Assembly (NCBI RefSeq): GCF_009914755.1 | Contig: NC_060946.1 | Reading direction: 5' to 3' (one strand) | Source of the DNA: the human T2T-CHM13v2.0 reference genome, Homo sapiens | Length of the DNA stretch: 64,000 nucleotides | Shown here: positions 1 through 64,000 of the stretch, piece by piece | How the letters are laid out: every line of letters begins with the position of its first letter | Numbering within the stretch: the stretch's first letter is position 1 | The notes under the pieces: generated by a model | Seen by the model: only the letters and a program-made list of their open reading frames with translations | The model's database searches: none | Told to the model about the DNA's origin: nothing | Program-made: the position numbers and the translations under genes

Positions 1-1090
1 TGAGAGAGACTGGCGAGGATCTCACTGAGGTCTGTGAGTTTGTAGGTGTTTCTGGGGTGTGGGGTACAGACTCCCGCTGAAATCTGGGCGTAGTTGGAGA
101 GTAGCTGGGACAGACAGGAGAGTCATGGGTGGCTGGGGGTGAGCTGCTGGATGATGGCAGTAAGAACATATGGTACATTATTGATGAATGAGGTGACTGT
201 GAAGAATCTCCAGAGGAGGACACGGGAGAACACAATGACATGAGTGACTGTCCTGCTTGGTTAGGAAAGGGAAACGTAAAGTTGTGGAATTCTGTTGATG
301 ATGGATGTGAGAGTGGTGAAGCCCTGCGGGATGATGTAGAGGACTTCCACATCCCTGGTGAGGAGCTGCCCCTTGGGTCTGAGTTTCTGGGAGGGGAGAG
401 GGAGAAGCTGGGTGAGGCAGGCATGAATCTTGAGGAGTCAGGGCTGGGGGACCGCTCATATTCTCCCGAGACCTGTGAGTCTCTGGGGGACTCCTGGGTG
501 CATGGGGCTGACTCCCGCAGGAACCTGGGGATGGCTGGAGAGTAACTGGGAGCCACAGGAGGGTCCCTGAGGCCTGGGGGTGAAGAGATGCAAGACACAG
601 GGGTGGAGCAGCGTGAGGCTCGTGAGTTTGTAGGTGATTCCTGGGTGTGGGGGGCTGACTCCAGCTGAAATCTGGGGTTGTTTGGAGAGTAGCTGGGAGA
701 CACAGGAGAACCCCCGAGAGCTGGGGGTGAGCTGCTGGGTGATGGCAGTAAGAACATGTGGTATATTATTGATGAACGTGGGGACTCTGAGGAGTCCTCA
801 GAGGAGGACACGGCAGAGCCCAATGGCTTCATTGATTGCCCATCACGGTGAGGACAGGGAAATGGGAGCTTGTGGGATTCTGGTGATGACAGAGGTGAGT
901 GTGGTGAAGCCCTAGGGGATGGTGAATGGTAGTTCCGGATCCCTGGTGAGGAGCTTCCCCTTAAGCCGGAGTTTCTGAGAGGGGAGAGGGAGAAGCTGGG
1001 TGAGGCTCGCATGGACCTTGGGGTGTCCGTGCTGGGGGACCGTTCATAAGAAGAGCCAGACAAGACCCTACTGTTCTTAGGTGCAGACAT
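1..1090 (-). CDS. 5' part of the Ser/Pro-rich repeat protein ORF (runs off the window start)
   Basis: CAT at 1088-1090 lies in the same context as the other copies (gtgcagacatgattagg). Bases 1-1090 are collinear with 6481-7570. Confidence 0.55.
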   Translation of the reverse strand, partial: MSAPKNSRVLSGSSYERSPSTDTPRSMRASPSFSLSPLRNSGLRGSSSPGIRNYHSPSPRASPHSPLSSPESHKLPFPCPHRDGQSMKPLGSAVSSSEDSSESPRSSIIYHMFLLPSPSSSPPALGGSPVSPSYSPNNPRFQLESAPHTQESPTNSRASRCSTPVSCISSPPGLRDPPVAPSYSPAIPRFLRESAPCTQESPRDSQVSGEYERSPSPDSSRFMPASPSFSLSPPRNSDPRGSSSPGMWKSSTSSRRASPLSHPSSTEFHNFTFPFPNQAGQSLMSLCSPVSSSGDSSQSPHSSIMYHMFLLPSSSSSPPATHDSPVCPSYSPTTPRFQRESVPHTPETPTNSQTSVRSSPVSL

Positions 1091-1151
1091 GATTAGGAAA
1101 CCTGCAGCTCCCAGGGGCCCCCACTAATGTTCTAACTCGCAGAAGGAAGGA

Positions 1152-1286
1152 GTGTGTGTGCGTGTGTGCGTGTGCGTGTGTGTGTGTGTGTTTGTGTGTG
1201 TGCGGTGTGAGGTATGGGCCCCTTAAGGAAATGGAAATCAACCAACCAATGGGACAGACAGACAGTCAGACAGACAGACAGACAGA
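1152..1286. repeat. (GT/GC)n and (GACA)n microsatellites, present in every unit between the ORF start and the promoter
   Basis: gtgtgtgtgcgtgtgtgcg... at ~1152-1210 and gacagacagaca... at ~1253-1286. Length and interruption alleles differ among units. Confidence 0.95.
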
Positions 1287-1407
1287 GATTCACTTGCCCA
1301 AGTGTTCTGTCCTGTCCTCTGAATCCGCTTTCAAGTCGCAAGACGCTGTGAGCTCCAAGTCCACGCAGAGTCCGCCAAACGCTCCGGCCGCTGATCCGCT
1401 CCGCGAA

Positions 1408-1479
1408 GATCTGAGTACAGGCCAGCCAGGGTGGGTTTAAATAGCCTCGGGCGCAGCCTAGCAGCGGAAAGGGCGGAGC
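1408..1479 (-). promoter_or_regulatory. Putative Pol II core promoter (GC box, TATA-like, Inr), copy 1
   Basis: Minus-strand TATTTAAA at 1443-1436, Inr TCAGATC with A(+1) at 1412 (31 nt spacing) and GGGCGGAGC at 1471-1479, in a locally CpG-rich patch. Confidence 0.65.
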
Positions 1480-1940
1480 TTCACTCCTCCTTTCCATCAG
1501 TCACCCCCAACTTTCCCAGGCTACACCTCGTAGGAAACTGTTCTCCTGCTTTGATTTCATGCGCCACCTTTGGGACAATCTAAGAACTTACAGGTTTTCT
1601 TGGCCAGATTTATTAGGAATTGTATGCACTGAAACACTGAAAACCAACTAGTGGTTCTGTGCTTCCCACGTTGTGGTTTTGACACCAGCAGCATCCTTGC
1701 CACAATCAAACCCCGGAGATCCGCAGATCTGTGTTGTAACAAGACCTCCCCCTGACCCTGATGCATGGCAGTTGAAGAAGTCTTTCCGTGTAAGCGAAAA
1801 GACTTTGAAGAAAAGGTGGAGATATGCGTAGTATAAACATTCTTTGGCTCTGGAACCACGTAGAGACTTGGGAGCCAGTTGGGTGGAGCATTCGTTGGAT
1901 GAGGGTGCTCGGGTTAGGAATATCAAGGTGTGGCTCCAGA

Positions 1941-1951
1941 TAATCCAATCA
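1941..1951 (+). promoter_or_regulatory. DUX4-type double-homeodomain motif TAATCCAATCA
   Basis: Exact match to the TAAYBBAATCA consensus. It recurs at 8419, 15016, 21321, 27795, 34392, 40989, 47586, 54187 and 60649. Confidence 0.6.
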
Positions 1952-2039
1952 TCTAATTAAGATTCCAGTTATGCTCATCTGTTTTAAAATTCCGTTTGGG
2001 TAAATTCTTTTAGTCAGACTGAGAATGGCAAAGCCTCAA

Positions 2040-2490
2040 CCCCAATTTCCAGGGAGGGTGGAGAGCCTCAGGTGGAGTTGATCACCAATAGCCTATGGTT
2101 TAACCCATCATGCCTATAGAATGAGGTCTCCATCAAAACCCAAAAGGACTGGGTTCAGAGAGCTTCTGGATAACACTTCCTGGAAGGTAGTGCACCCCTC
2201 CCCGCATGCCGGGCCCCACATTTATTTCTGAACTTTGTGCAATGTCCGCTAAAATACAACGGCAAATGTAAGTGTTTCCCTGCGTGCTGTGAGCTCTTCC
2301 AGCAAATGAATGCAACTAAATCTGGGAGTGGTGGCAACCTGATTTATAGCCAGTTGCTGAGAAGCACAGGTAAAACAACGTAGGGCTTCCCATTGTTATT
2401 GGTGTGGGAGGCCTGTCTGGCGGGACTCGGCCCTTTGGAATCTAATGCTATGTCCCGGTAGGTAGCGTCACCATTGAATTAGAAGACACA
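2040..2490 (+). mobile_element. MER21-like LTR fragment (one per unit)
   Basis: Segments resembling the MER21 consensus as I recall it: gatcaccaatagcctatggtttaacccatcatgcctatagaatgaggtctccatcaaaacccaaaaggac, gtaagtgtttccctg...ctgtgagc, gatttatagccagttg and tagcgtcaccattgaattagaagacac. Boundaries are approximate. Confidence 0.7.
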
Positions 2491-2659
2491 CATATGTGGA
2501 GAATAATCTTTCTGGTCATTTACTGCATGTCATATTTACAATATGTAATCAAATTCTTTATCCTGACCTTATGGCACCTGGGTTTAGGACCATGATTTGA
2601 ACCAAACGTTGGTCTGTCACTTTCTGAGTTTGAAACTTTATTTTGCCTTTAGCGTTTTG

Positions 2660-2965
2660 CTATTGCTTTTTCGTTTTCTTTTGTTTCGTTTCGTTTCTAA
2701 GTTCTGGGGTATATGTGCAGGATGTGCAGATTTGTTACTAAGGTAAACGTGTGCCATGGTGGTTTGCTGCACCTGTCAACCCGTCACCTAGGTATTAAGC
2801 CCAGCATGCAGTAGCTGTTTTTCTTAACGCTCTGCCTCCCGAAAGGCCCCAGTGTGTGTTGTTCCCCTTCCTGTGTCCATGGGATCTCACTTTTCAGCTC
2901 CCATTATAAGTGAGAAGGTGGCGTTTGGTTTTCTTTCCCTGGATTAGTTTGCTGACGATAATGAC
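2660..2965 (-). mobile_element. Truncated L1PA-type LINE-1 3' end with degenerate poly(A) tail (one per unit)
   Basis: A T-rich tract is followed by taagttctggggtatatgtgcaggatgtgcag...gtgccatggtggtttgctgcacc...cacctaggtattaagcccagcatgca...ttataagtgagaa, the reverse complement of a primate L1 3' UTR. Confidence 0.85.
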
Positions 2966-3009
2966 CACACATCACCACTGTTTTTGTTTTTTAGTATAAA
3001 GAGTAGTAT

Positions 3010-3015
3010 TTTATT
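3010..3015 (-). terminator. Candidate polyadenylation signal AATAAA for the minus-strand gene ending at 4445
   Basis: TTTATT on + at 3010-3015. On the minus strand it is followed by an A-rich stretch ~20 nt later and then GT-rich gtggtgatgtgtggtc. An alternative AATAAA lies at 3412-3417. Present in every unit. Confidence 0.45.
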
Positions 3016-3354
3016 GAATAAGATTTGCTCACAGAAAAATAAGCTTAAATCTACAATGAATGCCAGACCCTACAGCAGAAAGCAGTTTTCTCACTTTTCC
3101 ACACACAATGGTTCCTACTAAGTGAAAAAAAAAGCCATAAAATTTCATTCACAAATGTACTACTCTGTCTCAAAACATCTCACGAAATCATGCACTGTAC
3201 TAAAGCCATCAGATCAGTTCTTCAGTCAGGTTAAAGAAGTATCCCTCTAATAACTGACTTTTATAATGCTATCAATATCCACTCCCAATCAGTCTGCCAT
3301 TGTTAATGGTGTACAGCATTACTGAATACAACGGAATTGATGACGCCCATATCC

Positions 3355-3425
3355 ACAGACAAACCGTGACTTATGATGGTTTGACTTATGATTTTTCAAC
3401 GTTATGATGGGTTTATTGGAATATT
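3355..3425. mobile_element. Short Tigger/MER47-like DNA transposon remnant
   Basis: gacttatgatggtttgacttatgatttttcaacgttatgatgggtttatt resembles the CpG-decayed MER47/Tigger5 terminal sequence, from recall only. Confidence 0.45.
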
Positions 3426-3710
3426 AGATTCGTTTCTGAGTTACACTGGGTTTATGAGTATGCGACCCTACACTCCAGAAACAGCTGTATAAGGAAAAAC
3501 AGGAGTACCTAATAAAAATATGCTTAGTGACTTGGGATAAACCAATAGATGTTCACAAGTGATGGAGAGCCGTGAAAGAGAGATAGCGGTAAATAGTTAC
3601 AATAACACAATTTTCCTGCACCTGTCGAGGATTTCCCCCAAAAAACGCAGAATGTGGGATGCACCTAAGGCATATGAAAGAGAGAGGGCAGAAGGAGTAA
3701 GAGAGAAATA

Positions 3711-3848
3711 GGAGGAAGGAAGGAAGGAAGGAAGCAATAAGAAAGGAAGGAAAGAAGGAAGGAAGGACGGAAGGAAGGAAGGAAGGAAGGAAGGAAGGAA
3801 GGAAGGAAGGAAGGAAGGAAGGAAGGAAAGAAGGATGAAAGGAAGGAG
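3711..3848. repeat. (GGAA)n purine microsatellite, length-variable between units
   Basis: About 15 uninterrupted GGAA at 3769-3828, versus about 8 at 10247-10278 and about 14 from 23149. Confidence 0.95.
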
Positions 3849-3899
3849 AAAACACCGGTGTTACTAAAACCCCCCAAAAAATGGTTTCCCCCTGTGGGT

Positions 3900-4245
3900 A
3901 AGCCTACAATGTGGATGAATCTTGAAAATATTGTGCTACGTGTTATGTCAGTCATAGCAGCTCACCTATTGTGCAATTCCGTTTATAGGAAATGTCCACA
4001 ATATGGAAATCTATGCATATGGGATTGATCGCACTAGGTAGTTGCTACCTAGGGCTGAGGGTCAGGGAGAGGGTTTGAGACAGAATGAGGAGTGACTAAT
4101 GTCTACAGGGTCTTTCTCTGGTCGGGGGTGATAAGACGTTTTACAATGGATTGCGAATTAAAATTGAATGTGCACAACCACAGGTATACTAAAAGCCACT
4201 CAATTCATGACCTTTAATGGGGGAATCTTACGTGGCGTAGTCTCA
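3900..4245 (+). mobile_element. Old L1MB/L1M-type LINE-1 3' fragment (one per unit)
   Basis: tggatgaatcttgaaaatattgtgcta...tattgtgcaattccgtttataggaaatgtcca...gagtgactaatg...ggggtgataa...tgcacaacc...tatactaaaagccact matches the familiar L1MB 3' end pattern. Confidence 0.75.
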
Positions 4246-4444
4246 TGGAGACCACGGCAGACATAGTGAGAGAGAAAAAGGTGAGTAAATATCTGAAACG
4301 GAGGCAGAAACAGAGAGAATGAAAAGCCCTGTGAATGGAAGGGAGAGCGAAAAGGGAAAATGGTCCTATTTACAAATGACAGATGTGAAACTGGGGTTCA
4401 CATCAACAGTGTCACTGCCAGGAAGGAGGGTCATGCTAGCCATG

Positions 4445-7400
4445 TCACCGGTAGTGTGGCCCGCAGGGACGCCGACCTGCTGGAGCGTCGTGCCAGCATG
4501 GGCTGTGGCAACCACGTGGGCCAGCAGGAGGTTCCCGCTGCACAGCTGTGGGGTGAGGATAGACTGGGTGGTGATATCGGCCATTACAGGGGCCTCTTCT
4601 GCTGGCAAGAGTGTGACAGTAGCAAGTAGATGGACAGGCCTGCGTGTGAGGATGGAATGCAGGAGGGGTTCTTGTGCGGCTGGGTGTGGGGCCCTCACGG
4701 GAACCGTGGAGAAATGGCCAGGTAACTGCGTCATGTGGGCTAGTAGATTGGCCAGGGCTTCGAACTGAAGGACGATAACGGGGAGTAGCTGTCAGGCCCT
4801 GGGGGTGCCTGAGTGTAAGTGGAGATGGGTTTGGGGTCACTGAGGGATGCGTGGGAGCCATCCCTGTATAGGTACAGGTCATAGGGAGATAGTCTCGTGA
4901 GGCCTGTGAGTGTCTAGGGTTGTCCTGGGTGCCTGGGGCTGACTGTGGCAGAAATCTGGGGAAGGCTGGAGAGAAGCTGGGAGACCCAGGAGAGTCCCTG
5001 AAGGCAGGGGGTGAAGAGGTGAAAGAAATGGGGGAGGGTTGCAGTAAGGTCCGTGAGTTTGTAGGTGATTCCTGGGTGCGGGAAGCTGACTCCAGGTGAA
5101 ATCTGGAGATGGTTGGAGAGTAGCTGAGAGAGACAGAAGAGTCCCTGAGGGCTGGGGGTGAGAACATGAGGGAGACGGGGGAGTAAGTCAGTGAAATTCG
5201 TGAGTTCGGTGGTGTATCGTGGGTGCCTGGAACTGACTCCAGCTGGAATCTAGAGAAGTTTTGAGAGTAGCTGAAGGAGACACAAGAGTCCCTGTGGGCT
5301 GAGGGCAAAGACCTGAGACAGACCAGGGAGGACCTCAGTGAAGTCTGTGAGTCTGTAGGTGATTCCGGAGTGTGGGAGGCTGACTCCCGCTGAAATCTGG
5401 GCGTGGTGGGAGAGTAGCTGGGACAGACAGGAGAGTCCCAGGGGGCTGCGGGTGAAGACGTGAGAGAGACTGGGGAGTAACTCAGTGAAATTGCTGAGTT
5501 GGTTGGTGATACCTGGGTGCCTGGAACTGACCCCCGCTGAAATCTGGGCATGGTTGGAGAGTAGCTGGGACACACAGGAGAGTCCCTGAGGGCTGGGGGT
5601 GAAGACATGAGCGAGACCGGGGAGTAACTGAGTGAAACTGGTGAGTTTGGTGGTGACTCCGGGGTGCCTGGAACTGACTCCAGCTGAAATGTGGGCGTGG
5701 TTGGAGAGTAGCTGGGACAGACAGGAGAGTCCCTGAGGACTGGTGAAGACATGAGAGAGACTGGAGAGTAATTGAGTGAAATTGGTGAGTTTGGTGGTGA
5801 TTCCTGGGTGCCTGGAACTGACTCCCGCTGAAGTGTGGGCATGGTTGGAGAGTAGCTGGGACAGACGGGAGAGTCCCTGAGGGATGGTGAAGACATGAGA
5901 GAGACTGGAGAGTAATTGAGTGAAATTGGTGAGTTTGGTGGTGATTTCTCGGTGCCTGCAACGGACTCCCGCTGAAGTGTGGGCGTGCTTGGAGAGTAGC
6001 TGGGACAGACAGGCGAGTCCCTGAGGGTTGGAGATAAAGACGTGCTAGAGACTGAGGAGTAACTGAGTGAAATTGGTGAGTTTGGTGGTGATTCCGGGGT
6101 GCCTGGAACGGACTCCAGCTGAAATGTGGGCGTGGTTGGAGAGTAGCTGGGACAGACGGGAGAGTCCCTGAGGGATGGTGAAGACATGAGAGAGACTGGG
6201 GAGTAACGCAGTGAAATTGGTGAGTTTGGTGGTGATTTCTGGGTGCCTGCAACGGACTCCCGCTGAAGTGTGGGCGTGCTTGGAGAGTAGCTGGGACAGA
6301 CAGGCGAGTCCCTGAGGGTTGGAGATAAAGACGTGCTGGAGACTGGGGAGTAACTCAGTGAAAGTGGTGGGCTTGGTGGTGATCCCAGGGTTCCTGGAAC
6401 TGACCCGCGCTGAAATGTGGGCGTGGTTGGAGAGTAGCTGGGACAGACTGGAGGGTCCGTAAGGGCTGGGGGTGAAGACGTGAGAGAGACTGGCGAGGAT
6501 CTCACTGAGGTCTGTGAGTTTGTAGGTGTTTCTGGGGTGTGGGGTACAGACTCCCGCTGAAATCTGGGCGTAGTTGGAGAGTAGCTGGGACAGACAGGAG
6601 AGTCATGGGTGGCTGGGGGTGAGCTGCTGGATGATGGCAGTAAGAACATATGGTACATTATTGATGAATGAGGTGACTGTGAAGAATCTCCAGAGGAGGA
6701 CACGGGAGAACACAATGACATGAGTGACTGTCCTGCTTGGTTAGGAAAGGGAAACGTAAAGTTGTGGAATTCTGTTGATGATGGATGTGAGAGTGGTGAA
6801 GCCCTGCGGGATGATGTAGAGGACTTCCACATCCCTGGTGAGGAGCTGCCCCTTGGGTCTGAGTTTCTGGGAGGGGAGAGGGAGAAGCTGGGTGAGGCAG
6901 GCATGAATCTTGAGGAGTCAGGGCTGGGGGACCGCTCATATTCTCCCGAGACCTGTGAGTCTCTGGGGGACTCCTGGGTGCATGGGGCTGACTCCCGCAG
7001 GAACCTGGGGATGGCTGGAGAGTAACTGGGAGCCACAGGAGGGTCCCTGAGGCCTGGGGGTGAAGAGATGCAAGACACAGGGGTGGAGCAGCGTGAGGCT
7101 CGTGAGTTTGTAGGTGATTCCTGGGTGTGGGGGGCTGACTCCAGCTGAAATCTGGGGTTGTTTGGAGAGTAGCTGGGAGACACAGGAGAACCCCCGAGAG
7201 CTGGGGGTGAGCTGCTGGGTGATGGCAGTAAGAACATGTGGTATATTATTGATGAACGTGGGGACTCTGAGGAGTCCTCAGAGGAGGACACAGCAGAGCC
7301 CAATGGCTTCATTGATTGCCCATCACGGTGAGGACAGGGAAATGGGAGCTTGTGGGATTCTGGTGATGACAGAGGTGAGTGTGGTGAAGCCCTAGGGGAT

Positions 7401-7570
7401 GGTGAATGGTAGTTCCGGATCCCTGGTGAGGAGCTTCCCCTTAAGCCGGAGTTTCTGAGAGGGGAGAGGGAGAAGCTGGGTGAGGCTCGCATGGACCTTG
7501 GGGTGTCCGTGCTGGGGGACCGTTCATAAGAAGAGCCAGACAAGACCTTACTGTTCTTAGGTGCAGACAT
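4445..7570 (-). CDS. Ser/Pro/Thr-rich tandem-repeat protein with CTD-like PSYSP motifs, 1041 aa
   Basis: Uninterrupted 3126-bp ORF. Its ATG is the first one downstream of the predicted TSS at 7890 and has A at -3. It contains 11 PSYSP motifs. Confidence 0.65.
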   Translation of the reverse strand: MSAPKNSKVLSGSSYERSPSTDTPRSMRASPSFSLSPLRNSGLRGSSSPGIRNYHSPSPRASPHSPLSSPESHKLPFPCPHRDGQSMKPLGSAVSSSEDSSESPRSSIIYHMFLLPSPSSSPPALGGSPVSPSYSPNNPRFQLESAPHTQESPTNSRASRCSTPVSCISSPPGLRDPPVAPSYSPAIPRFLRESAPCTQESPRDSQVSGEYERSPSPDSSRFMPASPSFSLSPPRNSDPRGSSSPGMWKSSTSSRRASPLSHPSSTEFHNFTFPFPNQAGQSLMSLCSPVSSSGDSSQSPHSSIMYHMFLLPSSSSSPPATHDSPVCPSYSPTTPRFQRESVPHTPETPTNSQTSVRSSPVSLTSSPPALTDPPVCPSYSPTTPTFQRGSVPGTLGSPPSPPLSLSYSPVSSTSLSPTLRDSPVCPSYSPSTPTLQRESVAGTQKSPPNSPISLRYSPVSLMSSPSLRDSPVCPSYSPTTPTFQLESVPGTPESPPNSPISLSYSSVSSTSLSPTLRDSPVCPSYSPSTPTLQRESVAGTEKSPPNSPISLNYSPVSLMSSPSLRDSPVCPSYSPTMPTLQRESVPGTQESPPNSPISLNYSPVSLMSSPVLRDSPVCPSYSPTTPTFQLESVPGTPESPPNSPVSLSYSPVSLMSSPPALRDSPVCPSYSPTMPRFQRGSVPGTQVSPTNSAISLSYSPVSLTSSPAAPWDSPVCPSYSPTTPRFQRESASHTPESPTDSQTSLRSSLVCLRSLPSAHRDSCVSFSYSQNFSRFQLESVPGTHDTPPNSRISLTYSPVSLMFSPPALRDSSVSLSYSPTISRFHLESASRTQESPTNSRTLLQPSPISFTSSPPAFRDSPGSPSFSPAFPRFLPQSAPGTQDNPRHSQASRDYLPMTCTYTGMAPTHPSVTPNPSPLTLRHPQGLTATPRYRPSVRSPGQSTSPHDAVTWPFLHGSREGPTPSRTRTPPAFHPHTQACPSTCYCHTLASRRGPCNGRYHHPVYPHPTAVQREPPAGPRGCHSPCWHDAPAGRRPCGPHYR
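4920..6620. repeat. 144/147-bp monomer satellite block (ACRO1-like) inside the ORF; an equivalent block is in every unit
   Basis: The anchor ggagagtagctgggaca recurs every 144 or 147 bp. The core shows a 291-bp dimer period (tgggacagacaggcgag at 6001 and 6292). Confidence 0.9.
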
Positions 7571-7645
7571 GATTAGGAAACCTGCAGCTCCCAGGGGCCC
7601 CCACTAATGTTCTAACTCGCAGAAGGAAGGAGTGTGTGTGCGTGT

Positions 7646-7677
<32 letters not shown>

Positions 7678-7885
7678 TTGTGTGTGTGCGGTGTGAGGTA
7701 TGGGCCCCTTAAGGAAATGGAAATCAACCAACCAATGGGACAGACAGACAGACAGACAGACAGAGATTCACTTGCCCAAGTGTTCTGTCCTGTCCTCTGA
7801 ATCCGCTTTCAAGTCGCAAGACGCTGTGAGCTCCAAGTCCACGCAGAGTCCGCCAAACGCTCCGGCCGCTGATCCGCTCCGCGAA

Positions 7886-7957
7886 GATCTGAGTACAGGC
7901 CAGCCAGGGTGGGTTTAAATAGCCTCGGGCGCAGCCTAGCAGCGGAAAGGGCGGAGC
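7886..7957 (-). promoter_or_regulatory. Putative Pol II core promoter, copy 2 (same in all units)
   Basis: TATTTAAA at 7921-7914, Inr TCAGATC at 7892-7886 (A+1 = 7890) and GC box at 7949-7957. Other TATA copies start at 14511, 20816, 27290, 33887, 40484, 47081, 53682 and 60144. Confidence 0.65.
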
Positions 7958-10894
7958 TTCACTCCTCCTTTCCATCAGTCACCCCCAACTTTCCCAGGCT
8001 ACACCTCGTAGGAAACTGTTCTCCTGCTTTGATTTCATGCGCCACCTTTGGGACAATCTAAGAACTTACAGGTTTTCTTGGCCAGATTTATTAGGAATTG
8101 TATGCACTGAAACACTGAAAACCAACTAGTGGTTCTGTGCTTCCCACGTTGTGGTTTTGACACCAGCAGCATCCTTGCCACAATCAAACCCCGGAGATCC
8201 GCAGATCTGTGTTGTAACAAGACCTCCCCCTGACCCTGAAGCATGGCAGTTGAAGAAGTCTTTCCGTGTAAGCGAAAAGACTTTGAAGAAAAGGTGGAGA
8301 TATGCGTTGTATAAACATTCTTTGGCTCTGGAACCACGTAGAGACTTGGGAGCCAGTTGGGTGGAGCATTCGTTGGATGAGGGTGCTCGGGTTAGGAATA
8401 TCAAGGTGTTTCTCCAGATAATCCAATCATCTAATTAAGATTCCAGTTATGCTCATCTGTTTTAAAATTCCGTTTGGGTAAATTCTTTTAGTCAGACTGA
8501 GAATGGCAAAGCCTCAACCCCAATTTCCAGGGAGGGTGGAGAGCCTCAGGTGGAGTTGATCACCAATAGCCTATGGTTTAACCCATCATGCCTATAGAAT
8601 GAGGTCTCCATCAAAACCCAAAAGGACTGGGTTCAGAGAGCTTCTGGATAACACTTCCTGGAAGGTAGTGCACCCCTCCCCGCATGCCGGGCCCCACATT
8701 TATTTCTGAACCTTGTGCAATGTCCGCTAAAATACAACGGCAAATGTAAGTGTTTCCCTGCGTGCTGTGAGCTCTTCCAGCAAATGAATGCAACTAAATC
8801 TGGGAGTGGTGGCAACCTGATTTATAGCCAGTTGCTGAGAAGCACAGGTAAAACAACGTAGGGCTTCCCATTGTTATTGGTGTGGGAGGCCTGTCTGGCG
8901 GGACTCGGCCCTTTGGAATCTAATGCTATGTCCCGGTAGATAGCGTCACCATTGAATTAGAAGACACACATATGTGGAGAATAATCTTTCTGGTCATTTA
9001 CTGCATGTCATATTTACAATATGTAATCAAATTCTTTATCCTGACCTTATGGCACCTGGGTTTAGGACCATGATTTGAACCAAACGTTGGTCTGTCACTT
9101 TCTGAGTTTGAAACTTTATTTTGCCTTTAGCGTTTTGCTATTGCTTTTTCGTTTTCTTTTGTTTCGTTTCGTTTCTAAGTTCTGGGGTATATGTGCAGGA
9201 TGTGCAGATTTGTTACTAAGGTAAACGTGTGCCATGGTGGTTTGCTGCACCTGTCAACCCGTCACCTAGGTATTAAGCCCAGCATGCAGTAGCTGTTTTT
9301 CTTAACGCTCTGCCTCCCGAAAGGCCCCAGTGTGTGTTGTTCCCCTTCCTGTGTCCATGGGATCTCACTTTTCAGCTCCCATTATAAGTGAGAAGGTGGC
9401 GTTTGGTTTTCTTTCCCTGGATTAGTTTGCTGACGATAATGACCACACATCACCACTGTTTTTGTTTTTTAGTATAAAGAGTAGTATTTTATTGAATAAG
9501 ATTTGCTCACAGAAAAATAAGCTTAAATCTACAATGAATGCCAGACCCTACAGCAGAAAGCAATTTTCTCACTTTTCCACACACAATGGTTCCTACTAAG
9601 TGAAAAAAAAGCCATAAAATTTCATTCACAAATGTACTACTCTGTCTCAAAACATCTCACGTAATCATGCACTGTACTAAAGCCATCAGATCAGTTCTTC
9701 AGTCAGGTTAAAGAAGTATCCCTCTAATAACTGACTTTTATAATGCTATCAATATCCACTCCCAATCAGTCTGCCATTGTTAATGGTGTACAGCATTACT
9801 GAATACAACGGAATTGATGACGCCCATATCCACAGACAAACCGTGACTTATGATGGTTTGATTTATGATTTTTCAACGTTATGATGGGTTTATTGGAATA
9901 TTAGATTCGTTTCTGAGTTACACTGGGTTTATGAGTATGCGACCCTACACTCCAGAAACAGCTGTATAAGGAAAAACAGGTGTACCTAATAAAAATATGC
10001 TTAGTGACTTGGGATAAACCAATAGATGTTCACAAGTGATGGAGAGCCGTGAAAGAGAGATAGCGGTAAATAGTTACAATAACACAATTTTCCTGCACCT
10101 GTCGAGGATTTCCCCCAAAAAACGCAGAATGTGGGATGCACCTAAGGCATATGAAAGAGAGAGGGCAGAAGGAGTAAGAGAGAAATAGGAGGAAGGAAGG
10201 AAGGAAGCAAGGAAGAAAGGAAGGAAGGAAAGAAGGAAGGAAGGACGGAAGGAAGGAAGGAAGGAAGGAAGGAAGGAAAGAAGGATGAAAGGAAGGAGAA
10301 AACACCGGTGTTACTAAAACCCCCCAAAAAATGGTTTCCCCCTGTGGGTAAGCCTACAATGTGGATGAATCTTGAAAATATTGTGCTACGTGTTATGTCA
10401 GTCATAGCAGCTCACCTATTGTGCAATTCCGTTTATAGGAAATGTCCACAATATGGAAATCTATGCATATGGGATTGATCGCACTAGGTAGTTGCTACCT
10501 AGGGCTGAGGGTCAGGGAGAGGGTTTGAGACAGAATGAGGAGTGACTAATGTCTACAGGGTCTTTCTCTGGTCGGGGGTGATAAGACGTTTTACAATGGA
10601 TTGCGAATTAAAATTGAATGTGCACAACCACAGGTATACTAAAAGCCACTCAATTCATGACCTTTAATGGGGGAATCTTACGTGGCGTAGTCTCATGGAG
10701 ACCACGGCAGACATAGTGAGAGAGAAAAAGGTGAGTAAATATCTGAAACGGAGGCAGAAACAGAGAGAATGAAAAGCCCTGTGAATGGAAGGGAGAGCGA
10801 AAAGGGAAAATGGTCCTATTTACAAATGACAGATGTGAAACTGGGGTTCACATCAACAGTGTCACTGCCAGGAAGGAGGGTCATGCTAGCCATG

Positions 10895-13800
10895 TCACCG
10901 GTAGTGTGGCCCGCAGGGACGCCGACCTGCTGGAGCGTCGTGCCAGCATGGGCTGTGGCAACCACGTGGGCCAGCAGGAGGTTCCCGCTGCACAGCTGTG
11001 GGGTGAGGATAGACTGGGTGGTGATATCGGCCATTACAGGGGCCTCTTCTGCTGGCAAGAGTGTGACAGTAGCAAGTAGATGGACAGGCCTGCGTGTGAG
11101 GACGGAATGCAGGAGGGGTTCTTGTGCGCCTGGGTGTGGGGCCCTCACGGGAACCGTGGAGAAATGGCCAGGTAACTGCGTCATGTGGGCTAGTAGATTG
11201 GCCAGGGCTTCGAACTGAAGGACGATAATGGGGAGTAGCTGTCAGGCCCTGGGAGTGCCTGAGTGTAAGTGGAGATGGGTTTGGGGTCACTGAGGGATGC
11301 GTGGGAGCCATCCCTGTATAGGTACAGGTCATAGGTAGATAGTCTCGTGAGGCCTGTGAGTGTCTAGGGTTGTCCTGGGTGCCTGGGGCTGACTGTGGCA
11401 GAAATCTGGGGAAGGCTGGAGAGAAGCTGGGAGACCCAGGAGAGTCCCTGAAGGCAGGGGGTGAAGAGGTGAAAGAAATGGGGGAGGGTTGCAGTAAGGT
11501 CCGTGAGTTTGTAGGTGATTCCTGGGTGCGGGAAGCTGACTCCAGGTGAAATCTGGAGATGGTTGGAGAGTAGCTGAGAGAGACAGAAGAGTCCCTGAGG
11601 GCTGGGGGTGAGAACATGAGGGAGACGGGGGAGTAAGTCAGTGAAATTCGTGAGTTCGGTGGTGTATCGTGGGTGCCTGGAACTGACTCCAGCTGGAATC
11701 TAGAGAAGTTTTGAGAGTAGCTGAAGGAGACACAAGAGTCCCTGTGGGCTGAGGGCAAAGACCTGAGACAGACCAGGGAGGACCTCAGTGAAGTCTGTGA
11801 GTCTGTAGGTGATTCCGGAGTGTGGGAGGCTGACTCCCGCTGAAATCTGGGCGTGGTGGGAGAGTAGCTGGGACAGACAGGAGAGTCCCAGGGGGCTGGG
11901 GGTGACGACGTGAGAGAGACTGGGGAGTAACTCAGTGAAATTGCTGAGTTGGTTGGTGATACCTGGGTGCCTGGAACTGACCCCCGCTGAAATCTGGGCA
12001 TGGTTGGAGAGTAGCTGGGACACACAGGAGAGTCCCTGAGGGCTGGGGGTGAAGACATGAGCGAGACCGGGGAGTAACTGAGTGAAACTGGTGAGTTTGG
12101 TGGTGACTCCGGGGTGCCTGGAACTGACTCCAGCTGAAATGTGGGCGTGGTTGGAGAGTAGCTGGGACAGACAGGAGAGTCCCTGAGGACTGGTGAAGAC
12201 ATGAGAGAGACTGGAGAGTAATTGAGTGAAATTGGTGAGTTTGGTGGTGATTCCTGGGTGCCTGGAACTGACTCCCGCTGAAGTGTGGGCGTGGTTGGAG
12301 AGTAGCTGGGACACACAGGAGAGTCCCTGAGGGTTGGAGATAAAGACGTGCTAGAGACTGAGGAGTAACTGAGTGAAATTGGTGAGTTTGGTGGTGATTC
12401 CGGGGTGCCTGGAACGGACTCCAGCTGAAATGTGGGCGTGGTTGGAGAGTAGCTGGGACAGACGGGAGAGTCCCTGAGGAATGGTGAAGACATGAGAGAG
12501 ACTGGGGAGTAACGCAGTGAAATTGGTGAGTTTGGTGGTGATTTCTGGGTGCCTGCAACGGACTCCCGCTGAAGTGTGGGCGTGCTTGGAGAGTAGCTGG
12601 GACAGACAGGCGAGTCCCTGAGGGTTGGAGATAAAGACGTGCTAGAGACTGAGGAGTAACTGAGTGAAATTGGTGAGTTTGGTGGTGATTCCGGGGTGCC
12701 TGGAACGGACTCCAGCTGAAATGTGGGCGTGGTTGGAGAGTAGCTGGGACAGACGGGAGAGTCCCTGAGGGATGGTGAAGACATGAGAGAGACTGGGGAG
12801 TAACGCAGTGAAATTGGTGAGTTTGGTGGTGATTTCTGGGTGCCTGCAACAGACTCCCGCTGAAGTGTGGGCGTGCTTGGAGAGTAGCTGGGACAGACAG
12901 GCGAGTCCCTGAGGGTTGGAGATAAAGACGTGCTGGAGACTGGGGAGTAACTCAGTGAAAGTGGTGGGCTTGGTGGTGATCCCAGGGTTCCTGGAACTGA
13001 CCCGCGCTGAAATGTGGGCGTGGTTGGAGAGTAGCTGGGACAGACTGGAGGGTCCGTAAGGGCTGGGGGTGAAGACGTGAGAGAGACTGGCGAGGATCTC
13101 ACTGAGGTCTGTGAGTTTGTAGGTGTTTCTGGGGTGTGGGGTACAGACTCCCGCTGAAATCTGGGCGTAGTTGGAGAGTAGCTGGGACAGACAGGAGAGT
13201 CATGGGTGGCTGGGGGTGAGCTGCTGGATGATGGCAGTAAGAACATATGGTACATTATTGATGAATGAGGTGACTGTGAAGAATCTCCAGAGGAGGACAC
13301 GGGAGAACACAATGACATGAGTGACTGTCCTGCTTGGTTAGGAAAGGGAAACGTAAAGTTGTGGAATTCTGTTGATGATGGATGTGAGAGTGGTGAAGCC
13401 CTGCGGGATGATGTAGAGGACTTCCACATCCCTGGTGAGGAGCTGCCCCTTGGGTCTGAGTTTCTGGGAGGGGAGAGGGAGAAGCTGGGTGAGGCAGGCA
13501 TGAATCTTGAGGAGTCAGGGCTGGGGGACCGCTCATATTCTCCCGAGACCTGTGAGTCTCTGGGGGACTCCTGGGTGCATGGGGCTGACTCCCGCAGGAA
13601 CCTGGGGTTGGCTGGAGAGTAACTGGGAGCCACAGGAGGGTCCCTGAGGCCTGGGGGTGAAGAGATGCAAGACACAGGGGTGGAGCAGCGTGAGGCTCGT
13701 GAGTTTGTAGGTGATTCCTGGGTGTGGGGGGCTGACTCCAGCTGAAATCTGGGGTTGTTTGGAGAGTAGCTGGGAGACACAGGAGAACCCCCGAGAGCTG

Positions 13801-14167
13801 GGGGTGAGCTGCTGGGTGATGGCAGTAAGAACATGTGGTATATTATTGATGAACGTGGGGACTCTGAGGAGTCCTCAGAGGAGGACACAGCAGAGCCCAA
13901 TGGCTTCATTGATTGCCCATCACGGTGAGGACAGGGAAATGGGAGCTTGTGGGATTCTGGTGATGACAGAGGTGAGTGTGGTGAAGCCCTAGGGGATGGT
14001 GAATGGTAGTTCCGGATCCCTGGTGAGGAGCTTCCCCTTAAGCCGGAGTTTCTGAGAGGGGAGAGGGAGAAGCTGGGTGAGGCTCGCATGGACCTTGGGG
14101 TGTCCGTGCTGGGGGACCGTTCATAAGAAGAGCCAGACAAGACCCTACTGTTCTTAGGTGCAGACAT
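10895..14167 (-). CDS. Ser/Pro-rich repeat protein, 1090 aa variant
   Basis: Intact ORF, 49 aa longer than the 1041 aa form, with 12 PSYSP motifs. Confidence 0.65.
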   Translation of the reverse strand: MSAPKNSRVLSGSSYERSPSTDTPRSMRASPSFSLSPLRNSGLRGSSSPGIRNYHSPSPRASPHSPLSSPESHKLPFPCPHRDGQSMKPLGSAVSSSEDSSESPRSSIIYHMFLLPSPSSSPPALGGSPVSPSYSPNNPRFQLESAPHTQESPTNSRASRCSTPVSCISSPPGLRDPPVAPSYSPANPRFLRESAPCTQESPRDSQVSGEYERSPSPDSSRFMPASPSFSLSPPRNSDPRGSSSPGMWKSSTSSRRASPLSHPSSTEFHNFTFPFPNQAGQSLMSLCSPVSSSGDSSQSPHSSIMYHMFLLPSSSSSPPATHDSPVCPSYSPTTPRFQRESVPHTPETPTNSQTSVRSSPVSLTSSPPALTDPPVCPSYSPTTPTFQRGSVPGTLGSPPSPPLSLSYSPVSSTSLSPTLRDSPVCPSYSPSTPTLQRESVAGTQKSPPNSPISLRYSPVSLMSSPSLRDSPVCPSYSPTTPTFQLESVPGTPESPPNSPISLSYSSVSSTSLSPTLRDSPVCPSYSPSTPTLQRESVAGTQKSPPNSPISLRYSPVSLMSSPFLRDSPVCPSYSPTTPTFQLESVPGTPESPPNSPISLSYSSVSSTSLSPTLRDSPVCPSYSPTTPTLQRESVPGTQESPPNSPISLNYSPVSLMSSPVLRDSPVCPSYSPTTPTFQLESVPGTPESPPNSPVSLSYSPVSLMSSPPALRDSPVCPSYSPTMPRFQRGSVPGTQVSPTNSAISLSYSPVSLTSSPPAPWDSPVCPSYSPTTPRFQRESASHTPESPTDSQTSLRSSLVCLRSLPSAHRDSCVSFSYSQNFSRFQLESVPGTHDTPPNSRISLTYSPVSLMFSPPALRDSSVSLSYSPTISRFHLESASRTQESPTNSRTLLQPSPISFTSSPPAFRDSPGSPSFSPAFPRFLPQSAPGTQDNPRHSQASRDYLPMTCTYTGMAPTHPSVTPNPSPLTLRHSQGLTATPHYRPSVRSPGQSTSPHDAVTWPFLHGSREGPTPRRTRTPPAFRPHTQACPSTCYCHTLASRRGPCNGRYHHPVYPHPTAVQREPPAGPRGCHSPCWHDAPAGRRPCGPHYR

Positions 14168-14242
14168 GATTAGGAAACCTGCAGCTCCCAGGGGCCCCCA
14201 CTAATGTTCTAACTCGCAGAAGGAAGGAGTGTGTGTGCGTGT

Positions 14243-14274
<32 letters not shown>

Positions 14275-17200
14275 TTGTGTGTGTGCGGTGTGAGGTATGG
14301 GCCCCTTAAGGAAATGGAAATCAACCAACCAATGGGACAGACAGACAGACAGACAGACAGAGATTCACTTGCCCAAGTGTTCTGTCCTGTCCTCTGAATC
14401 CGCTTTCAAGTCGCAAGACGCTGTGAGCTCCAAGTCCACGCAGAGTCCGCCAAACGCTCCGGCCGCTGATCCGCTCCGCGAAGATCTGAGTACAGGCCAG
14501 CCAGGGTGGGTTTAAATAGCCTCGGGCGCAGCCTAGCAGCGGAAAGGGCGGAGCTTCACTCCTCCTTTCCATCAGTCACCCCCAACTTTCCCAGGCTACA
14601 CCTCGTAGGAAACTGTTCTCCTGCTTTGATTTCATGCGCCACCTTTGGGACAATCTAAGAACTTACAGGTTTTCTTGGCCAGATTTATTAGGAATTGTAT
14701 GCACTGAAACACTGAAAACCAACTAGTGGTTCTGTGCTTCCCACGTTGTGGTTTTGACACCAGCAGCATCCTTGCCACAATCAAACCCCGGAGATCCGCA
14801 GATCTGTGTTGTAACAAGACCTCCCCCTGACCCTGAAGCATGGCAGTTGAAGAAGTCTTTCCGTGTAAGCGAAAAGACTTTGAAGAAAAGGTGGAGATAT
14901 GCGTTGTATAAACATTCTTTGGCTCTGGAACCACGTAGAGACTTGGGAGCCAGTTGGGTGGAGCATTCGTTGGATGAGGGTGCTCGGGTTAGGAATATCA
15001 AGGTGTTTCTCCAGATAATCCAATCATCTAATTAAGATTCCAGTTATGCTCATCTGTTTTAAAATTCCGTTTGGGTAAATTCTTTTAGTCAGACTGAGAA
15101 TGGCAAAGCCTCAACCCCAATTTCCAGGGAGGGTGGAGAGCCTCAGGTGGAGTTGATCACCAATAGCCTATGGTTTAACCCATCATGCCTATAGAATGAG
15201 GTCTCCATCAAAACCCAAAAGGACTGGGTTCAGAGAGCTTCTGGATAACACTTCCTGGAAGGTAGTGCACCCCTCCCCGCATGCCGGGCCCCACATTTAT
15301 TTCTGAACCTTGTGCAATGTCCGCTAAAATACAACGGCAAATGTAAGTGTTTCCCTGCGTGCTGTGAGCTCTTCCAGCAAATGAATGCAACTAAATCTGG
15401 GAGTGGTGGCAACCTGATTTATAGCCAGTTGCTGAGAAGCACAGGTAAAACAACGTAGGGCTTCCCATTGTTATTGGTGTGGGAGGCCTGTCTGGCGGGA
15501 CTCGGCCCTTTGGAATCTAATGCTATGTCCCGGTAGATAGCGTCACCATTGAATTAGAAGACACACATATGTGGAGAATAATCTTTCTGGTCATTTACTG
15601 CATGTCATATTTACAATATGTAATCAAATTCTTTATCCTGACCTTATGGCACCTGGGTTTAGGACCATGATTTGAACCAAACGTTGGTCTGTCACTTTCT
15701 GAGTTTGAAACTTTATTTTGCCTTTAGCGTTTTGCTATTGCTTTTTCGTTTTCTTTTGTTTCGTTTCGTTTCTAAGTTCTGGGGTATATGTGCAGGATGT
15801 GCAGATTTGTTACTAAGGTAAACGTGTGCCATGGTGGTTTGCTGCACCTGTCAACCCGTCACCTAGGTATTAAGCCCAGCATGCAGTAGCTGTTTTTCTT
15901 AACGCTCTGCCTCCCGAAAGGCCCCAGTGTGTGTTGTTCCCCTTCCTGTGTCCATGGGATCTCACTTTTCAGCTCCCATTATAAGTGAGAAGGTGGCGTT
16001 TGGTTTTCTTTCCCTGGATTAGTTTGCTGACGATAATGACCACACATCACCACTGTTTTTGTTTTTTAGTATAAAGAGTAGTATTTTATTGAATAAGATT
16101 TGCTCACAGAAAAATAAGCTTAAATCTACAATGAATGCCAGACCCTACAGCAGAAAGCAATTTTCTCACTTTTCCACACACAATGGTTCCTACTAAGTGA
16201 AAAAAAAGCCATAAAATTTCATTCACAAATGTACTACTCTGTCTCAAAACATCTCACGTAATCATGCACTGTACTAAAGCCATCAGATCAGTTCTTCAGT
16301 CAGGTTAAAGAAGTATCCCTCTAATAACTGACTTTTATAATGCTATCAATATCCACTCCCAATCAGTCTGCCATTGTTAATGGTGTACAGCATTACTGAA
16401 TACAACGGAATTGATGACGCCCATATCCACAGACAAACCGTGACTTATGATGGTTTGATTTATGATTTTTCAACGTTATGATGGGTTTATTGGAATATTA
16501 GATTCGTTTCTGAGTTACACTGGGTTTATGAGTATGCGACCCTACACTCCAGAAACAGCTGTATAAGGAAAAACAGGTGTACCTAATAAAAATATGCTTA
16601 GTGACTTGGGATAAACCAATAGATGTTCACAAGTGATGGAGAGCCGTGAAAGAGAGAGAGCGGTAAATAGTTACAATAACACAATTTTCCTGCACCTGTC
16701 GAGGATTTCCCCCAAAAAACGCAGAATGTGGGATGCACCTAAGGCATATGAAAGAGAGAGGGCAGAAGGAGTAAGAGAGAAATAGGAGGAAGGAAGGAAG
16801 GAAGCAAGGAAGAAAGGAAGGAAGGAAAGAAGGAAGGAAGGACGGAAGGAAGGAAGGAAGGAAGGAAGGAAGGAAAGAAGGATGAAAGGAAGGAGAAAAC
16901 ACCGGTGTTACTAAAACCCCCCAAAAAATGGTTTCCCCCTGTGGGTAAGCCTACAATGTGGATGAATCTTGAAAATATTGTGCTACGTGTTATGTCAGTC
17001 ATAGCAGCTCACCTATTGTGCAATTCCGTTTATAGGAAATGTCCACAATATGGAAATCTATGCATATGGGATTGATCGCACTAGGTAGTTGCTACCTAGG
17101 GCTGAGGGTCAGGGAGAGGGTTTGAGACAGAATGAGGAGTGACTAATGTCTACAGGGTCTTTCTCTGGTCGGGGGTGATAAGACGTTTTACAATGGATTG

Positions 17201-17491
17201 CGAATTAAAATTGAATGTGCACAACCACAGGTATACTAAAAGCCACTCAATTCATGACCTTTAATGGGGGAATCTTACGTGGCGTAGTCTCATGGAGACC
17301 ACGGCAGACATAGTGAGAGAGAAAAAGGTGAGTAAATATCTGAAACGGAGGCAGAAACAGAGAGAATGAAAAGCCCTGTGAATGGAAGGGAGAGCGAAAA
17401 GGGAAAATGGTCCTATTTACAAATGACAGATGTGAAACTGGGGTTCACATCAACAGTGTCACTGCCAGGAAGGAGGGTCATGCTAGCCATG

Positions 17492-20470
17492 TCACCGGTA
17501 GTGTGGCCCGCAGGGACGCCGACCTGCTGGAGCGTCGTGCCAGCATGGGCTGTGGCAACCACGTGGGCCAGCAGGAGGTTCCCGCTGCACAGCTGTGGGG
17601 TGAGGATAGACTGGGTGGTGATATCGGCCATTACAGGGGCCTCTTCTGCTGGCAAGAGTGTGACAGTAGCAAGTAGATGGACAGGCCTGCGTGTGAGGAC
17701 GGAATGCAGGAGGGGTTCTTGTGCGCCTGGGTGTGGGGCCCTCACGGGAACCGTGGAGAAATGGCCAGGTAACTGCGTCATGTGGGCTAGTAGATTGGCC
17801 AGGGCTTCGAACTGAAGGACGATAACGGGGAGTAGCTGTCAGGCCCTGGGAGTGCCTGAGTGTAAGTGGAGATGGGTTTGGGGTCACTGAGGGATGCGTG
17901 GGAGCCATCCCTGTATAGGTACAGGTCATAGGGAGATAGTCTCGTGAGGCCTGTGAGTGTCTAGGGTTGTCCTGGGTGCCTGGGGCTGACTGTGGCAGAA
18001 ATCTGGGGAAGGCTGGAGAGAAGCTGGGAGACCCAGGAGAGTCCCTGAAGGCAGGGGGTGAAGAGGTGAAAGAAATGGGGGAGGGTTGCAGTAAGGTCCG
18101 TGAGTTTGTAGGTGATTCCTGGGTGCGGGAAGCTGACTCCAGGTGAAATCTGGAGATGGTTGGAGAGTAGCTGAGAGAGACAGAAGAGTCCCTGAGGGCT
18201 GGGGGTGAGAACATGAGGGAGACGGGGGAGTAAGTCAGTGAAATTCGTGAGCTCGGTGGTGTATCGTGGGTGCCTGGAACTGACTCCAGCTGGAATCTAG
18301 AGAAGTTTTGAGAGTAGCTGAAGGAGACACAAGAGTCCCTGTGGGCTGAGGGCAAAGACCTGAGACAGACCAGGGAGGACCTCAGTGAAGTCTGTGAGTC
18401 TGTAGGTGATTCCGGAGTGTGGGAGGCTGACTCCCGCTGAAATATGGGCGTGGTGGGAGAGTAGCTGGGACAGACAGGAGAGTCCCTGAGGACTGGTGAA
18501 GACATGAGAGAGACTGGAGAGTAATTGAGTGAAATTGGTGAGTTTGGTGGTGATTCCTGGGTGCCTGGAACTGACTCCCGCTGAAGTGTGGGCATGGTTG
18601 GAGAGTAGCTGGGACACACAGGAGAGTCCCTGAGGGTTGGAGATAAAGACGTGCTAGAGACTGAGGAGTAACTGAGTGAAATTGGTGAGTTTGGTGGTGA
18701 TTCCGGGGTGCCTGGAACGGACTCCAGCTGAAATGTGGGCGTGGTTGGAGAGTAGCTGGGACAGACGGGAGAGTCCCTGAGGGATGGTGAAGACATGAGA
18801 GAGACTGGGGAGTAACGCAGTGAAATTGGTGAGTTTGGTGGTGATTTCTGGGTGCCTGCAACGGACTCCCGCTGAAGTGTGGGCGTGCTTGGAGAGTAGC
18901 TGGGACAGACAGGCGAGTCCCTGAGGGTTGGAGATAAAGACGTGCTAGAGACTGAGGAGTAACTGAGTGAAATTGGTGAGTTTGGTGGTGATTCCGGGGT
19001 GCCTGGAACGGACTCCAGCTGAAATGTGGGCGTGGTTGGAGAGTAGCTGGGACAGACGGGAGAGTCCCTGAGGGATGGTGAAGACATGAGAGAGACTGGG
19101 GAGTAACGCAGTGAAATTGGTGAGTTTGGTGGTGATTTCTGGGTGCCTGCAACGGACTCCCGCTGAAGTGTGGGCGTGCTTGGAGAGTAGCTGGGACAGA
19201 CAGGCGAGTCCCTGAGGGTTGGAGATAAAGACGTGCTGGAGACTGGGGAGTAACTCAGTGAAAGTGGTGGGCTTGGTGGTGATCCCAGGGTTCCTGGAAC
19301 TGACCCGCGCTGAAATGTGGGCGTGGTTGGAGAGTAGCTGGGACAGACTGGAGGGTCCGTAAGGGCTGGGGGTGAAGACGTGAGAGAGACTGGCGAGGAT
19401 CTCACTGAGGTCTGTGAGTTTGTAGGTGTTTCTGGGGTGTGGGGTACAGACTCCCGCTGAAATCTGGGCGTAGTTGGAGAGTAGCTGGGACAGACAGGAG
19501 AGTCATGGGTGGCTGGGGGTGAGCTGCTGGATGATGGCAGTAAGAACATATGGTACATTATTGATGAATGAGGTGACTGTGAAGAATCTCCAGAGGAGGA
19601 CACGGGAGAACACAATGACATGAGTGACTGTCCTGCTTGGTTAGGAAAGGGAAACGTAAAGTTGTGGAATTCTGTTGATGATGGATGTGAGAGTGGTGAA
19701 GCCCTGCGGGATGATGTAGAGGACTTCCACATCCCTGGTGAGGAGCTGCCCCTTGGGTCTGAGTTTCTGGGAGGGGAGAGGGAGAAGCTGGGTGAGGCAG
19801 GCATGAATCTTGAGGAGTCAGGGCTGGGGGACCGCTCATATTCTCCCGAGACCTGTGAGTCTCTGGGGGACTCCTGGGTGCATGGGGCTGACTCCCGCAG
19901 GAACCTGGGGATGGCTGGAGAGTAACTGGGAGCCACAGGAGGGTCCCTGAGGCCTGGGGGTGAAGAGATGCAAGACACAGGGGTGGAGCAGCGTGAGGCT
20001 CGTGAGTTTGTAGGTGATTCCTGGGTGTGGGGGGCTGACTCCAGCTGAAATCTGGGGTTGTTTGGAGAGTAGCTGGGAGACACAGGAGAACCCCCGAGAG
20101 CTGGGGGTGAGCTGCTGGGTGATGGCAGTAAGAACATGTGGTATATTATTGATGAACGTGGGGACTCTGAGGAGTCCTCAGAGGAGGACACGGCAGAGCC
20201 CAATGGCTTCATTGATTGCCCATCACGGTGAGGACAGGGAAATGGGAGCTTGTGGGATTCTGGTGATGACAGAGGTGAGTGTGGTGAAGCCCTAGGGGAT
20301 GGTGAATGGTAGTTCCGGATCCCTGGTGAGGAGCTTCCCCTTAAGCCGGAGTTTCTGAGAGGGGAGAGGGAGAAGCTGGGTGAGGCTCGCATGGACCTTG
20401 GGGTGTCCGTGCTGGGGGACCGTTCATAAGAAGAGCCAGACAAGACCCTACTGTTCTTAGGTGCAGACAT
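17492..20470 (-). CDS. Ser/Pro-rich repeat protein, 992 aa variant
   Basis: Intact ORF, 98 aa shorter than the 1090 aa form, with 10 PSYSP motifs. Confidence 0.65.
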   Translation of the reverse strand: MSAPKNSRVLSGSSYERSPSTDTPRSMRASPSFSLSPLRNSGLRGSSSPGIRNYHSPSPRASPHSPLSSPESHKLPFPCPHRDGQSMKPLGSAVSSSEDSSESPRSSIIYHMFLLPSPSSSPPALGGSPVSPSYSPNNPRFQLESAPHTQESPTNSRASRCSTPVSCISSPPGLRDPPVAPSYSPAIPRFLRESAPCTQESPRDSQVSGEYERSPSPDSSRFMPASPSFSLSPPRNSDPRGSSSPGMWKSSTSSRRASPLSHPSSTEFHNFTFPFPNQAGQSLMSLCSPVSSSGDSSQSPHSSIMYHMFLLPSSSSSPPATHDSPVCPSYSPTTPRFQRESVPHTPETPTNSQTSVRSSPVSLTSSPPALTDPPVCPSYSPTTPTFQRGSVPGTLGSPPSPPLSLSYSPVSSTSLSPTLRDSPVCPSYSPSTPTLQRESVAGTQKSPPNSPISLRYSPVSLMSSPSLRDSPVCPSYSPTTPTFQLESVPGTPESPPNSPISLSYSSVSSTSLSPTLRDSPVCPSYSPSTPTLQRESVAGTQKSPPNSPISLRYSPVSLMSSPSLRDSPVCPSYSPTTPTFQLESVPGTPESPPNSPISLSYSSVSSTSLSPTLRDSPVCPSYSPTMPTLQRESVPGTQESPPNSPISLNYSPVSLMSSPVLRDSPVCPSYSPTTPIFQRESASHTPESPTDSQTSLRSSLVCLRSLPSAHRDSCVSFSYSQNFSRFQLESVPGTHDTPPSSRISLTYSPVSLMFSPPALRDSSVSLSYSPTISRFHLESASRTQESPTNSRTLLQPSPISFTSSPPAFRDSPGSPSFSPAFPRFLPQSAPGTQDNPRHSQASRDYLPMTCTYTGMAPTHPSVTPNPSPLTLRHSQGLTATPRYRPSVRSPGQSTSPHDAVTWPFLHGSREGPTPRRTRTPPAFRPHTQACPSTCYCHTLASRRGPCNGRYHHPVYPHPTAVQREPPAGPRGCHSPCWHDAPAGRRPCGPHYR

Positions 20471-23400
20471 GATTAGGAAACCTGCAGCTCCCAGGGGCCC
20501 CCACTAATGTTCTAACTCGCAGAAGGAAGGAGTGTGTGTGCGTGTGTGCGTGTGCGTGTGTGTGTGTGTGTTTGTGTGTGTGCGGTGTGAGGTATGGGCC
20601 CCTTAAGGAAATGGAAATCAACCAACCAATGGGACAGACAGACAGTCAGACAGACAGACAGACAGAGATTCACTTGCCCAAGTGTTCTGTCCTGTCCTCT
20701 GAATCCGCTTTCAAGTCGCAAGACGCTGTGAGCTCCAAGTCCACGCAGAGTCCGCCAAACGCTCCGGCCGCTGATCCGCTCCGCGAAGATCTGAGTACAG
20801 GCCAGCCAGGGTGGGTTTAAATAGCCTCGGGCGCAGCCTAGCAGCGGAAAGGGCGGAGCTTCACTCCTCCTTTCCATCAGTCACCCCCAACTTTCCCAGG
20901 CTACACCTCGTAGGAAACTGTTCTCCTGCTTTGATTTCATGCGCCACCTTTGGGACAATCTAAGAACTTACAGGTTTTCTTGGCCAGATTTATTAGGAAT
21001 TGTATGCACTGAAACACTGAAAACCAACTAGTGGTTCTGTGCTTCCCACGTTGTGGTTTTGACACCAGCAGCATCCTTGCCACAATCAAACCCCGGAGAT
21101 CCGCAGATCTGTGTTGTAACAAGACCTCCCCCTGACCCTGATGCATGGCAGTTGAAGAAGTCTTTCCGTGTAAGCGAAAAGACTTTGAAGAAAAGGTGGA
21201 GATATGCGTAGTATAAACATTCTTTGGCTCTGGAACCACGTAGAGACTTGGGAGCCAGTTGGGTGGAGCATTCGTTGGATGAGGGTGCTCGGGTTAGGAA
21301 TATCAAGGTGTGGCTCCAGATAATCCAATCATCTAATTAAGATTCCAGTTATGCTCATCTGTTTTAAAATTCCGTTTGGGTAAATTCTTTTAGTCAGACT
21401 GAGAATGGCAAAGCCTCAACCCCAATTTCCAGGGAGGGTGGAGAGCCTCAGGTGGAGTTGATCACCAATAGCCTATGGTTTAACCCATCATGCCTATAGA
21501 ATGAGGTCTCCATCAAAACCCAAAAGGACTGGGTTCAGAGAGCTTCTGGATAACACTTCCTGGAAGGTAGTGCACCCCTCCCCGCATGCCGGGCCCCACA
21601 TTTATTTCTGAACTTTGTGCAATGTCCGCTAAAATACAACGGCAAATGTAAGTGTTTCCCTGCGTGCTGTGAGCTCTTCCAGCAAATGAATGCAACTAAA
21701 TCTGGGAGTGGTGGCAACCTGATTTATAGCCAGTTGCTGAGAAGCACAGGTAAAACAACGTAGGGCTTCCCATTGTTATTGGTGTGGGAGGCCTGTCTGG
21801 CGGGACTCGGCCCTTTGGAATCTAATGCTATGTCCCGGTAGGTAGCGTCACCATTGAATTAGAAGACACACATATGTGGAGAATAATCTTTCTGGTCATT
21901 TACTGCATGTCATATTTACAATATGTAATCAAATTCTTTATCCTGACCTTATGGCACCTGGGTTTAGGACCATGATTTGAACCAAACGTTGGTCTGTCAC
22001 TTTCTGAGTTTGAAACTTTATTTTGCCTTTAGCGTTTTGCTATTGCTTTTTCGTTTTCTTTTGTTTCGTTTCGTTTCTAAGTTCTGGGGTATATGTGCAG
22101 GATGTGCAGATTTGTTACTAAGGTAAACGTGTGCCATGGTGGTTTGCTGCACCTGTCAACCCGTCACCTAGGTATTAAGCCCAGCATGCAGTAGCTGTTT
22201 TTCTTAACGCTCTGCCTCCCGAAAGGCCCCAGTGTGTGTTGTTCCCCTTCCTGTGTCCATGGGATCTCACTTTTCAGCTCCCATTATAAGTGAGAAGGTG
22301 GCGTTTGGTTTTCTTTCCCTGGATTAGTTTGCTGACGATAATGACCACACATCACCACTGTTTTTGTTTTTTAGTATAAAGAGTAGTATTTTATTGAATA
22401 AGATTTGCTCACAGAAAAATAAGCTTAAATCTACAATGAATGCCAGACCCTACAGCAGAAAGCAGTTTTCTCACTTTTCCACACACAATGGTTCCTACTA
22501 AGTGAAAAAAAAAGCCATAAAATTTCATTCACAAATGTACTACTCTGTCTCAAAACATCTCACGAAATCATGCACTGTACTAAAGCCATCAGATCAGTTC
22601 TTCAGTCAGGTTAAAGAAGTATCCCTCTAATAACTGACTTTTATAATGCTATCAATATCCACTCCCAATCAGTCTGCCATTGTTAATGGTGTACAGCATT
22701 ACTGAATACAACGGAATTGATGACGCCCATATCCACAGACAAACCGTGACTTATGATGGTTTGACTTATGATTTTTCAACGTTATGATGGGTTTATTGGA
22801 ATATTAGATTCGTTTCTGAGTTACACTGGGTTTATGAGTATGCGACCCTACACTCCAGAAACAGCTGTATAAGGAAAAACAGGAGTACCTAATAAAAATA
22901 TGCTTAGTGACTTGGGATAAACCAATAGATGTTCACAAGTGATGGAGAGCCGTGAAAGAGAGATAGCGGTAAATAGTTACAATAACACAATTTTCCTGCA
23001 CCTGTCGAGGATTTCCCCCAAAAAACGCAGAATGTGGGATGCACCTAAGGCATATGAAAGAGAGAGGGCAGAAGGAGTAAGAGAGAAATAGGAGGAAGGA
23101 AGGAAGGAAGGAAGCAATAAGAAAGGAAGGAAAGAAGGAAGGAAGGACGGAAGGAAGGAAGGAAGGAAGGAAGGAAGGAAGGAAGGAAGGAAGGAAGGAA
23201 GGAAAGAAGGATGAAAGGAAGGAGAAAACACCGGTGTTACTAAAACCCCCCAAAAAATGGTTTCCCCCTGTGGGTAAGCCTACAATGTGGATGAATCTTG
23301 AAAATATTGTGCTACGTGTTATGTCAGTCATAGCAGCTCACCTATTGTGCAATTCCGTTTATAGGAAATGTCCACAATATGGAAATCTATGCATATGGGA

Positions 23401-23820
23401 TTGATCGCACTAGGTAGTTGCTACCTAGGGCTGAGGGTCAGGGAGAGGGTTTGAGACAGAATGAGGAGTGACTAATGTCTACAGGGTCTTTCTCTGGTCG
23501 GGGGTGATAAGACGTTTTACAATGGATTGCGAATTAAAATTGAATGTGCACAACCACAGGTATACTAAAAGCCACTCAATTCATGACCTTTAATGGGGGA
23601 ATCTTACGTGGCGTAGTCTCATGGAGACCACGGCAGACATAGTGAGAGAGAAAAAGGTGAGTAAATATCTGAAACGGAGGCAGAAACAGAGAGAATGAAA
23701 AGCCCTGTGAATGGAAGGGAGAGCGAAAAGGGAAAATGGTCCTATTTACAAATGACAGATGTGAAACTGGGGTTCACATCAACAGTGTCACTGCCAGGAA
23801 GGAGGGTCATGCTAGCCATG

Positions 23821-26800
23821 TCACCGGTAGTGTGGCCCGCAGGGACGCCGACCTGCTGGAGCGTCGTGCCAGCATGGGCTGTGGCAACCACGTGGGCCAG
23901 CAGGAGGTTCCCGCTGCACAGCTGTGGGGTGAGGATAGACTGGGTGGTGATATCGGCCATTACAGGGGCCTCTTCTGCTGGCAAGAGTGTGACAGTAGCA
24001 AGTAGATGGACAGGCCTGCGTGTGAGGATGGAATGCAGGAGGGGTTCTTGTGCGGCTGGGTGTGGGGCCCTCACGGGAACCGTGGAGAAATGGCCAGGTA
24101 ACTGCGTCATGTGGGCTAGTAGATTGGCCAGGGCTTCGAACTGAAGGACGATAACGGGGAGTAGCTGTCAGGCCCTGGGGGTGCCTGAGTGTAAGTGGAG
24201 ATGGGTTTGGGGTCACTGAGGGATGCGTGGGAGCCATCCCTGTATAGGTACAGGTCATAGGGAGATAGTCTCGTGAGGCCTGTGAGTGTCTAGGGTTGTC
24301 CTGGGTGCCTGGGGCTGACTGTGGCAGAAATCTGGGGAAGGCTGGAGAGAAGCTGGGAGACCCAGGAGAGTCCCTGAAGGCAGGGGGTGAAGAGGTGAAA
24401 GAAATGGGGGAGGGTTGCAGTAAGGTCCGTGAGTTTGTAGGTGATTCCTGGGTGCGGGAAGCTGACTCCAGGTGAAATCTGGAGATGGTTGGAGAGTAGC
24501 TGAGAGAGACAGAAGAGTCCCTGAGGGCTGGGGGTGAGAACATGAGGGAGACGGGGGAGTAAGTCAGTGAAATTCGTGAGTTCGGTGGTGTATCGTGGGT
24601 GCCTGGAACTGACTCCAGCTGGAATCTAGAGAAGTTTTGAGAGTAGCTGAAGGAGACACAAGAGTCCCTGTGGGCTGAGGGCAAAGACCTGAGACAGACC
24701 AGGGAGGACCTCAGTGAAGTCTGTGAGTCTGTAGGTGATTCCGGAGTGTGGGAGGCTGACTCCCGCTGAAATCTGGGCGTGGTGGGAGAGTAGCTGGGAC
24801 AGACAGGAGAGTCCCAGGGGGCTGGGGGTGAAGACGTGAGAGAGACTGGGGAGTAACTCAGTGAAATTGCTGAGTTGGTTGGTGATACCTGGGTGCCTGG
24901 AACTGACCCCCGCTGAAATCTGGGCATGGTTGGAGAGTAGCTGGGACACACAGGAGAGTCCCTGAGGGCTGGGGGTGAAGACATGAGCGAGACCGGGGAG
25001 TAACTGAGTGAAACTGGTGAGTTTGGTGGTGACTCCGGGGTGCCTGGAACTGACTCCAGCTGAAATGTGGGCGTGGTTGGAGAGTAGCTGGGACAGACAG
25101 GAGAGTCCCTGAGGACTGGTGAAGACATGAGAGAGACTGGAGAGTAATTGAGTGAAATTGGTGAGTTTGGTGGTGATTCCTGGGTGCCTGGAACTGACTC
25201 CCGCTGAAGTGTGGGCATGGTTGGAGAGTAGCTGGGACAGACGGGAGAGTCCCTGAGGGATGGTGAAGACATGAGAGAGACTGGAGAGTAATTGAGTGAA
25301 ATTGGTGAGTTTGGTGGTGATTTCTCGGTGCCTGCAACGGACTCCCGCTGAAGTGTGGGCGTGCTTGGAGAGTAGCTGGGACAGACAGGCGAGTCCCTGA
25401 GGGTTGGAGATAAAGACGTGCTAGAGACTGAGGAGTAACTGAGTGAAATTGGTGAGTTTGGTGGTGATTCCGGGGTGCCTGGAACGGACTCCAGCTGAAA
25501 TGTGGGCGTGGTTGGAGAGTAGCTGGGACAGACGGGAGAGTCCCTGAGGGATGGTGAAGACATGAGAGAGACTGGGGAGTAACGCAGTGAAATTGGTGAG
25601 TTTGGTGGTGATTTCTGGGTGCCTGCAACGGACTCCCGCTGAAGTGTGGGCGTGCTTGGAGAGTAGCTGGGACAGACCGGCGAGTCCCTGAGGGTTGGAG
25701 ATAAAGACGTGCTGGAGACTGGGGAGTAACTCAGTGAAAGTGGTGGGCTTGGTGGTGATCCCAGGGTTCCTGGAACTGACCCGCGCTGAAATGTGGGCGT
25801 GGTTGGAGAGTAGCTGGGACAGACTGGAGGGTCCGTAAGGGCTGGGGGTGAAGACGTGAGAGAGACTGGCGAGGATCTCACTGAGGTCTGTGAGTTTGTA
25901 GGTGTTTCTGGGGTGTGGGGTACAGACTCCCGCTGAAATCTGGGCGTAGTTGGAGAGTAGCTGGGACAGACAGGAGAGTCATGGGTGGCTGGGGGTGAGC
26001 TGCTGGATGATGGCAGTAAGAACATATGGTACATTATTGATGAATGAGGTGACTGTGAAGAATCTCCAGAGGAGGACACGGGAGAACACAATGACATGAG
26101 TGACTGTCCTGCTTGGTTAGGAAAGGGAAACGTAAAGTTGTGGAATTCTGTTGATGATGGATGTGAGAGTGGTGAAGCCCTGCGGGATGATGTAGAGGAC
26201 TTCCACATCCCTGGTGAGGAGCTGCCCCTTGGGTCTGAGTTTCTGGGAGGGGAGAGGGAGAAGCTGGGTGAGGCAGGCATGAATCTTGAGGAGTCAGGGC
26301 TGGGGGACCGCTCATATTCTCCCGAGACCTGTGAGTCTCTGGGGGACTCCTGGGTGCATGGGGCTGACTCCCGCAGGAACCTGGGGATGGCTGGAGAGTA
26401 ACTGGGAGCCACAGGAGGGTCCCTGAGGCCTGGGGGTGAAGAGATGCAAGACACAGGGGTGGAGCAGCGTGAGGCTCGTGAGTTTGTAGGTGATTCCTGG
26501 GTGTGGGGGGCTGACTCCAGCTGAAATCTGGGGTTGTTTGGAGAGTAGCTGGGAGACACAGGAGAACCCCCGAGAGCTGGGGGTGAGCTGCTGGGTGATG
26601 GCAGTAAGAACATGTGGTATATTATTGATGAACGTGGGGACTCTGAGGAGTCCTCAGAGGAGGACACAGCAGAGCCCAATGGCTTCATTGATTGCCCATC
26701 ACGGTGAGGACAGGGAAATGGGAGCTTGTGGGATTCTGGTGATGACAGAGGTGAGTGTGGTGAAGCCCTAGGGGATGGTGAATGGTAGTTCCGGATCCCT

Positions 26801-26946
26801 GGTGAGGAGCTTCCCCTTAAGCCGGAGTTTCTGAGAGGGGAGAGGGAGAAGCTGGGTGAGGCTCGCATGGACCTTGGGGTGTCCGTGCTGGGGGACCGTT
26901 CATAAGAAGAGCCAGACAAGACCCTACTGTTCTTAGGTGCAGACAT
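23821..26946 (-). CDS. Ser/Pro-rich repeat protein, 1041 aa variant
   Basis: Intact ORF, nearly identical to 4445-7570. Confidence 0.65.
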   Translation of the reverse strand: MSAPKNSRVLSGSSYERSPSTDTPRSMRASPSFSLSPLRNSGLRGSSSPGIRNYHSPSPRASPHSPLSSPESHKLPFPCPHRDGQSMKPLGSAVSSSEDSSESPRSSIIYHMFLLPSPSSSPPALGGSPVSPSYSPNNPRFQLESAPHTQESPTNSRASRCSTPVSCISSPPGLRDPPVAPSYSPAIPRFLRESAPCTQESPRDSQVSGEYERSPSPDSSRFMPASPSFSLSPPRNSDPRGSSSPGMWKSSTSSRRASPLSHPSSTEFHNFTFPFPNQAGQSLMSLCSPVSSSGDSSQSPHSSIMYHMFLLPSSSSSPPATHDSPVCPSYSPTTPRFQRESVPHTPETPTNSQTSVRSSPVSLTSSPPALTDPPVCPSYSPTTPTFQRGSVPGTLGSPPSPPLSLSYSPVSSTSLSPTLRDSPVCPSYSPSTPTLQRESVAGTQKSPPNSPISLRYSPVSLMSSPSLRDSPVCPSYSPTTPTFQLESVPGTPESPPNSPISLSYSSVSSTSLSPTLRDSPVCPSYSPSTPTLQRESVAGTEKSPPNSPISLNYSPVSLMSSPSLRDSPVCPSYSPTMPTLQRESVPGTQESPPNSPISLNYSPVSLMSSPVLRDSPVCPSYSPTTPTFQLESVPGTPESPPNSPVSLSYSPVSLMSSPPALRDSPVCPSYSPTMPRFQRGSVPGTQVSPTNSAISLSYSPVSLTSSPPAPWDSPVCPSYSPTTPRFQRESASHTPESPTDSQTSLRSSLVCLRSLPSAHRDSCVSFSYSQNFSRFQLESVPGTHDTPPNSRISLTYSPVSLMFSPPALRDSSVSLSYSPTISRFHLESASRTQESPTNSRTLLQPSPISFTSSPPAFRDSPGSPSFSPAFPRFLPQSAPGTQDNPRHSQASRDYLPMTCTYTGMAPTHPSVTPNPSPLTLRHPQGLTATPRYRPSVRSPGQSTSPHDAVTWPFLHGSREGPTPSRTRTPPAFHPHTQACPSTCYCHTLASRRGPCNGRYHHPVYPHPTAVQREPPAGPRGCHSPCWHDAPAGRRPCGPHYR

Positions 26947-27021
26947 GATTAGGAAACCTGCAGCTCCCAGGGGCCCCCACTAATGTTCTAACTCGCAGAA
27001 GGAAGGAGTGTGTGTGCGTGT

Positions 27022-27053
<32 letters not shown>

Positions 27054-30000
27054 TTGTGTGTGTGCGGTGTGAGGTATGGGCCCCTTAAGGAAATGGAAAT
27101 CAACCAACCAATGGGACAGACAGACAGACAGACAGACAGAGATTCACTTGCCCAAGTGTTCTGTCCTGTCCTCTGAATCCGCTTTCAAGTCGCAAGACGC
27201 TGTGAGCTCCAAGTCCACGCAGAGTCCGCCAAACGCTCCGGCCGCTGATCCGCTCCGCGAAGATCTGAGTACAGGCCAGCCAGGGTGGGTTTAAATAGCC
27301 TCGGGCGCAGCCTAGCAGCGGAAAGGGCGGAGCTTCACTCCTCCTTTCCATCAGTCACCCCCAACTTTCCCAGGCTACACCTCGTAGGAAACTGTTCTCC
27401 TGCTTTGATTTCATGCGCCACCTTTGGGACAATCTAAGAACTTACAGGTTTTCTTGGCCAGATTTATTAGGAATTGTATGCACTGAAACACTGAAAACCA
27501 ACTAGTGGTTCTGTGCTTCCCACGTTGTGGTTTTGACACCAGCAGCATCCTTGCCACAATCAAACCCCGGAGATCCGCAGATCTGTGTTGTAACAAGACC
27601 TCCCCCTGACCCTGAAGCATGGCAGTTGAAGAAGTCTTTCCGTGTAAGCGAAAAGACTTTGAAGAAAAGGTGGAGATATGCGTTGTATAAACATTCTTTG
27701 GCTCTGGAACCACGTAGAGACTTGGGAGCCAGTTGGGTGGAGCATTCGTTGGATGAGGGTGCTCGGGTTAGGAATATCAAGGTGTTTCTCCAGATAATCC
27801 AATCATCTAATTAAGATTCCAGTTATGCTCATCTGTTTTAAAATTCCGTTTGGGTAAATTCTTTTAGTCAGACTGAGAATGGCAAAGCCTCAACCCCAAT
27901 TTCCAGGGAGGGTGGAGAGCCTCAGGTGGAGTTGATCACCAATAGCCTATGGTTTAACCCATCATGCCTATAGAATGAGGTCTCCATCAAAACCCAAAAG
28001 GACTGGGTTCAGAGAGCTTCTGGATAACACTTCCTGGAAGGTAGTGCACCCCTCCCCGCATGCCGGGCCCCACATTTATTTCTGAACCTTGTGCAATGTC
28101 CGCTAAAATACAACGGCAAATGTAAGTGTTTCCCTGCGTGCTGTGAGCTCTTCCAGCAAATGAATGCAACTAAATCTGGGAGTGGTGGCAACCTGATTTA
28201 TAGCCAGTTGCTGAGAAGCACAGGTAAAACAACGTAGGGCTTCCCATTGTTATTGGTGTGGGAGGCCTGTCTGGCGGGACTCGGCCCTTTGGAATCTAAT
28301 GCTATGTCCCGGTAGATAGCGTCACCATTGAATTAGAAGACACACATATGTGGAGAATAATCTTTCTGGTCATTTACTGCATGTCATATTTACAATATGT
28401 AATCAAATTCTTTATCCTGACCTTATGGCACCTGGGTTTAGGACCATGATTTGAACCAAACGTTGGTCTGTCACTTTCTGAGTTTGAAACTTTATTTTGC
28501 CTTTAGCGTTTTGCTATTGCTTTTTCGTTTTCTTTTGTTTCGTTTCGTTTCTAAGTTCTGGGGTATATGTGCAGGATGTGCAGATTTGTTACTAAGGTAA
28601 ACGTGTGCCATGGTGGTTTGCTGCACCTGTCAACCCGTCACCTAGGTATTAAGCCCAGCATGCAGTAGCTGTTTTTCTTAACGCTCTGCCTCCCGAAAGG
28701 CCCCAGTGTGTGTTGTTCCCCTTCCTGTGTCCATGGGATCTCACTTTTCAGCTCCCATTATAAGTGAGAAGGTGGCGTTTGGTTTTCTTTCCCTGGATTA
28801 GTTTGCTGACGATAATGACCACACATCACCACTGTTTTTGTTTTTTAGTATAAAGAGTAGTATTTTATTGAATAAGATTTGCTCACAGAAAAATAAGCTT
28901 AAATCTACAATGAATGCCAGACCCTACAGCAGAAAGCAATTTTCTCACTTTTCCACACACAATGGTTCCTACTAAGTGAAAAAAAAGCCATAAAATTTCA
29001 TTCACAAATGTACTACTCTGTCTCAAAACATCTCACGTAATCATGCACTGTACTAAAGCCATCAGATCAGTTCTTCAGTCAGGTTAAAGAAGTATCCCTC
29101 TAATAACTGACTTTTATAATGCTATCAATATCCACTCCCAATCAGTCTGCCATTGTTAATGGTGTACAGCATTACTGAATACAACGGAATTGATGACGCC
29201 CATATCCACAGACAAACCGTGACTTATGATGGTTTGATTTATGATTTTTCAACGTTATGATGGGTTTATTGGAATATTAGATTCGTTTCTGAGTTACACT
29301 GGGTTTATGAGTATGCGACCCTACACTCCAGAAACAGCTGTATAAGGAAAAACAGGTGTACCTAATAAAAATATGCTTAGTGACTTGGGATAAACCAATA
29401 GATGTTCACAAGTGATGGAGAGCCGTGAAAGAGAGATAGCGGTAAATAGTTACAATAACACAATTTTCCTGCACCTGTCGAGGATTTCCCCCAAAAAACG
29501 CAGAATGTGGGATGCACCTAAGGCATATGAAAGAGAGAGGGCAGAAGGAGTAAGAGAGAAATAGGAGGAAGGAAGGAAGGAAGCAAGGAAGAAAGGAAGG
29601 AAGGAAAGAAGGAAGGAAGGACGGAAGGAAGGAAGGAAGGAAGGAAGGAAGGAAAGAAGGATGAAAGGAAGGAGAAAACACCGGTGTTACTAAAACCCCC
29701 CAAAAAATGGTTTCCCCCTGTGGGTAAGCCTACAATGTGGATGAATCTTGAAAATATTGTGCTACGTGTTATGTCAGTCATAGCAGCTCACCTATTGTGC
29801 AATTCCGTTTATAGGAAATGTCCACAATATGGAAATCTATGCATATGGGATTGATCGCACTAGGTAGTTGCTACCTAGGGCTGAGGGTCAGGGAGAGGGT
29901 TTGAGACAGAATGAGGAGTGACTAATGTCTACAGGGTCTTTCTCTGGTCGGGGGTGATAAGACGTTTTACAATGGATTGCGAATTAAAATTGAATGTGCA

Positions 30001-30270
30001 CAACCACAGGTATACTAAAAGCCACTCAATTCATGACCTTTAATGGGGGAATCTTACGTGGCGTAGTCTCATGGAGACCACGGCAGACATAGTGAGAGAG
30101 AAAAAGGTGAGTAAATATCTGAAACGGAGGCAGAAACAGAGAGAATGAAAAGCCCTGTGAATGGAAGGGAGAGCGAAAAGGGAAAATGGTCCTATTTACA
30201 AATGACAGATGTGAAACTGGGGTTCACATCAACAGTGTCACTGCCAGGAAGGAGGGTCATGCTAGCCATG

Positions 30271-33200
30271 TCACCGGTAGTGTGGCCCGCAGGGACGCCG
30301 ACCTGCTGGAGCGTCGTGCCAGCATGGGCTGTGGCAACCACGTGGGCCAGCAGGAGGTTCCCGCTGCACAGCTGTGGGGTGAGGATAGACTGGGTGGTGA
30401 TATCGGCCATTACAGGGGCCTCTTCTGCTGGCAAGAGTGTGACAGTAGCAAGTAGATGGACAGGCCTGCGTGTGAGGACGGAATGCAGGAGGGGTTCTTG
30501 TGCGCCTGGGTGTGGGGCCCTCACGGGAACCGTGGAGAAATGGCCAGGTAACTGCGTCATGTGGGCTAGTAGATTGGCCAGGGCTTCGAACTGAAGGACG
30601 ATAATGGGGAGTAGCTGTCAGGCCCTGGGAGTGCCTGAGTGTAAGTGGAGATGGGTTTGGGGTCACTGAGGGATGCGTGGGAGCCATCCCTGTATAGGTA
30701 CAGGTCATAGGTAGATAGTCTCGTGAGGCCTGTGAGTGTCTAGGGTTGTCCTGGGTGCCTGGGGCTGACTGTGGCAGAAATCTGGGGAAGGCTGGAGAGA
30801 AGCTGGGAGACCCAGGAGAGTCCCTGAAGGCAGGGGGTGAAGAGGTGAAAGAAATGGGGGAGGGTTGCAGTAAGGTCCGTGAGTTTGTAGGTGATTCCTG
30901 GGTGCGGGAAGCTGACTCCAGGTGAAATCTGGAGATGGTTGGAGAGTAGCTGAGAGAGACAGAAGAGTCCCTGAGGGCTGGGGGTGAGAACATGAGGGAG
31001 ACGGGGGAGTAAGTCAGTGAAATTCGTGAGTTCGGTGGTGTATCGTGGGTGCCTGGAACTGACTCCAGCTGGAATCTAGAGAAGTTTTGAGAGTAGCTGA
31101 AGGAGACACAAGAGTCCCTGTGGGCTGAGGGCAAAGACCTGAGACAGACCAGGGAGGACCTCAGTGAAGTCTGTGAGTCTGTAGGTGATTCCGGAGTGTG
31201 GGAGGCTGACTCCCGCTGAAATCTGGGCGTGGTGGGAGAGTAGCTGGGACAGACAGGAGAGTCCCAGGGGGCTGGGGGTGACGACGTGAGAGAGACTGGG
31301 GAGTAACTCAGTGAAATTGCTGAGTTGGTTGGTGATACCTGGGTGCCTGGAACTGACCCCCGCTGAAATCTGGGCATGGTTGGAGAGTAGCTGGGACACA
31401 CAGGAGAGTCCCTGAGGGCTGGGGGTGAAGACATGAGCGAGACCGGGGAGTAACTGAGTGAAACTGGTGAGTTTGGTGGTGACTCCGGGGTGCCTGGAAC
31501 TGACTCCAGCTGAAATGTGGGCGTGGTTGGAGAGTAGCTGGGACAGACAGGAGAGTCCCTGAGGACTGGTGAAGACATGAGAGAGACTGGAGAGTAATTG
31601 AGTGAAATTGGTGAGTTTGGTGGTGATTCCTGGGTGCCTGGAACTGACTCCCGCTGAAGTGTGGGCGTGGTTGGAGAGTAGCTGGGACACACAGGAGAGT
31701 CCCTGAGGGTTGGAGATAAAGACGTGCTAGAGACTGAGGAGTAACTGAGTGAAATTGGTGAGTTTGGTGGTGATTCCGGGGTGCCTGGAACGGACTCCAG
31801 CTGAAATGTGGGCGTGGTTGGAGAGTAGCTGGGACAGACGGGAGAGTCCCTGAGGAATGGTGAAGACATGAGAGAGACTGGGGAGTAACGCAGTGAAATT
31901 GGTGAGTTTGGTGGTGATTTCTGGGTGCCTGCAACGGACTCCCGCTGAAGTGTGGGCGTGCTTGGAGAGTAGCTGGGACAGACAGGCGAGTCCCTGAGGG
32001 TTGGAGATAAAGACGTGCTAGAGACTGAGGAGTAACTGAGTGAAATTGGTGAGTTTGGTGGTGATTCCGGGGTGCCTGGAACGGACTCCAGCTGAAATGT
32101 GGGCGTGGTTGGAGAGTAGCTGGGACAGACGGGAGAGTCCCTGAGGGATGGTGAAGACATGAGAGAGACTGGGGAGTAACGCAGTGAAATTGGTGAGTTT
32201 GGTGGTGATTTCTGGGTGCCTGCAACAGACTCCCGCTGAAGTGTGGGCGTGCTTGGAGAGTAGCTGGGACAGACAGGCGAGTCCCTGAGGGTTGGAGATA
32301 AAGACGTGCTGGAGACTGGGGAGTAACTCAGTGAAAGTGGTGGGCTTGGTGGTGATCCCAGGGTTCCTGGAACTGACCCGCGCTGAAATGTGGGCGTGGT
32401 TGGAGAGTAGCTGGGACAGACTGGAGGGTCCGTAAGGGCTGGGGGTGAAGACGTGAGAGAGACTGGCGAGGATCTCACTGAGGTCTGTGAGTTTGTAGGT
32501 GTTTCTGGGGTGTGGGGTACAGACTCCCGCTGAAATCTGGGCGTAGTTGGAGAGTAGCTGGGACAGACAGGAGAGTCATGGGTGGCTGGGGGTGAGCTGC
32601 TGGATGATGGCAGTAAGAACATATGGTACATTATTGATGAATGAGGTGACTGTGAAGAATCTCCAGAGGAGGACACGGGAGAACACAATGACATGAGTGA
32701 CTGTCCTGCTTGGTTAGGAAAGGGAAACGTAAAGTTGTGGAATTCTGTTGATGATGGATGTGAGAGTGGTGAAGCCCTGCGGGATGATGTAGAGGACTTC
32801 CACATCCCTGGTGAGGAGCTGCCCCTTGGGTCTGAGTTTCTGGGAGGGGAGAGGGAGAAGCTGGGTGAGGCAGGCATGAATCTTGAGGAGTCAGGGCTGG
32901 GGGACCGCTCATATTCTCCCGAGACCTGTGAGTCTCTGGGGGACTCCTGGGTGCATGGGGCTGACTCCCGCAGGAACCTGGGGTTGGCTGGAGAGTAACT
33001 GGGAGCCACAGGAGGGTCCCTGAGGCCTGGGGGTGAAGAGATGCAAGACACAGGGGTGGAGCAGCGTGAGGCTCGTGAGTTTGTAGGTGATTCCTGGGTG
33101 TGGGGGGCTGACTCCAGCTGAAATCTGGGGTTGTTTGGAGAGTAGCTGGGAGACACAGGAGAACCCCCGAGAGCTGGGGGTGAGCTGCTGGGTGATGGCA

Positions 33201-33543
33201 GTAAGAACATGTGGTATATTATTGATGAACGTGGGGACTCTGAGGAGTCCTCAGAGGAGGACACAGCAGAGCCCAATGGCTTCATTGATTGCCCATCACG
33301 GTGAGGACAGGGAAATGGGAGCTTGTGGGATTCTGGTGATGACAGAGGTGAGTGTGGTGAAGCCCTAGGGGATGGTGAATGGTAGTTCCGGATCCCTGGT
33401 GAGGAGCTTCCCCTTAAGCCGGAGTTTCTGAGAGGGGAGAGGGAGAAGCTGGGTGAGGCTCGCATGGACCTTGGGGTGTCCGTGCTGGGGGACCGTTCAT
33501 AAGAAGAGCCAGACAAGACCCTACTGTTCTTAGGTGCAGACAT
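30271..33543 (-). CDS. Ser/Pro-rich repeat protein, 1090 aa variant
   Basis: Intact ORF; the translation appears identical to 10895-14167. Confidence 0.65.
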   Translation of the reverse strand: MSAPKNSRVLSGSSYERSPSTDTPRSMRASPSFSLSPLRNSGLRGSSSPGIRNYHSPSPRASPHSPLSSPESHKLPFPCPHRDGQSMKPLGSAVSSSEDSSESPRSSIIYHMFLLPSPSSSPPALGGSPVSPSYSPNNPRFQLESAPHTQESPTNSRASRCSTPVSCISSPPGLRDPPVAPSYSPANPRFLRESAPCTQESPRDSQVSGEYERSPSPDSSRFMPASPSFSLSPPRNSDPRGSSSPGMWKSSTSSRRASPLSHPSSTEFHNFTFPFPNQAGQSLMSLCSPVSSSGDSSQSPHSSIMYHMFLLPSSSSSPPATHDSPVCPSYSPTTPRFQRESVPHTPETPTNSQTSVRSSPVSLTSSPPALTDPPVCPSYSPTTPTFQRGSVPGTLGSPPSPPLSLSYSPVSSTSLSPTLRDSPVCPSYSPSTPTLQRESVAGTQKSPPNSPISLRYSPVSLMSSPSLRDSPVCPSYSPTTPTFQLESVPGTPESPPNSPISLSYSSVSSTSLSPTLRDSPVCPSYSPSTPTLQRESVAGTQKSPPNSPISLRYSPVSLMSSPFLRDSPVCPSYSPTTPTFQLESVPGTPESPPNSPISLSYSSVSSTSLSPTLRDSPVCPSYSPTTPTLQRESVPGTQESPPNSPISLNYSPVSLMSSPVLRDSPVCPSYSPTTPTFQLESVPGTPESPPNSPVSLSYSPVSLMSSPPALRDSPVCPSYSPTMPRFQRGSVPGTQVSPTNSAISLSYSPVSLTSSPPAPWDSPVCPSYSPTTPRFQRESASHTPESPTDSQTSLRSSLVCLRSLPSAHRDSCVSFSYSQNFSRFQLESVPGTHDTPPNSRISLTYSPVSLMFSPPALRDSSVSLSYSPTISRFHLESASRTQESPTNSRTLLQPSPISFTSSPPAFRDSPGSPSFSPAFPRFLPQSAPGTQDNPRHSQASRDYLPMTCTYTGMAPTHPSVTPNPSPLTLRHSQGLTATPHYRPSVRSPGQSTSPHDAVTWPFLHGSREGPTPRRTRTPPAFRPHTQACPSTCYCHTLASRRGPCNGRYHHPVYPHPTAVQREPPAGPRGCHSPCWHDAPAGRRPCGPHYR

Positions 33544-33618
33544 GATTAGGAAACCTGCAGCTCCCAGGGGCCCCCACTAATGTTCTAACTCGCAGAAGGA
33601 AGGAGTGTGTGTGCGTGT

Positions 33619-33650
<32 letters not shown>

Positions 33651-36600
33651 TTGTGTGTGTGCGGTGTGAGGTATGGGCCCCTTAAGGAAATGGAAATCAA
33701 CCAACCAATGGGACAGACAGACAGACAGACAGACAGAGATTCACTTGCCCAAGTGTTCTGTCCTGTCCTCTGAATCCGCTTTCAAGTCGCAAGACGCTGT
33801 GAGCTCCAAGTCCACGCAGAGTCCGCCAAACGCTCCGGCCGCTGATCCGCTCCGCGAAGATCTGAGTACAGGCCAGCCAGGGTGGGTTTAAATAGCCTCG
33901 GGCGCAGCCTAGCAGCGGAAAGGGCGGAGCTTCACTCCTCCTTTCCATCAGTCACCCCCAACTTTCCCAGGCTACACCTCGTAGGAAACTGTTCTCCTGC
34001 TTTGATTTCATGCGCCACCTTTGGGACAATCTAAGAACTTACAGGTTTTCTTGGCCAGATTTATTAGGAATTGTATGCACTGAAACACTGAAAACCAACT
34101 AGTGGTTCTGTGCTTCCCACGTTGTGGTTTTGACACCAGCAGCATCCTTGCCACAATCAAACCCCGGAGATCCGCAGATCTGTGTTGTAACAAGACCTCC
34201 CCCTGACCCTGAAGCATGGCAGTTGAAGAAGTCTTTCCGTGTAAGCGAAAAGACTTTGAAGAAAAGGTGGAGATATGCGTTGTATAAACATTCTTTGGCT
34301 CTGGAACCACGTAGAGACTTGGGAGCCAGTTGGGTGGAGCATTCGTTGGATGAGGGTGCTCGGGTTAGGAATATCAAGGTGTTTCTCCAGATAATCCAAT
34401 CATCTAATTAAGATTCCAGTTATGCTCATCTGTTTTAAAATTCCGTTTGGGTAAATTCTTTTAGTCAGACTGAGAATGGCAAAGCCTCAACCCCAATTTC
34501 CAGGGAGGGTGGAGAGCCTCAGGTGGAGTTGATCACCAATAGCCTATGGTTTAACCCATCATGCCTATAGAATGAGGTCTCCATCAAAACCCAAAAGGAC
34601 TGGGTTCAGAGAGCTTCTGGATAACACTTCCTGGAAGGTAGTGCACCCCTCCCCGCATGCCGGGCCCCACATTTATTTCTGAACCTTGTGCAATGTCCGC
34701 TAAAATACAACGGCAAATGTAAGTGTTTCCCTGCGTGCTGTGAGCTCTTCCAGCAAATGAATGCAACTAAATCTGGGAGTGGTGGCAACCTGATTTATAG
34801 CCAGTTGCTGAGAAGCACAGGTAAAACAACGTAGGGCTTCCCATTGTTATTGGTGTGGGAGGCCTGTCTGGCGGGACTCGGCCCTTTGGAATCTAATGCT
34901 ATGTCCCGGTAGATAGCGTCACCATTGAATTAGAAGACACACATATGTGGAGAATAATCTTTCTGGTCATTTACTGCATGTCATATTTACAATATGTAAT
35001 CAAATTCTTTATCCTGACCTTATGGCACCTGGGTTTAGGACCATGATTTGAACCAAACGTTGGTCTGTCACTTTCTGAGTTTGAAACTTTATTTTGCCTT
35101 TAGCGTTTTGCTATTGCTTTTTCGTTTTCTTTTGTTTCGTTTCGTTTCTAAGTTCTGGGGTATATGTGCAGGATGTGCAGATTTGTTACTAAGGTAAACG
35201 TGTGCCATGGTGGTTTGCTGCACCTGTCAACCCGTCACCTAGGTATTAAGCCCAGCATGCAGTAGCTGTTTTTCTTAACGCTCTGCCTCCCGAAAGGCCC
35301 CAGTGTGTGTTGTTCCCCTTCCTGTGTCCATGGGATCTCACTTTTCAGCTCCCATTATAAGTGAGAAGGTGGCGTTTGGTTTTCTTTCCCTGGATTAGTT
35401 TGCTGACGATAATGACCACACATCACCACTGTTTTTGTTTTTTAGTATAAAGAGTAGTATTTTATTGAATAAGATTTGCTCACAGAAAAATAAGCTTAAA
35501 TCTACAATGAATGCCAGACCCTACAGCAGAAAGCAATTTTCTCACTTTTCCACACACAATGGTTCCTACTAAGTGAAAAAAAAGCCATAAAATTTCATTC
35601 ACAAATGTACTACTCTGTCTCAAAACATCTCACGTAATCATGCACTGTACTAAAGCCATCAGATCAGTTCTTCAGTCAGGTTAAAGAAGTATCCCTCTAA
35701 TAACTGACTTTTATAATGCTATCAATATCCACTCCCAATCAGTCTGCCATTGTTAATGGTGTACAGCATTACTGAATACAACGGAATTGATGACGCCCAT
35801 ATCCACAGACAAACCGTGACTTATGATGGTTTGATTTATGATTTTTCAACGTTATGATGGGTTTATTGGAATATTAGATTCGTTTCTGAGTTACACTGGG
35901 TTTATGAGTATGCGACCCTACACTCCAGAAACAGCTGTATAAGGAAAAACAGGTGTACCTAATAAAAATATGCTTAGTGACTTGGGATAAACCAATAGAT
36001 GTTCACAAGTGATGGAGAGCCGTGAAAGAGAGAGAGCGGTAAATAGTTACAATAACACAATTTTCCTGCACCTGTCGAGGATTTCCCCCAAAAAACGCAG
36101 AATGTGGGATGCACCTAAGGCATATGAAAGAGAGAGGGCAGAAGGAGTAAGAGAGAAATAGGAGGAAGGAAGGAAGGAAGCAAGGAAGAAAGGAAGGAAG
36201 GAAAGAAGGAAGGAAGGACGGAAGGAAGGAAGGAAGGAAGGAAGGAAGGAAAGAAGGATGAAAGGAAGGAGAAAACACCGGTGTTACTAAAACCCCCCAA
36301 AAAATGGTTTCCCCCTGTGGGTAAGCCTACAATGTGGATGAATCTTGAAAATATTGTGCTACGTGTTATGTCAGTCATAGCAGCTCACCTATTGTGCAAT
36401 TCCGTTTATAGGAAATGTCCACAATATGGAAATCTATGCATATGGGATTGATCGCACTAGGTAGTTGCTACCTAGGGCTGAGGGTCAGGGAGAGGGTTTG
36501 AGACAGAATGAGGAGTGACTAATGTCTACAGGGTCTTTCTCTGGTCGGGGGTGATAAGACGTTTTACAATGGATTGCGAATTAAAATTGAATGTGCACAA

Positions 36601-36867
36601 CCACAGGTATACTAAAAGCCACTCAATTCATGACCTTTAATGGGGGAATCTTACGTGGCGTAGTCTCATGGAGACCACGGCAGACATAGTGAGAGAGAAA
36701 AAGGTGAGTAAATATCTGAAACGGAGGCAGAAACAGAGAGAATGAAAAGCCCTGTGAATGGAAGGGAGAGCGAAAAGGGAAAATGGTCCTATTTACAAAT
36801 GACAGATGTGAAACTGGGGTTCACATCAACAGTGTCACTGCCAGGAAGGAGGGTCATGCTAGCCATG

Positions 36868-39800
36868 TCACCGGTAGTGTGGCCCGCAGGGACGCCGACC
36901 TGCTGGAGCGTCGTGCCAGCATGGGCTGTGGCAACCACGTGGGCCAGCAGGAGGTTCCCGCTGCACAGCTGTGGGGTGAGGATAGACTGGGTGGTGATAT
37001 CGGCCATTACAGGGGCCTCTTCTGCTGGCAAGAGTGTGACAGTAGCAAGTAGATGGACAGGCCTGCGTGTGAGGACGGAATGCAGGAGGGGTTCTTGTGC
37101 GCCTGGGTGTGGGGCCCTCACGGGAACTGTGGAGAAATGGCCAGGTAACTGCGTCATGTGGGCTAGTAGATTGGCCAGGGCTTCGAACTGAAGGACGATA
37201 ATGGGGAGTAGCTGTCAGGCCCTGGGAGTGCCTGAGTGTAAGTGGAGATGGGTTTGGGGTCACTGAGGGATGCGTGGGAGCCATCCCTGTATAGGTACAG
37301 GTCATAGGTAGATAGTCTCGTGAGGCCTGTGAGTGTCTAGGGTTGTCCTGGGTGCCTGGGACTGACTGTGGCAGAAATCTGGGGAAGGCTGGAGAGAAGC
37401 TGGGAGACCCAGGAGAGTCCCTGAAGGCAGGGGGTGAAGAGGTGAAAGAAATGGGGGAGGGTTGCAGTAAGGTCCGTGAGTTTGTAGGTGATTCCTGGGT
37501 GCGGGAAGCTGACTCCAGGTGAAATCTGGAGATGGTTGGAGAGTAGCTGAGAGAGACAGAAGAGTCCCTGAGGGCTGGGGGTGAGAACATGAGGGAGACG
37601 GGGGAGTAAGTCAGTGAAATTCGTGAGTTCGGTGGTGTATCGTGGGTGCCTGGAACTGACTCCAGCTGGAATCTAGAGAAGTTTTGAGAGTAGCTGAAGG
37701 AGACACAAGAGTCCCTGTGGGCTGAGGGCAAAGACCTGAGACAGACCAGGGAGGACCTCAGTGAAGTCTGTGAGTCTGTAGGTGATTCCGGAGTGTGGGA
37801 GGCTGACTCCCGCTGAAATCTGGGCGTGGTGGGAGAGTAGCTGGGACAGACAGGAGAGTCCCAGGGGGCTGGGGGTGACGACGTGAGAGAGACTGGGGAG
37901 TAACTCAGTGAAATTGCTGAGTTGGTTGGTGATACCTGGGTGCCTGGAACTGACCCCCGCTGAAATCTGGGCATGGTTGGAGAGTAGCTGGGACACACAG
38001 GAGAGTCCCTGAGGGCTGGGGGTGAAGACATGAGCGAGACCGGGGAGTAACTGAGTGAAACTGGTGAGTTTGGTGGTGACTCCGGGGTGCCTGGAACTGA
38101 CTCCAGCTGAAATGTGGGCGTGGTTGGAGAGTAGCTGGGACAGACAGGAGAGTCCCTGAGGACTGGTGAAGACATGAGAGAGACTGGAGAGTAATTGAGT
38201 GAAATTGGTGAGTTTGGTGGTGATTCCTGGGTGCCTGGAACTGACTCCCGCTGAAGTGTGGGCGTGGTTGGAGAGTAGCTGGGACACACAGGAGAGTCCC
38301 TGAGGGTTGGAGATAAAGACGTGCTAGAGACTGAGGAGTAACTGAGTGAAATTGGTGAGTTTGGTGGTGATTCCGGGGTGCCTGGAACGGACTCCAGCTG
38401 AAATGTGGGCGTGGTTGGAGAGTAGCTGGGACAGACGGGAGAGTCCCTGAGGAATGGTGAAGACATGAGAGAGACTGGGGAGTAACGCAGTGAAATTGGT
38501 GAGTTTGGTGGTGATTTCTGGGTGCCTGCAACGGACTCCCGCTGAAGTGTGGGCGTGCTTGGAGAGTAGCTGGGACAGACAGGCGAGTCCCTGAGGGTTG
38601 GAGATAAAGACGTGCTAGAGACTGAGGAGTAACTGAGTGAAATTGGTGAGTTTGGTGGTGATTCCGGGGTGCCTGGAACGGACTCCAGCTGAAATGTGGG
38701 CGTGGTTGGAGAGTAGCTGGGACAGACGGGAGAGTCCCTGAGGGATGGTGAAGACATGAGAGAGACTGGGGAGTAACGCAGTGAAATTGGTGAGTTTGGT
38801 GGTGATTTCTGGGTGCCTGCAACAGACTCCCGCTGAAGTGTGGGCGTGCTTGGAGAGTAGCTGGGACAGACAGGCGAGTCCCTGAGGGTTGGAGATAAAG
38901 ACGTGCTGGAGACTGGGGAGTAACTCAGTGAAAGTGGTGGGCTTGGTGGTGATCCCAGGGTTCCTGGAACTGACCCGCGCTGAAATGTGGGCGTGGTTGG
39001 AGAGTAGCTGGGACAGACTGGAGGGTCCGTAAGGGCTGGGGGTGAAGACGTGAGAGAGACTGGCGAGGATCTCACTGAGGTCTGTGAGTTTGTAGGTGTT
39101 TCTGGGGTGTGGGGTACAGACTCCCGCTGAAATCTGGGCGTAGTTGGAGAGTAGCTGGGACAGACAGGAGAGTCATGGGTGGCTGGGGGTGAGCTGCTGG
39201 ATGATGGCAGTAAGAACATATGGTACATTATTGATGAATGAGGTGACTGTGAAGAATCTCCAGAGGAGGACACGGGAGAACACAATGACATGAGTGACTG
39301 TCCTGCTTGGTTAGGAAAGGGAAACGTAAAGTTGTGGAATTCTGTTGATGATGGATGTGAGAGTGGTGAAGCCCTGCGGGATGATGTAGAGGACTTCCAC
39401 ATCCCTGGTGAGGAGCTGCCCCTTGGGTCTGAGTTTCTGGGAGGGGAGAGGGAGAAGCTGGGTGAGGCAGGCATGAATCTTGAGGAGTCAGGGCTGGGGG
39501 ACCGCTCATATTCTCCCGAGACCTGTGAGTCTCTGGGGGACTCCTGGGTGCATGGGGCTGACTCCCGCAGGAACCTGGGGATGGCTGGAGAGTAACTGGG
39601 AGCCACAGGAGGGTCCCTGAGGCCTGGGGGTGAAGAGATGCAAGACACAGGGGTGGAGCAGCGTGAGGCTCGTGAGTTTGTAGGTGATTCCTGGGTGTGG
39701 GGGGCTGACTCCAGCTGAAATCTGGGGTTGTTTGGAGAGTAGCTGGGAGACACAGGAGAACCCCCGAGAGCTGGGGGTGAGCTGCTGGGTGATGGCAGTA

Positions 39801-40140
39801 AGAACATGTGGTATATTATTGATGAACGTGGGGACTCTGAGGAGTCCTCAGAGGAGGACACAGCAGAGCCCAATGGCTTCATTGATTGCCCATCACGGTG
39901 AGGACAGGGAAATGGGAGCTTGTGGGATTCTGGTGATGACAGAGGTGAGTGTGGTGAAGCCCTAGGGGATGGTGAATGGTAGTTCCGGATCCCTGGTGAG
40001 GAGCTTCCCCTTAAGCCGGAGTTTCTGAGAGGGGAGAGGGAGAAGCTGGGTGAGGCTCGCATGGACCTTGGGGTGTCCGTGCTGGGGGACCGTTCATAAG
40101 AAGAGCCAGACAAGACCTTACTGTTCTTAGGTGCAGACAT
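36868..40140 (-). CDS. Ser/Pro-rich repeat protein, 1090 aa variant
   Basis: Intact ORF with a few substitutions (K8, QSVPG, FLHSSRE). Confidence 0.65.
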   Translation of the reverse strand: MSAPKNSKVLSGSSYERSPSTDTPRSMRASPSFSLSPLRNSGLRGSSSPGIRNYHSPSPRASPHSPLSSPESHKLPFPCPHRDGQSMKPLGSAVSSSEDSSESPRSSIIYHMFLLPSPSSSPPALGGSPVSPSYSPNNPRFQLESAPHTQESPTNSRASRCSTPVSCISSPPGLRDPPVAPSYSPAIPRFLRESAPCTQESPRDSQVSGEYERSPSPDSSRFMPASPSFSLSPPRNSDPRGSSSPGMWKSSTSSRRASPLSHPSSTEFHNFTFPFPNQAGQSLMSLCSPVSSSGDSSQSPHSSIMYHMFLLPSSSSSPPATHDSPVCPSYSPTTPRFQRESVPHTPETPTNSQTSVRSSPVSLTSSPPALTDPPVCPSYSPTTPTFQRGSVPGTLGSPPSPPLSLSYSPVSSTSLSPTLRDSPVCPSYSPSTPTLQRESVAGTQKSPPNSPISLRYSPVSLMSSPSLRDSPVCPSYSPTTPTFQLESVPGTPESPPNSPISLSYSSVSSTSLSPTLRDSPVCPSYSPSTPTLQRESVAGTQKSPPNSPISLRYSPVSLMSSPFLRDSPVCPSYSPTTPTFQLESVPGTPESPPNSPISLSYSSVSSTSLSPTLRDSPVCPSYSPTTPTLQRESVPGTQESPPNSPISLNYSPVSLMSSPVLRDSPVCPSYSPTTPTFQLESVPGTPESPPNSPVSLSYSPVSLMSSPPALRDSPVCPSYSPTMPRFQRGSVPGTQVSPTNSAISLSYSPVSLTSSPPAPWDSPVCPSYSPTTPRFQRESASHTPESPTDSQTSLRSSLVCLRSLPSAHRDSCVSFSYSQNFSRFQLESVPGTHDTPPNSRISLTYSPVSLMFSPPALRDSSVSLSYSPTISRFHLESASRTQESPTNSRTLLQPSPISFTSSPPAFRDSPGSPSFSPAFPRFLPQSVPGTQDNPRHSQASRDYLPMTCTYTGMAPTHPSVTPNPSPLTLRHSQGLTATPHYRPSVRSPGQSTSPHDAVTWPFLHSSREGPTPRRTRTPPAFRPHTQACPSTCYCHTLASRRGPCNGRYHHPVYPHPTAVQREPPAGPRGCHSPCWHDAPAGRRPCGPHYR

Positions 40141-40215
40141 GATTAGGAAACCTGCAGCTCCCAGGGGCCCCCACTAATGTTCTAACTCGCAGAAGGAAGG
40201 AGTGTGTGTGCGTGT

Positions 40216-40247
<32 letters not shown>

Positions 40248-43200
40248 TTGTGTGTGTGCGGTGTGAGGTATGGGCCCCTTAAGGAAATGGAAATCAACCA
40301 ACCAATGGGACAGACAGACAGACAGACAGACAGAGATTCACTTGCCCAAGTGTTCTGTCCTGTCCTCTGAATCCGCTTTCAAGTCGCAAGACGCTGTGAG
40401 CTCCAAGTCCACGCAGAGTCCGCCAAACGCTCCGGCCGCTGATCCGCTCCGCGAAGATCTGAGTACAGGCCAGCCAGGGTGGGTTTAAATAGCCTCGGGC
40501 GCAGCCTAGCAGCGGAAAGGGCGGAGCTTCACTCCTCCTTTCCATCAGTCACCCCCAACTTTCCCAGGCTACACCTCGTAGGAAACTGTTCTCCTGCTTT
40601 GATTTCATGCGCCACCTTTGGGACAATCTAAGAACTTACAGGTTTTCTTGGCCAGATTTATTAGGAATTGTATGCACTGAAACACTGAAAACCAACTAGT
40701 GGTTCTGTGCTTCCCACGTTGTGGTTTTGACACCAGCAGCATCCTTGCCACAATCAAACCCCGGAGATCCGCAGATCTGTGTTGTAACAAGACCTCCCCC
40801 TGACCCTGAAGCATGGCAGTTGAAGAAGTCTTTCCGTGTAAGCGAAAAGACTTTGAAGAAAAGGTGGAGATATGCGTTGTATAAACATTCTTTGGCTCTG
40901 GAACCACGTAGAGACTTGGGAGCCAGTTGGGTGGAGCATTCGTTGGATGAGGGTGCTCGGGTTAGGAATATCAAGGTGTTTCTCCAGATAATCCAATCAT
41001 CTAATTAAGATTCCAGTTATGCTCATCTGTTTTAAAATTCCGTTTGGGTAAATTCTTTTAGTCAGACTGAGAATGGCAAAGCCTCAACCCCAATTTCCAG
41101 GGAGGGTGGAGAGCCTCAGGTGGAGTTGATCACCAATAGCCTATGGTTTAACCCATCATGCCTATAGAATGAGGTCTCCATCAAAACCCAAAAGGACTGG
41201 GTTCAGAGAGCTTCTGGATAACACTTCCTGGAAGGTAGTGCACCCCTCCCCGCATGCCGGGCCCCACATTTATTTCTGAACCTTGTGCAATGTCCGCTAA
41301 AATACAACGGCAAATGTAAGTGTTTCCCTGCGTGCTGTGAGCTCTTCCAGCAAATGAATGCAACTAAATCTGGGAGTGGTGGCAACCTGATTTATAGCCA
41401 GTTGCTGAGAAGCACAGGTAAAACAACGTAGGGCTTCCCATTGTTATTGGTGTGGGAGGCCTGTCTGGCGGGACTCGGCCCTTTGGAATCTAATGCTATG
41501 TCCCGGTAGATAGCGTCACCATTGAATTAGAAGACACACATATGTGGAGAATAATCTTTCTGGTCATTTACTGCATGTCATATTTACAATATGTAATCAA
41601 ATTCTTTATCCTGACCTTATGGCACCTGGGTTTAGGACCATGATTTGAACCAAACGTTGGTCTGTCACTTTCTGAGTTTGAAACTTTATTTTGCCTTTAG
41701 CGTTTTGCTATTGCTTTTTCGTTTTCTTTTGTTTCGTTTCGTTTCTAAGTTCTGGGGTATATGTGCAGGATGTGCAGATTTGTTACTAAGGTAAACGTGT
41801 GCCATGGTGGTTTGCTGCACCTGTCAACCCGTCACCTAGGTATTAAGCCCAGCATGCAGTAGCTGTTTTTCTTAACGCTCTGCCTCCCGAAAGGCCCCAG
41901 TGTGTGTTGTTCCCCTTCCTGTGTCCATGGGATCTCACTTTTCAGCTCCCATTATAAGTGAGAAGGTGGCGTTTGGTTTTCTTTCCCTGGATTAGTTTGC
42001 TGACGATAATGACCACACATCACCACTGTTTTTGTTTTTTAGTATAAAGAGTAGTATTTTATTGAATAAGATTTGCTCACAGAAAAATAAGCTTAAATCT
42101 ACAATGAATGCCAGACCCTACAGCAGAAAGCAATTTTCTCACTTTTCCACACACAATGGTTCCTACTAAGTGAAAAAAAAGCCATAAAATTTCATTCACA
42201 AATGTACTACTCTGTCTCAAAACATCTCACGTAATCATGCACTGTACTAAAGCCATCAGATCAGTTCTTCAGTCAGGTTAAAGAAGTATCCCTCTAATAA
42301 CTGACTTTTATAATGCTATCAATATCCACTCCCAATCAGTCTGCCATTGTTAATGGTGTACAGCATTACTGAATACAACGGAATTGATGACGCCCATATC
42401 CACAGACAAACCGTGACTTATGATGGTTTGATTTATGATTTTTCAACGTTATGATGGGTTTATTGGAATATTAGATTCGTTTCTGAGTTACACTGGGTTT
42501 ATGAGTATGCGACCCTACACTCCAGAAACAGCTGTATAAGGAAAAACAGGTGTACCTAATAAAAATATGCTTAGTGACTTGGGATAAACCAATAGATGTT
42601 CACAAGTGATGGAGAGCCGTGAAAGAGAGAGAGCGGTAAATAGTTACAATAACACAATTTTCCTGCACCTGTCGAGGATTTCCCCCAAAAAACGCAGAAT
42701 GTGGGATGCACCTAAGGCATATGAAAGAGAGAGGGCAGAAGGAGTAAGAGAGAAATAGGAGGAAGGAAGGAAGGAAGCAAGGAAGAAAGGAAGGAAGGAA
42801 AGAAGGAAGGAAGGACGGAAGGAAGGAAGGAAGGAAGGAAGGAAGGAAAGAAGGATGAAAGGAAGGAGAAAACACCGGTGTTACTAAAACCCCCCAAAAA
42901 ATGGTTTCCCCCTGTGGGTAAGCCTACAATGTGGATGAATCTTGAAAATATTGTGCTACGTGTTATGTCAGTCATAGCAGCTCACCTATTGTGCAATTCC
43001 GTTTATAGGAAATGTCCACAATATGGAAATCTATGCATATGGGATTGATCGCACTAGGTAGTTGCTACCTAGGGCTGAGGGTCAGGGAGAGGGTTTGAGA
43101 CAGAATGAGGAGTGACTAATGTCTACAGGGTCTTTCTCTGGTCGGGGGTGATAAGACGTTTTACAATGGATTGCGAATTAAAATTGAATGTGCACAACCA

Positions 43201-43464
43201 CAGGTATACTAAAAGCCACTCAATTTATGACCTTTAATGGGGGAATCTTACGTGGCGTAGTCTCATGGAGACCACGGCAGACATAGTGAGAGAGAAAAAG
43301 GTGAGTAAATATCTGAAACGGAGGCAGAAACAGAGAGAATGAAAAGCCCTGTGAATGGAAGGGAGAGCGAAAAGGGAAAATGGTCCTATTTACAAATGAC
43401 AGATGTGAAACTGGGGTTCACATCAACAGTGTCACTGCCAGGAAGGAGGGTCATGCTAGCCATG

Positions 43465-46400
43465 TCACCGGTAGTGTGGCCCGCAGGGACGCCGACCTGC
43501 TGGAGCGTCGTGCCAGCATGGGCTGTGGCAACCACGTGGGCCAGCAGGAGGTTCCCGCTGCACAGCTGTGGGGTGAGGATAGACTGGGTGGTGATATCGG
43601 CCATTACAGGGGCCTCTTCTGCTGGCAAGAGTGTGACAGTAGCAAGTAGATGGACAGGCCTGCGTGTGAGGACGGAATGCAGGAGGGGTTCTTGTGCGCC
43701 TGGGTGTGGGGCCCTCACGGGAACTGTGGAGAAATGGCCAGGTAACTGCGTCATGTGGGCTAGTAGATTGGCCAGGGCTTCGAACTGAAGGACGATAATG
43801 GGGAGTAGCTGTCAGGCCCTGGGAGTGCCTGAGTGTAAGTGGAGATGGGTTTGGGGTCACTGAGGGATGCGTGGGAGCCATCCCTGTATAGGTACAGGTC
43901 ATAGGTAGATAGTCTCGTGAGGCCTGTGAGTGTCTAGGGTTGTCCTGGGTGCCTGGGACTGACTGTGGCAGAAATCTGGGGAAGGCTGGAGAGAAGCTGG
44001 GAGACCCAGGAGAGTCCCTGAAGGCAGGGGGTGAAGAGGTGAAAGAAATGGGGGAGGGTTGCAGTAAGGTCCGTGAGTTTGTAGGTGATTCCTGGGTGCG
44101 GGAAGCTGACTCCAGGTGAAATCTGGAGATGGTTGGAGAGTAGCTGAGAGAGACAGAAGAGTCCCTGAGGGCTGGGGGTGAGAACATGAGGGAGACGGGG
44201 GAGTAAGTCAGTGAAATTCGTGAGTTCGGTGGTGTATCGTGGGTGCCTGGAACTGACTCCAGCTGGAATCTAGAGAAGTTTTGAGAGTAGCTGAAGGAGA
44301 CACAAGAGTCCCTGTGGGCTGAGGGCAAAGACCTGAGACAGACCAGGGAGGACCTCAGTGAAGTCTGTGAGTCTGTAGGTGATTCCGGAGTGTGGGAGGC
44401 TGACTCCCGCTGAAATCTGGGCGTGGTGGGAGAGTAGCTGGGACAGACAGGAGAGTCCCAGGGGGCTGGGGGTGACGACGTGAGAGAGACTGGGGAGTAA
44501 CTCAGTGAAATTGCTGAGTTGGTTGGTGATACCTGGGTGCCTGGAACTGACCCCCGCTGAAATCTGGGCATGGTTGGAGAGTAGCTGGGACACACAGGAG
44601 AGTCCCTGAGGGCTATGGGTGAAGACATGAGCGAGACCGGGGAGTAACTGAGTGAAACTGGTGAGTTTGGTGGTGACTCCGGGGTGCCTGGAACTGACTC
44701 CAGCTGAAATGTGGGCGTGGTTGGAGAGTAGCTGGGACAGACAGGAGAGTCCCTGAGGGATGGTGAAGACATGAGAGAGACTGGAGAGTAATTGAGTGAA
44801 ATTGGTGAGTTTGGTGGTGATTCCTGGGTGCCTGGAACTGACTCCCGCTGAAGTGTGGGCGTGGTTGGAGAGTAGCTGGGACACACAGGAGAGTCCCTGA
44901 GGGTTGGAGATAAAGACGTGCTAGAGACTGAGGAGTAACTGAGTGAAATTGGTGAGTTTGGTGGTGATTCCGGGGTGCCTGGAACGGACTCCAGCTGAAA
45001 TGTGGGCGTGGTTGGAGAGTAGCTGGGACAGACGGGAGAGTCCCTGAGGAATGGTGAAGACATGAGAGAGACTGGGGAGTAACGCAGTGAAATTGGTGAG
45101 TTTGGTGGTGATTTCTGGGTGCCTGCAACGGACTCCCGCTGAAGTGTGGGCGTGCTTGGAGAGTAGCTGGGACAGACAGGCGAGTCCCTGAGGGTTGGAG
45201 ATAAAGACGTGCTAGAGACTGAGGAGTAACTGAGTGAAATTGGTGAGTTTGGTGGTGATTCCGGGGTGCCTGGAACGGACTCCAGCTGAAATGTGGGCGT
45301 GGTTGGAGAGTAGCTGGGACAGACGGGAGAGTCCCTGAGGGATGGTGAAGACATGAGAGAGACTGGGGAGTAACGCAGTGAAATTGGTGAGTTTGGTGGT
45401 GATTTCTGGGTGCCTGCAACAGACTCCCGCTGAAGTGTGGGCGTGCTTGGAGAGTAGCTGGGACAGACAGGCGAGTCCCTGAGGGTTGGAGATAAAGACG
45501 TGCTGGAGACTGGGGAGTAACTCAGTGAAAGTGGTGGGCTTGGTGGTGATCCCAGGGTTCCTGGAACTGACCCGCGCTGAAATGTGGGCGTGGTTGGAGA
45601 GTAGCTGGGACAGACTGGAGGGTCCGTAAGGGCTGGGGGTGAAGACGTGAGAGAGACTGGCGAGGATCTCACTGAGGTCTGTGAGTTTGTAGGTGTTTCT
45701 GGGGTGTGGGGTACAGACTCCCGCTGAAATCTGGGCGTAGTTGGAGAGTAGCTGGGACAGACAGGAGAGTCATGGGTGGCTGGGGGTGAGCTGCTGGATG
45801 ATGGCAGTAAGAACATATGGTACATTATTGATGAATGAGGTGACTGTGAAGAATCTCCAGAGGAGGACACGGGAGAACACAATGACATGAGTGACTGTCC
45901 TGCTTGGTTAGGAAAGGGAAACGTAAAGTTGTGGAATTCTGTTGATGATGGATGTGAGAGTGGTGAAGCCCTGCGGGATGATGTAGAGGACTTCCACATC
46001 CCTGGTGAGGAGCTGCCCCTTGGGTCTGAGTTTCTGGGAGGGGAGAGGGAGAAGCTGGGTGAGGCAGGCATGAATCTTGAGGAGTCAGGGCTGGGGGACC
46101 GCTCATATTCTCCCGAGACCTGTGAGTCTCTGGGGGACTCCTGGGTGCATGGGGCTGACTCCCGCAGGAACCTGGGGTTGGCTGGAGAGTAACTGGGAGC
46201 CACAGGAGGGTCCCTGAGGCCTGGGGGTGAAGAGATGCAAGACACAGGGGTGGAGCAGCGTGAGGCTCGTGAGTTTGTAGGTGATTCCTGGGTGTGGGGG
46301 GCTGACTCCAGCTGAAATCTGGGGTTGTTTGGAGAGTAGCTGGGAGACACAGGAGAACCCCCGAGAGCTGGGGGTGAGCTGCTGGGTGATGGCAGTAAGA

Positions 46401-46737
46401 ACATGTGGTATATTATTGATGAACGTGGGGACTCTGAGGAGTCCTCAGAGGAGGACACAGCAGAGCCCAATGGCTTCATTGATTGCCCATCACGGTGAGG
46501 ACAGGGAAATGGGAGCTTGTGGGATTCTGGTGATGACAGAGGTGAGTGTGGTGAAGCCCTAGGGGATGGTGAATGGTAGTTCCGGATCCCTGGTGAGGAG
46601 CTTCCCCTTAAGCCGGAGTTTCTGAGAGGGGAGAGGGAGAAGCTGGGTGAGGCTCGCATGGACCTTGGGGTGTCCGTGCTGGGGGACCGTTCATAAGAAG
46701 AGCCAGACAAGACCCTACTGTTCTTAGGTGCAGACAT
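43465..46737 (-). CDS. Ser/Pro-rich repeat protein, 1090 aa variant
   Basis: Intact ORF carrying an SSPIALRD variant. Confidence 0.65.
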   Translation of the reverse strand: MSAPKNSRVLSGSSYERSPSTDTPRSMRASPSFSLSPLRNSGLRGSSSPGIRNYHSPSPRASPHSPLSSPESHKLPFPCPHRDGQSMKPLGSAVSSSEDSSESPRSSIIYHMFLLPSPSSSPPALGGSPVSPSYSPNNPRFQLESAPHTQESPTNSRASRCSTPVSCISSPPGLRDPPVAPSYSPANPRFLRESAPCTQESPRDSQVSGEYERSPSPDSSRFMPASPSFSLSPPRNSDPRGSSSPGMWKSSTSSRRASPLSHPSSTEFHNFTFPFPNQAGQSLMSLCSPVSSSGDSSQSPHSSIMYHMFLLPSSSSSPPATHDSPVCPSYSPTTPRFQRESVPHTPETPTNSQTSVRSSPVSLTSSPPALTDPPVCPSYSPTTPTFQRGSVPGTLGSPPSPPLSLSYSPVSSTSLSPTLRDSPVCPSYSPSTPTLQRESVAGTQKSPPNSPISLRYSPVSLMSSPSLRDSPVCPSYSPTTPTFQLESVPGTPESPPNSPISLSYSSVSSTSLSPTLRDSPVCPSYSPSTPTLQRESVAGTQKSPPNSPISLRYSPVSLMSSPFLRDSPVCPSYSPTTPTFQLESVPGTPESPPNSPISLSYSSVSSTSLSPTLRDSPVCPSYSPTTPTLQRESVPGTQESPPNSPISLNYSPVSLMSSPSLRDSPVCPSYSPTTPTFQLESVPGTPESPPNSPVSLSYSPVSLMSSPIALRDSPVCPSYSPTMPRFQRGSVPGTQVSPTNSAISLSYSPVSLTSSPPAPWDSPVCPSYSPTTPRFQRESASHTPESPTDSQTSLRSSLVCLRSLPSAHRDSCVSFSYSQNFSRFQLESVPGTHDTPPNSRISLTYSPVSLMFSPPALRDSSVSLSYSPTISRFHLESASRTQESPTNSRTLLQPSPISFTSSPPAFRDSPGSPSFSPAFPRFLPQSVPGTQDNPRHSQASRDYLPMTCTYTGMAPTHPSVTPNPSPLTLRHSQGLTATPHYRPSVRSPGQSTSPHDAVTWPFLHSSREGPTPRRTRTPPAFRPHTQACPSTCYCHTLASRRGPCNGRYHHPVYPHPTAVQREPPAGPRGCHSPCWHDAPAGRRPCGPHYR

Positions 46738-46812
46738 GATTAGGAAACCTGCAGCTCCCAGGGGCCCCCACTAATGTTCTAACTCGCAGAAGGAAGGAGT
46801 GTGTGTGCGTGT

Positions 46813-46844
<32 letters not shown>

Positions 46845-49800
46845 TTGTGTGTGTGCGGTGTGAGGTATGGGCCCCTTAAGGAAATGGAAATCAACCAACC
46901 AATGGGACAGACAGACAGACAGACAGACAGAGATTCACTTGCCCAAGTGTTCTGTCCTGTCCTCTGAATCCGCTTTCAAGTCGCAAGACGCTGTGAGCTC
47001 CAAGTCCACGCAGAGTCCGCCAAACGCTCCGGCCGCTGATCCGCTCCGCGAAGATCTGAGTACAGGCCAGCCAGGGTGGGTTTAAATAGCCTCGGGCGCA
47101 GCCTAGCAGCGGAAAGGGCGGAGCTTCACTCCTCCTTTCCATCAGTCACCCCCAACTTTCCCAGGCTACACCTCGTAGGAAACTGTTCTCCTGCTTTGAT
47201 TTCATGCGCCACCTTTGGGACAATCTAAGAACTTACAGGTTTTCTTGGCCAGATTTATTAGGAATTGTATGCACTGAAACACTGAAAACCAACTAGTGGT
47301 TCTGTGCTTCCCACGTTGTGGTTTTGACACCAGCAGCATCCTTGCCACAATCAAACCCCGGAGATCCGCAGATCTGTGTTGTAACAAGACCTCCCCCTGA
47401 CCCTGAAGCATGGCAGTTGAAGAAGTCTTTCCGTGTAAGCGAAAAGACTTTGAAGAAAAGGTGGAGATATGCGTTGTATAAACATTCTTTGGCTCTGGAA
47501 CCACGTAGAGACTTGGGAGCCAGTTGGGTGGAGCATTCGTTGGATGAGGGTGCTCGGGTTAGGAATATCAAGGTGTTTCTCCAGATAATCCAATCATCTA
47601 ATTAAGATTCCAGTTATGCTCATCTGTTTTAAAATTCCGTTTGGGTAAATTCTTTTAGTCAGACTGAGAATGGCAAAGCCTCAACCCCAATTTCCAGGGA
47701 GGGTGGAGAGCCTCAGGTGGAGTTGATCACCAATAGCCTATGGTTTAACCCATCATGCCTATAGAATGAGGTCTCCATCAAAACCCAAAAGGACTGGGTT
47801 CAGAGAGCTTCTGGATAACACTTCCTGGAAGGTAGTGCACCCCTCCCCGCATGCCGGGCCCCACATTTATTTCTGAACCTTGTGCAATGTCCGCTAAAAT
47901 ACAACGGCAAATGTAAGTGTTTCCCTGCGTGCTGTGAGCTCTTCCAGCAAATGAATGCAACTAAATCTGGGAGTGGTGGCAACCTGATTTATAGCCAGTT
48001 GCTGAGAAGCACAGGTAAAACAACGTAGGGCTTCCCATTGTTATTGGTGTGGGAGGCCTGTCTGGCGGGACTCGGCCCTTTGGAATCTAATGCTATGTCC
48101 CGGTAGATAGCGTCACCATTGAATTAGAAGACACACATATGTGGAGAATAATCTTTCTGGTCATTTACTGCATGTCATATTTACAATATGTAATCAAATT
48201 CTTTATCCTGACCTTATGGCACCTGGGTTTAGGACCATGATTTGAACCAAACGTTGGTCTGTCACTTTCTGAGTTTGAAACTTTATTTTGCCTTTAGCGT
48301 TTTGCTATTGCTTTTTCGTTTTCTTTTGTTTCGTTTCGTTTCTAAGTTCTGGGGTATATGTGCAGGATGTGCAGATTTGTTACTAAGGTAAACGTGTGCC
48401 ATGGTGGTTTGCTGCACCTGTCAACCCGTCACCTAGGTATTAAGCCCAGCATGCAGTAGCTGTTTTTCTTAACGCTCTGCCTCCCGAAAGGCCCCAGTGT
48501 GTGTTGTTCCCCTTCCTGTGTCCATGGGATCTCACTTTTCAGCTCCCATTATAAGTGAGAAGGTGGCGTTTGGTTTTCTTTCCCTGGATTAGTTTGCTGA
48601 CGATAATGACCACACATCACCACTGTTTTTGTTTTTTAGTATAAAGAGTAGTATTTTATTGAATAAGATTTGCTCACAGAAAAATAAGCTTAAATCTACA
48701 ATGAATGCCAGACCCTACAGCAGAAAGCAATTTTCTCACTTTTCCACACACAATGGTTCCTACTAAGTGAAAAAAAAGCCATAAAATTTCATTCACAAAT
48801 GTACTACTCTGTCTCAAAACATCTCACGTAATCATGCACTGTACTAAAGCCATCAGATCAGTTCTTCAGTCAGGTTAAAGAAGTATCCCTCTAATAACTG
48901 ACTTTTATAATGCTATCAATATCCACTCCCAATCAGTCTGCCATTGTTAATGGTGTACAGCATTACTGAATACAACGGAATTGATGACGCCCATATCCAC
49001 AGACAAACCGTGACTTATGATGGTTTGATTTATGATTTTTCAACGTTATGATGGGTTTATTGGAATATTAGATTCGTTTCTGAGTTACACTGGGTTTATG
49101 AGTATGCGACCCTACACTCCAGAAACAGCTGTATAAGGAAAAACAGGTGTACCTAATAAAAATATGCTTAGTGACTTGGGATAAACCAATAGATGTTCAC
49201 AAGTGATGGAGAGCCGTGAAAGAGAGATAGCGGTAAATAGTTACAATAACACAATTTTCCTGCACCTGTCGAGGATTTCCCCCAAAAAACGCAGAATGTG
49301 GGATGCACCTAAGGCATATGAAAGAGAGAGGGCAGAAGGAGTAAGAGAGAAATAGGAGGAAGGAAGGAAGGAAGCAAGGAAGAAAGGAAGGAAGGAAAGA
49401 AGGAAGGAAGGACGGAAGGAAGGAAGGAAGGAAGGAAGGAAGGAAGGAAAGAAGGATGAAAGGAAGGAGAAAACACCGGTGTTACTAAAACCCCCCAAAA
49501 AATGGTTTCCCCCTGTGGGTAAGCCTACAATGTGGATGAATCTTGAAAATATTGTGCTACGTGTTATGTCAGTCATAGCAGCTCACCTATTGTGCAATTC
49601 CGTTTATAGGAAATGTCCACAATATGGAAATCTATGCATATGGGATTGATCGCACTAGGTAGTTGCTACCTAGGGCTGAGGGTCAGGGAGAGGGTTTGAG
49701 ACAGAATGAGGAGTGACTAATGTCTACAGGGTCTTTCTCTGGTCGGGGGTGATAAGACGTTTTACAATGGATTGCGAATTAAAATTGAATGTGCACAACC

Positions 49801-50065
49801 ACAGGTATACTAAAAGCCACTCAATTCATGACCTTTAATGGGGGAATCTTACGTGGCGTAGTCTCATGGAGACCACGGCAGACATAGTGAGAGAGAAAAA
49901 GGTGAGTAAATATCTGAAACGGAGGCAGAAACAGAGAGAATGAAAAGCCCTGTGAATGGAAGGGAGAGCGAAAAGGGAAAATGGTCCTATTTACAAATGA
50001 CAGATGTGAAACTGGGGTTCACATCAACAGTGTCACTGCCAGGAAGGAGGGTCATGCTAGCCATG

Positions 50066-53000
50066 TCACCGGTAGTGTGGCCCGCAGGGACGCCGACCTG
50101 CTGGAGCGTCGTGCCAGCATGGGCTGTGGCAACCACGTGGGCCAGCAGGAGGTTCCCGCTGCACAGCTGTGGGGTGAGGATAGACTGGGTGGTGATATCG
50201 GCCATTACAGGGGCCTCTTCTGCTGGCAAGAGTGTGACAGTAGCAAGTAGATGGACAGGCCTGCGTGTGAGGACGGAATGCAGGAGGGGTTCTTGTGCGC
50301 CTGGGTGTGGGGCCCTCACGGGAACCGTGGAGAAATGGCCAGGTAACTGCGTCATGTGGGCTAGTAGATTGGCCAGGGCTTCGAACTGAAGGACGATAAT
50401 GGGGAGTAGCTGTCAGGCCCTGGGAGTGCCTGAGTGTAAGTGGAGATGGGTTTGGGGTCACTGAGGGATGCGTGGGAGCCATCCCTGTATAGGTACAGGT
50501 CATAGGTAGATAGTCTCGTGAGGCCTGTGAGTGTCTAGGGTTGTCCTGGGTGCCTGGGGCTGACTGTGGCAGAAATCTGGGGAAGGCTGGAGAGAAGCTG
50601 GGAGACCCAGGAGAGTCCCTGAAGGCAGGGGGTGAAGAGGTGAAAGAAATGGGGGAGGGTTGCAGTAAGGTCCGTGAGTTTGTAGGTGATTCCTGGGTGC
50701 GGGAAGCTGACTCCAGGTGAAATCTGGAGATGGTTGGAGAGTAGCTGAGAGAGACAGAAGAGTCCCTGAGGGCTGGGGGTGAGAACATGAGGGAGACGGG
50801 GGAGTAAGTCAGTGAAATTCGTGAGTTCGGTGGTGTATCGTGGGTGCCTGGAACTGACTCCAGCTGGAATCTAGAGAAGTTTTGAGAGTAGCTGAAGGAG
50901 ACACAAGAGTCCCTGTGGGCTGAGGGCAAAGACCTGAGACAGACCAGGGAGGACCTCAGTGAAGTCTGTGAGTCTGTAGGTGATTCCGGAGTGTGGGAGG
51001 CTGACTCCCGCTGAAATCTGGGCGTGGTGGGAGAGTAGCTGGGACAGACAGGAGAGTCCCAGGGGGCTGGGGGTGACGACGTGAGAGAGACTGGGGAGTA
51101 ACTCAGTGAAATTGCTGAGTTGGTTGGTGATACCTGGGTGCCTGGAACTGACCCCCGCTGAAATCTGGGCATGGTTGGAGAGTAGCTGGGACACACAGGA
51201 GAGTCCCTGAGGGCTGGGGGTGAAGACATGAGCGAGACCGGGGAGTAACTGAGTGAAACTGGTGAGTTTGGTGGTGACTCCGGGGTGCCTGGAACTGACT
51301 CCAGCTGAAATGTGGGCGTGGTTGGAGAGTAGCTGGGACAGACAGGAGAGTCCCTGAGGGATGGTGAAGACATGAGAGAGACTGGAGAGTAATTGAGTGA
51401 AATTGGTGAGTTTGGTGGTGATTCCTGGGTGCCTGGAACTGACTCCCGCTGAAGTGTGGGCGTGGTTGGAGAGTAGCTGGGACACACAGGAGAGTCCCTG
51501 AGGGTTGGAGATAAAGACGTGCTAGAGACTGAGGAGTAACTGAGTGAAATTGGTGAGTTTGGTGGTGATTCCGGGGTGCCTGGAACGGACTCCAGCTGAA
51601 ATGTGGGCGTGGTTGGAGAGTAGCTGGGACAGACGGGAGAGTCCCTGAGGAATGGTGAAGACATGAGAGAGACTGGGGAGTAACGCAGTGAAATTGGTGA
51701 GTTTGGTGGTGATTTCTGGGTGCCTGCAACGGACTCCCGCTGAAGTGTGGGCGTGCTTGGAGAGTAGCTGGGACAGACAGGCGAGTCCCTGAGGGTTGGA
51801 GATAAAGACGTGCTAGAGACTGAGGAGTAACTGAGTGAAATTGGTGAGTTTGGTGGTGATTCCGGGGTGCCTGGAACGGACTCCAGCTGAAATGTGGGCG
51901 TGGTTGGAGAGTAGCTGGGACAGACGGGAGAGTCCCTGAGGGATGGTGAAGACATGAGAGAGACTGGGGAGTAACGCAGTGAAATTGGTGAGTTTGGTGG
52001 TGATTTCTGGGTGCCTGCAACAGACTCCCGCTGAAGTGTGGGCGTGCTTGGAGAGTAGCTGGGACAGACAGGCGAGTCCCTGAGGGTTGGAGATAAAGAC
52101 GTGCTGGAGACTGGGGAGTAACTCAGTGAAAGTGGTGGGCTTGGTGGTGATCCCAGGGTTCCTGGAACTGACCCGCGCTGAAATGTGGGCGTGGTTGGAG
52201 AGTAGCTGGGACAGACTGGAGGGTCCGTAAGGGCTGGGGGTGAAGACGTGAGAGAGACTGGCGAGGATCTCACTGAGGTCTGTGAGTTTGTAGGTGTTTC
52301 TGGGGTGTGGGGTACAGACTCCCGCTGAAATCTGGGCGTAGTTGGAGAGTAGCTGGGACAGACAGGAGAGTCATGGGTGGCTGGGGGTGAGCTGCTGGAT
52401 GATGGCAGTAAGAACATATGGTACATTATTGATGAATGAGGTGACTGTGAAGAATCTCCAGAGGAGGACACGGGAGAACACAATGACATGAGTGACTGTC
52501 CTGCTTGGTTAGGAAAGGGAAACGTAAAGTTGTGGAATTCTGTTGATGATGGATGTGAGAGTGGTGAAGCCCTGCGGGATGATGTAGAGGACTTCCACAT
52601 CCCTGGTGAGGAGCTGCCCCTTGGGTCTGAGTTTCTGGGAGGGGAGAGGGAGAAGCTGGGTGAGGCAGGCATGAATCTTGAGGAGTCAGGGCTGGGGGAC
52701 CGCTCATATTCTCCCGAGACCTGTGAGTCTCTGGGGGACTCCTGGGTGCATGGGGCTGACTCCCGCAGGAACCTGGGGATGGCTGGAGAGTAACTGGGAG
52801 CCACAGGAGGGTCCCTGAGGCCTGGGGGTGAAGAGATGCAAGACACAGGGGTGGAGCAGCGTGAGGCTCGTGAGTTTGTAGGTGATTCCTGGGTGTGGGG
52901 GGCTGACTCCAGCTGAAATCTGGGGTTGTTTGGAGAGTAGCTGGGAGACACAGGAGAACCCCCGAGAGCTGGGGGTGAGCTGCTGGGTGATGGCAGTAAG

Positions 53001-53338
53001 AACATGTGGTATATTATTGATGAACGTGGGGACTCTGAGGAGTCCTCAGAGGAGGACACAGCAGAGCCCAATGGCTTCATTGATTGCCCATCACGGTGAG
53101 GACAGGGAAATGGGAGCTTGTGGGATTCTGGTGATGACAGAGGTGAGTGTGGTGAAGCCCTAGGGGATGGTGAATGGTAGTTCCGGATCCCTGGTGAGGA
53201 GCTTCCCCTTAAGCCGGAGTTTCTGAGAGGGGAGAGGGAGAAGCTGGGTGAGGCTCGCATGGACCTTGGGGTGTCTGTGCTGGGGGACCGTTCATAAGAA
53301 GAGCCAGACAAGACCCTACTGTTCTTAGGTGCAGACAT
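50066..53338 (-). CDS. Ser/Pro-rich repeat protein, 1090 aa variant
   Basis: Intact ORF. Confidence 0.65.
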   Translation of the reverse strand: MSAPKNSRVLSGSSYERSPSTDTPRSMRASPSFSLSPLRNSGLRGSSSPGIRNYHSPSPRASPHSPLSSPESHKLPFPCPHRDGQSMKPLGSAVSSSEDSSESPRSSIIYHMFLLPSPSSSPPALGGSPVSPSYSPNNPRFQLESAPHTQESPTNSRASRCSTPVSCISSPPGLRDPPVAPSYSPAIPRFLRESAPCTQESPRDSQVSGEYERSPSPDSSRFMPASPSFSLSPPRNSDPRGSSSPGMWKSSTSSRRASPLSHPSSTEFHNFTFPFPNQAGQSLMSLCSPVSSSGDSSQSPHSSIMYHMFLLPSSSSSPPATHDSPVCPSYSPTTPRFQRESVPHTPETPTNSQTSVRSSPVSLTSSPPALTDPPVCPSYSPTTPTFQRGSVPGTLGSPPSPPLSLSYSPVSSTSLSPTLRDSPVCPSYSPSTPTLQRESVAGTQKSPPNSPISLRYSPVSLMSSPSLRDSPVCPSYSPTTPTFQLESVPGTPESPPNSPISLSYSSVSSTSLSPTLRDSPVCPSYSPSTPTLQRESVAGTQKSPPNSPISLRYSPVSLMSSPFLRDSPVCPSYSPTTPTFQLESVPGTPESPPNSPISLSYSSVSSTSLSPTLRDSPVCPSYSPTTPTLQRESVPGTQESPPNSPISLNYSPVSLMSSPSLRDSPVCPSYSPTTPTFQLESVPGTPESPPNSPVSLSYSPVSLMSSPPALRDSPVCPSYSPTMPRFQRGSVPGTQVSPTNSAISLSYSPVSLTSSPPAPWDSPVCPSYSPTTPRFQRESASHTPESPTDSQTSLRSSLVCLRSLPSAHRDSCVSFSYSQNFSRFQLESVPGTHDTPPNSRISLTYSPVSLMFSPPALRDSSVSLSYSPTISRFHLESASRTQESPTNSRTLLQPSPISFTSSPPAFRDSPGSPSFSPAFPRFLPQSAPGTQDNPRHSQASRDYLPMTCTYTGMAPTHPSVTPNPSPLTLRHSQGLTATPHYRPSVRSPGQSTSPHDAVTWPFLHGSREGPTPRRTRTPPAFRPHTQACPSTCYCHTLASRRGPCNGRYHHPVYPHPTAVQREPPAGPRGCHSPCWHDAPAGRRPCGPHYR

Positions 53339-53413
53339 GATTAGGAAACCTGCAGCTCCCAGGGGCCCCCACTAATGTTCTAACTCGCAGAAGGAAGGAG
53401 TGTGTGTGCGTGT

Positions 53414-53445
<32 letters not shown>

Positions 53446-56400
53446 TTGTGTGTGTGCGGTGTGAGGTATGGGCCCCTTAAGGAAATGGAAATCAACCAAC
53501 CAATGGGACAGACAGACAGACAGACAGACAGAGATTCACTTGCCCAAGTGTTCTGTCCTGTCCTCTGAATCCGCTTTCAAGTCGCAAGACGCTGTGAGCT
53601 CCAAGTCCACGCAGAGTCCGCCAAACGCTCCGGCCGCTGATCCGCTCCGCGAAGATCTGAGTACAGGCCAGCCAGGGTGGGTTTAAATAGCCTCGGGCGC
53701 AGCCTAGCAGCGGAAAGGGCGGAGCTTCACTCCTCCTTTCCATCAGTCACCCCCAACTTTCCCAGGCTACACCTCGTAGGAAACTGTTCTCCTGCTTTGA
53801 TTTCATGCGCCACCTTTGGGACAATCTAAGAACTTACAGGTTTTCTTGGCCAGATTTATTAGGAATTGTATGCACTGAAACACTGAAAACCAACTAGTGG
53901 TTCTGTGCTTCCCACGTTGTGGTTTTGACACCAGCAGCATCCTTGCCACAATCAAACCCCGGAGATCCGCAGATCTGTGTTGTAACAAGACCTCCCCCTG
54001 ACCCTGAAGCATGGCAGTTGAAGAAGTCTTTCCGTGTAAGCGAAAAGACTTTGAAGAAAAGGTGGAGATATGCGTAGTATAAACATTCTTTGGCTCTGGA
54101 ACCACGTAGAGACTTGGGAGCCAGTTGGGTGGAGCATTCGTTGGATGAGGGTGCTCGGGTTAGGAATATCAAGGTGTGGCTCCAGATAATCCAATCATCT
54201 AATTAAGATTCCAGTTATGCTCATCTGTTTTAAAATTCCGTTTGGGTAAATTCTTTTAGTCAGACTGAGAATGGCAAAGCCTCAACCCCAATTTCCAGGG
54301 AGGGTGGAGAGCCTCAGGTGGAGTTGATCACCAATAGCCTATGGTTTAACCCATCATGCCTATAGAATGAGGTCTCCATCAAAACCCAAAAGGACTGGGT
54401 TCAGAGAGCTTCTGGATAACACTTCCTGGAAGGTAGTGCACCCCTCCCCGCATGCCGGGCCCCACATTTATTTCTGAACCTTGTGCAATGTCCGCTAAAA
54501 TACAACGGCAAATGTAAGTGTTTCCCTGCGTGCTGTGAGCTCTTCCAGCAAATGAATGCAACTAAATCTGGGAGTGGTGGCAACCTGATTTATAGCCAGT
54601 TGCTGAGAAGCACAGGTAAAACAACGTAGGGCTTCCCATTGTTATTGGTGTGGGAGGCCTGTCTGGCGGGACTCGGCCCTTTGGAATCTAATGCTATGTC
54701 CCGGTAGATAGCGTCACCATTGAATTAGAAGACACACATATGTGGAGAATAATCTTTCTGGTCATTTACTGCATGTCATATTTACAATATGTAATCAAAT
54801 TCTTTATCCTGACCTTATGGCACCTGGGTTTAGGACCATGATTTGAACCAAACGTTGGTCTGTCACTTTCTGAGTTTGAAACTTTATTTTGCCTTTAGCG
54901 TTTTGCTATTGCTTTTTCGTTTTCTTTTGTTTCGTTTCGTTTCTAAGTTCTGGGGTATATGTGCAGGATGTGCAGATTTGTTACTAAGGTAAACGTGTGC
55001 CATGGTGGTTTGCTGCACCTGTCAACCCGTCACCTAGGTATTAAGCCCAGCATGCAGTAGCTGTTTTTCTTAACGCTCTGCCTCCCGAAAGGCCCCAGTG
55101 TGTGTTGTTCCCCTTCCTGTGTCCATGGGATCTCACTTTTCAGCTCCCATTATAAGTGAGAAGGTGGCGTTTGGTTTTCTTTCCCTGGATTAGTTTGCTG
55201 ACGATAATGACCACACATCACCACTGTTTTTGTTTTTTAGTATAAAGAGTAGTATTTTATTGAATAAGATTTGCTCACAGAAAAATAAGCTTAAATCTAC
55301 AATGAATGCCAGACCCTACAGCAGAAAGCAATTTTCTCACTTTTCCACACACAATGGTTCCTACTAAGTGAAAAAAAAGCCATAAAATTTCATTCACAAA
55401 TGTACTACTCTGTCTCAAAACATCTCACGTAATCATGCACTGTACTAAAGCCATCAGATCAGTTCTTCAGTCAGGTTAAAGAAGTATCCCTCTAATAACT
55501 GACTTTTATAATGCTATCAATATCCACTCCCAATCAGTCTGCCATTGTTAATGGTGTACAGCATTACTGAATACAACGGAATTGATGACGCCCATATCCA
55601 CAGACAAACCGTGACTTATGATGGTTTGACTTATGATTTTTCAACGTTATGATGGGTTTATTGGAATATTAGATTCGTTTCTGAGTTACACTGGGTTTAT
55701 GAGTATGCGACCCTACACTCCAGAAACAGCTGTATAAGGAAAAACAGGAGTACCTAATAAAAATATGCTTAGTGACTTGGGATAAAGCAATAGATGTTCA
55801 CAAGTGATGGAGAGCCGTGAAAGAGAGATAGCGGTAAATAGTTACAATAACACAATTTTCCTGCACCTGTCGAGGATTTCCCCCAAAAAACGCAGAATGT
55901 GGGATGCACCTAAGGCATATGAAAGAGAGAGGGCAGAAGGAGTAAGAGAGAAATAGGAGGAAGGAAGGAAGGAAAGAAGCAAGGAAGAAAGGAAGGAAGG
56001 AAAGAAGGAAGGAAGGACGGAAGGAAGGAAGGAAGGAAGGAAGGAAGGAAGGAAGGAAAGAAGGATGAAAGGAAGGAGAAAACACCGGTGTTACTAAAAC
56101 CCCCCAAAAAATGGTTTCCCCCTGTGGGTAAGCCTACAATGTGGATGAATCTTGAAAATATTGTGCTACGTGTTATGTCAGTCATAGCAGCCCACCTATT
56201 GTGCAATTCCGTTTATAGGAAATGTCCACAATATGGAAATCTATGCATATGGGATTGATCGCACTAGGTAGTTGCTACCTAGGGCTGAGGGTCAGGGAGA
56301 GGGTTTGAGACAGAATGAGGAGTGACTAATGTCTACAGGGTCTTTCTCTGGTCGGGGGTGATAAGACGTTTTACAATGGATTGCGAATTAAAATTGAATG

Positions 56401-56674
56401 TGCACAACCACAGGTATACTAAAAGCCACTCAATTCATGACCTTTAATGGGGGAATCTTACGTGGCGTAGTCTCATGGAGACCACGGCAGACATAGTGAG
56501 AGAGAAAAAGGTGAGTAAATATCTGAAACGGAGGCAGAAACAGAGAGAATGAAAAGCCCTGTGAATGGAAGGGAGAGCGAAAAGGGAAAATGGTCCTATT
56601 TACAAATGACAGATGTGAAACTGGGGTTCACATCAACAGTGTCACTGCCAGGAAGGAGGGTCATGCTAGCCATG

Positions 56675-59600
56675 TCACCGGTAGTGTGGCCCGCAGGGAC
56701 GCCGACCTGCTGGAGCGTCGTGCCAGCATGGGCTGTGGCAACCACGTGGGCCAGCAGGAGGTTCCCGCTGCACAGCTGTGGGGTGAGGATAGACTGGGTG
56801 GTGATATCGGCCATTACAGGGGCCTCTTCTGCTGGCAAGAGTGTGACAGTAGCAAGTAGATGGACAGGCCTGCGTGTGAGGATGGAATGCAGGAGGGGTT
56901 CTTGTGCGGCTGGGTGTGGGGCCCTCACGGGAACCGTGGAGAAATGGCCAGGTAACTGCGTCATGTGGGCTAGTAGATTGGCCAGGGCTTCGAACTGAAG
57001 GACGATAACGGGGAGTAGCTGTCAGGCCCTGGGGGTGCCTGAGTGTAAGTGGAGATGGGTTTGGGGTCACTGAGGGATGCGTGGGAGCCATCCCTGTATA
57101 GGTACAGGTCATAGGGAGATAGTCTCGTGAGGCCTGTGAGTGTCTAGGGTTGTCCTGGGTGCCTGGGGCTGACTGTGGCAGAAATCTGGGGAAGGCTGGA
57201 GAGAAGCTGGGAGACCCAGGAGAGTCCCTGAAGGCAGGGGGTGAAGAGGTGAAAGAAATGGGGGAGGGTTGCAGTAAGGTCCGTGAGTTTGTAGGTGATT
57301 CCTGGGTGCGGGAAGCTGACTCCAGGTGAAATCTGGAGATGGTTGGAGAGTAGCTGAGAGAGACAGAAGAGTCCCTGAGGGCTGGGGGTGAGAACATGAG
57401 GGAGACGGGGGAGTAAGTCAGTGAAATTCGTGAGTTCGGTGGTGTATCGTGGGTGCCTGGAACTGACTCCAGCTGGAATCTAGAGAAGTTTTGAGAGTAG
57501 CTGAAGGAGACACAAGAGTCCCTGTGGGCTGAGGGCAAAGACCTGAGACAGACCAGGGAGGACCTCAGTGAAGTCTGTGAGTCTGTAGGTGATTCCGGAG
57601 TGTGGGAGGCTGACTCCCGCTGAAATCTGGGCGTGGTGGGAGAGTAGCTGGGACAGACAGGAGAGTCCCAGGGGGCTGGGGGTGAAGACGTGAGAGAGAC
57701 TGGGGAGTAACTCAGTGAAATTGCTGAGTTGGTTGGTGATACCTGGGTGCCTGGAACTGACCCCCGCTGAAATCTGGGCATGGTTGGAGAGTAGCTGGGA
57801 CACACAGGAGAGTCCCTGAGGGCTGGGGGTGAAGACATGAGCGAGACCGGGGAGTAACTGAGTGAAACTGGTGAGTTTGGTGGTGACTCCGGGGTGCCTG
57901 GAACTGACTCCAGCTGAAATGTGGGCGTGGTTGGAGAGTAGCTGGGACAGACAGGAGAGTCCCTGAGGACTGGTGAAGACATGAGAGAGACTGGAGAGTA
58001 ATTGAGTGAAATTGGTGAGTTTGGTGGTGATTCCTGGGTGCCTGGAACTGACTCCCGCTGAAGTGTGGGCATGGTTGGAGAGTAGCTGGGACAGACGGGA
58101 GAGTCCCTGAGGGATGGTGAAGACATGAGAGAGACTGGAGAGTAATTAAGTGAAATTGGTGAGTTTGGTGGTGATTTCTCGGTGCCTGCAACGGACTCCC
58201 GCTGAAGTGTGGGCGTGCTTGGAGAGTAGCTGGGACAGACAGGCGAGTCCCTGAGGGTTGGAGATAAAGATGTGCTAGAGACTGAGGAGTAACTGAGTGA
58301 AATTGGTGAGTTTGGTGGTGATTCCGGGGTGCCTGGAACGGACTCCAGCTGAAATGTAGGCGTGGTTGGAGAGTAGCTGGGACAGACGGGAGAGTCCCTG
58401 AGGGATGGTGAAGACATGAGAGAGACTGGGGAGTAACGCAGTTAAATTGGTGAGTTTGGTGGTGATTTCTGGGTGCCTGCAACGGACTCCCGCTGAAGTG
58501 TGGGCGTGCTTGGAGAGTAGCTGGGACAGACAGGCGAGTCCCTGAGGGTTGGAGATAAAGACGTGCTGGAGACTGGGGAGTAACTCAGTGAAAGTGGTGG
58601 GCTTGGTGGTGATCCCAGGGTTCCTGGAACTGACCCGCGCTGAAATGTGGGCGTGGTTGGAGAGTAGCTGGGACAGACTGGAGGGTCCGTAAGGGCTGGG
58701 GGTGAAGACGTGAGAGAGACTGGCGAGGATCTCACTGAGGTCTGTGAGTTTGTAGGTGTTTCTGGGGTGTGGGGTACAGACTCCCGCTGAAATCTGGGCG
58801 TAGTTGGAGAGTAGCTGGGACAGACAGGAGAGTCATGGGTGGCTGGGGGTGAGCTGCTGGATGATGGCAGTAAGAACATATGGTACATTATTGATGAATG
58901 AGGTGACTGTGAAGAATCTCCAGAGGAGGACACGGGAGAACACAATGACATGAGTGACTGTCCTGCTTGGTTAGGAAAGGGAAACGTAAAGTTGTGGAAT
59001 TCTGTTGATGATGGATGTGAGAGTGGTGAAGCCCTGCGGGATGATGTAGAGGACTTCCACATCCCTGGTGAGGAGCTGCCCCTTGGGTCTGAGTTTCTGG
59101 GAGGGGAGAGGGAGAAGCTGGGTGAGGCAGGCATGAATCTTGAGGAGTCAGGGCTGGGGGACCGCTCATATTCTCCCGAGACCTGTGAGTCTCTGGGGGA
59201 CTCCTGGGTGCATGGGGCTGACTCCCGCAGGAACCTGGGGTTGGCTGGAGAGTAATTGGGAGCCACAGGAGGGTCCCTGAGGCCTGGGGGTGAAGAGATG
59301 CAAGACACAGGGGTGGAGCAGCGTGAGGCTCGTGAGTTTGTAGGTGATTCCTGGGTGTGGGGGGCTGACTCCAGCTGAAATCTGGGGTTGTTTGGAGAGT
59401 AGCTGGGAGACACAGGAGAACCCCCGAGAGCTGGGGGTGAGCTGCTGGGTGATGGCAGTAAGAACATGTGGTATATTATTGATGAACGTGGGGACTCTGA
59501 GGAGTCCTCAGAGGAGGACACAGCAGAGCCCAATGGCTTCATTGATTGCCCATCACGGTGAGGACAGGGAAATGGGAGCTTGTGGGATTCTGGTGATGAC

Positions 59601-59800
59601 AGAGGTGAGTGTGGTGAAGCCCTAGGGGATGGTGAATGGTAGTTCCGGATCCCTGGTGAGGAGCTTCCTCTTAAGCCGGAGTTTCTGAGAGGGGAGAGGG
59701 AGAAGCTGGGTGAGGCTCGCATGGACCTTGGGGTGTCCGTGCTGGGGGACCGTTCATAAGAAGAGCCAGACAAGACCCTACTGTTCTTAGGTGCAGACAT
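56675..59800 (-). pseudogene. 1041-codon-class copy with a premature stop (TCA>TAA, S453*)
   Basis: The + strand reads gttaaattgg at 58441 where other copies read gtgaaattgg. This splits the ORF into in-frame pieces of 452 aa and 580 aa. Confidence 0.65.
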
Positions 59801-59875
59801 GATTAGGAAACCTGCAGCTCCCAGGGGCCCCCACTAATGTTCTAACTCGCAGAAGGAAGGAGTGTGTGTGCGTGT

Positions 59876-59907
<32 letters not shown>

Positions 59908-62900
59908 TTGTGTGTGTGCGGTGTGAGGTATGGGCCCCTTAAGGAAATGGAAATCAACCAACCAATGGGACAGACAGACAGACAGACAGACAGAGATTCA
60001 CTTGCCCAAGTGTTCTGTCCTGTCCTCTGAATCCGCTTTCAAGTCGCAAGACGCTGTGAGCTCCAAGTCCACGCAGAGTCCGCCAAACGCTCCGGCCGCT
60101 GATCCGCTCCGCGAAGATCTGAGTACAGGCCAGCCAGGGTGGGTTTAAATAGCCTCGGGCGCAGCCTAGCAGCGGAAAGGGCGGAGCTTCACTCCTCCTT
60201 TCCATCAGTCACCCCCAACTTTCCCAGGCTACACCTCGTAGGAAACTGTTCTCCTGCTTTGATTTCATGCGCCACCTTTGGGACAATCTAAGAACTTACA
60301 GGTTTTCTTGGCCAGATTTATTAGGAATTGTATGCACTGAAACACTGAAAACCAACTAGTGGTTCTGTGCTTCCCACGTTGTGGTTTTGACACCAGCAGC
60401 ATCCTTGCCACAATCAAACCCCGGAGATCCGCAGATCTGTGTTGTAACAAGACCTCCCCCTGACCCTGAAGCATGGCAGTTGAAGAAGTCTTTCCGTGTA
60501 AGCGAAAAGACTTTGAAGAAAAGGTGGAGATATGCGTTGTATAAACATTCTTTGGCTCTGGAACCACGTAGAGACTTGGGAGCCAGTTGGGTGGAGCATT
60601 CGTTGGATGAGGGTGCTCGGGTTAGGAATATCAAGGTGTTTCTCCAGATAATCCAATCATCTAATTAAGATTCCAGTTATGCTCATCTGTTTTAAAATTC
60701 CGTTTGGGTAAATTCTTTTAGTCAGACTGAGAATGGCAAAGCCTCAACCCCAATTTCCAGGGAGGGTGGAGAGCCTCAGGTGGAGTTGATCACCAATAGC
60801 CTATGGTTTAACCCATCATGCCTATAGAATGAGGTCTCCATCAAAACCCAAAAGGACTGGGTTCAGAGAGCTTCTGGATAACACTTCCTGGAAGGTAGTG
60901 CACCCCTCCCCGCATGCCGGGCCCCACATTTATTTCTGAACCTTGTGCAATGTCCGCTAAAATACAACGGCAAATGTAAGTGTTTCCCTGCGTGCTGTGA
61001 GCTCTTCCAGCAAATGAATGCAACTAAATCTGGGAGTGGTGGCAACCTGATTTATAGCCAGTTGCTGAGAAGCACAGGTAAAACAACGTAGGGCTTCCCA
61101 TTGTTATTGGTGTGGGAGGCCTGTCTGGCGGGACTCGGCCCTTTGGAATCTAATGCTATGTCCCGGTAGATAGCGTCACCATTGAATTAGAAGACACACA
61201 TATGTGGAGAATAATCTTTCTGGTCATTTACTGCATGTCATATTTACAATATGTAATCAAATTCTTTATCCTGACCTTATGGCACCTGGGTTTAGGACCA
61301 TGATTTGAACCAAACGTTGGTCTGTCACTTTCTGAGTTTGAAACTTTATTTTGCCTTTAGCGTTTTGCTATTGCTTTTTCGTTTTCTTTTGTTTCGTTTC
61401 GTTTCTAAGTTCTGGGGTATATGTGCAGGATGTGCAGATTTGTTACTAAGGTAAACGTGTGCCATGGTGGTTTGCTGCACCTGTCAACCCGTCACCTAGG
61501 TATTAAGCCCAGCATGCAGTAGCTGTTTTTCTTAACGCTCTGCCTCCCGAAAGGCCCCAGTGTGTGTTGTTCCCCTTCCTGTGTCCATGGGATCTCACTT
61601 TTCAGCTCCCATTATAAGTGAGAAGGTGGCGTTTGGTTTTCTTTCCCTGGATTAGTTTGCTGACGATAATGACCACACATCACCACTGTTTTTGTTTTTT
61701 AGTATAAAGAGTAGTATTTTATTGAATAAGATTTGCTCACAGAAAAATAAGCTTAAATCTACAATGAATGCCAGACCCTACAGCAGAAAGCAATTTTCTC
61801 ACTTTTCCACACACAATGGTTCCTACTAAGTGAAAAAAAAGCCATAAAATTTCATTCACAAATGTACTACTCTGTCTCAAAACATCTCACGTAATCATGC
61901 ACTGTACTAAAGCCATCAGATCAGTTCTTCAGTCAGGTTAAAGAAGTATCCCTCTAATAACTGACTTTTATAATGCTATCAATATCCACTCCCAATCAGT
62001 CTGCCATTGTTAATGGTGTACAGCATTACTGAATACAACGGAATTGATGACGCCCATATCCACAGACAAACCGTGACTTATGATGGTTTGATTTATGATT
62101 TTTCAACGTTATGATGGGTTTATTGGAATATTAGATTCGTTTCTGAGTTACACTGGGTTTATGAGTATGCGACCCTACACTCCAGAAACAGCTGTATAAG
62201 GAAAAACAGGTGTACCTAATAAAAATATGCTTAGTGACTTGGGATAAACCAATAGATGTTCACAAGTGATGGAGAGCCGTGAAAGAGAGATAGCGGTAAA
62301 TAGTTACAATAACACAATTTTCCTGCACCTGTCGAGGATTTCCCCCAAAAAACGCAGAATGTGGGATGCACCTAAGGCATATGAAAGAGAGAGGGCAGAA
62401 GGAGTAAGAGAGAAATAGGAGGAAGGAAGGAAGGAAGCAAGGAAGAAAGGAAGGAAGGAAAGAAGGAAGGAAGGACGGAAGGAAGGAAGGAAGGAAGGAA
62501 GGAAGGAAGGAAAGAAGGATGAAAGGAAGGAGAAAACACCGGTGTTACTAAAACCCCCCAAAAAATGGTTTCCCCCTGTGGGTAAGCCTACAATGTGGAT
62601 GAATCTTGAAAATATTGTGCTACGTGTTATGTCAGTCATAGCAGCTCACCTATTGTGCAATTCCGTTTATAGGAAATGTCCACAATATGGAAATCTATGC
62701 ATATGGGATTGATCGCACTAGGTAGTTGCTACCTAGGGCTGAGGGTCAGGGAGAGGGTTTGAGACAGAATGAGGAGTGACTAATGTCTACAGGGTCTTTC
62801 TCTGGTCGGGGGTGATAAGACGTTTTACAATGGATTGCGAATTAAAATTGAATGTGCACAACCACAGGTATACTAAAAGCCACTCAATTCATGACCTTTA

Positions 62901-63128
62901 ATGGGGGAATCTTACGTGGCGTAGTCTCATGGAGACCACGGCAGACATAGTGAGAGAGAAAAAGGTGAGTAAATATCTGAAACGGAGGCAGAAACAGAGA
63001 GAATGAAAAGCCCTGTGAATGGAAGGGAGAGCGAAAAGGGAAAATGGTCCTATTTACAAATGACAGATGTGAAACTGGGGTTCACATCAACAGTGTCACT
63101 GCCAGGAAGGAGGGTCATGCTAGCCATG

Positions 63129-64000
63129 TCACCGGTAGTGTGGCCCGCAGGGACGCCGACCTGCTGGAGCGTCGTGCCAGCATGGGCTGTGGCAACCACG
63201 TGGGCCAGCAGGAGGTTCCCGCTGCACAGCTGTGGGGTGAGGATAGACTGGGTGGTGATATCGGCCATTACAGGGGCCTCTTCTGCTGGCAAGAGTGTGA
63301 CAGTAGCAAGTAGATGGACAGGCCTGCGTGTGAGGACGGAATGCAGGAGGGGTTCTTGTGCGCCTGGGTGTGGGGCCCTCACGGGAACCGTGGAGAAATG
63401 GCCAGGTAACTGCGTCATGTGGGCTAGTAGATTGGCCAGGGCTTCGAACTGAAGGACGATAATGGGGAGTAGCTGTCAGGCCCTGGGAGTGCCTGAGTGT
63501 AAGTGGAGATGGGTTTGGGGTCACTGAGGGATGCGTGGGAGCCATCCCTGTATAGGTACAGGTCATAGGTAGATAGTCTCGTGAGGCCTGTGAGTGTCTA
63601 GGGTTGTCCTGGGTGCCTGGGGCTGACTGTGGCAGAAATCTGGGGAAGGCTGGAGAGAAGCTGGGAGACCCAGGAGAGTCCCTGAAGGCAGGGGGTGAAG
63701 AGGTGAAAGAAATGGGGGAGGGTTGCAGTAAGGTCCGTGAGTTTGTAGGTGATTCCTGGGTGCGGGAAGCTGACTCCAGGTGAAATCTGGAGATGGTTGG
63801 AGAGTAGCTGAGAGAGACAGAAGAGTCCCTGAGGGCTGGGGGTGAGAACATGAGGGAGACGGGGGAGTAAGTCAGTGAAATTCGTGAGTTCGGTGGTGTA
63901 TCGTGGGTGCCTGGAACTGACTCCAGCTGGAATCTAGAGAAGTTTTGAGAGTAGCTGAAGGAGACACAAGAGTCCCTGTGGGCTGAGGGCAAAGACCTGA
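63129..64000 (-). CDS. 3' part of a further copy of the repeat protein ORF (starts beyond the window end)
   Basis: Open frame from the window end to the stop at 63129, with the same C-terminus (...RRPCGPHYR). Confidence 0.55.
   Translation of the reverse strand, partial: RSLPSAHRDSCVSFSYSQNFSRFQLESVPGTHDTPPNSRISLTYSPVSLMFSPPALRDSSVSLSYSPTISRFHLESASRTQESPTNSRTLLQPSPISFTSSPPAFRDSPGSPSFSPAFPRFLPQSAPGTQDNPRHSQASRDYLPMTCTYTGMAPTHPSVTPNPSPLTLRHSQGLTATPHYRPSVRSPGQSTSPHDAVTWPFLHGSREGPTPRRTRTPPAFRPHTQACPSTCYCHTLASRRGPCNGRYHHPVYPHPTAVQREPPAGPRGCHSPCWHDAPAGRRPCGPHYR

What the first reader, a model, noticed from the sequence alone, without database searches (positions are those of the whole stretch)
7570..7957. 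Correctly spaced TATA-Inr-GC box promoter pointing into the ORF, with no upstream ATG
Seen: on the minus strand TATTTAAA begins exactly 31 nt before the A of a perfect YYANWYY initiator (TCAGATC, A at 7890). An Sp1-type GGGCGGAGC sits about 60 nt upstream, in a CpG-retaining patch. There is no ATG in the 320 nt between this TSS and the ORF start, and the start codon has a purine at -3. This support for a real gene is independent of the ORF itself, and the arrangement is present in all ten promoter copies.
Basis: partly seen in the sequence, partly recalled or inferred. Interest (0 to 1): 0.7.

Follow-up and report, generated by a model that had tools for sequence, protein, structure and literature searches.

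The report
Hidden embryonic gene inside ACRO satellite
Each unit of the human ACRO "satellite" array carries a TATA-type promoter layout, a DUX4 motif that DUX4 binds in related copies, and a long reading frame shared with monkeys, so it is likely an unannotated, roughly 200-copy protein-coding gene switched on in early embryos.

Summary
TATTTAAA (one mismatch to TATAWAWR) lies 31 nt before the A of TCAGATC at 7890, a GC box is at -67, and no ATG occurs before 7570. Shuffles give this triple in 0.5-1% of units. The ten window copies are identical over the core, so they count once. The window is the ACRO composite array. New evidence points to a real gene. A DUX4 motif sits at -539, and published DUX4 ChIP-seq peaks fall on the homologous motif in three chr2 paralogs. 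The core promoter varies less than upstream DNA in diverged paralogs. The 992-1090-codon Ser/Pro-rich ORF has few frameshift indels (2 per 399 substitutions, against 29 per 620 in flanks). Marmoset, baboon and colobus models start at the same Met. Homologs at 43-48% identity keep the start, the leader and a C-terminal CPSxCYCH motif. An ATTAAA follows the stop. [quoted passage not shown] Against: no TSS or protein evidence was found, dN/dS is about 1, monkey models are partly broken, and the bound chr2 sites showed no significant activation. The protein is not an RPB1.

The parts
8419..8429 (+). DUX4-type double-homeodomain motif TAATCCAATCA, 539 nt upstream of the predicted TSS, once per unit
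   Evidence: 10 of 10 units. Chance in the 700 nt upstream is 0.6%. Kept in 18 of 20 dispersed copies. DUX4 ChIP peaks lie on the homologous motif in 3 chr2 paralogs.
7949..7957 (+). GC box (Sp/KLF type), -67 to -59, reversed relative to transcription
   Evidence: Intact in 14 of 20 dispersed copies, so it is the least conserved element.
7914..7921 (-). TATA-like box TATTTAAA at -31
   Evidence: Present in all 20 fetched copies, but they were found with a pattern containing it.
7886..7892 (-). Initiator YYANWYY; predicted +1 A at 7890
   Evidence: Matches YYANWYY in 20 of 20 dispersed copies (19 TCAGATC, 1 CCAGATC) and lies outside the search pattern.
7571..7890 (-). ATG-free 5' leader with (TGTC)n and (CA)n tracts; a GT at 7771-7770 could open a short 5'UTR intron (untested)
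   Evidence: The homologous ATG is the first ATG in 17 of 20 copies. The leader translation resembles the N-terminal extensions of P0049, P0083 and P0099.
4445..7570 (-). 1041-codon ORF: 23% Ser, 18% Pro, 87 SP and 19 TP sites, C-terminal Cys/His motif (CPSTCYCH)
   Evidence: 8 of 10 window units are full length (992-1090 aa), 1 stops at codon 452 and 1 runs off the window. Homologs.
4923..6623 (-). ACRO1 147-bp (49-codon) satellite array inside the ORF, in frame
   Evidence: period 147, 11.6 copies. Copy-number changes between paralogs are 144, 147, 288 or 435 bp.
4213..4218 (-). ATTAAA poly(A)-type signal 227 nt after the stop, followed by GU-rich sequence
   Evidence: Present at +226 or +227 in 12 of 13 complete dispersed copies.

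Best explanation
The element is likely the core promoter of a multicopy, probably single-coding-exon gene that makes up most of the ACRO composite repeat, and it is predicted to fire when DUX4 binds the -539 motif at embryonic genome activation. Shown directly: the TATA/Inr/GC layout, the DUX motif, the ATG-free leader, the ORF and the ATTAAA. Shown in published data at paralogs: DUX4 occupancy of this motif. Inferred steps: DUX4 opens the unit, which is reported hypomethylated in the male germline; TFIID uses TATA and Inr to start near 7890; a capped, polyadenylated mRNA of about 3.7 kb is translated from ATG 7570 into a disordered ~1000-aa Ser/Pro protein. ACRO1 would then be an in-frame 49-codon internal expansion of an older, shorter gene (350-360 aa forms exist). 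What the protein does is the weakest step (about 0.25): it would most likely act as a heavily phosphorylated, CTD-like scaffold or decoy for proline-directed kinases, phosphatases and their readers in cleavage-stage nuclei.
For: Motif triple is rare in shuffles. Non-CpG variable columns across 17 aligned copies: core 29 of 180 without the query 20-mer, against 123 of 359 at -1000..-600 (Fisher p=7e-6) and 105 of 429 at -600..-130 (p=0.024). DUX motif in 18 of 20 copies; 205 genome matches against 4 for the control. In Table S1 of PMC3836709, peaks at hg19 chr2:133,041,212 and 133,047,117 are 5,905 apart, exactly the spacing of the two ACRO-unit motifs at CHM13 chr2:132,719,986 and 132,725,891. 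A neighbour peak maps within 10 bp. The peak at chr2:162,137,203 maps to a third paralog, with neighbours within 19 and 63 bp. Frameshift-size indels: 2 per 399 substitutions in the ORF, 29 per 620 in flanks, p=9e-5. About 93 of 114 scored genomic copies have an open frame of at least 892 codons (counted by hand; best-scoring 114 of 1,510 candidates). Marmoset protein: same Met, 67% identity over 593 colinear residues with 5 gaps. Baboon and colobus models start at the same Met. P0083 matches both ends (64/141 and 88/183) and has no closer human match than ACRO units. Literature: 4-cell peak (PMC6545021), DUX4 induction (PMC8990217 and PMC11467316, both citing Hendrickson 2017), sperm hypomethylation and embryo expression (PMC5832720).
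Against: No 5'-end evidence. Searches at the predicted chr2 start sites found nothing in the supplements of PMC4569847 or PMC8990217 (4 of 6 '4931' rows unseen, one file cut). No protein evidence was found. dN/dS between human paralogs is 0.5-1.9, and 0.78-0.88 for the most diverged, so there is no clear amino-acid constraint. Human-marmoset identity (71%) is at or below neutral simulation (75-83%). Only 6 of 13 complete dispersed copies are fully open; both complete chr19 copies are broken. Baboon and colobus models end at 282-291 aa, and marmoset residues ~607-672 read like a shifted frame. The three bound chr2 sites showed no significant activation within 1 kb (one 'Not expressed', FDR 0.62 and 0.87). 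A DUX4 nanopore study has no ACRO1 in its text or supplements. Boots 2020 found no stable ACRO1 RNA in HeLa, and ACRO1 inserts blocked elongation in cis. CpG loss in the core (23 of 44) does not differ significantly from upstream (51 of 82; p=0.34). Gene conversion can restore ORFs.
Confidence: 0.72

Rival explanations
1. The promoter is real and DUX4-responsive, but in humans the product that matters is RNA (a satellite lncRNA that binds Pol II or shapes nucleolar or chromocentre chromatin), and the ORF is a relic kept open by homogenisation.
For: dN/dS is about 1. ACRO1 RNA holds Pol II-binding aptamers and blocks elongation in cis (PMC7714431). Old World monkey models are truncated. Gene conversion can restore ORFs.
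Against: Frameshifts are depleted about 9-fold against flanks. Start, frame and both protein ends are kept in marmoset and in homologs at 43-48% identity. Repeat-unit gains and losses are all multiples of three.
Confidence: 0.14
2. The unit is a dead processed or duplicated gene carried passively in a macrosatellite; the promoter motifs are inherited but inactive, and ACRO1 reads come from read-through.
For: No gene is annotated in the window (hub note). Dispersed copies are often broken (7 of 13). No start-site evidence. No significant activation at the bound chr2 sites.
Against: The core is conserved relative to flanks. DUX4 occupies the motif. Most array copies are open. Expression is stage-specific in print.
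Confidence: 0.09
3. The motifs belong to the neighbouring MER21B LTR, or are a chance coincidence.
For: The composite contains an ERVL-type MER21B (PMC12767296 preprint), and DUX4 often uses LTR promoters (PMC3836709). The patterns were chosen after the fact.
Against: The primers of PMC2588610, which span the stretch from ACRO to the edge of MER21, map to 7214-8419, so the core lies between the two. The ChIP table labels the three chr2 motifs 'Unique'. The leader is shared with distant homologs. Shuffle P is 0.5-1%. No repeat library was on hand to place the LTR edge.
Confidence: 0.05

Closest known systems
ACRO composite / ACRE (ACRO_Comp; ACRO1 147-bp satellite with L1PA10, MER21B, L1MB8)
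   Same: This is that repeat: 6.3-6.6 kb units, a 147-bp internal array, arrays on acrocentric short arms, chr3 and chr4. Boots 2020 noted that the translated consensus resembles the Pol II CTD, and PMC12746033 calls it a 'putative protein coding gene'.
   Different: The passages read treat it as a geneless megasatellite (PMC2588610) or a primate-specific composite (PMC7714431, acrocentric preprint). None of them described a promoter, a DUX4 site, a full ORF with start, stop and poly(A) signal, frame constraint, or homologs more distant than marmoset.
Macrosatellite-borne, cleavage-stage genes such as DUX4 in D4Z4 and USP17L in RS447 (the latter recalled, not tested)
   Same: One ORF with its own promoter per tandem unit, copy-number variable, homogenised, silent in soma, tied to the DUX4 programme.
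   Different: The product has no Pfam domain and is predicted disordered (Atlas pLDDT 0.40 for the marmoset protein). The ORF itself contains the annotated satellite. Copy number is about 200 or more in CHM13.
RPB1/POLR2A C-terminal domain; database label 'DNA-directed RNA polymerase II subunit RPB1-like'
   Same: Rich in Ser, Pro, Thr and Tyr; 19 YSP and 9 YSP[TS][TSM]P words. Monkey models carry this automatic name.
   Different: The repeat is 49 aa with about one YSPxxP, not tandem heptads. No polymerase domain. The ends are unique and carry a Cys/His motif. The name is a composition artefact.

Membership tests
TATA/Inr focused Pol II core promoter | TATAWAWR-like box starting about -31 | tested here: met
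   TATTTAAA at -31, one mismatch to the recalled consensus.
TATA/Inr focused Pol II core promoter | Initiator YYANWYY at +1 | tested here: met
   10 of 10 window copies and 20 of 20 dispersed copies.
TATA/Inr focused Pol II core promoter | Focused capped 5' ends at +1 | tested here: inconclusive
   No rows at the predicted chr2 starts in two embryo-study supplements. These are hg19-era differential lists and the acrocentric copies are absent from older references.
ACRO composite (ACRE) | About 6-kb unit with a 147-bp ACRO1 array, on acrocentric short arms, chr3 and chr4 | tested here: met
   published FISH primers match each unit.
ACRO composite (ACRE) | L1PA10, MER21B and L1MB8 fragments | not testable with these tools
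   No Dfam library; names taken.
Direct DUX4 target gene | TAAYBBAATCA motif near the promoter | tested here: met
   -539, once per unit; P=0.006 in shuffles. The consensus is recalled.
Direct DUX4 target gene | DUX4 ChIP occupancy | tested here: met
   Met at three chr2 paralogs. Not testable for this chr22 array, since multi-mapping reads were removed and the table was cut at 49,232 of 63,795 rows.
Direct DUX4 target gene | Induction by DUX4 and cleavage-stage expression | tested here: inconclusive
   Family-level statements in print, but no significant activation at the chr2 peaks and no ACRO1 in PMC8120133.
Protein-coding gene | Reading frame kept beyond neutral expectation | tested here: met
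Protein-coding gene | dN/dS below 1 | tested here: not met
   0.5-1.9 among 13 human paralogs; 0.78-0.88 for the most diverged.
Protein-coding gene | Translation evidence (Ribo-seq, peptides) | not testable with these tools
   No such data in the tools; literature search returned nothing on ACRO1.
RPB1/POLR2A | Tandem YSPTSPS heptads | tested here: not met
   Only 9 windows reach 5 of 7 matches in 1041 aa; the period is 49 aa.
RPB1/POLR2A | RNA_pol_Rpb1 domains | tested here: not met
   No Pfam family for the ORF or five homologs.

The most novel reading that the evidence does not exclude
The most acrocentric-specific repeat of the great apes is an amplified array of an old mammalian gene. DUX4 switches on some 200 copies at genome activation to make a disordered CTD-mimic protein that tunes Pol II phosphorylation or condensates in the cleavage embryo, with copy number varying between generations, and FSHD muscle mis-expresses it.
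Probability: 0.3. Interest if true: 0.92.

Novelty: new member of a known kind. Interest (0 to 1): 0.74.

Why it matters
It would turn a catalogued satellite into one of the highest-copy protein-coding families of the human genome, missing from the annotation of this window and tied to DUX4 and embryonic genome activation. It explains the reported 4-cell ACRO1 RNA as mRNA from a defined promoter and gives exact sites to test. [quoted passage not shown] It also questions the 'primate-specific' label and the RPB1-like database name.

Tried and rejected
Ten-copy recurrence as evidence: rejected, the copies are identical. Upstream ATG at about -84, which opens a 121-aa frame in 2 window units: rejected, it lies before +1 and is changed in 6 of 16 aligned dispersed copies. 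CpG-retention test across paralogs: not significant. Amino-acid purifying selection: not seen. Pfam on 3 window frames and 5 homologs, and PDB sequence search with P0083: nothing significant. ESM Atlas with the marmoset protein: feature hits of 0.89 and 0.83 to unnamed low-complexity clusters and no fold match, leads only. Unnamed near-identical hits (e.g. P0001-P0003) were not counted as homology evidence, since human repeats contaminate microbial assemblies (PMC6581058). chr4 DUX4 peaks (hg19 49,309,157 and 49,316,533) lie in the 4p11 array region but their spacing did not match CHM13 (7,376 against about 7,660), so they were not used. chr19 peaks lie beyond the cut table. A 5'UTR intron could not be settled: the donor GT is kept in 17 of 17 aligned human copies but seems absent in P0099. 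Folding and complex prediction were not run because the protein is predicted disordered. Literature searches found no paper describing this promoter or gene. Most subscription papers and bioRxiv supplements are not covered, and Hendrickson 2017 was not seen.

Full report
Observation. On the minus strand TATTTAAA (7921-7914) starts 31 nt before the A of TCAGATC (7890). The GC box at 7949-7957 reads GGGCGGAGC on the + strand. The first ATG is at 7570, with A at -3 and T at +4. The box has one mismatch to the recalled TATAWAWR consensus. The triple of TATA, Inr and GC box occurs once in the unit and in 0.5-1% of 400 dinucleotide shuffles; with the extra condition of an ATG-free leader within 1 kb of the ORF it occurs in 1 of 3,000. 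These patterns were picked after the fact. All ten window copies are identical from -120 to +100, so they add no independent support.

Context. The window is a head-to-tail array of 6.3-6.6 kb units, each with a 147-bp array. This is the ACRO composite. Published FISH primers for it match every unit. A TATA-anchored pattern has 305 genome matches against 13 for the control, and a DUX-motif-anchored pattern 205 against 4. Listed matches lie on chr1, 2, 3, 4, 13, 14, 15, 19 and 21, besides this chr22 array. Each unit has a minus-strand ORF from the ATG named in the finding: 8 of 10 are 992-1090 codons, one stops at 452 and one leaves the window. An ATTAAA lies 227 nt after the stop.

Diverged copies. 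I fetched 20 dispersed copies, chosen from the exact matches, so TATA conservation itself is ascertained. The Inr matches in 20 of 20, the GC box in 14 of 20 and a DUX motif at -532 to -541 in 18 of 20. The homologous ATG is the first ATG in 17 of 20. In an alignment of 16 of these plus the window unit (four copies left out as near-duplicates or partial), non-CpG columns vary in 29 of 180 core positions outside the query, 105 of 429 at -600..-130 (p=0.024) and 123 of 359 at -1000..-600 (p=7e-6). CpG loss does not differ (p=0.34).

DUX4. Its chance in the 700 nt upstream is 0.6%. Table S1 of PMC3836709 (DUX4 ChIP-seq, hg19, unique reads; 49,232 of 63,795 rows held) has peaks at chr2:133,041,212 and 133,047,117. 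They are 5,905 apart, the exact spacing of the two ACRO-unit motifs in CHM13, and the next peak maps within 10 bp. The peak at chr2:162,137,203 maps to a third paralog, with neighbouring peaks within 19 and 63 bp on one-mismatch motifs. All three are labelled 'Unique'. None was significantly activated within 1 kb (not expressed; FDR 0.62; FDR 0.87). Two chr4 peaks could not be mapped, and chr19 was beyond the cut.

Coding. Among 14 paralogs, unique frameshift-size indels number 2 per 399 substitutions in the non-array ORF and 29 per 620 in flanks (p=9e-5). Array changes are whole 144-147-bp units. Six of 13 complete dispersed copies are fully open, one stops at 973 of 994 and six are broken, including both complete chr19 copies. 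About 93 of the 114 best-scoring genomic copies have open frames of at least 892 codons (hand count). A marmoset protein of 832 aa starts at the same Met and is colinear over 593 residues at 67% identity; it also matches the C-terminus, although residues ~607-672 look frame-shifted. A neutral simulation puts the chance of 606 codons staying open in both lineages at 3e-8 or less; the indel rate was assumed, and arrays with gene conversion raise the true chance. Baboon and colobus models share the start but end at 282-291 aa. A profile search returned unnamed proteins far more distant. P0083 (355 aa) matches the first 150 residues at 64/141 and the last 190 at 88/183, and its best human matches are ACRO units at 45-48%. 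P0069 keeps the CPSxCYCH motif. The N-terminal extensions of P0083, P0099 and P0049 resemble the translated human leader just before the Met. I infer a lineage older than simians; the records name no species. Against coding: dN/dS among human paralogs is 0.5-1.9, and marmoset identity is no higher than neutral, so the frame is constrained but the residues are not, or they are under positive selection.

Mechanism. Most likely DUX4 binds at -539, TFIID uses TATA and Inr, and an mRNA of about 3.7 kb is translated into a disordered protein with 87 SP and 19 TP sites and a Cys/His tail (Atlas pLDDT 0.40 for the marmoset form). Motifs and ORF are shown, DUX4 occupancy is shown at paralogs, and initiation and translation are inferred. 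A role as CTD-like phospho-scaffold or decoy is a hypothesis. Short 358-361-aa forms (L033, P0019) and P0083 suggest that ACRO1 is an internal expansion of an older gene rather than a piece of POLR2A mRNA, as PMC7714431 proposed.

What is in print, and what I saw. PMC7714431 (parts 2 and 3 of 5): defines the unit, notes CTD likeness of the translated consensus, finds no non-primate homologue and no stable HeLa RNA, and shows that inserts block elongation. PMC2588610 (passages): a megasatellite without genes. Preprints 10.1101/2021.07.12.451456 and 10.64898/2025.12.22.696095 (passages): composite repeat, most acrocentric-specific class, no mention of RPB1 or CTD in the latter. PMC12746033 (passages, supplement search empty): 'putative protein coding gene', with copy loss between generations. 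PMC6545021, PMC5832720, PMC8990217, PMC11467316 and 10.64898/2025.12.22.696056 (passages): 4-cell peak, sperm hypomethylation, DUX4 induction, FSHD hypomethylation. PMC8120133 (passages and supplement searches): no ACRO1. PMC4569847 and PMC8990217 (supplement searches): no 5' ends at the predicted chr2 sites, with some rows unseen. The marmoset genome preprint has no ACRO mention. PMC6581058 (passages). Hendrickson 2017 was not seen. Nine searches found no description of this promoter or gene; bioRxiv supplements and subscription papers may hold one, and annotation may exist on copies outside this window.

Verdict. It is best filed as a new member of the macrosatellite-borne, DUX4-linked embryonic gene class, hinted at in print but not characterised in what I could read. 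It is not an RPB1. Confidence in a functional promoter driving a protein-coding gene is 0.72; interest 0.74.

Noticed in passing
window 58417-59800 (minus strand): One unit's ORF stops at codon 452 while its promoter is intact; the chr3 copy L034 stops at the same codon (453 of 1091), which suggests a shared allele between chr22 and chr3 arrays.
   Followed up: partly
L033 (G000:C2:161737000-161745000): A solitary chr2 copy has an intact, in-frame 358-codon short ORF lacking the ACRO1 array, a DUX4 ChIP peak and an A-rich insertion-like stretch in place of the ATTAAA. It is uniquely mappable, so it is the easiest copy to test.
   Followed up: partly
L047-L050 (G000:C19:47229700-47287300): A cluster of four promoter copies on chr19q, among the most diverged from the window (84-92% identical); L047 has a second DUX motif. 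It may be the ancestral site; synteny was not tested.
   Followed up: partly
window 6066-7208 approx. (ORF codons ~15-200 and ~211-395): The ORF's N-terminal part is an old 588-bp (4 x 147, 196-codon) duplication at about 78% identity, also present in the marmoset protein.
   Followed up: partly
window 10190-10297 and equivalents: An (AGGA)n microsatellite of 27-34 copies lies in each unit; GGAA repeats are ETS-fusion binding sites and ACRO1 RNAs appear in Ewing sarcoma papers (search listing only).
   Followed up: no
window 4319-4768 (+) and 4366-4734 (-): Short overlapping ORFs of 149 and 122 codons at the 3' end of each unit; no significant Pfam match.
   Followed up: partly
P0014 and other protein records: An ACRO-derived protein is deposited under a Plasmodium RPB1 name, likely host contamination; the RPB1-like label spreads through databases.
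   Followed up: no

What the first reader, a model, noticed from the sequence alone, without database searches (positions are those of the whole stretch)
8419..8429. DUX4 consensus site ~530 bp upstream of each TSS: candidate embryonic genome activation gene array
Seen: TAATCCAATCA, followed by a further TAATTA homeobox core, occurs in every unit. Known: DUX4 binds TAAYBBAATCA and drives cleavage-stage genes. As I recall, ACRO1 and HSATII satellite RNAs are reported as cleavage-stage and DUX4-induced. Inference: the reported ACRO1 'satellite RNA' may be the mRNA of this gene. That would make a CTD-like protein a high-copy DUX4 target at zygotic genome activation, and possibly in FSHD muscle and DUX4-positive tumours.
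Basis: partly seen in the sequence, partly recalled or inferred. Interest (0 to 1): 0.75.

Follow-up and report, generated by a model that had tools for sequence, protein, structure and literature searches.

The report
DUX4-driven hidden gene in ACRO satellite
A human repeat long filed as non-coding satellite DNA holds about 200 copies of an unannotated gene-like unit with a DUX4 binding sequence ahead of a 1,000-codon reading frame that has relatives in marmoset and rabbit, so it is likely a protein-coding gene switched on when the early embryo first activates its genome.

Summary
Observation confirmed. TAATCCAATCA is in 10 of 10 units, 529-539 bp upstream of a predicted TATA/initiator start. 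The units are 99.4-100% identical, so this is one event (chance 0.5-2.4%). The window is the known ACRO composite. DUX4 induction of ACRO1 RNA, its 4-cell peak and the CTD-like translation are published.

Added here: (1) published DUX4 ChIP-seq peaks map onto the homologous site in three dispersed copies, while the ACRO1 satellite itself is unbound (1.1x) yet its poly(A) RNA rises 15.8x; (2) the site lies outside the unit's LTR fragment; (3) the minus-strand frame (992-1090 aa, intact in 8 of 9 complete units) has homologs in marmoset, titi monkey and rabbit, two labelled RPB1, sharing a C-terminal Cys/His motif; (4) an intact 358-aa single copy on chr2 carries the bound site.

Against: no strand, ribosome or peptide data seen; RNA change at the peaks is not significant; weak amino-acid constraint; no perfect heptad; TAATTA is not a DUX4 site. 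Verdict: likely a real DUX4-responsive multicopy gene; translation and function unproven.

The parts
8419..8429 (+). DUX4 consensus site (CC flavour); same site at 1941, 15016, 21321, 27795, 34392, 40989, 47586, 54187, 60649
   Evidence: flavour tested in PMC4730607; ChIP-seq peaks on homologous sites elsewhere
8432..8437 (.). TAATTA homeodomain core; not a DUX4 site by itself
   Evidence: PMC4730607
8384..8394 (-). degenerate inverted second DUX4-like site (2 mismatches here; perfect in one chr19 copy, 1 mismatch in two chr2:132.7 Mb copies)
7949..7954 (.). GC box
7914..7921 (-). TATA box; its 14-base context is invariant in the window and 4 dispersed copies
7776..7890 (-). predicted non-coding exon 1, from an initiator-consensus A at 7890
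   Evidence: inferred, no RNA data
7612..7775 (-). predicted short 5' UTR intron; donor is GC in the array and the chr2:161.7 Mb copy, GT in three other dispersed copies; no ATG between 7571 and 7895, so splicing is not needed to reach the start codon
4445..7570 (-). open reading frame, 1041 aa; also 10895-14167, 17492-20470, 23821-26946, 30271-33543, 36868-40140, 43465-46737, 50066-53338 (992-1090 aa)
   Evidence: homologs
4923..6622 (-). 147/144-bp tandem array (ACRO1 satellite) lying inside the frame as 49/48-codon repeats
   Evidence: name from PMC7714431
4448..4801 (-). C-terminal region with the Cys/His motif shared with marmoset, titi monkey and rabbit proteins
3010..4218 (-). candidate 3' UTR with poly(A) signals at 4218 (ATTAAA), 3417 and 3015 (AATAAA)
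   Evidence: use not shown
8500..8970 (+). truncated LTR fragment (MER21B by the published make-up of ACRO); starts about 70-85 bp beyond the DUX4 site
   Evidence: family name from 10.64898/2025.12.22.696095
56675..59800 (-). ninth complete unit: frame interrupted by a stop at codon 453

Best explanation
Each ACRO unit is likely a compact RNA polymerase II gene in which DUX4 would bind the site at -530 and switch on a polyadenylated minus-strand mRNA, predicted to encode a disordered Ser/Pro-rich protein at embryonic genome activation. Shown here: the site, TATA spacing, an open frame in 8 of 9 complete units, homologs to rabbit, and DUX4 peaks on homologous sites. Published: ACRO1 RNA rises with DUX4 and at the 4-cell stage. 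Inferred: that this site drives that RNA, that the RNA runs on the minus strand, and that it is translated. About 200 near-identical promoters would offset the weakness of a single site. For the protein I commit to a phospho-scaffold: 114 Ser/Thr-Pro sites and repeated YSP words would bind proline-directed kinases and readers of the polymerase tail, anchored by a conserved, possibly metal-binding, Cys/His C-terminus. Odds: DUX4 drives the RNA about 0.75; it is translated about 0.55-0.6; the protein acts on CTD machinery about 0.2.
For: Site in 10 of 10 units, 173 of 176 exact-flank copies and 5 of 6 diverged dispersed copies examined first, plus a seventh found later. The difference between array and old copies falls on the degenerate position. 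Young 2013 Table S1: peak hg19 chr2:162,137,020-400 (height 151) maps on the site of the chr2:161.74 Mb copy; 5 of 5 neighbouring peaks gave a site with at most 1 mismatch at offsets 398,153-398,266, bracketing 398,203. Two more peaks map at one identical offset on two further copies. Table S2: ACRO1 0 peaks, ChIP reads 1.1x, poly(A) RNA 15.8x, as expected of a promoter 1.8 kb outside the satellite. 4-cell peak; low in germ and somatic cells, higher in early embryo (PMC5832720). Coding frame has no internal stop against 12 and 18 in the other minus frames and 50-100 in plus frames; repeat spacings are all multiples of 3. Marmoset 832-aa model shares the start and near-end, 72-73% identity outside repeats; neutral simulation to that identity gives about 8 stops in 526 codons, P(0) about 3e-4. 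Rabbit model shares the Cys/His motif (17 of 25, pairwise E 2e-9) and has no match to the RPB1 body. By hand count, 94 of 114 C-terminal matches in the genome lie in open frames of 793 codons or more. Intact 358-aa copy on chr2, 98% identical to an intact 361-aa protein from another assembly.
Against: No stranded RNA, 5'-end, ribosome or peptide data were seen. DUX4 has 63,795 peaks; RNA within 1 kb of the mapped peaks is not significantly changed (log2 2.62, FDR 0.87; infinite, FDR 0.62; one 'not expressed'). No peak could be checked on the chr22 array itself. One site is weak and CT is the best flavour. Motif conservation in five aligned copies (10 of 11 columns against 902 of 1146 overall) is not significant by itself; one old copy has lost it. 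dN/dS against human paralogs is 0.55-1.59 in 9 comparisons, and several paralogs are broken; gene conversion can keep frames open. The marmoset model seems to run off-frame for some 60 residues (read by eye) and is an automatic prediction. Sense ACRO1 repeats block elongation in reporters and no stable RNA was found in HeLa. The donor is GC in the array. No entry near the predicted starts in the Tohonen 2015 supplements. No perfect heptad; YSP words are absent in rabbit.
Confidence: 0.6

Rival explanations
1. DUX4 does drive the unit, but the product that matters is the RNA (polymerase-binding, self-limiting, or organising heterochromatin near rDNA); the array frame is an inherited relic kept open by homogenisation.
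For: ACRO1 RNA binds Pol II and blocks elongation in cis (PMC7714431); dN/dS near 1 in the C-terminal part; ACRO sits distal to rDNA on acrocentrics.
Against: The frame is open from one start codon in human and marmoset, with a motif kept to rabbit; repeat spacings keep frame; fully transcribed poly(A) RNA was stable in the same paper.
Confidence: 0.17
2. The gene is real but only the short dispersed copy (358 aa, chr2:161.74 Mb) or a few copies function; the arrays are amplified passengers.
For: The chr2 copy is intact, has the bound site and the same layout as two proteins from other assemblies; many dispersed long copies are broken.
Against: Most array copies are open; the short copy has almost no ACRO1 array, so it explains the 15.8x ACRO1 signal poorly; its own RNA change was not significant; marmoset and rabbit have repeat-expanded forms.
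Confidence: 0.12
3. DUX4 binding is incidental; ACRO1 RNA comes from read-through, loss of methylation or the LTR fragment on the plus strand.
For: DUX4 binds 63,795 places; ACRO1 is hypomethylated in FSHD-model cells and sperm lineage; MER21B RNA rises 2.3x and 77 of 2797 copies are bound; no strand data seen.
Against: The site lies outside LTR homology and 0 of 8 dispersed LTR copies carry the consensus; Table S1 calls the peaks 'Unique'; the TATA, initiator and poly(A) signals all face the minus strand.
Confidence: 0.11

Closest known systems
ACRO composite / ACRO1 satellite (PMC7714431; 10.1101/2021.07.12.451456; 10.64898/2025.12.22.696095)
   Same: About 6 kb unit with a 147-bp array, LTR and LINE pieces, arrayed on acrocentric short arms; CTD-like translation noted.
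   Different: Those papers, in the parts read, treat it as a primate-specific repeat or RNA aptamer. Here it has promoter anatomy, one long frame, a rabbit homolog and a bound DUX4 site outside the satellite.
Direct DUX4 cleavage-stage targets in multicopy families (ZSCAN4, PRAMEF, TRIM43/49, RFPL, KHDC1L; names, partly recalled)
   Same: Consensus site near a promoter, induction by DUX4, expression at 4-cell stage, fast-evolving paralogs.
   Different: About 200 copies, one strong site rather than several, unannotated, no protein shown.
Gene-bearing macrosatellites such as D4Z4-DUX4 and RS447-USP17 (recalled)
   Same: One gene per tandem unit, concerted evolution.
   Different: The coding region itself contains the inner satellite, and arrays lie on several chromosomes.
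RPB1 (POLR2A) C-terminal domain
   Same: Ser/Pro/Thr-rich; 49-residue unit equals 7 x 7, with Tyr spaced 28 and 21 (or 20) apart; 18 of 21 repeat-region Tyr words match 4-5 of 7 heptad positions.
   Different: No perfect heptad, Tyr 3% against 13%, no polymerase body, no Pfam match. Database labels 'RPB1' on the marmoset and rabbit models appear to be automatic mislabels.

Membership tests
ACRO composite | about 6 kb tandem unit with 147-bp inner array and LTR piece on acrocentric short arms | tested here: met
direct DUX4 target gene | consensus site near the promoter | tested here: met
direct DUX4 target gene | DUX4 occupancy of the site | tested here: met
   met for three dispersed homologous sites; the chr22 array copies could not be checked in hg19 peaks
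direct DUX4 target gene | RNA induced by DUX4 | tested here: inconclusive
   family-level 15.8x, but locus-level changes not significant and strand unknown
direct DUX4 target gene | induction depends on the site | not testable with these tools
   needs a reporter or editing
protein-coding gene | frame kept open beyond neutral expectation | tested here: met
   caveat: annotation picks open copies, only proteins (not DNA) of other species were held
protein-coding gene | dN/dS clearly below 1 | tested here: inconclusive
   0.55-1.03 (N-terminal, 4 pairs) and 0.76-1.59 (C-terminal, 5 pairs) against human paralogs, several broken
protein-coding gene | translation shown | not testable with these tools
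   no ribosome or peptide data available
RPB1 / CTD | tandem YSPTSPS heptads and polymerase domains | tested here: not met
   0 perfect heptads, no Pfam match, no match of the rabbit model to the RPB1 body
LTR-derived DUX4 promoter | site lies inside the LTR | tested here: not met
   LTR homology starts about 70-85 bp beyond the site; 0 of 8 dispersed copies hold the consensus

The most novel reading that the evidence does not exclude
ACRO is a roughly 200-copy protein-coding gene family, at least as old as the primate-rabbit split, whose ape arrays gained many YSP words and now supply a DUX4-triggered burst of a polymerase-tail decoy that tunes transcription at embryonic genome activation, and is re-expressed in FSHD muscle.
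Probability: 0.2. Interest if true: 0.93.

Novelty: new variant of a known kind. Interest (0 to 1): 0.78.

Why it matters
The distal acrocentric arms carry no annotated gene in this window, and ACRO is reported as the most acrocentric-specific repeat in great apes with unknown function. If it is a gene, it would be among the highest-copy human protein-coding families, would explain the DUX4-induced and 4-cell 'satellite RNA', and would add a copy-number-variable candidate to embryo activation, FSHD and Robertsonian-translocation biology. The intact single copy on chr2 makes the question testable with ordinary unique-read data.

Tried and rejected
Counting 10 matches as strong enrichment: rejected, the units are near-identical. 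TAATTA as a second DUX4 site: rejected. LTR origin of the site: rejected within the reach of 8 dispersed copies. RPB1 membership: rejected. Pfam and solved structures: no match. AlphaFold2 on the 358-aa form with 6 sequences: mean pLDDT 39, no residue at 70 or above; fits disorder but the alignment is too shallow to judge the C-terminus, so no fold search was run. ESM Atlas gave no answer. Hendrickson 2017 is not held; its ACRO1 claims are taken from three citing papers. Young 2013 Table S1 is cut before chr19, so the chr19 copies were not checked. Two chr4 peaks match ACRO sites by spacing only (12,434 against 12,435 bp) and are not counted as mapped; a third chr4 peak (height 207, 0 motifs) is unexplained. 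Tohonen 2015 supplements: no hit at the coordinate prefixes tried. The tables of PMC12057663 and two of PMC8990217 could not be read and may hold long-read or 5'-end evidence. No shuffle test of the 49-residue unit against the CTD was completed, so CTD likeness beyond composition rests on PMC7714431 and the counts.

Full report
Observation. The 11-mer is at 8419-8429 and in all 10 units. The units are 6.3-6.6 kb and 99.4-100% identical, so the ten matches are one event; a single unit holds such a site in 24 of 1000 shuffles, the upstream kilobase in 5 of 1000. A minus-strand TATA at 7921 and an initiator A at 7890 put the site at -529 to -539 of a predicted start. Genome-wide 173 of 176 exact-flank copies keep the consensus and 230 copies match with up to two flank mismatches.

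Identity. The window is the ACRO composite: a 147-bp inner array in a unit with arrays seen on chr3, 4, 13, 14, 15, 21 and 22, as described in PMC7714431 (parts 1-3 of 5 read), 10.64898/2025.12.22.696095 (passages) and 10.1101/2021.07.12.451456 (passages).

Gene anatomy. Each unit has a minus-strand frame of 992-1090 aa; 8 of 9 complete units are open and one has a stop at codon 453. The other two minus frames hold 12 and 18 stops, the plus frames 50-100; one alternative frame stays open for 339 codons, so part of the openness is compositional. Repeat spacings are all multiples of three. A short 5' UTR intron is predicted; its donor is GC in the array and GT in three of four dispersed copies, and no upstream ATG makes splicing necessary. 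Poly(A) signals follow the stop.

Homologs. A marmoset model (832 aa, labelled RPB1) starts at the same codon and ends near the same place, 72-73% identical outside the repeats. Neutral simulation to that identity (25 runs per setting, no indels) gives about 8 stops in 526 codons; the caveat is that annotation selects open copies. A rabbit model (575 aa, labelled RPB1) shares the C-terminal Cys/His motif and does not match the RPB1 body; by eye its N-terminal repeats also have a 49-residue period. Two adjacent titi monkey models carry the motif. This contradicts, at protein level, the statement in PMC7714431 that no non-primate homolog exists. A dispersed human copy at G000:C2:161.74 Mb has an intact 358-aa short form, matched by an intact 361-aa protein (98%) and a 355-aa protein (45%) from unnamed records. 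That it lies next to PSMD14 is recalled, not shown. Amino-acid constraint is weak: dN/dS 0.55-1.59 in 9 paralog comparisons. No Pfam family, solved structure or confident fold was found.

The site's origin. Five of six diverged copies first examined (86-95% identical around the promoter) keep a perfect consensus, TAATTCAATCA, differing from the array only at the degenerate position; one chr19 copy lost it and aligns only from window 7857. This conservation is not significant alone (10 of 11 columns against 902 of 1146). Homology to 8 dispersed LTR copies begins no nearer than about window 8500 and none holds the consensus, so the site is not detectably LTR-derived.

DUX4 evidence. PMC4730607 (passages) tested this flavour: all four flavours bind and compete equally, CT is the strongest activator, one site is weak, orientation does not matter, and TAATTA is not bound. 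In PMC3836709 (passages; Table S1 one part and search hits, file cut; Table S2 two rows) a peak at hg19 chr2:162,137,020-400 maps on the site of the intact chr2 copy: 5 of 5 neighbouring peaks gave sites (3 perfect, 2 with one mismatch) at offsets 398,153-398,266 around 398,203, against 0 perfect sites in 10 kb of control DNA. Two further peaks map at the same offset, 321,219, on perfect sites of two copies at chr2:132.72 Mb. Reads from other copies may add to these peaks; either way the bound DNA is this site family. Table S2 gives ACRO1 no peaks, 1.1x ChIP reads and 15.8x poly(A) RNA: the satellite is transcribed but not bound, as expected if it is the body of a gene whose promoter lies 1.8 kb away. 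Against this, RNA near the mapped peaks is not significantly changed, and DUX4 has 63,795 peaks. ACRO1 RNA peaks at the 4-cell stage (PMC6545021, passages), rises in early embryos (PMC5832720, one passage), and is cited as DUX4-induced in PMC12776069, PMC8990217 and PMC11467316 (passages); the source paper, Hendrickson 2017, was not seen. PMC4569847 was searched in its supplements only, without a hit; PMC12057663 and 10.1101/123208 (passages) do not mention ACRO1.

Mechanism. Most likely DUX4 binds at -530 of many copies, a TATA promoter fires on the minus strand, and a poly(A) mRNA runs through the ACRO1 repeats (about 0.75). Translation is likely but unshown (about 0.55-0.6). The product would be disordered, with 114 Ser/Thr-Pro sites and 20 YSP words but no perfect heptad. 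YSP words number 5 in marmoset, 0 in rabbit and 1 in the short forms, so CTD likeness is a late feature of the ape arrays, while the Cys/His end is the old one. A role as scaffold or decoy for CTD kinases and readers is my best guess (about 0.2). Rivals are a functional RNA, a passenger array around one working copy, and incidental binding.

Novelty. Known: the repeat, its DUX4 induction, its 4-cell expression, its CTD-like translation. Not found in print in searches (open-access library only; 32 of 38 ACRO1 papers listed, most seen as listing only): ACRO as a protein-coding gene array, a non-primate homolog, the intact chr2 copy, or the upstream site as the cause of induction. It works like the known DUX4-driven multicopy embryo genes; it is not RPB1. 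Verdict: observation confirmed, interpretation partly supported and now directly testable; new variant of a known kind; interest 0.78.

Noticed in passing
L033:1000-2076 (G000:C2:161.74 Mb): Intact 358-aa single-copy paralog without the inner array, with TATA and a DUX4-bound site; uniquely mappable test locus.
   Followed up: yes
L037:1716-1761 (G000:C19:47.23 Mb): Two perfect DUX4 sites in inverted orientation about 35 bp apart; the array keeps a 2-mismatch relic at window 8384-8394. This copy's frame is shifted at codon 81.
   Followed up: partly
G000:C19:47.23-47.29 Mb (L032, L034, L037, L039, L048): Three diverged copies, two tandem and one inverted, with the LTR 3' end that the array units have lost; a candidate ancestral locus. 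Synteny not tested.
   Followed up: partly
window 7775-7770: Predicted splice donor is GC in the arrays and the chr2:161.7 Mb copy but GT in three older copies.
   Followed up: partly
window 8970: Array units lack about 900 bp (LTR end and Alu-like pieces) present at this point in the chr2:132.7 Mb copy L038.
   Followed up: partly
window 56675-59800: One of nine complete units carries a stop at codon 453.
   Followed up: no
P0005, P0033: Marmoset and rabbit models of this family are labelled 'DNA-directed RNA polymerase II subunit RPB1' in public databases, which hides the family.
   Followed up: yes
window 3713-3847 and each unit: A long GGAA/AGGA repeat in every unit; papers on Ewing sarcoma appear in the ACRO1 listing, and GGAA repeats are EWS-FLI1 sites, so a second route of activation is possible.
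   Followed up: no
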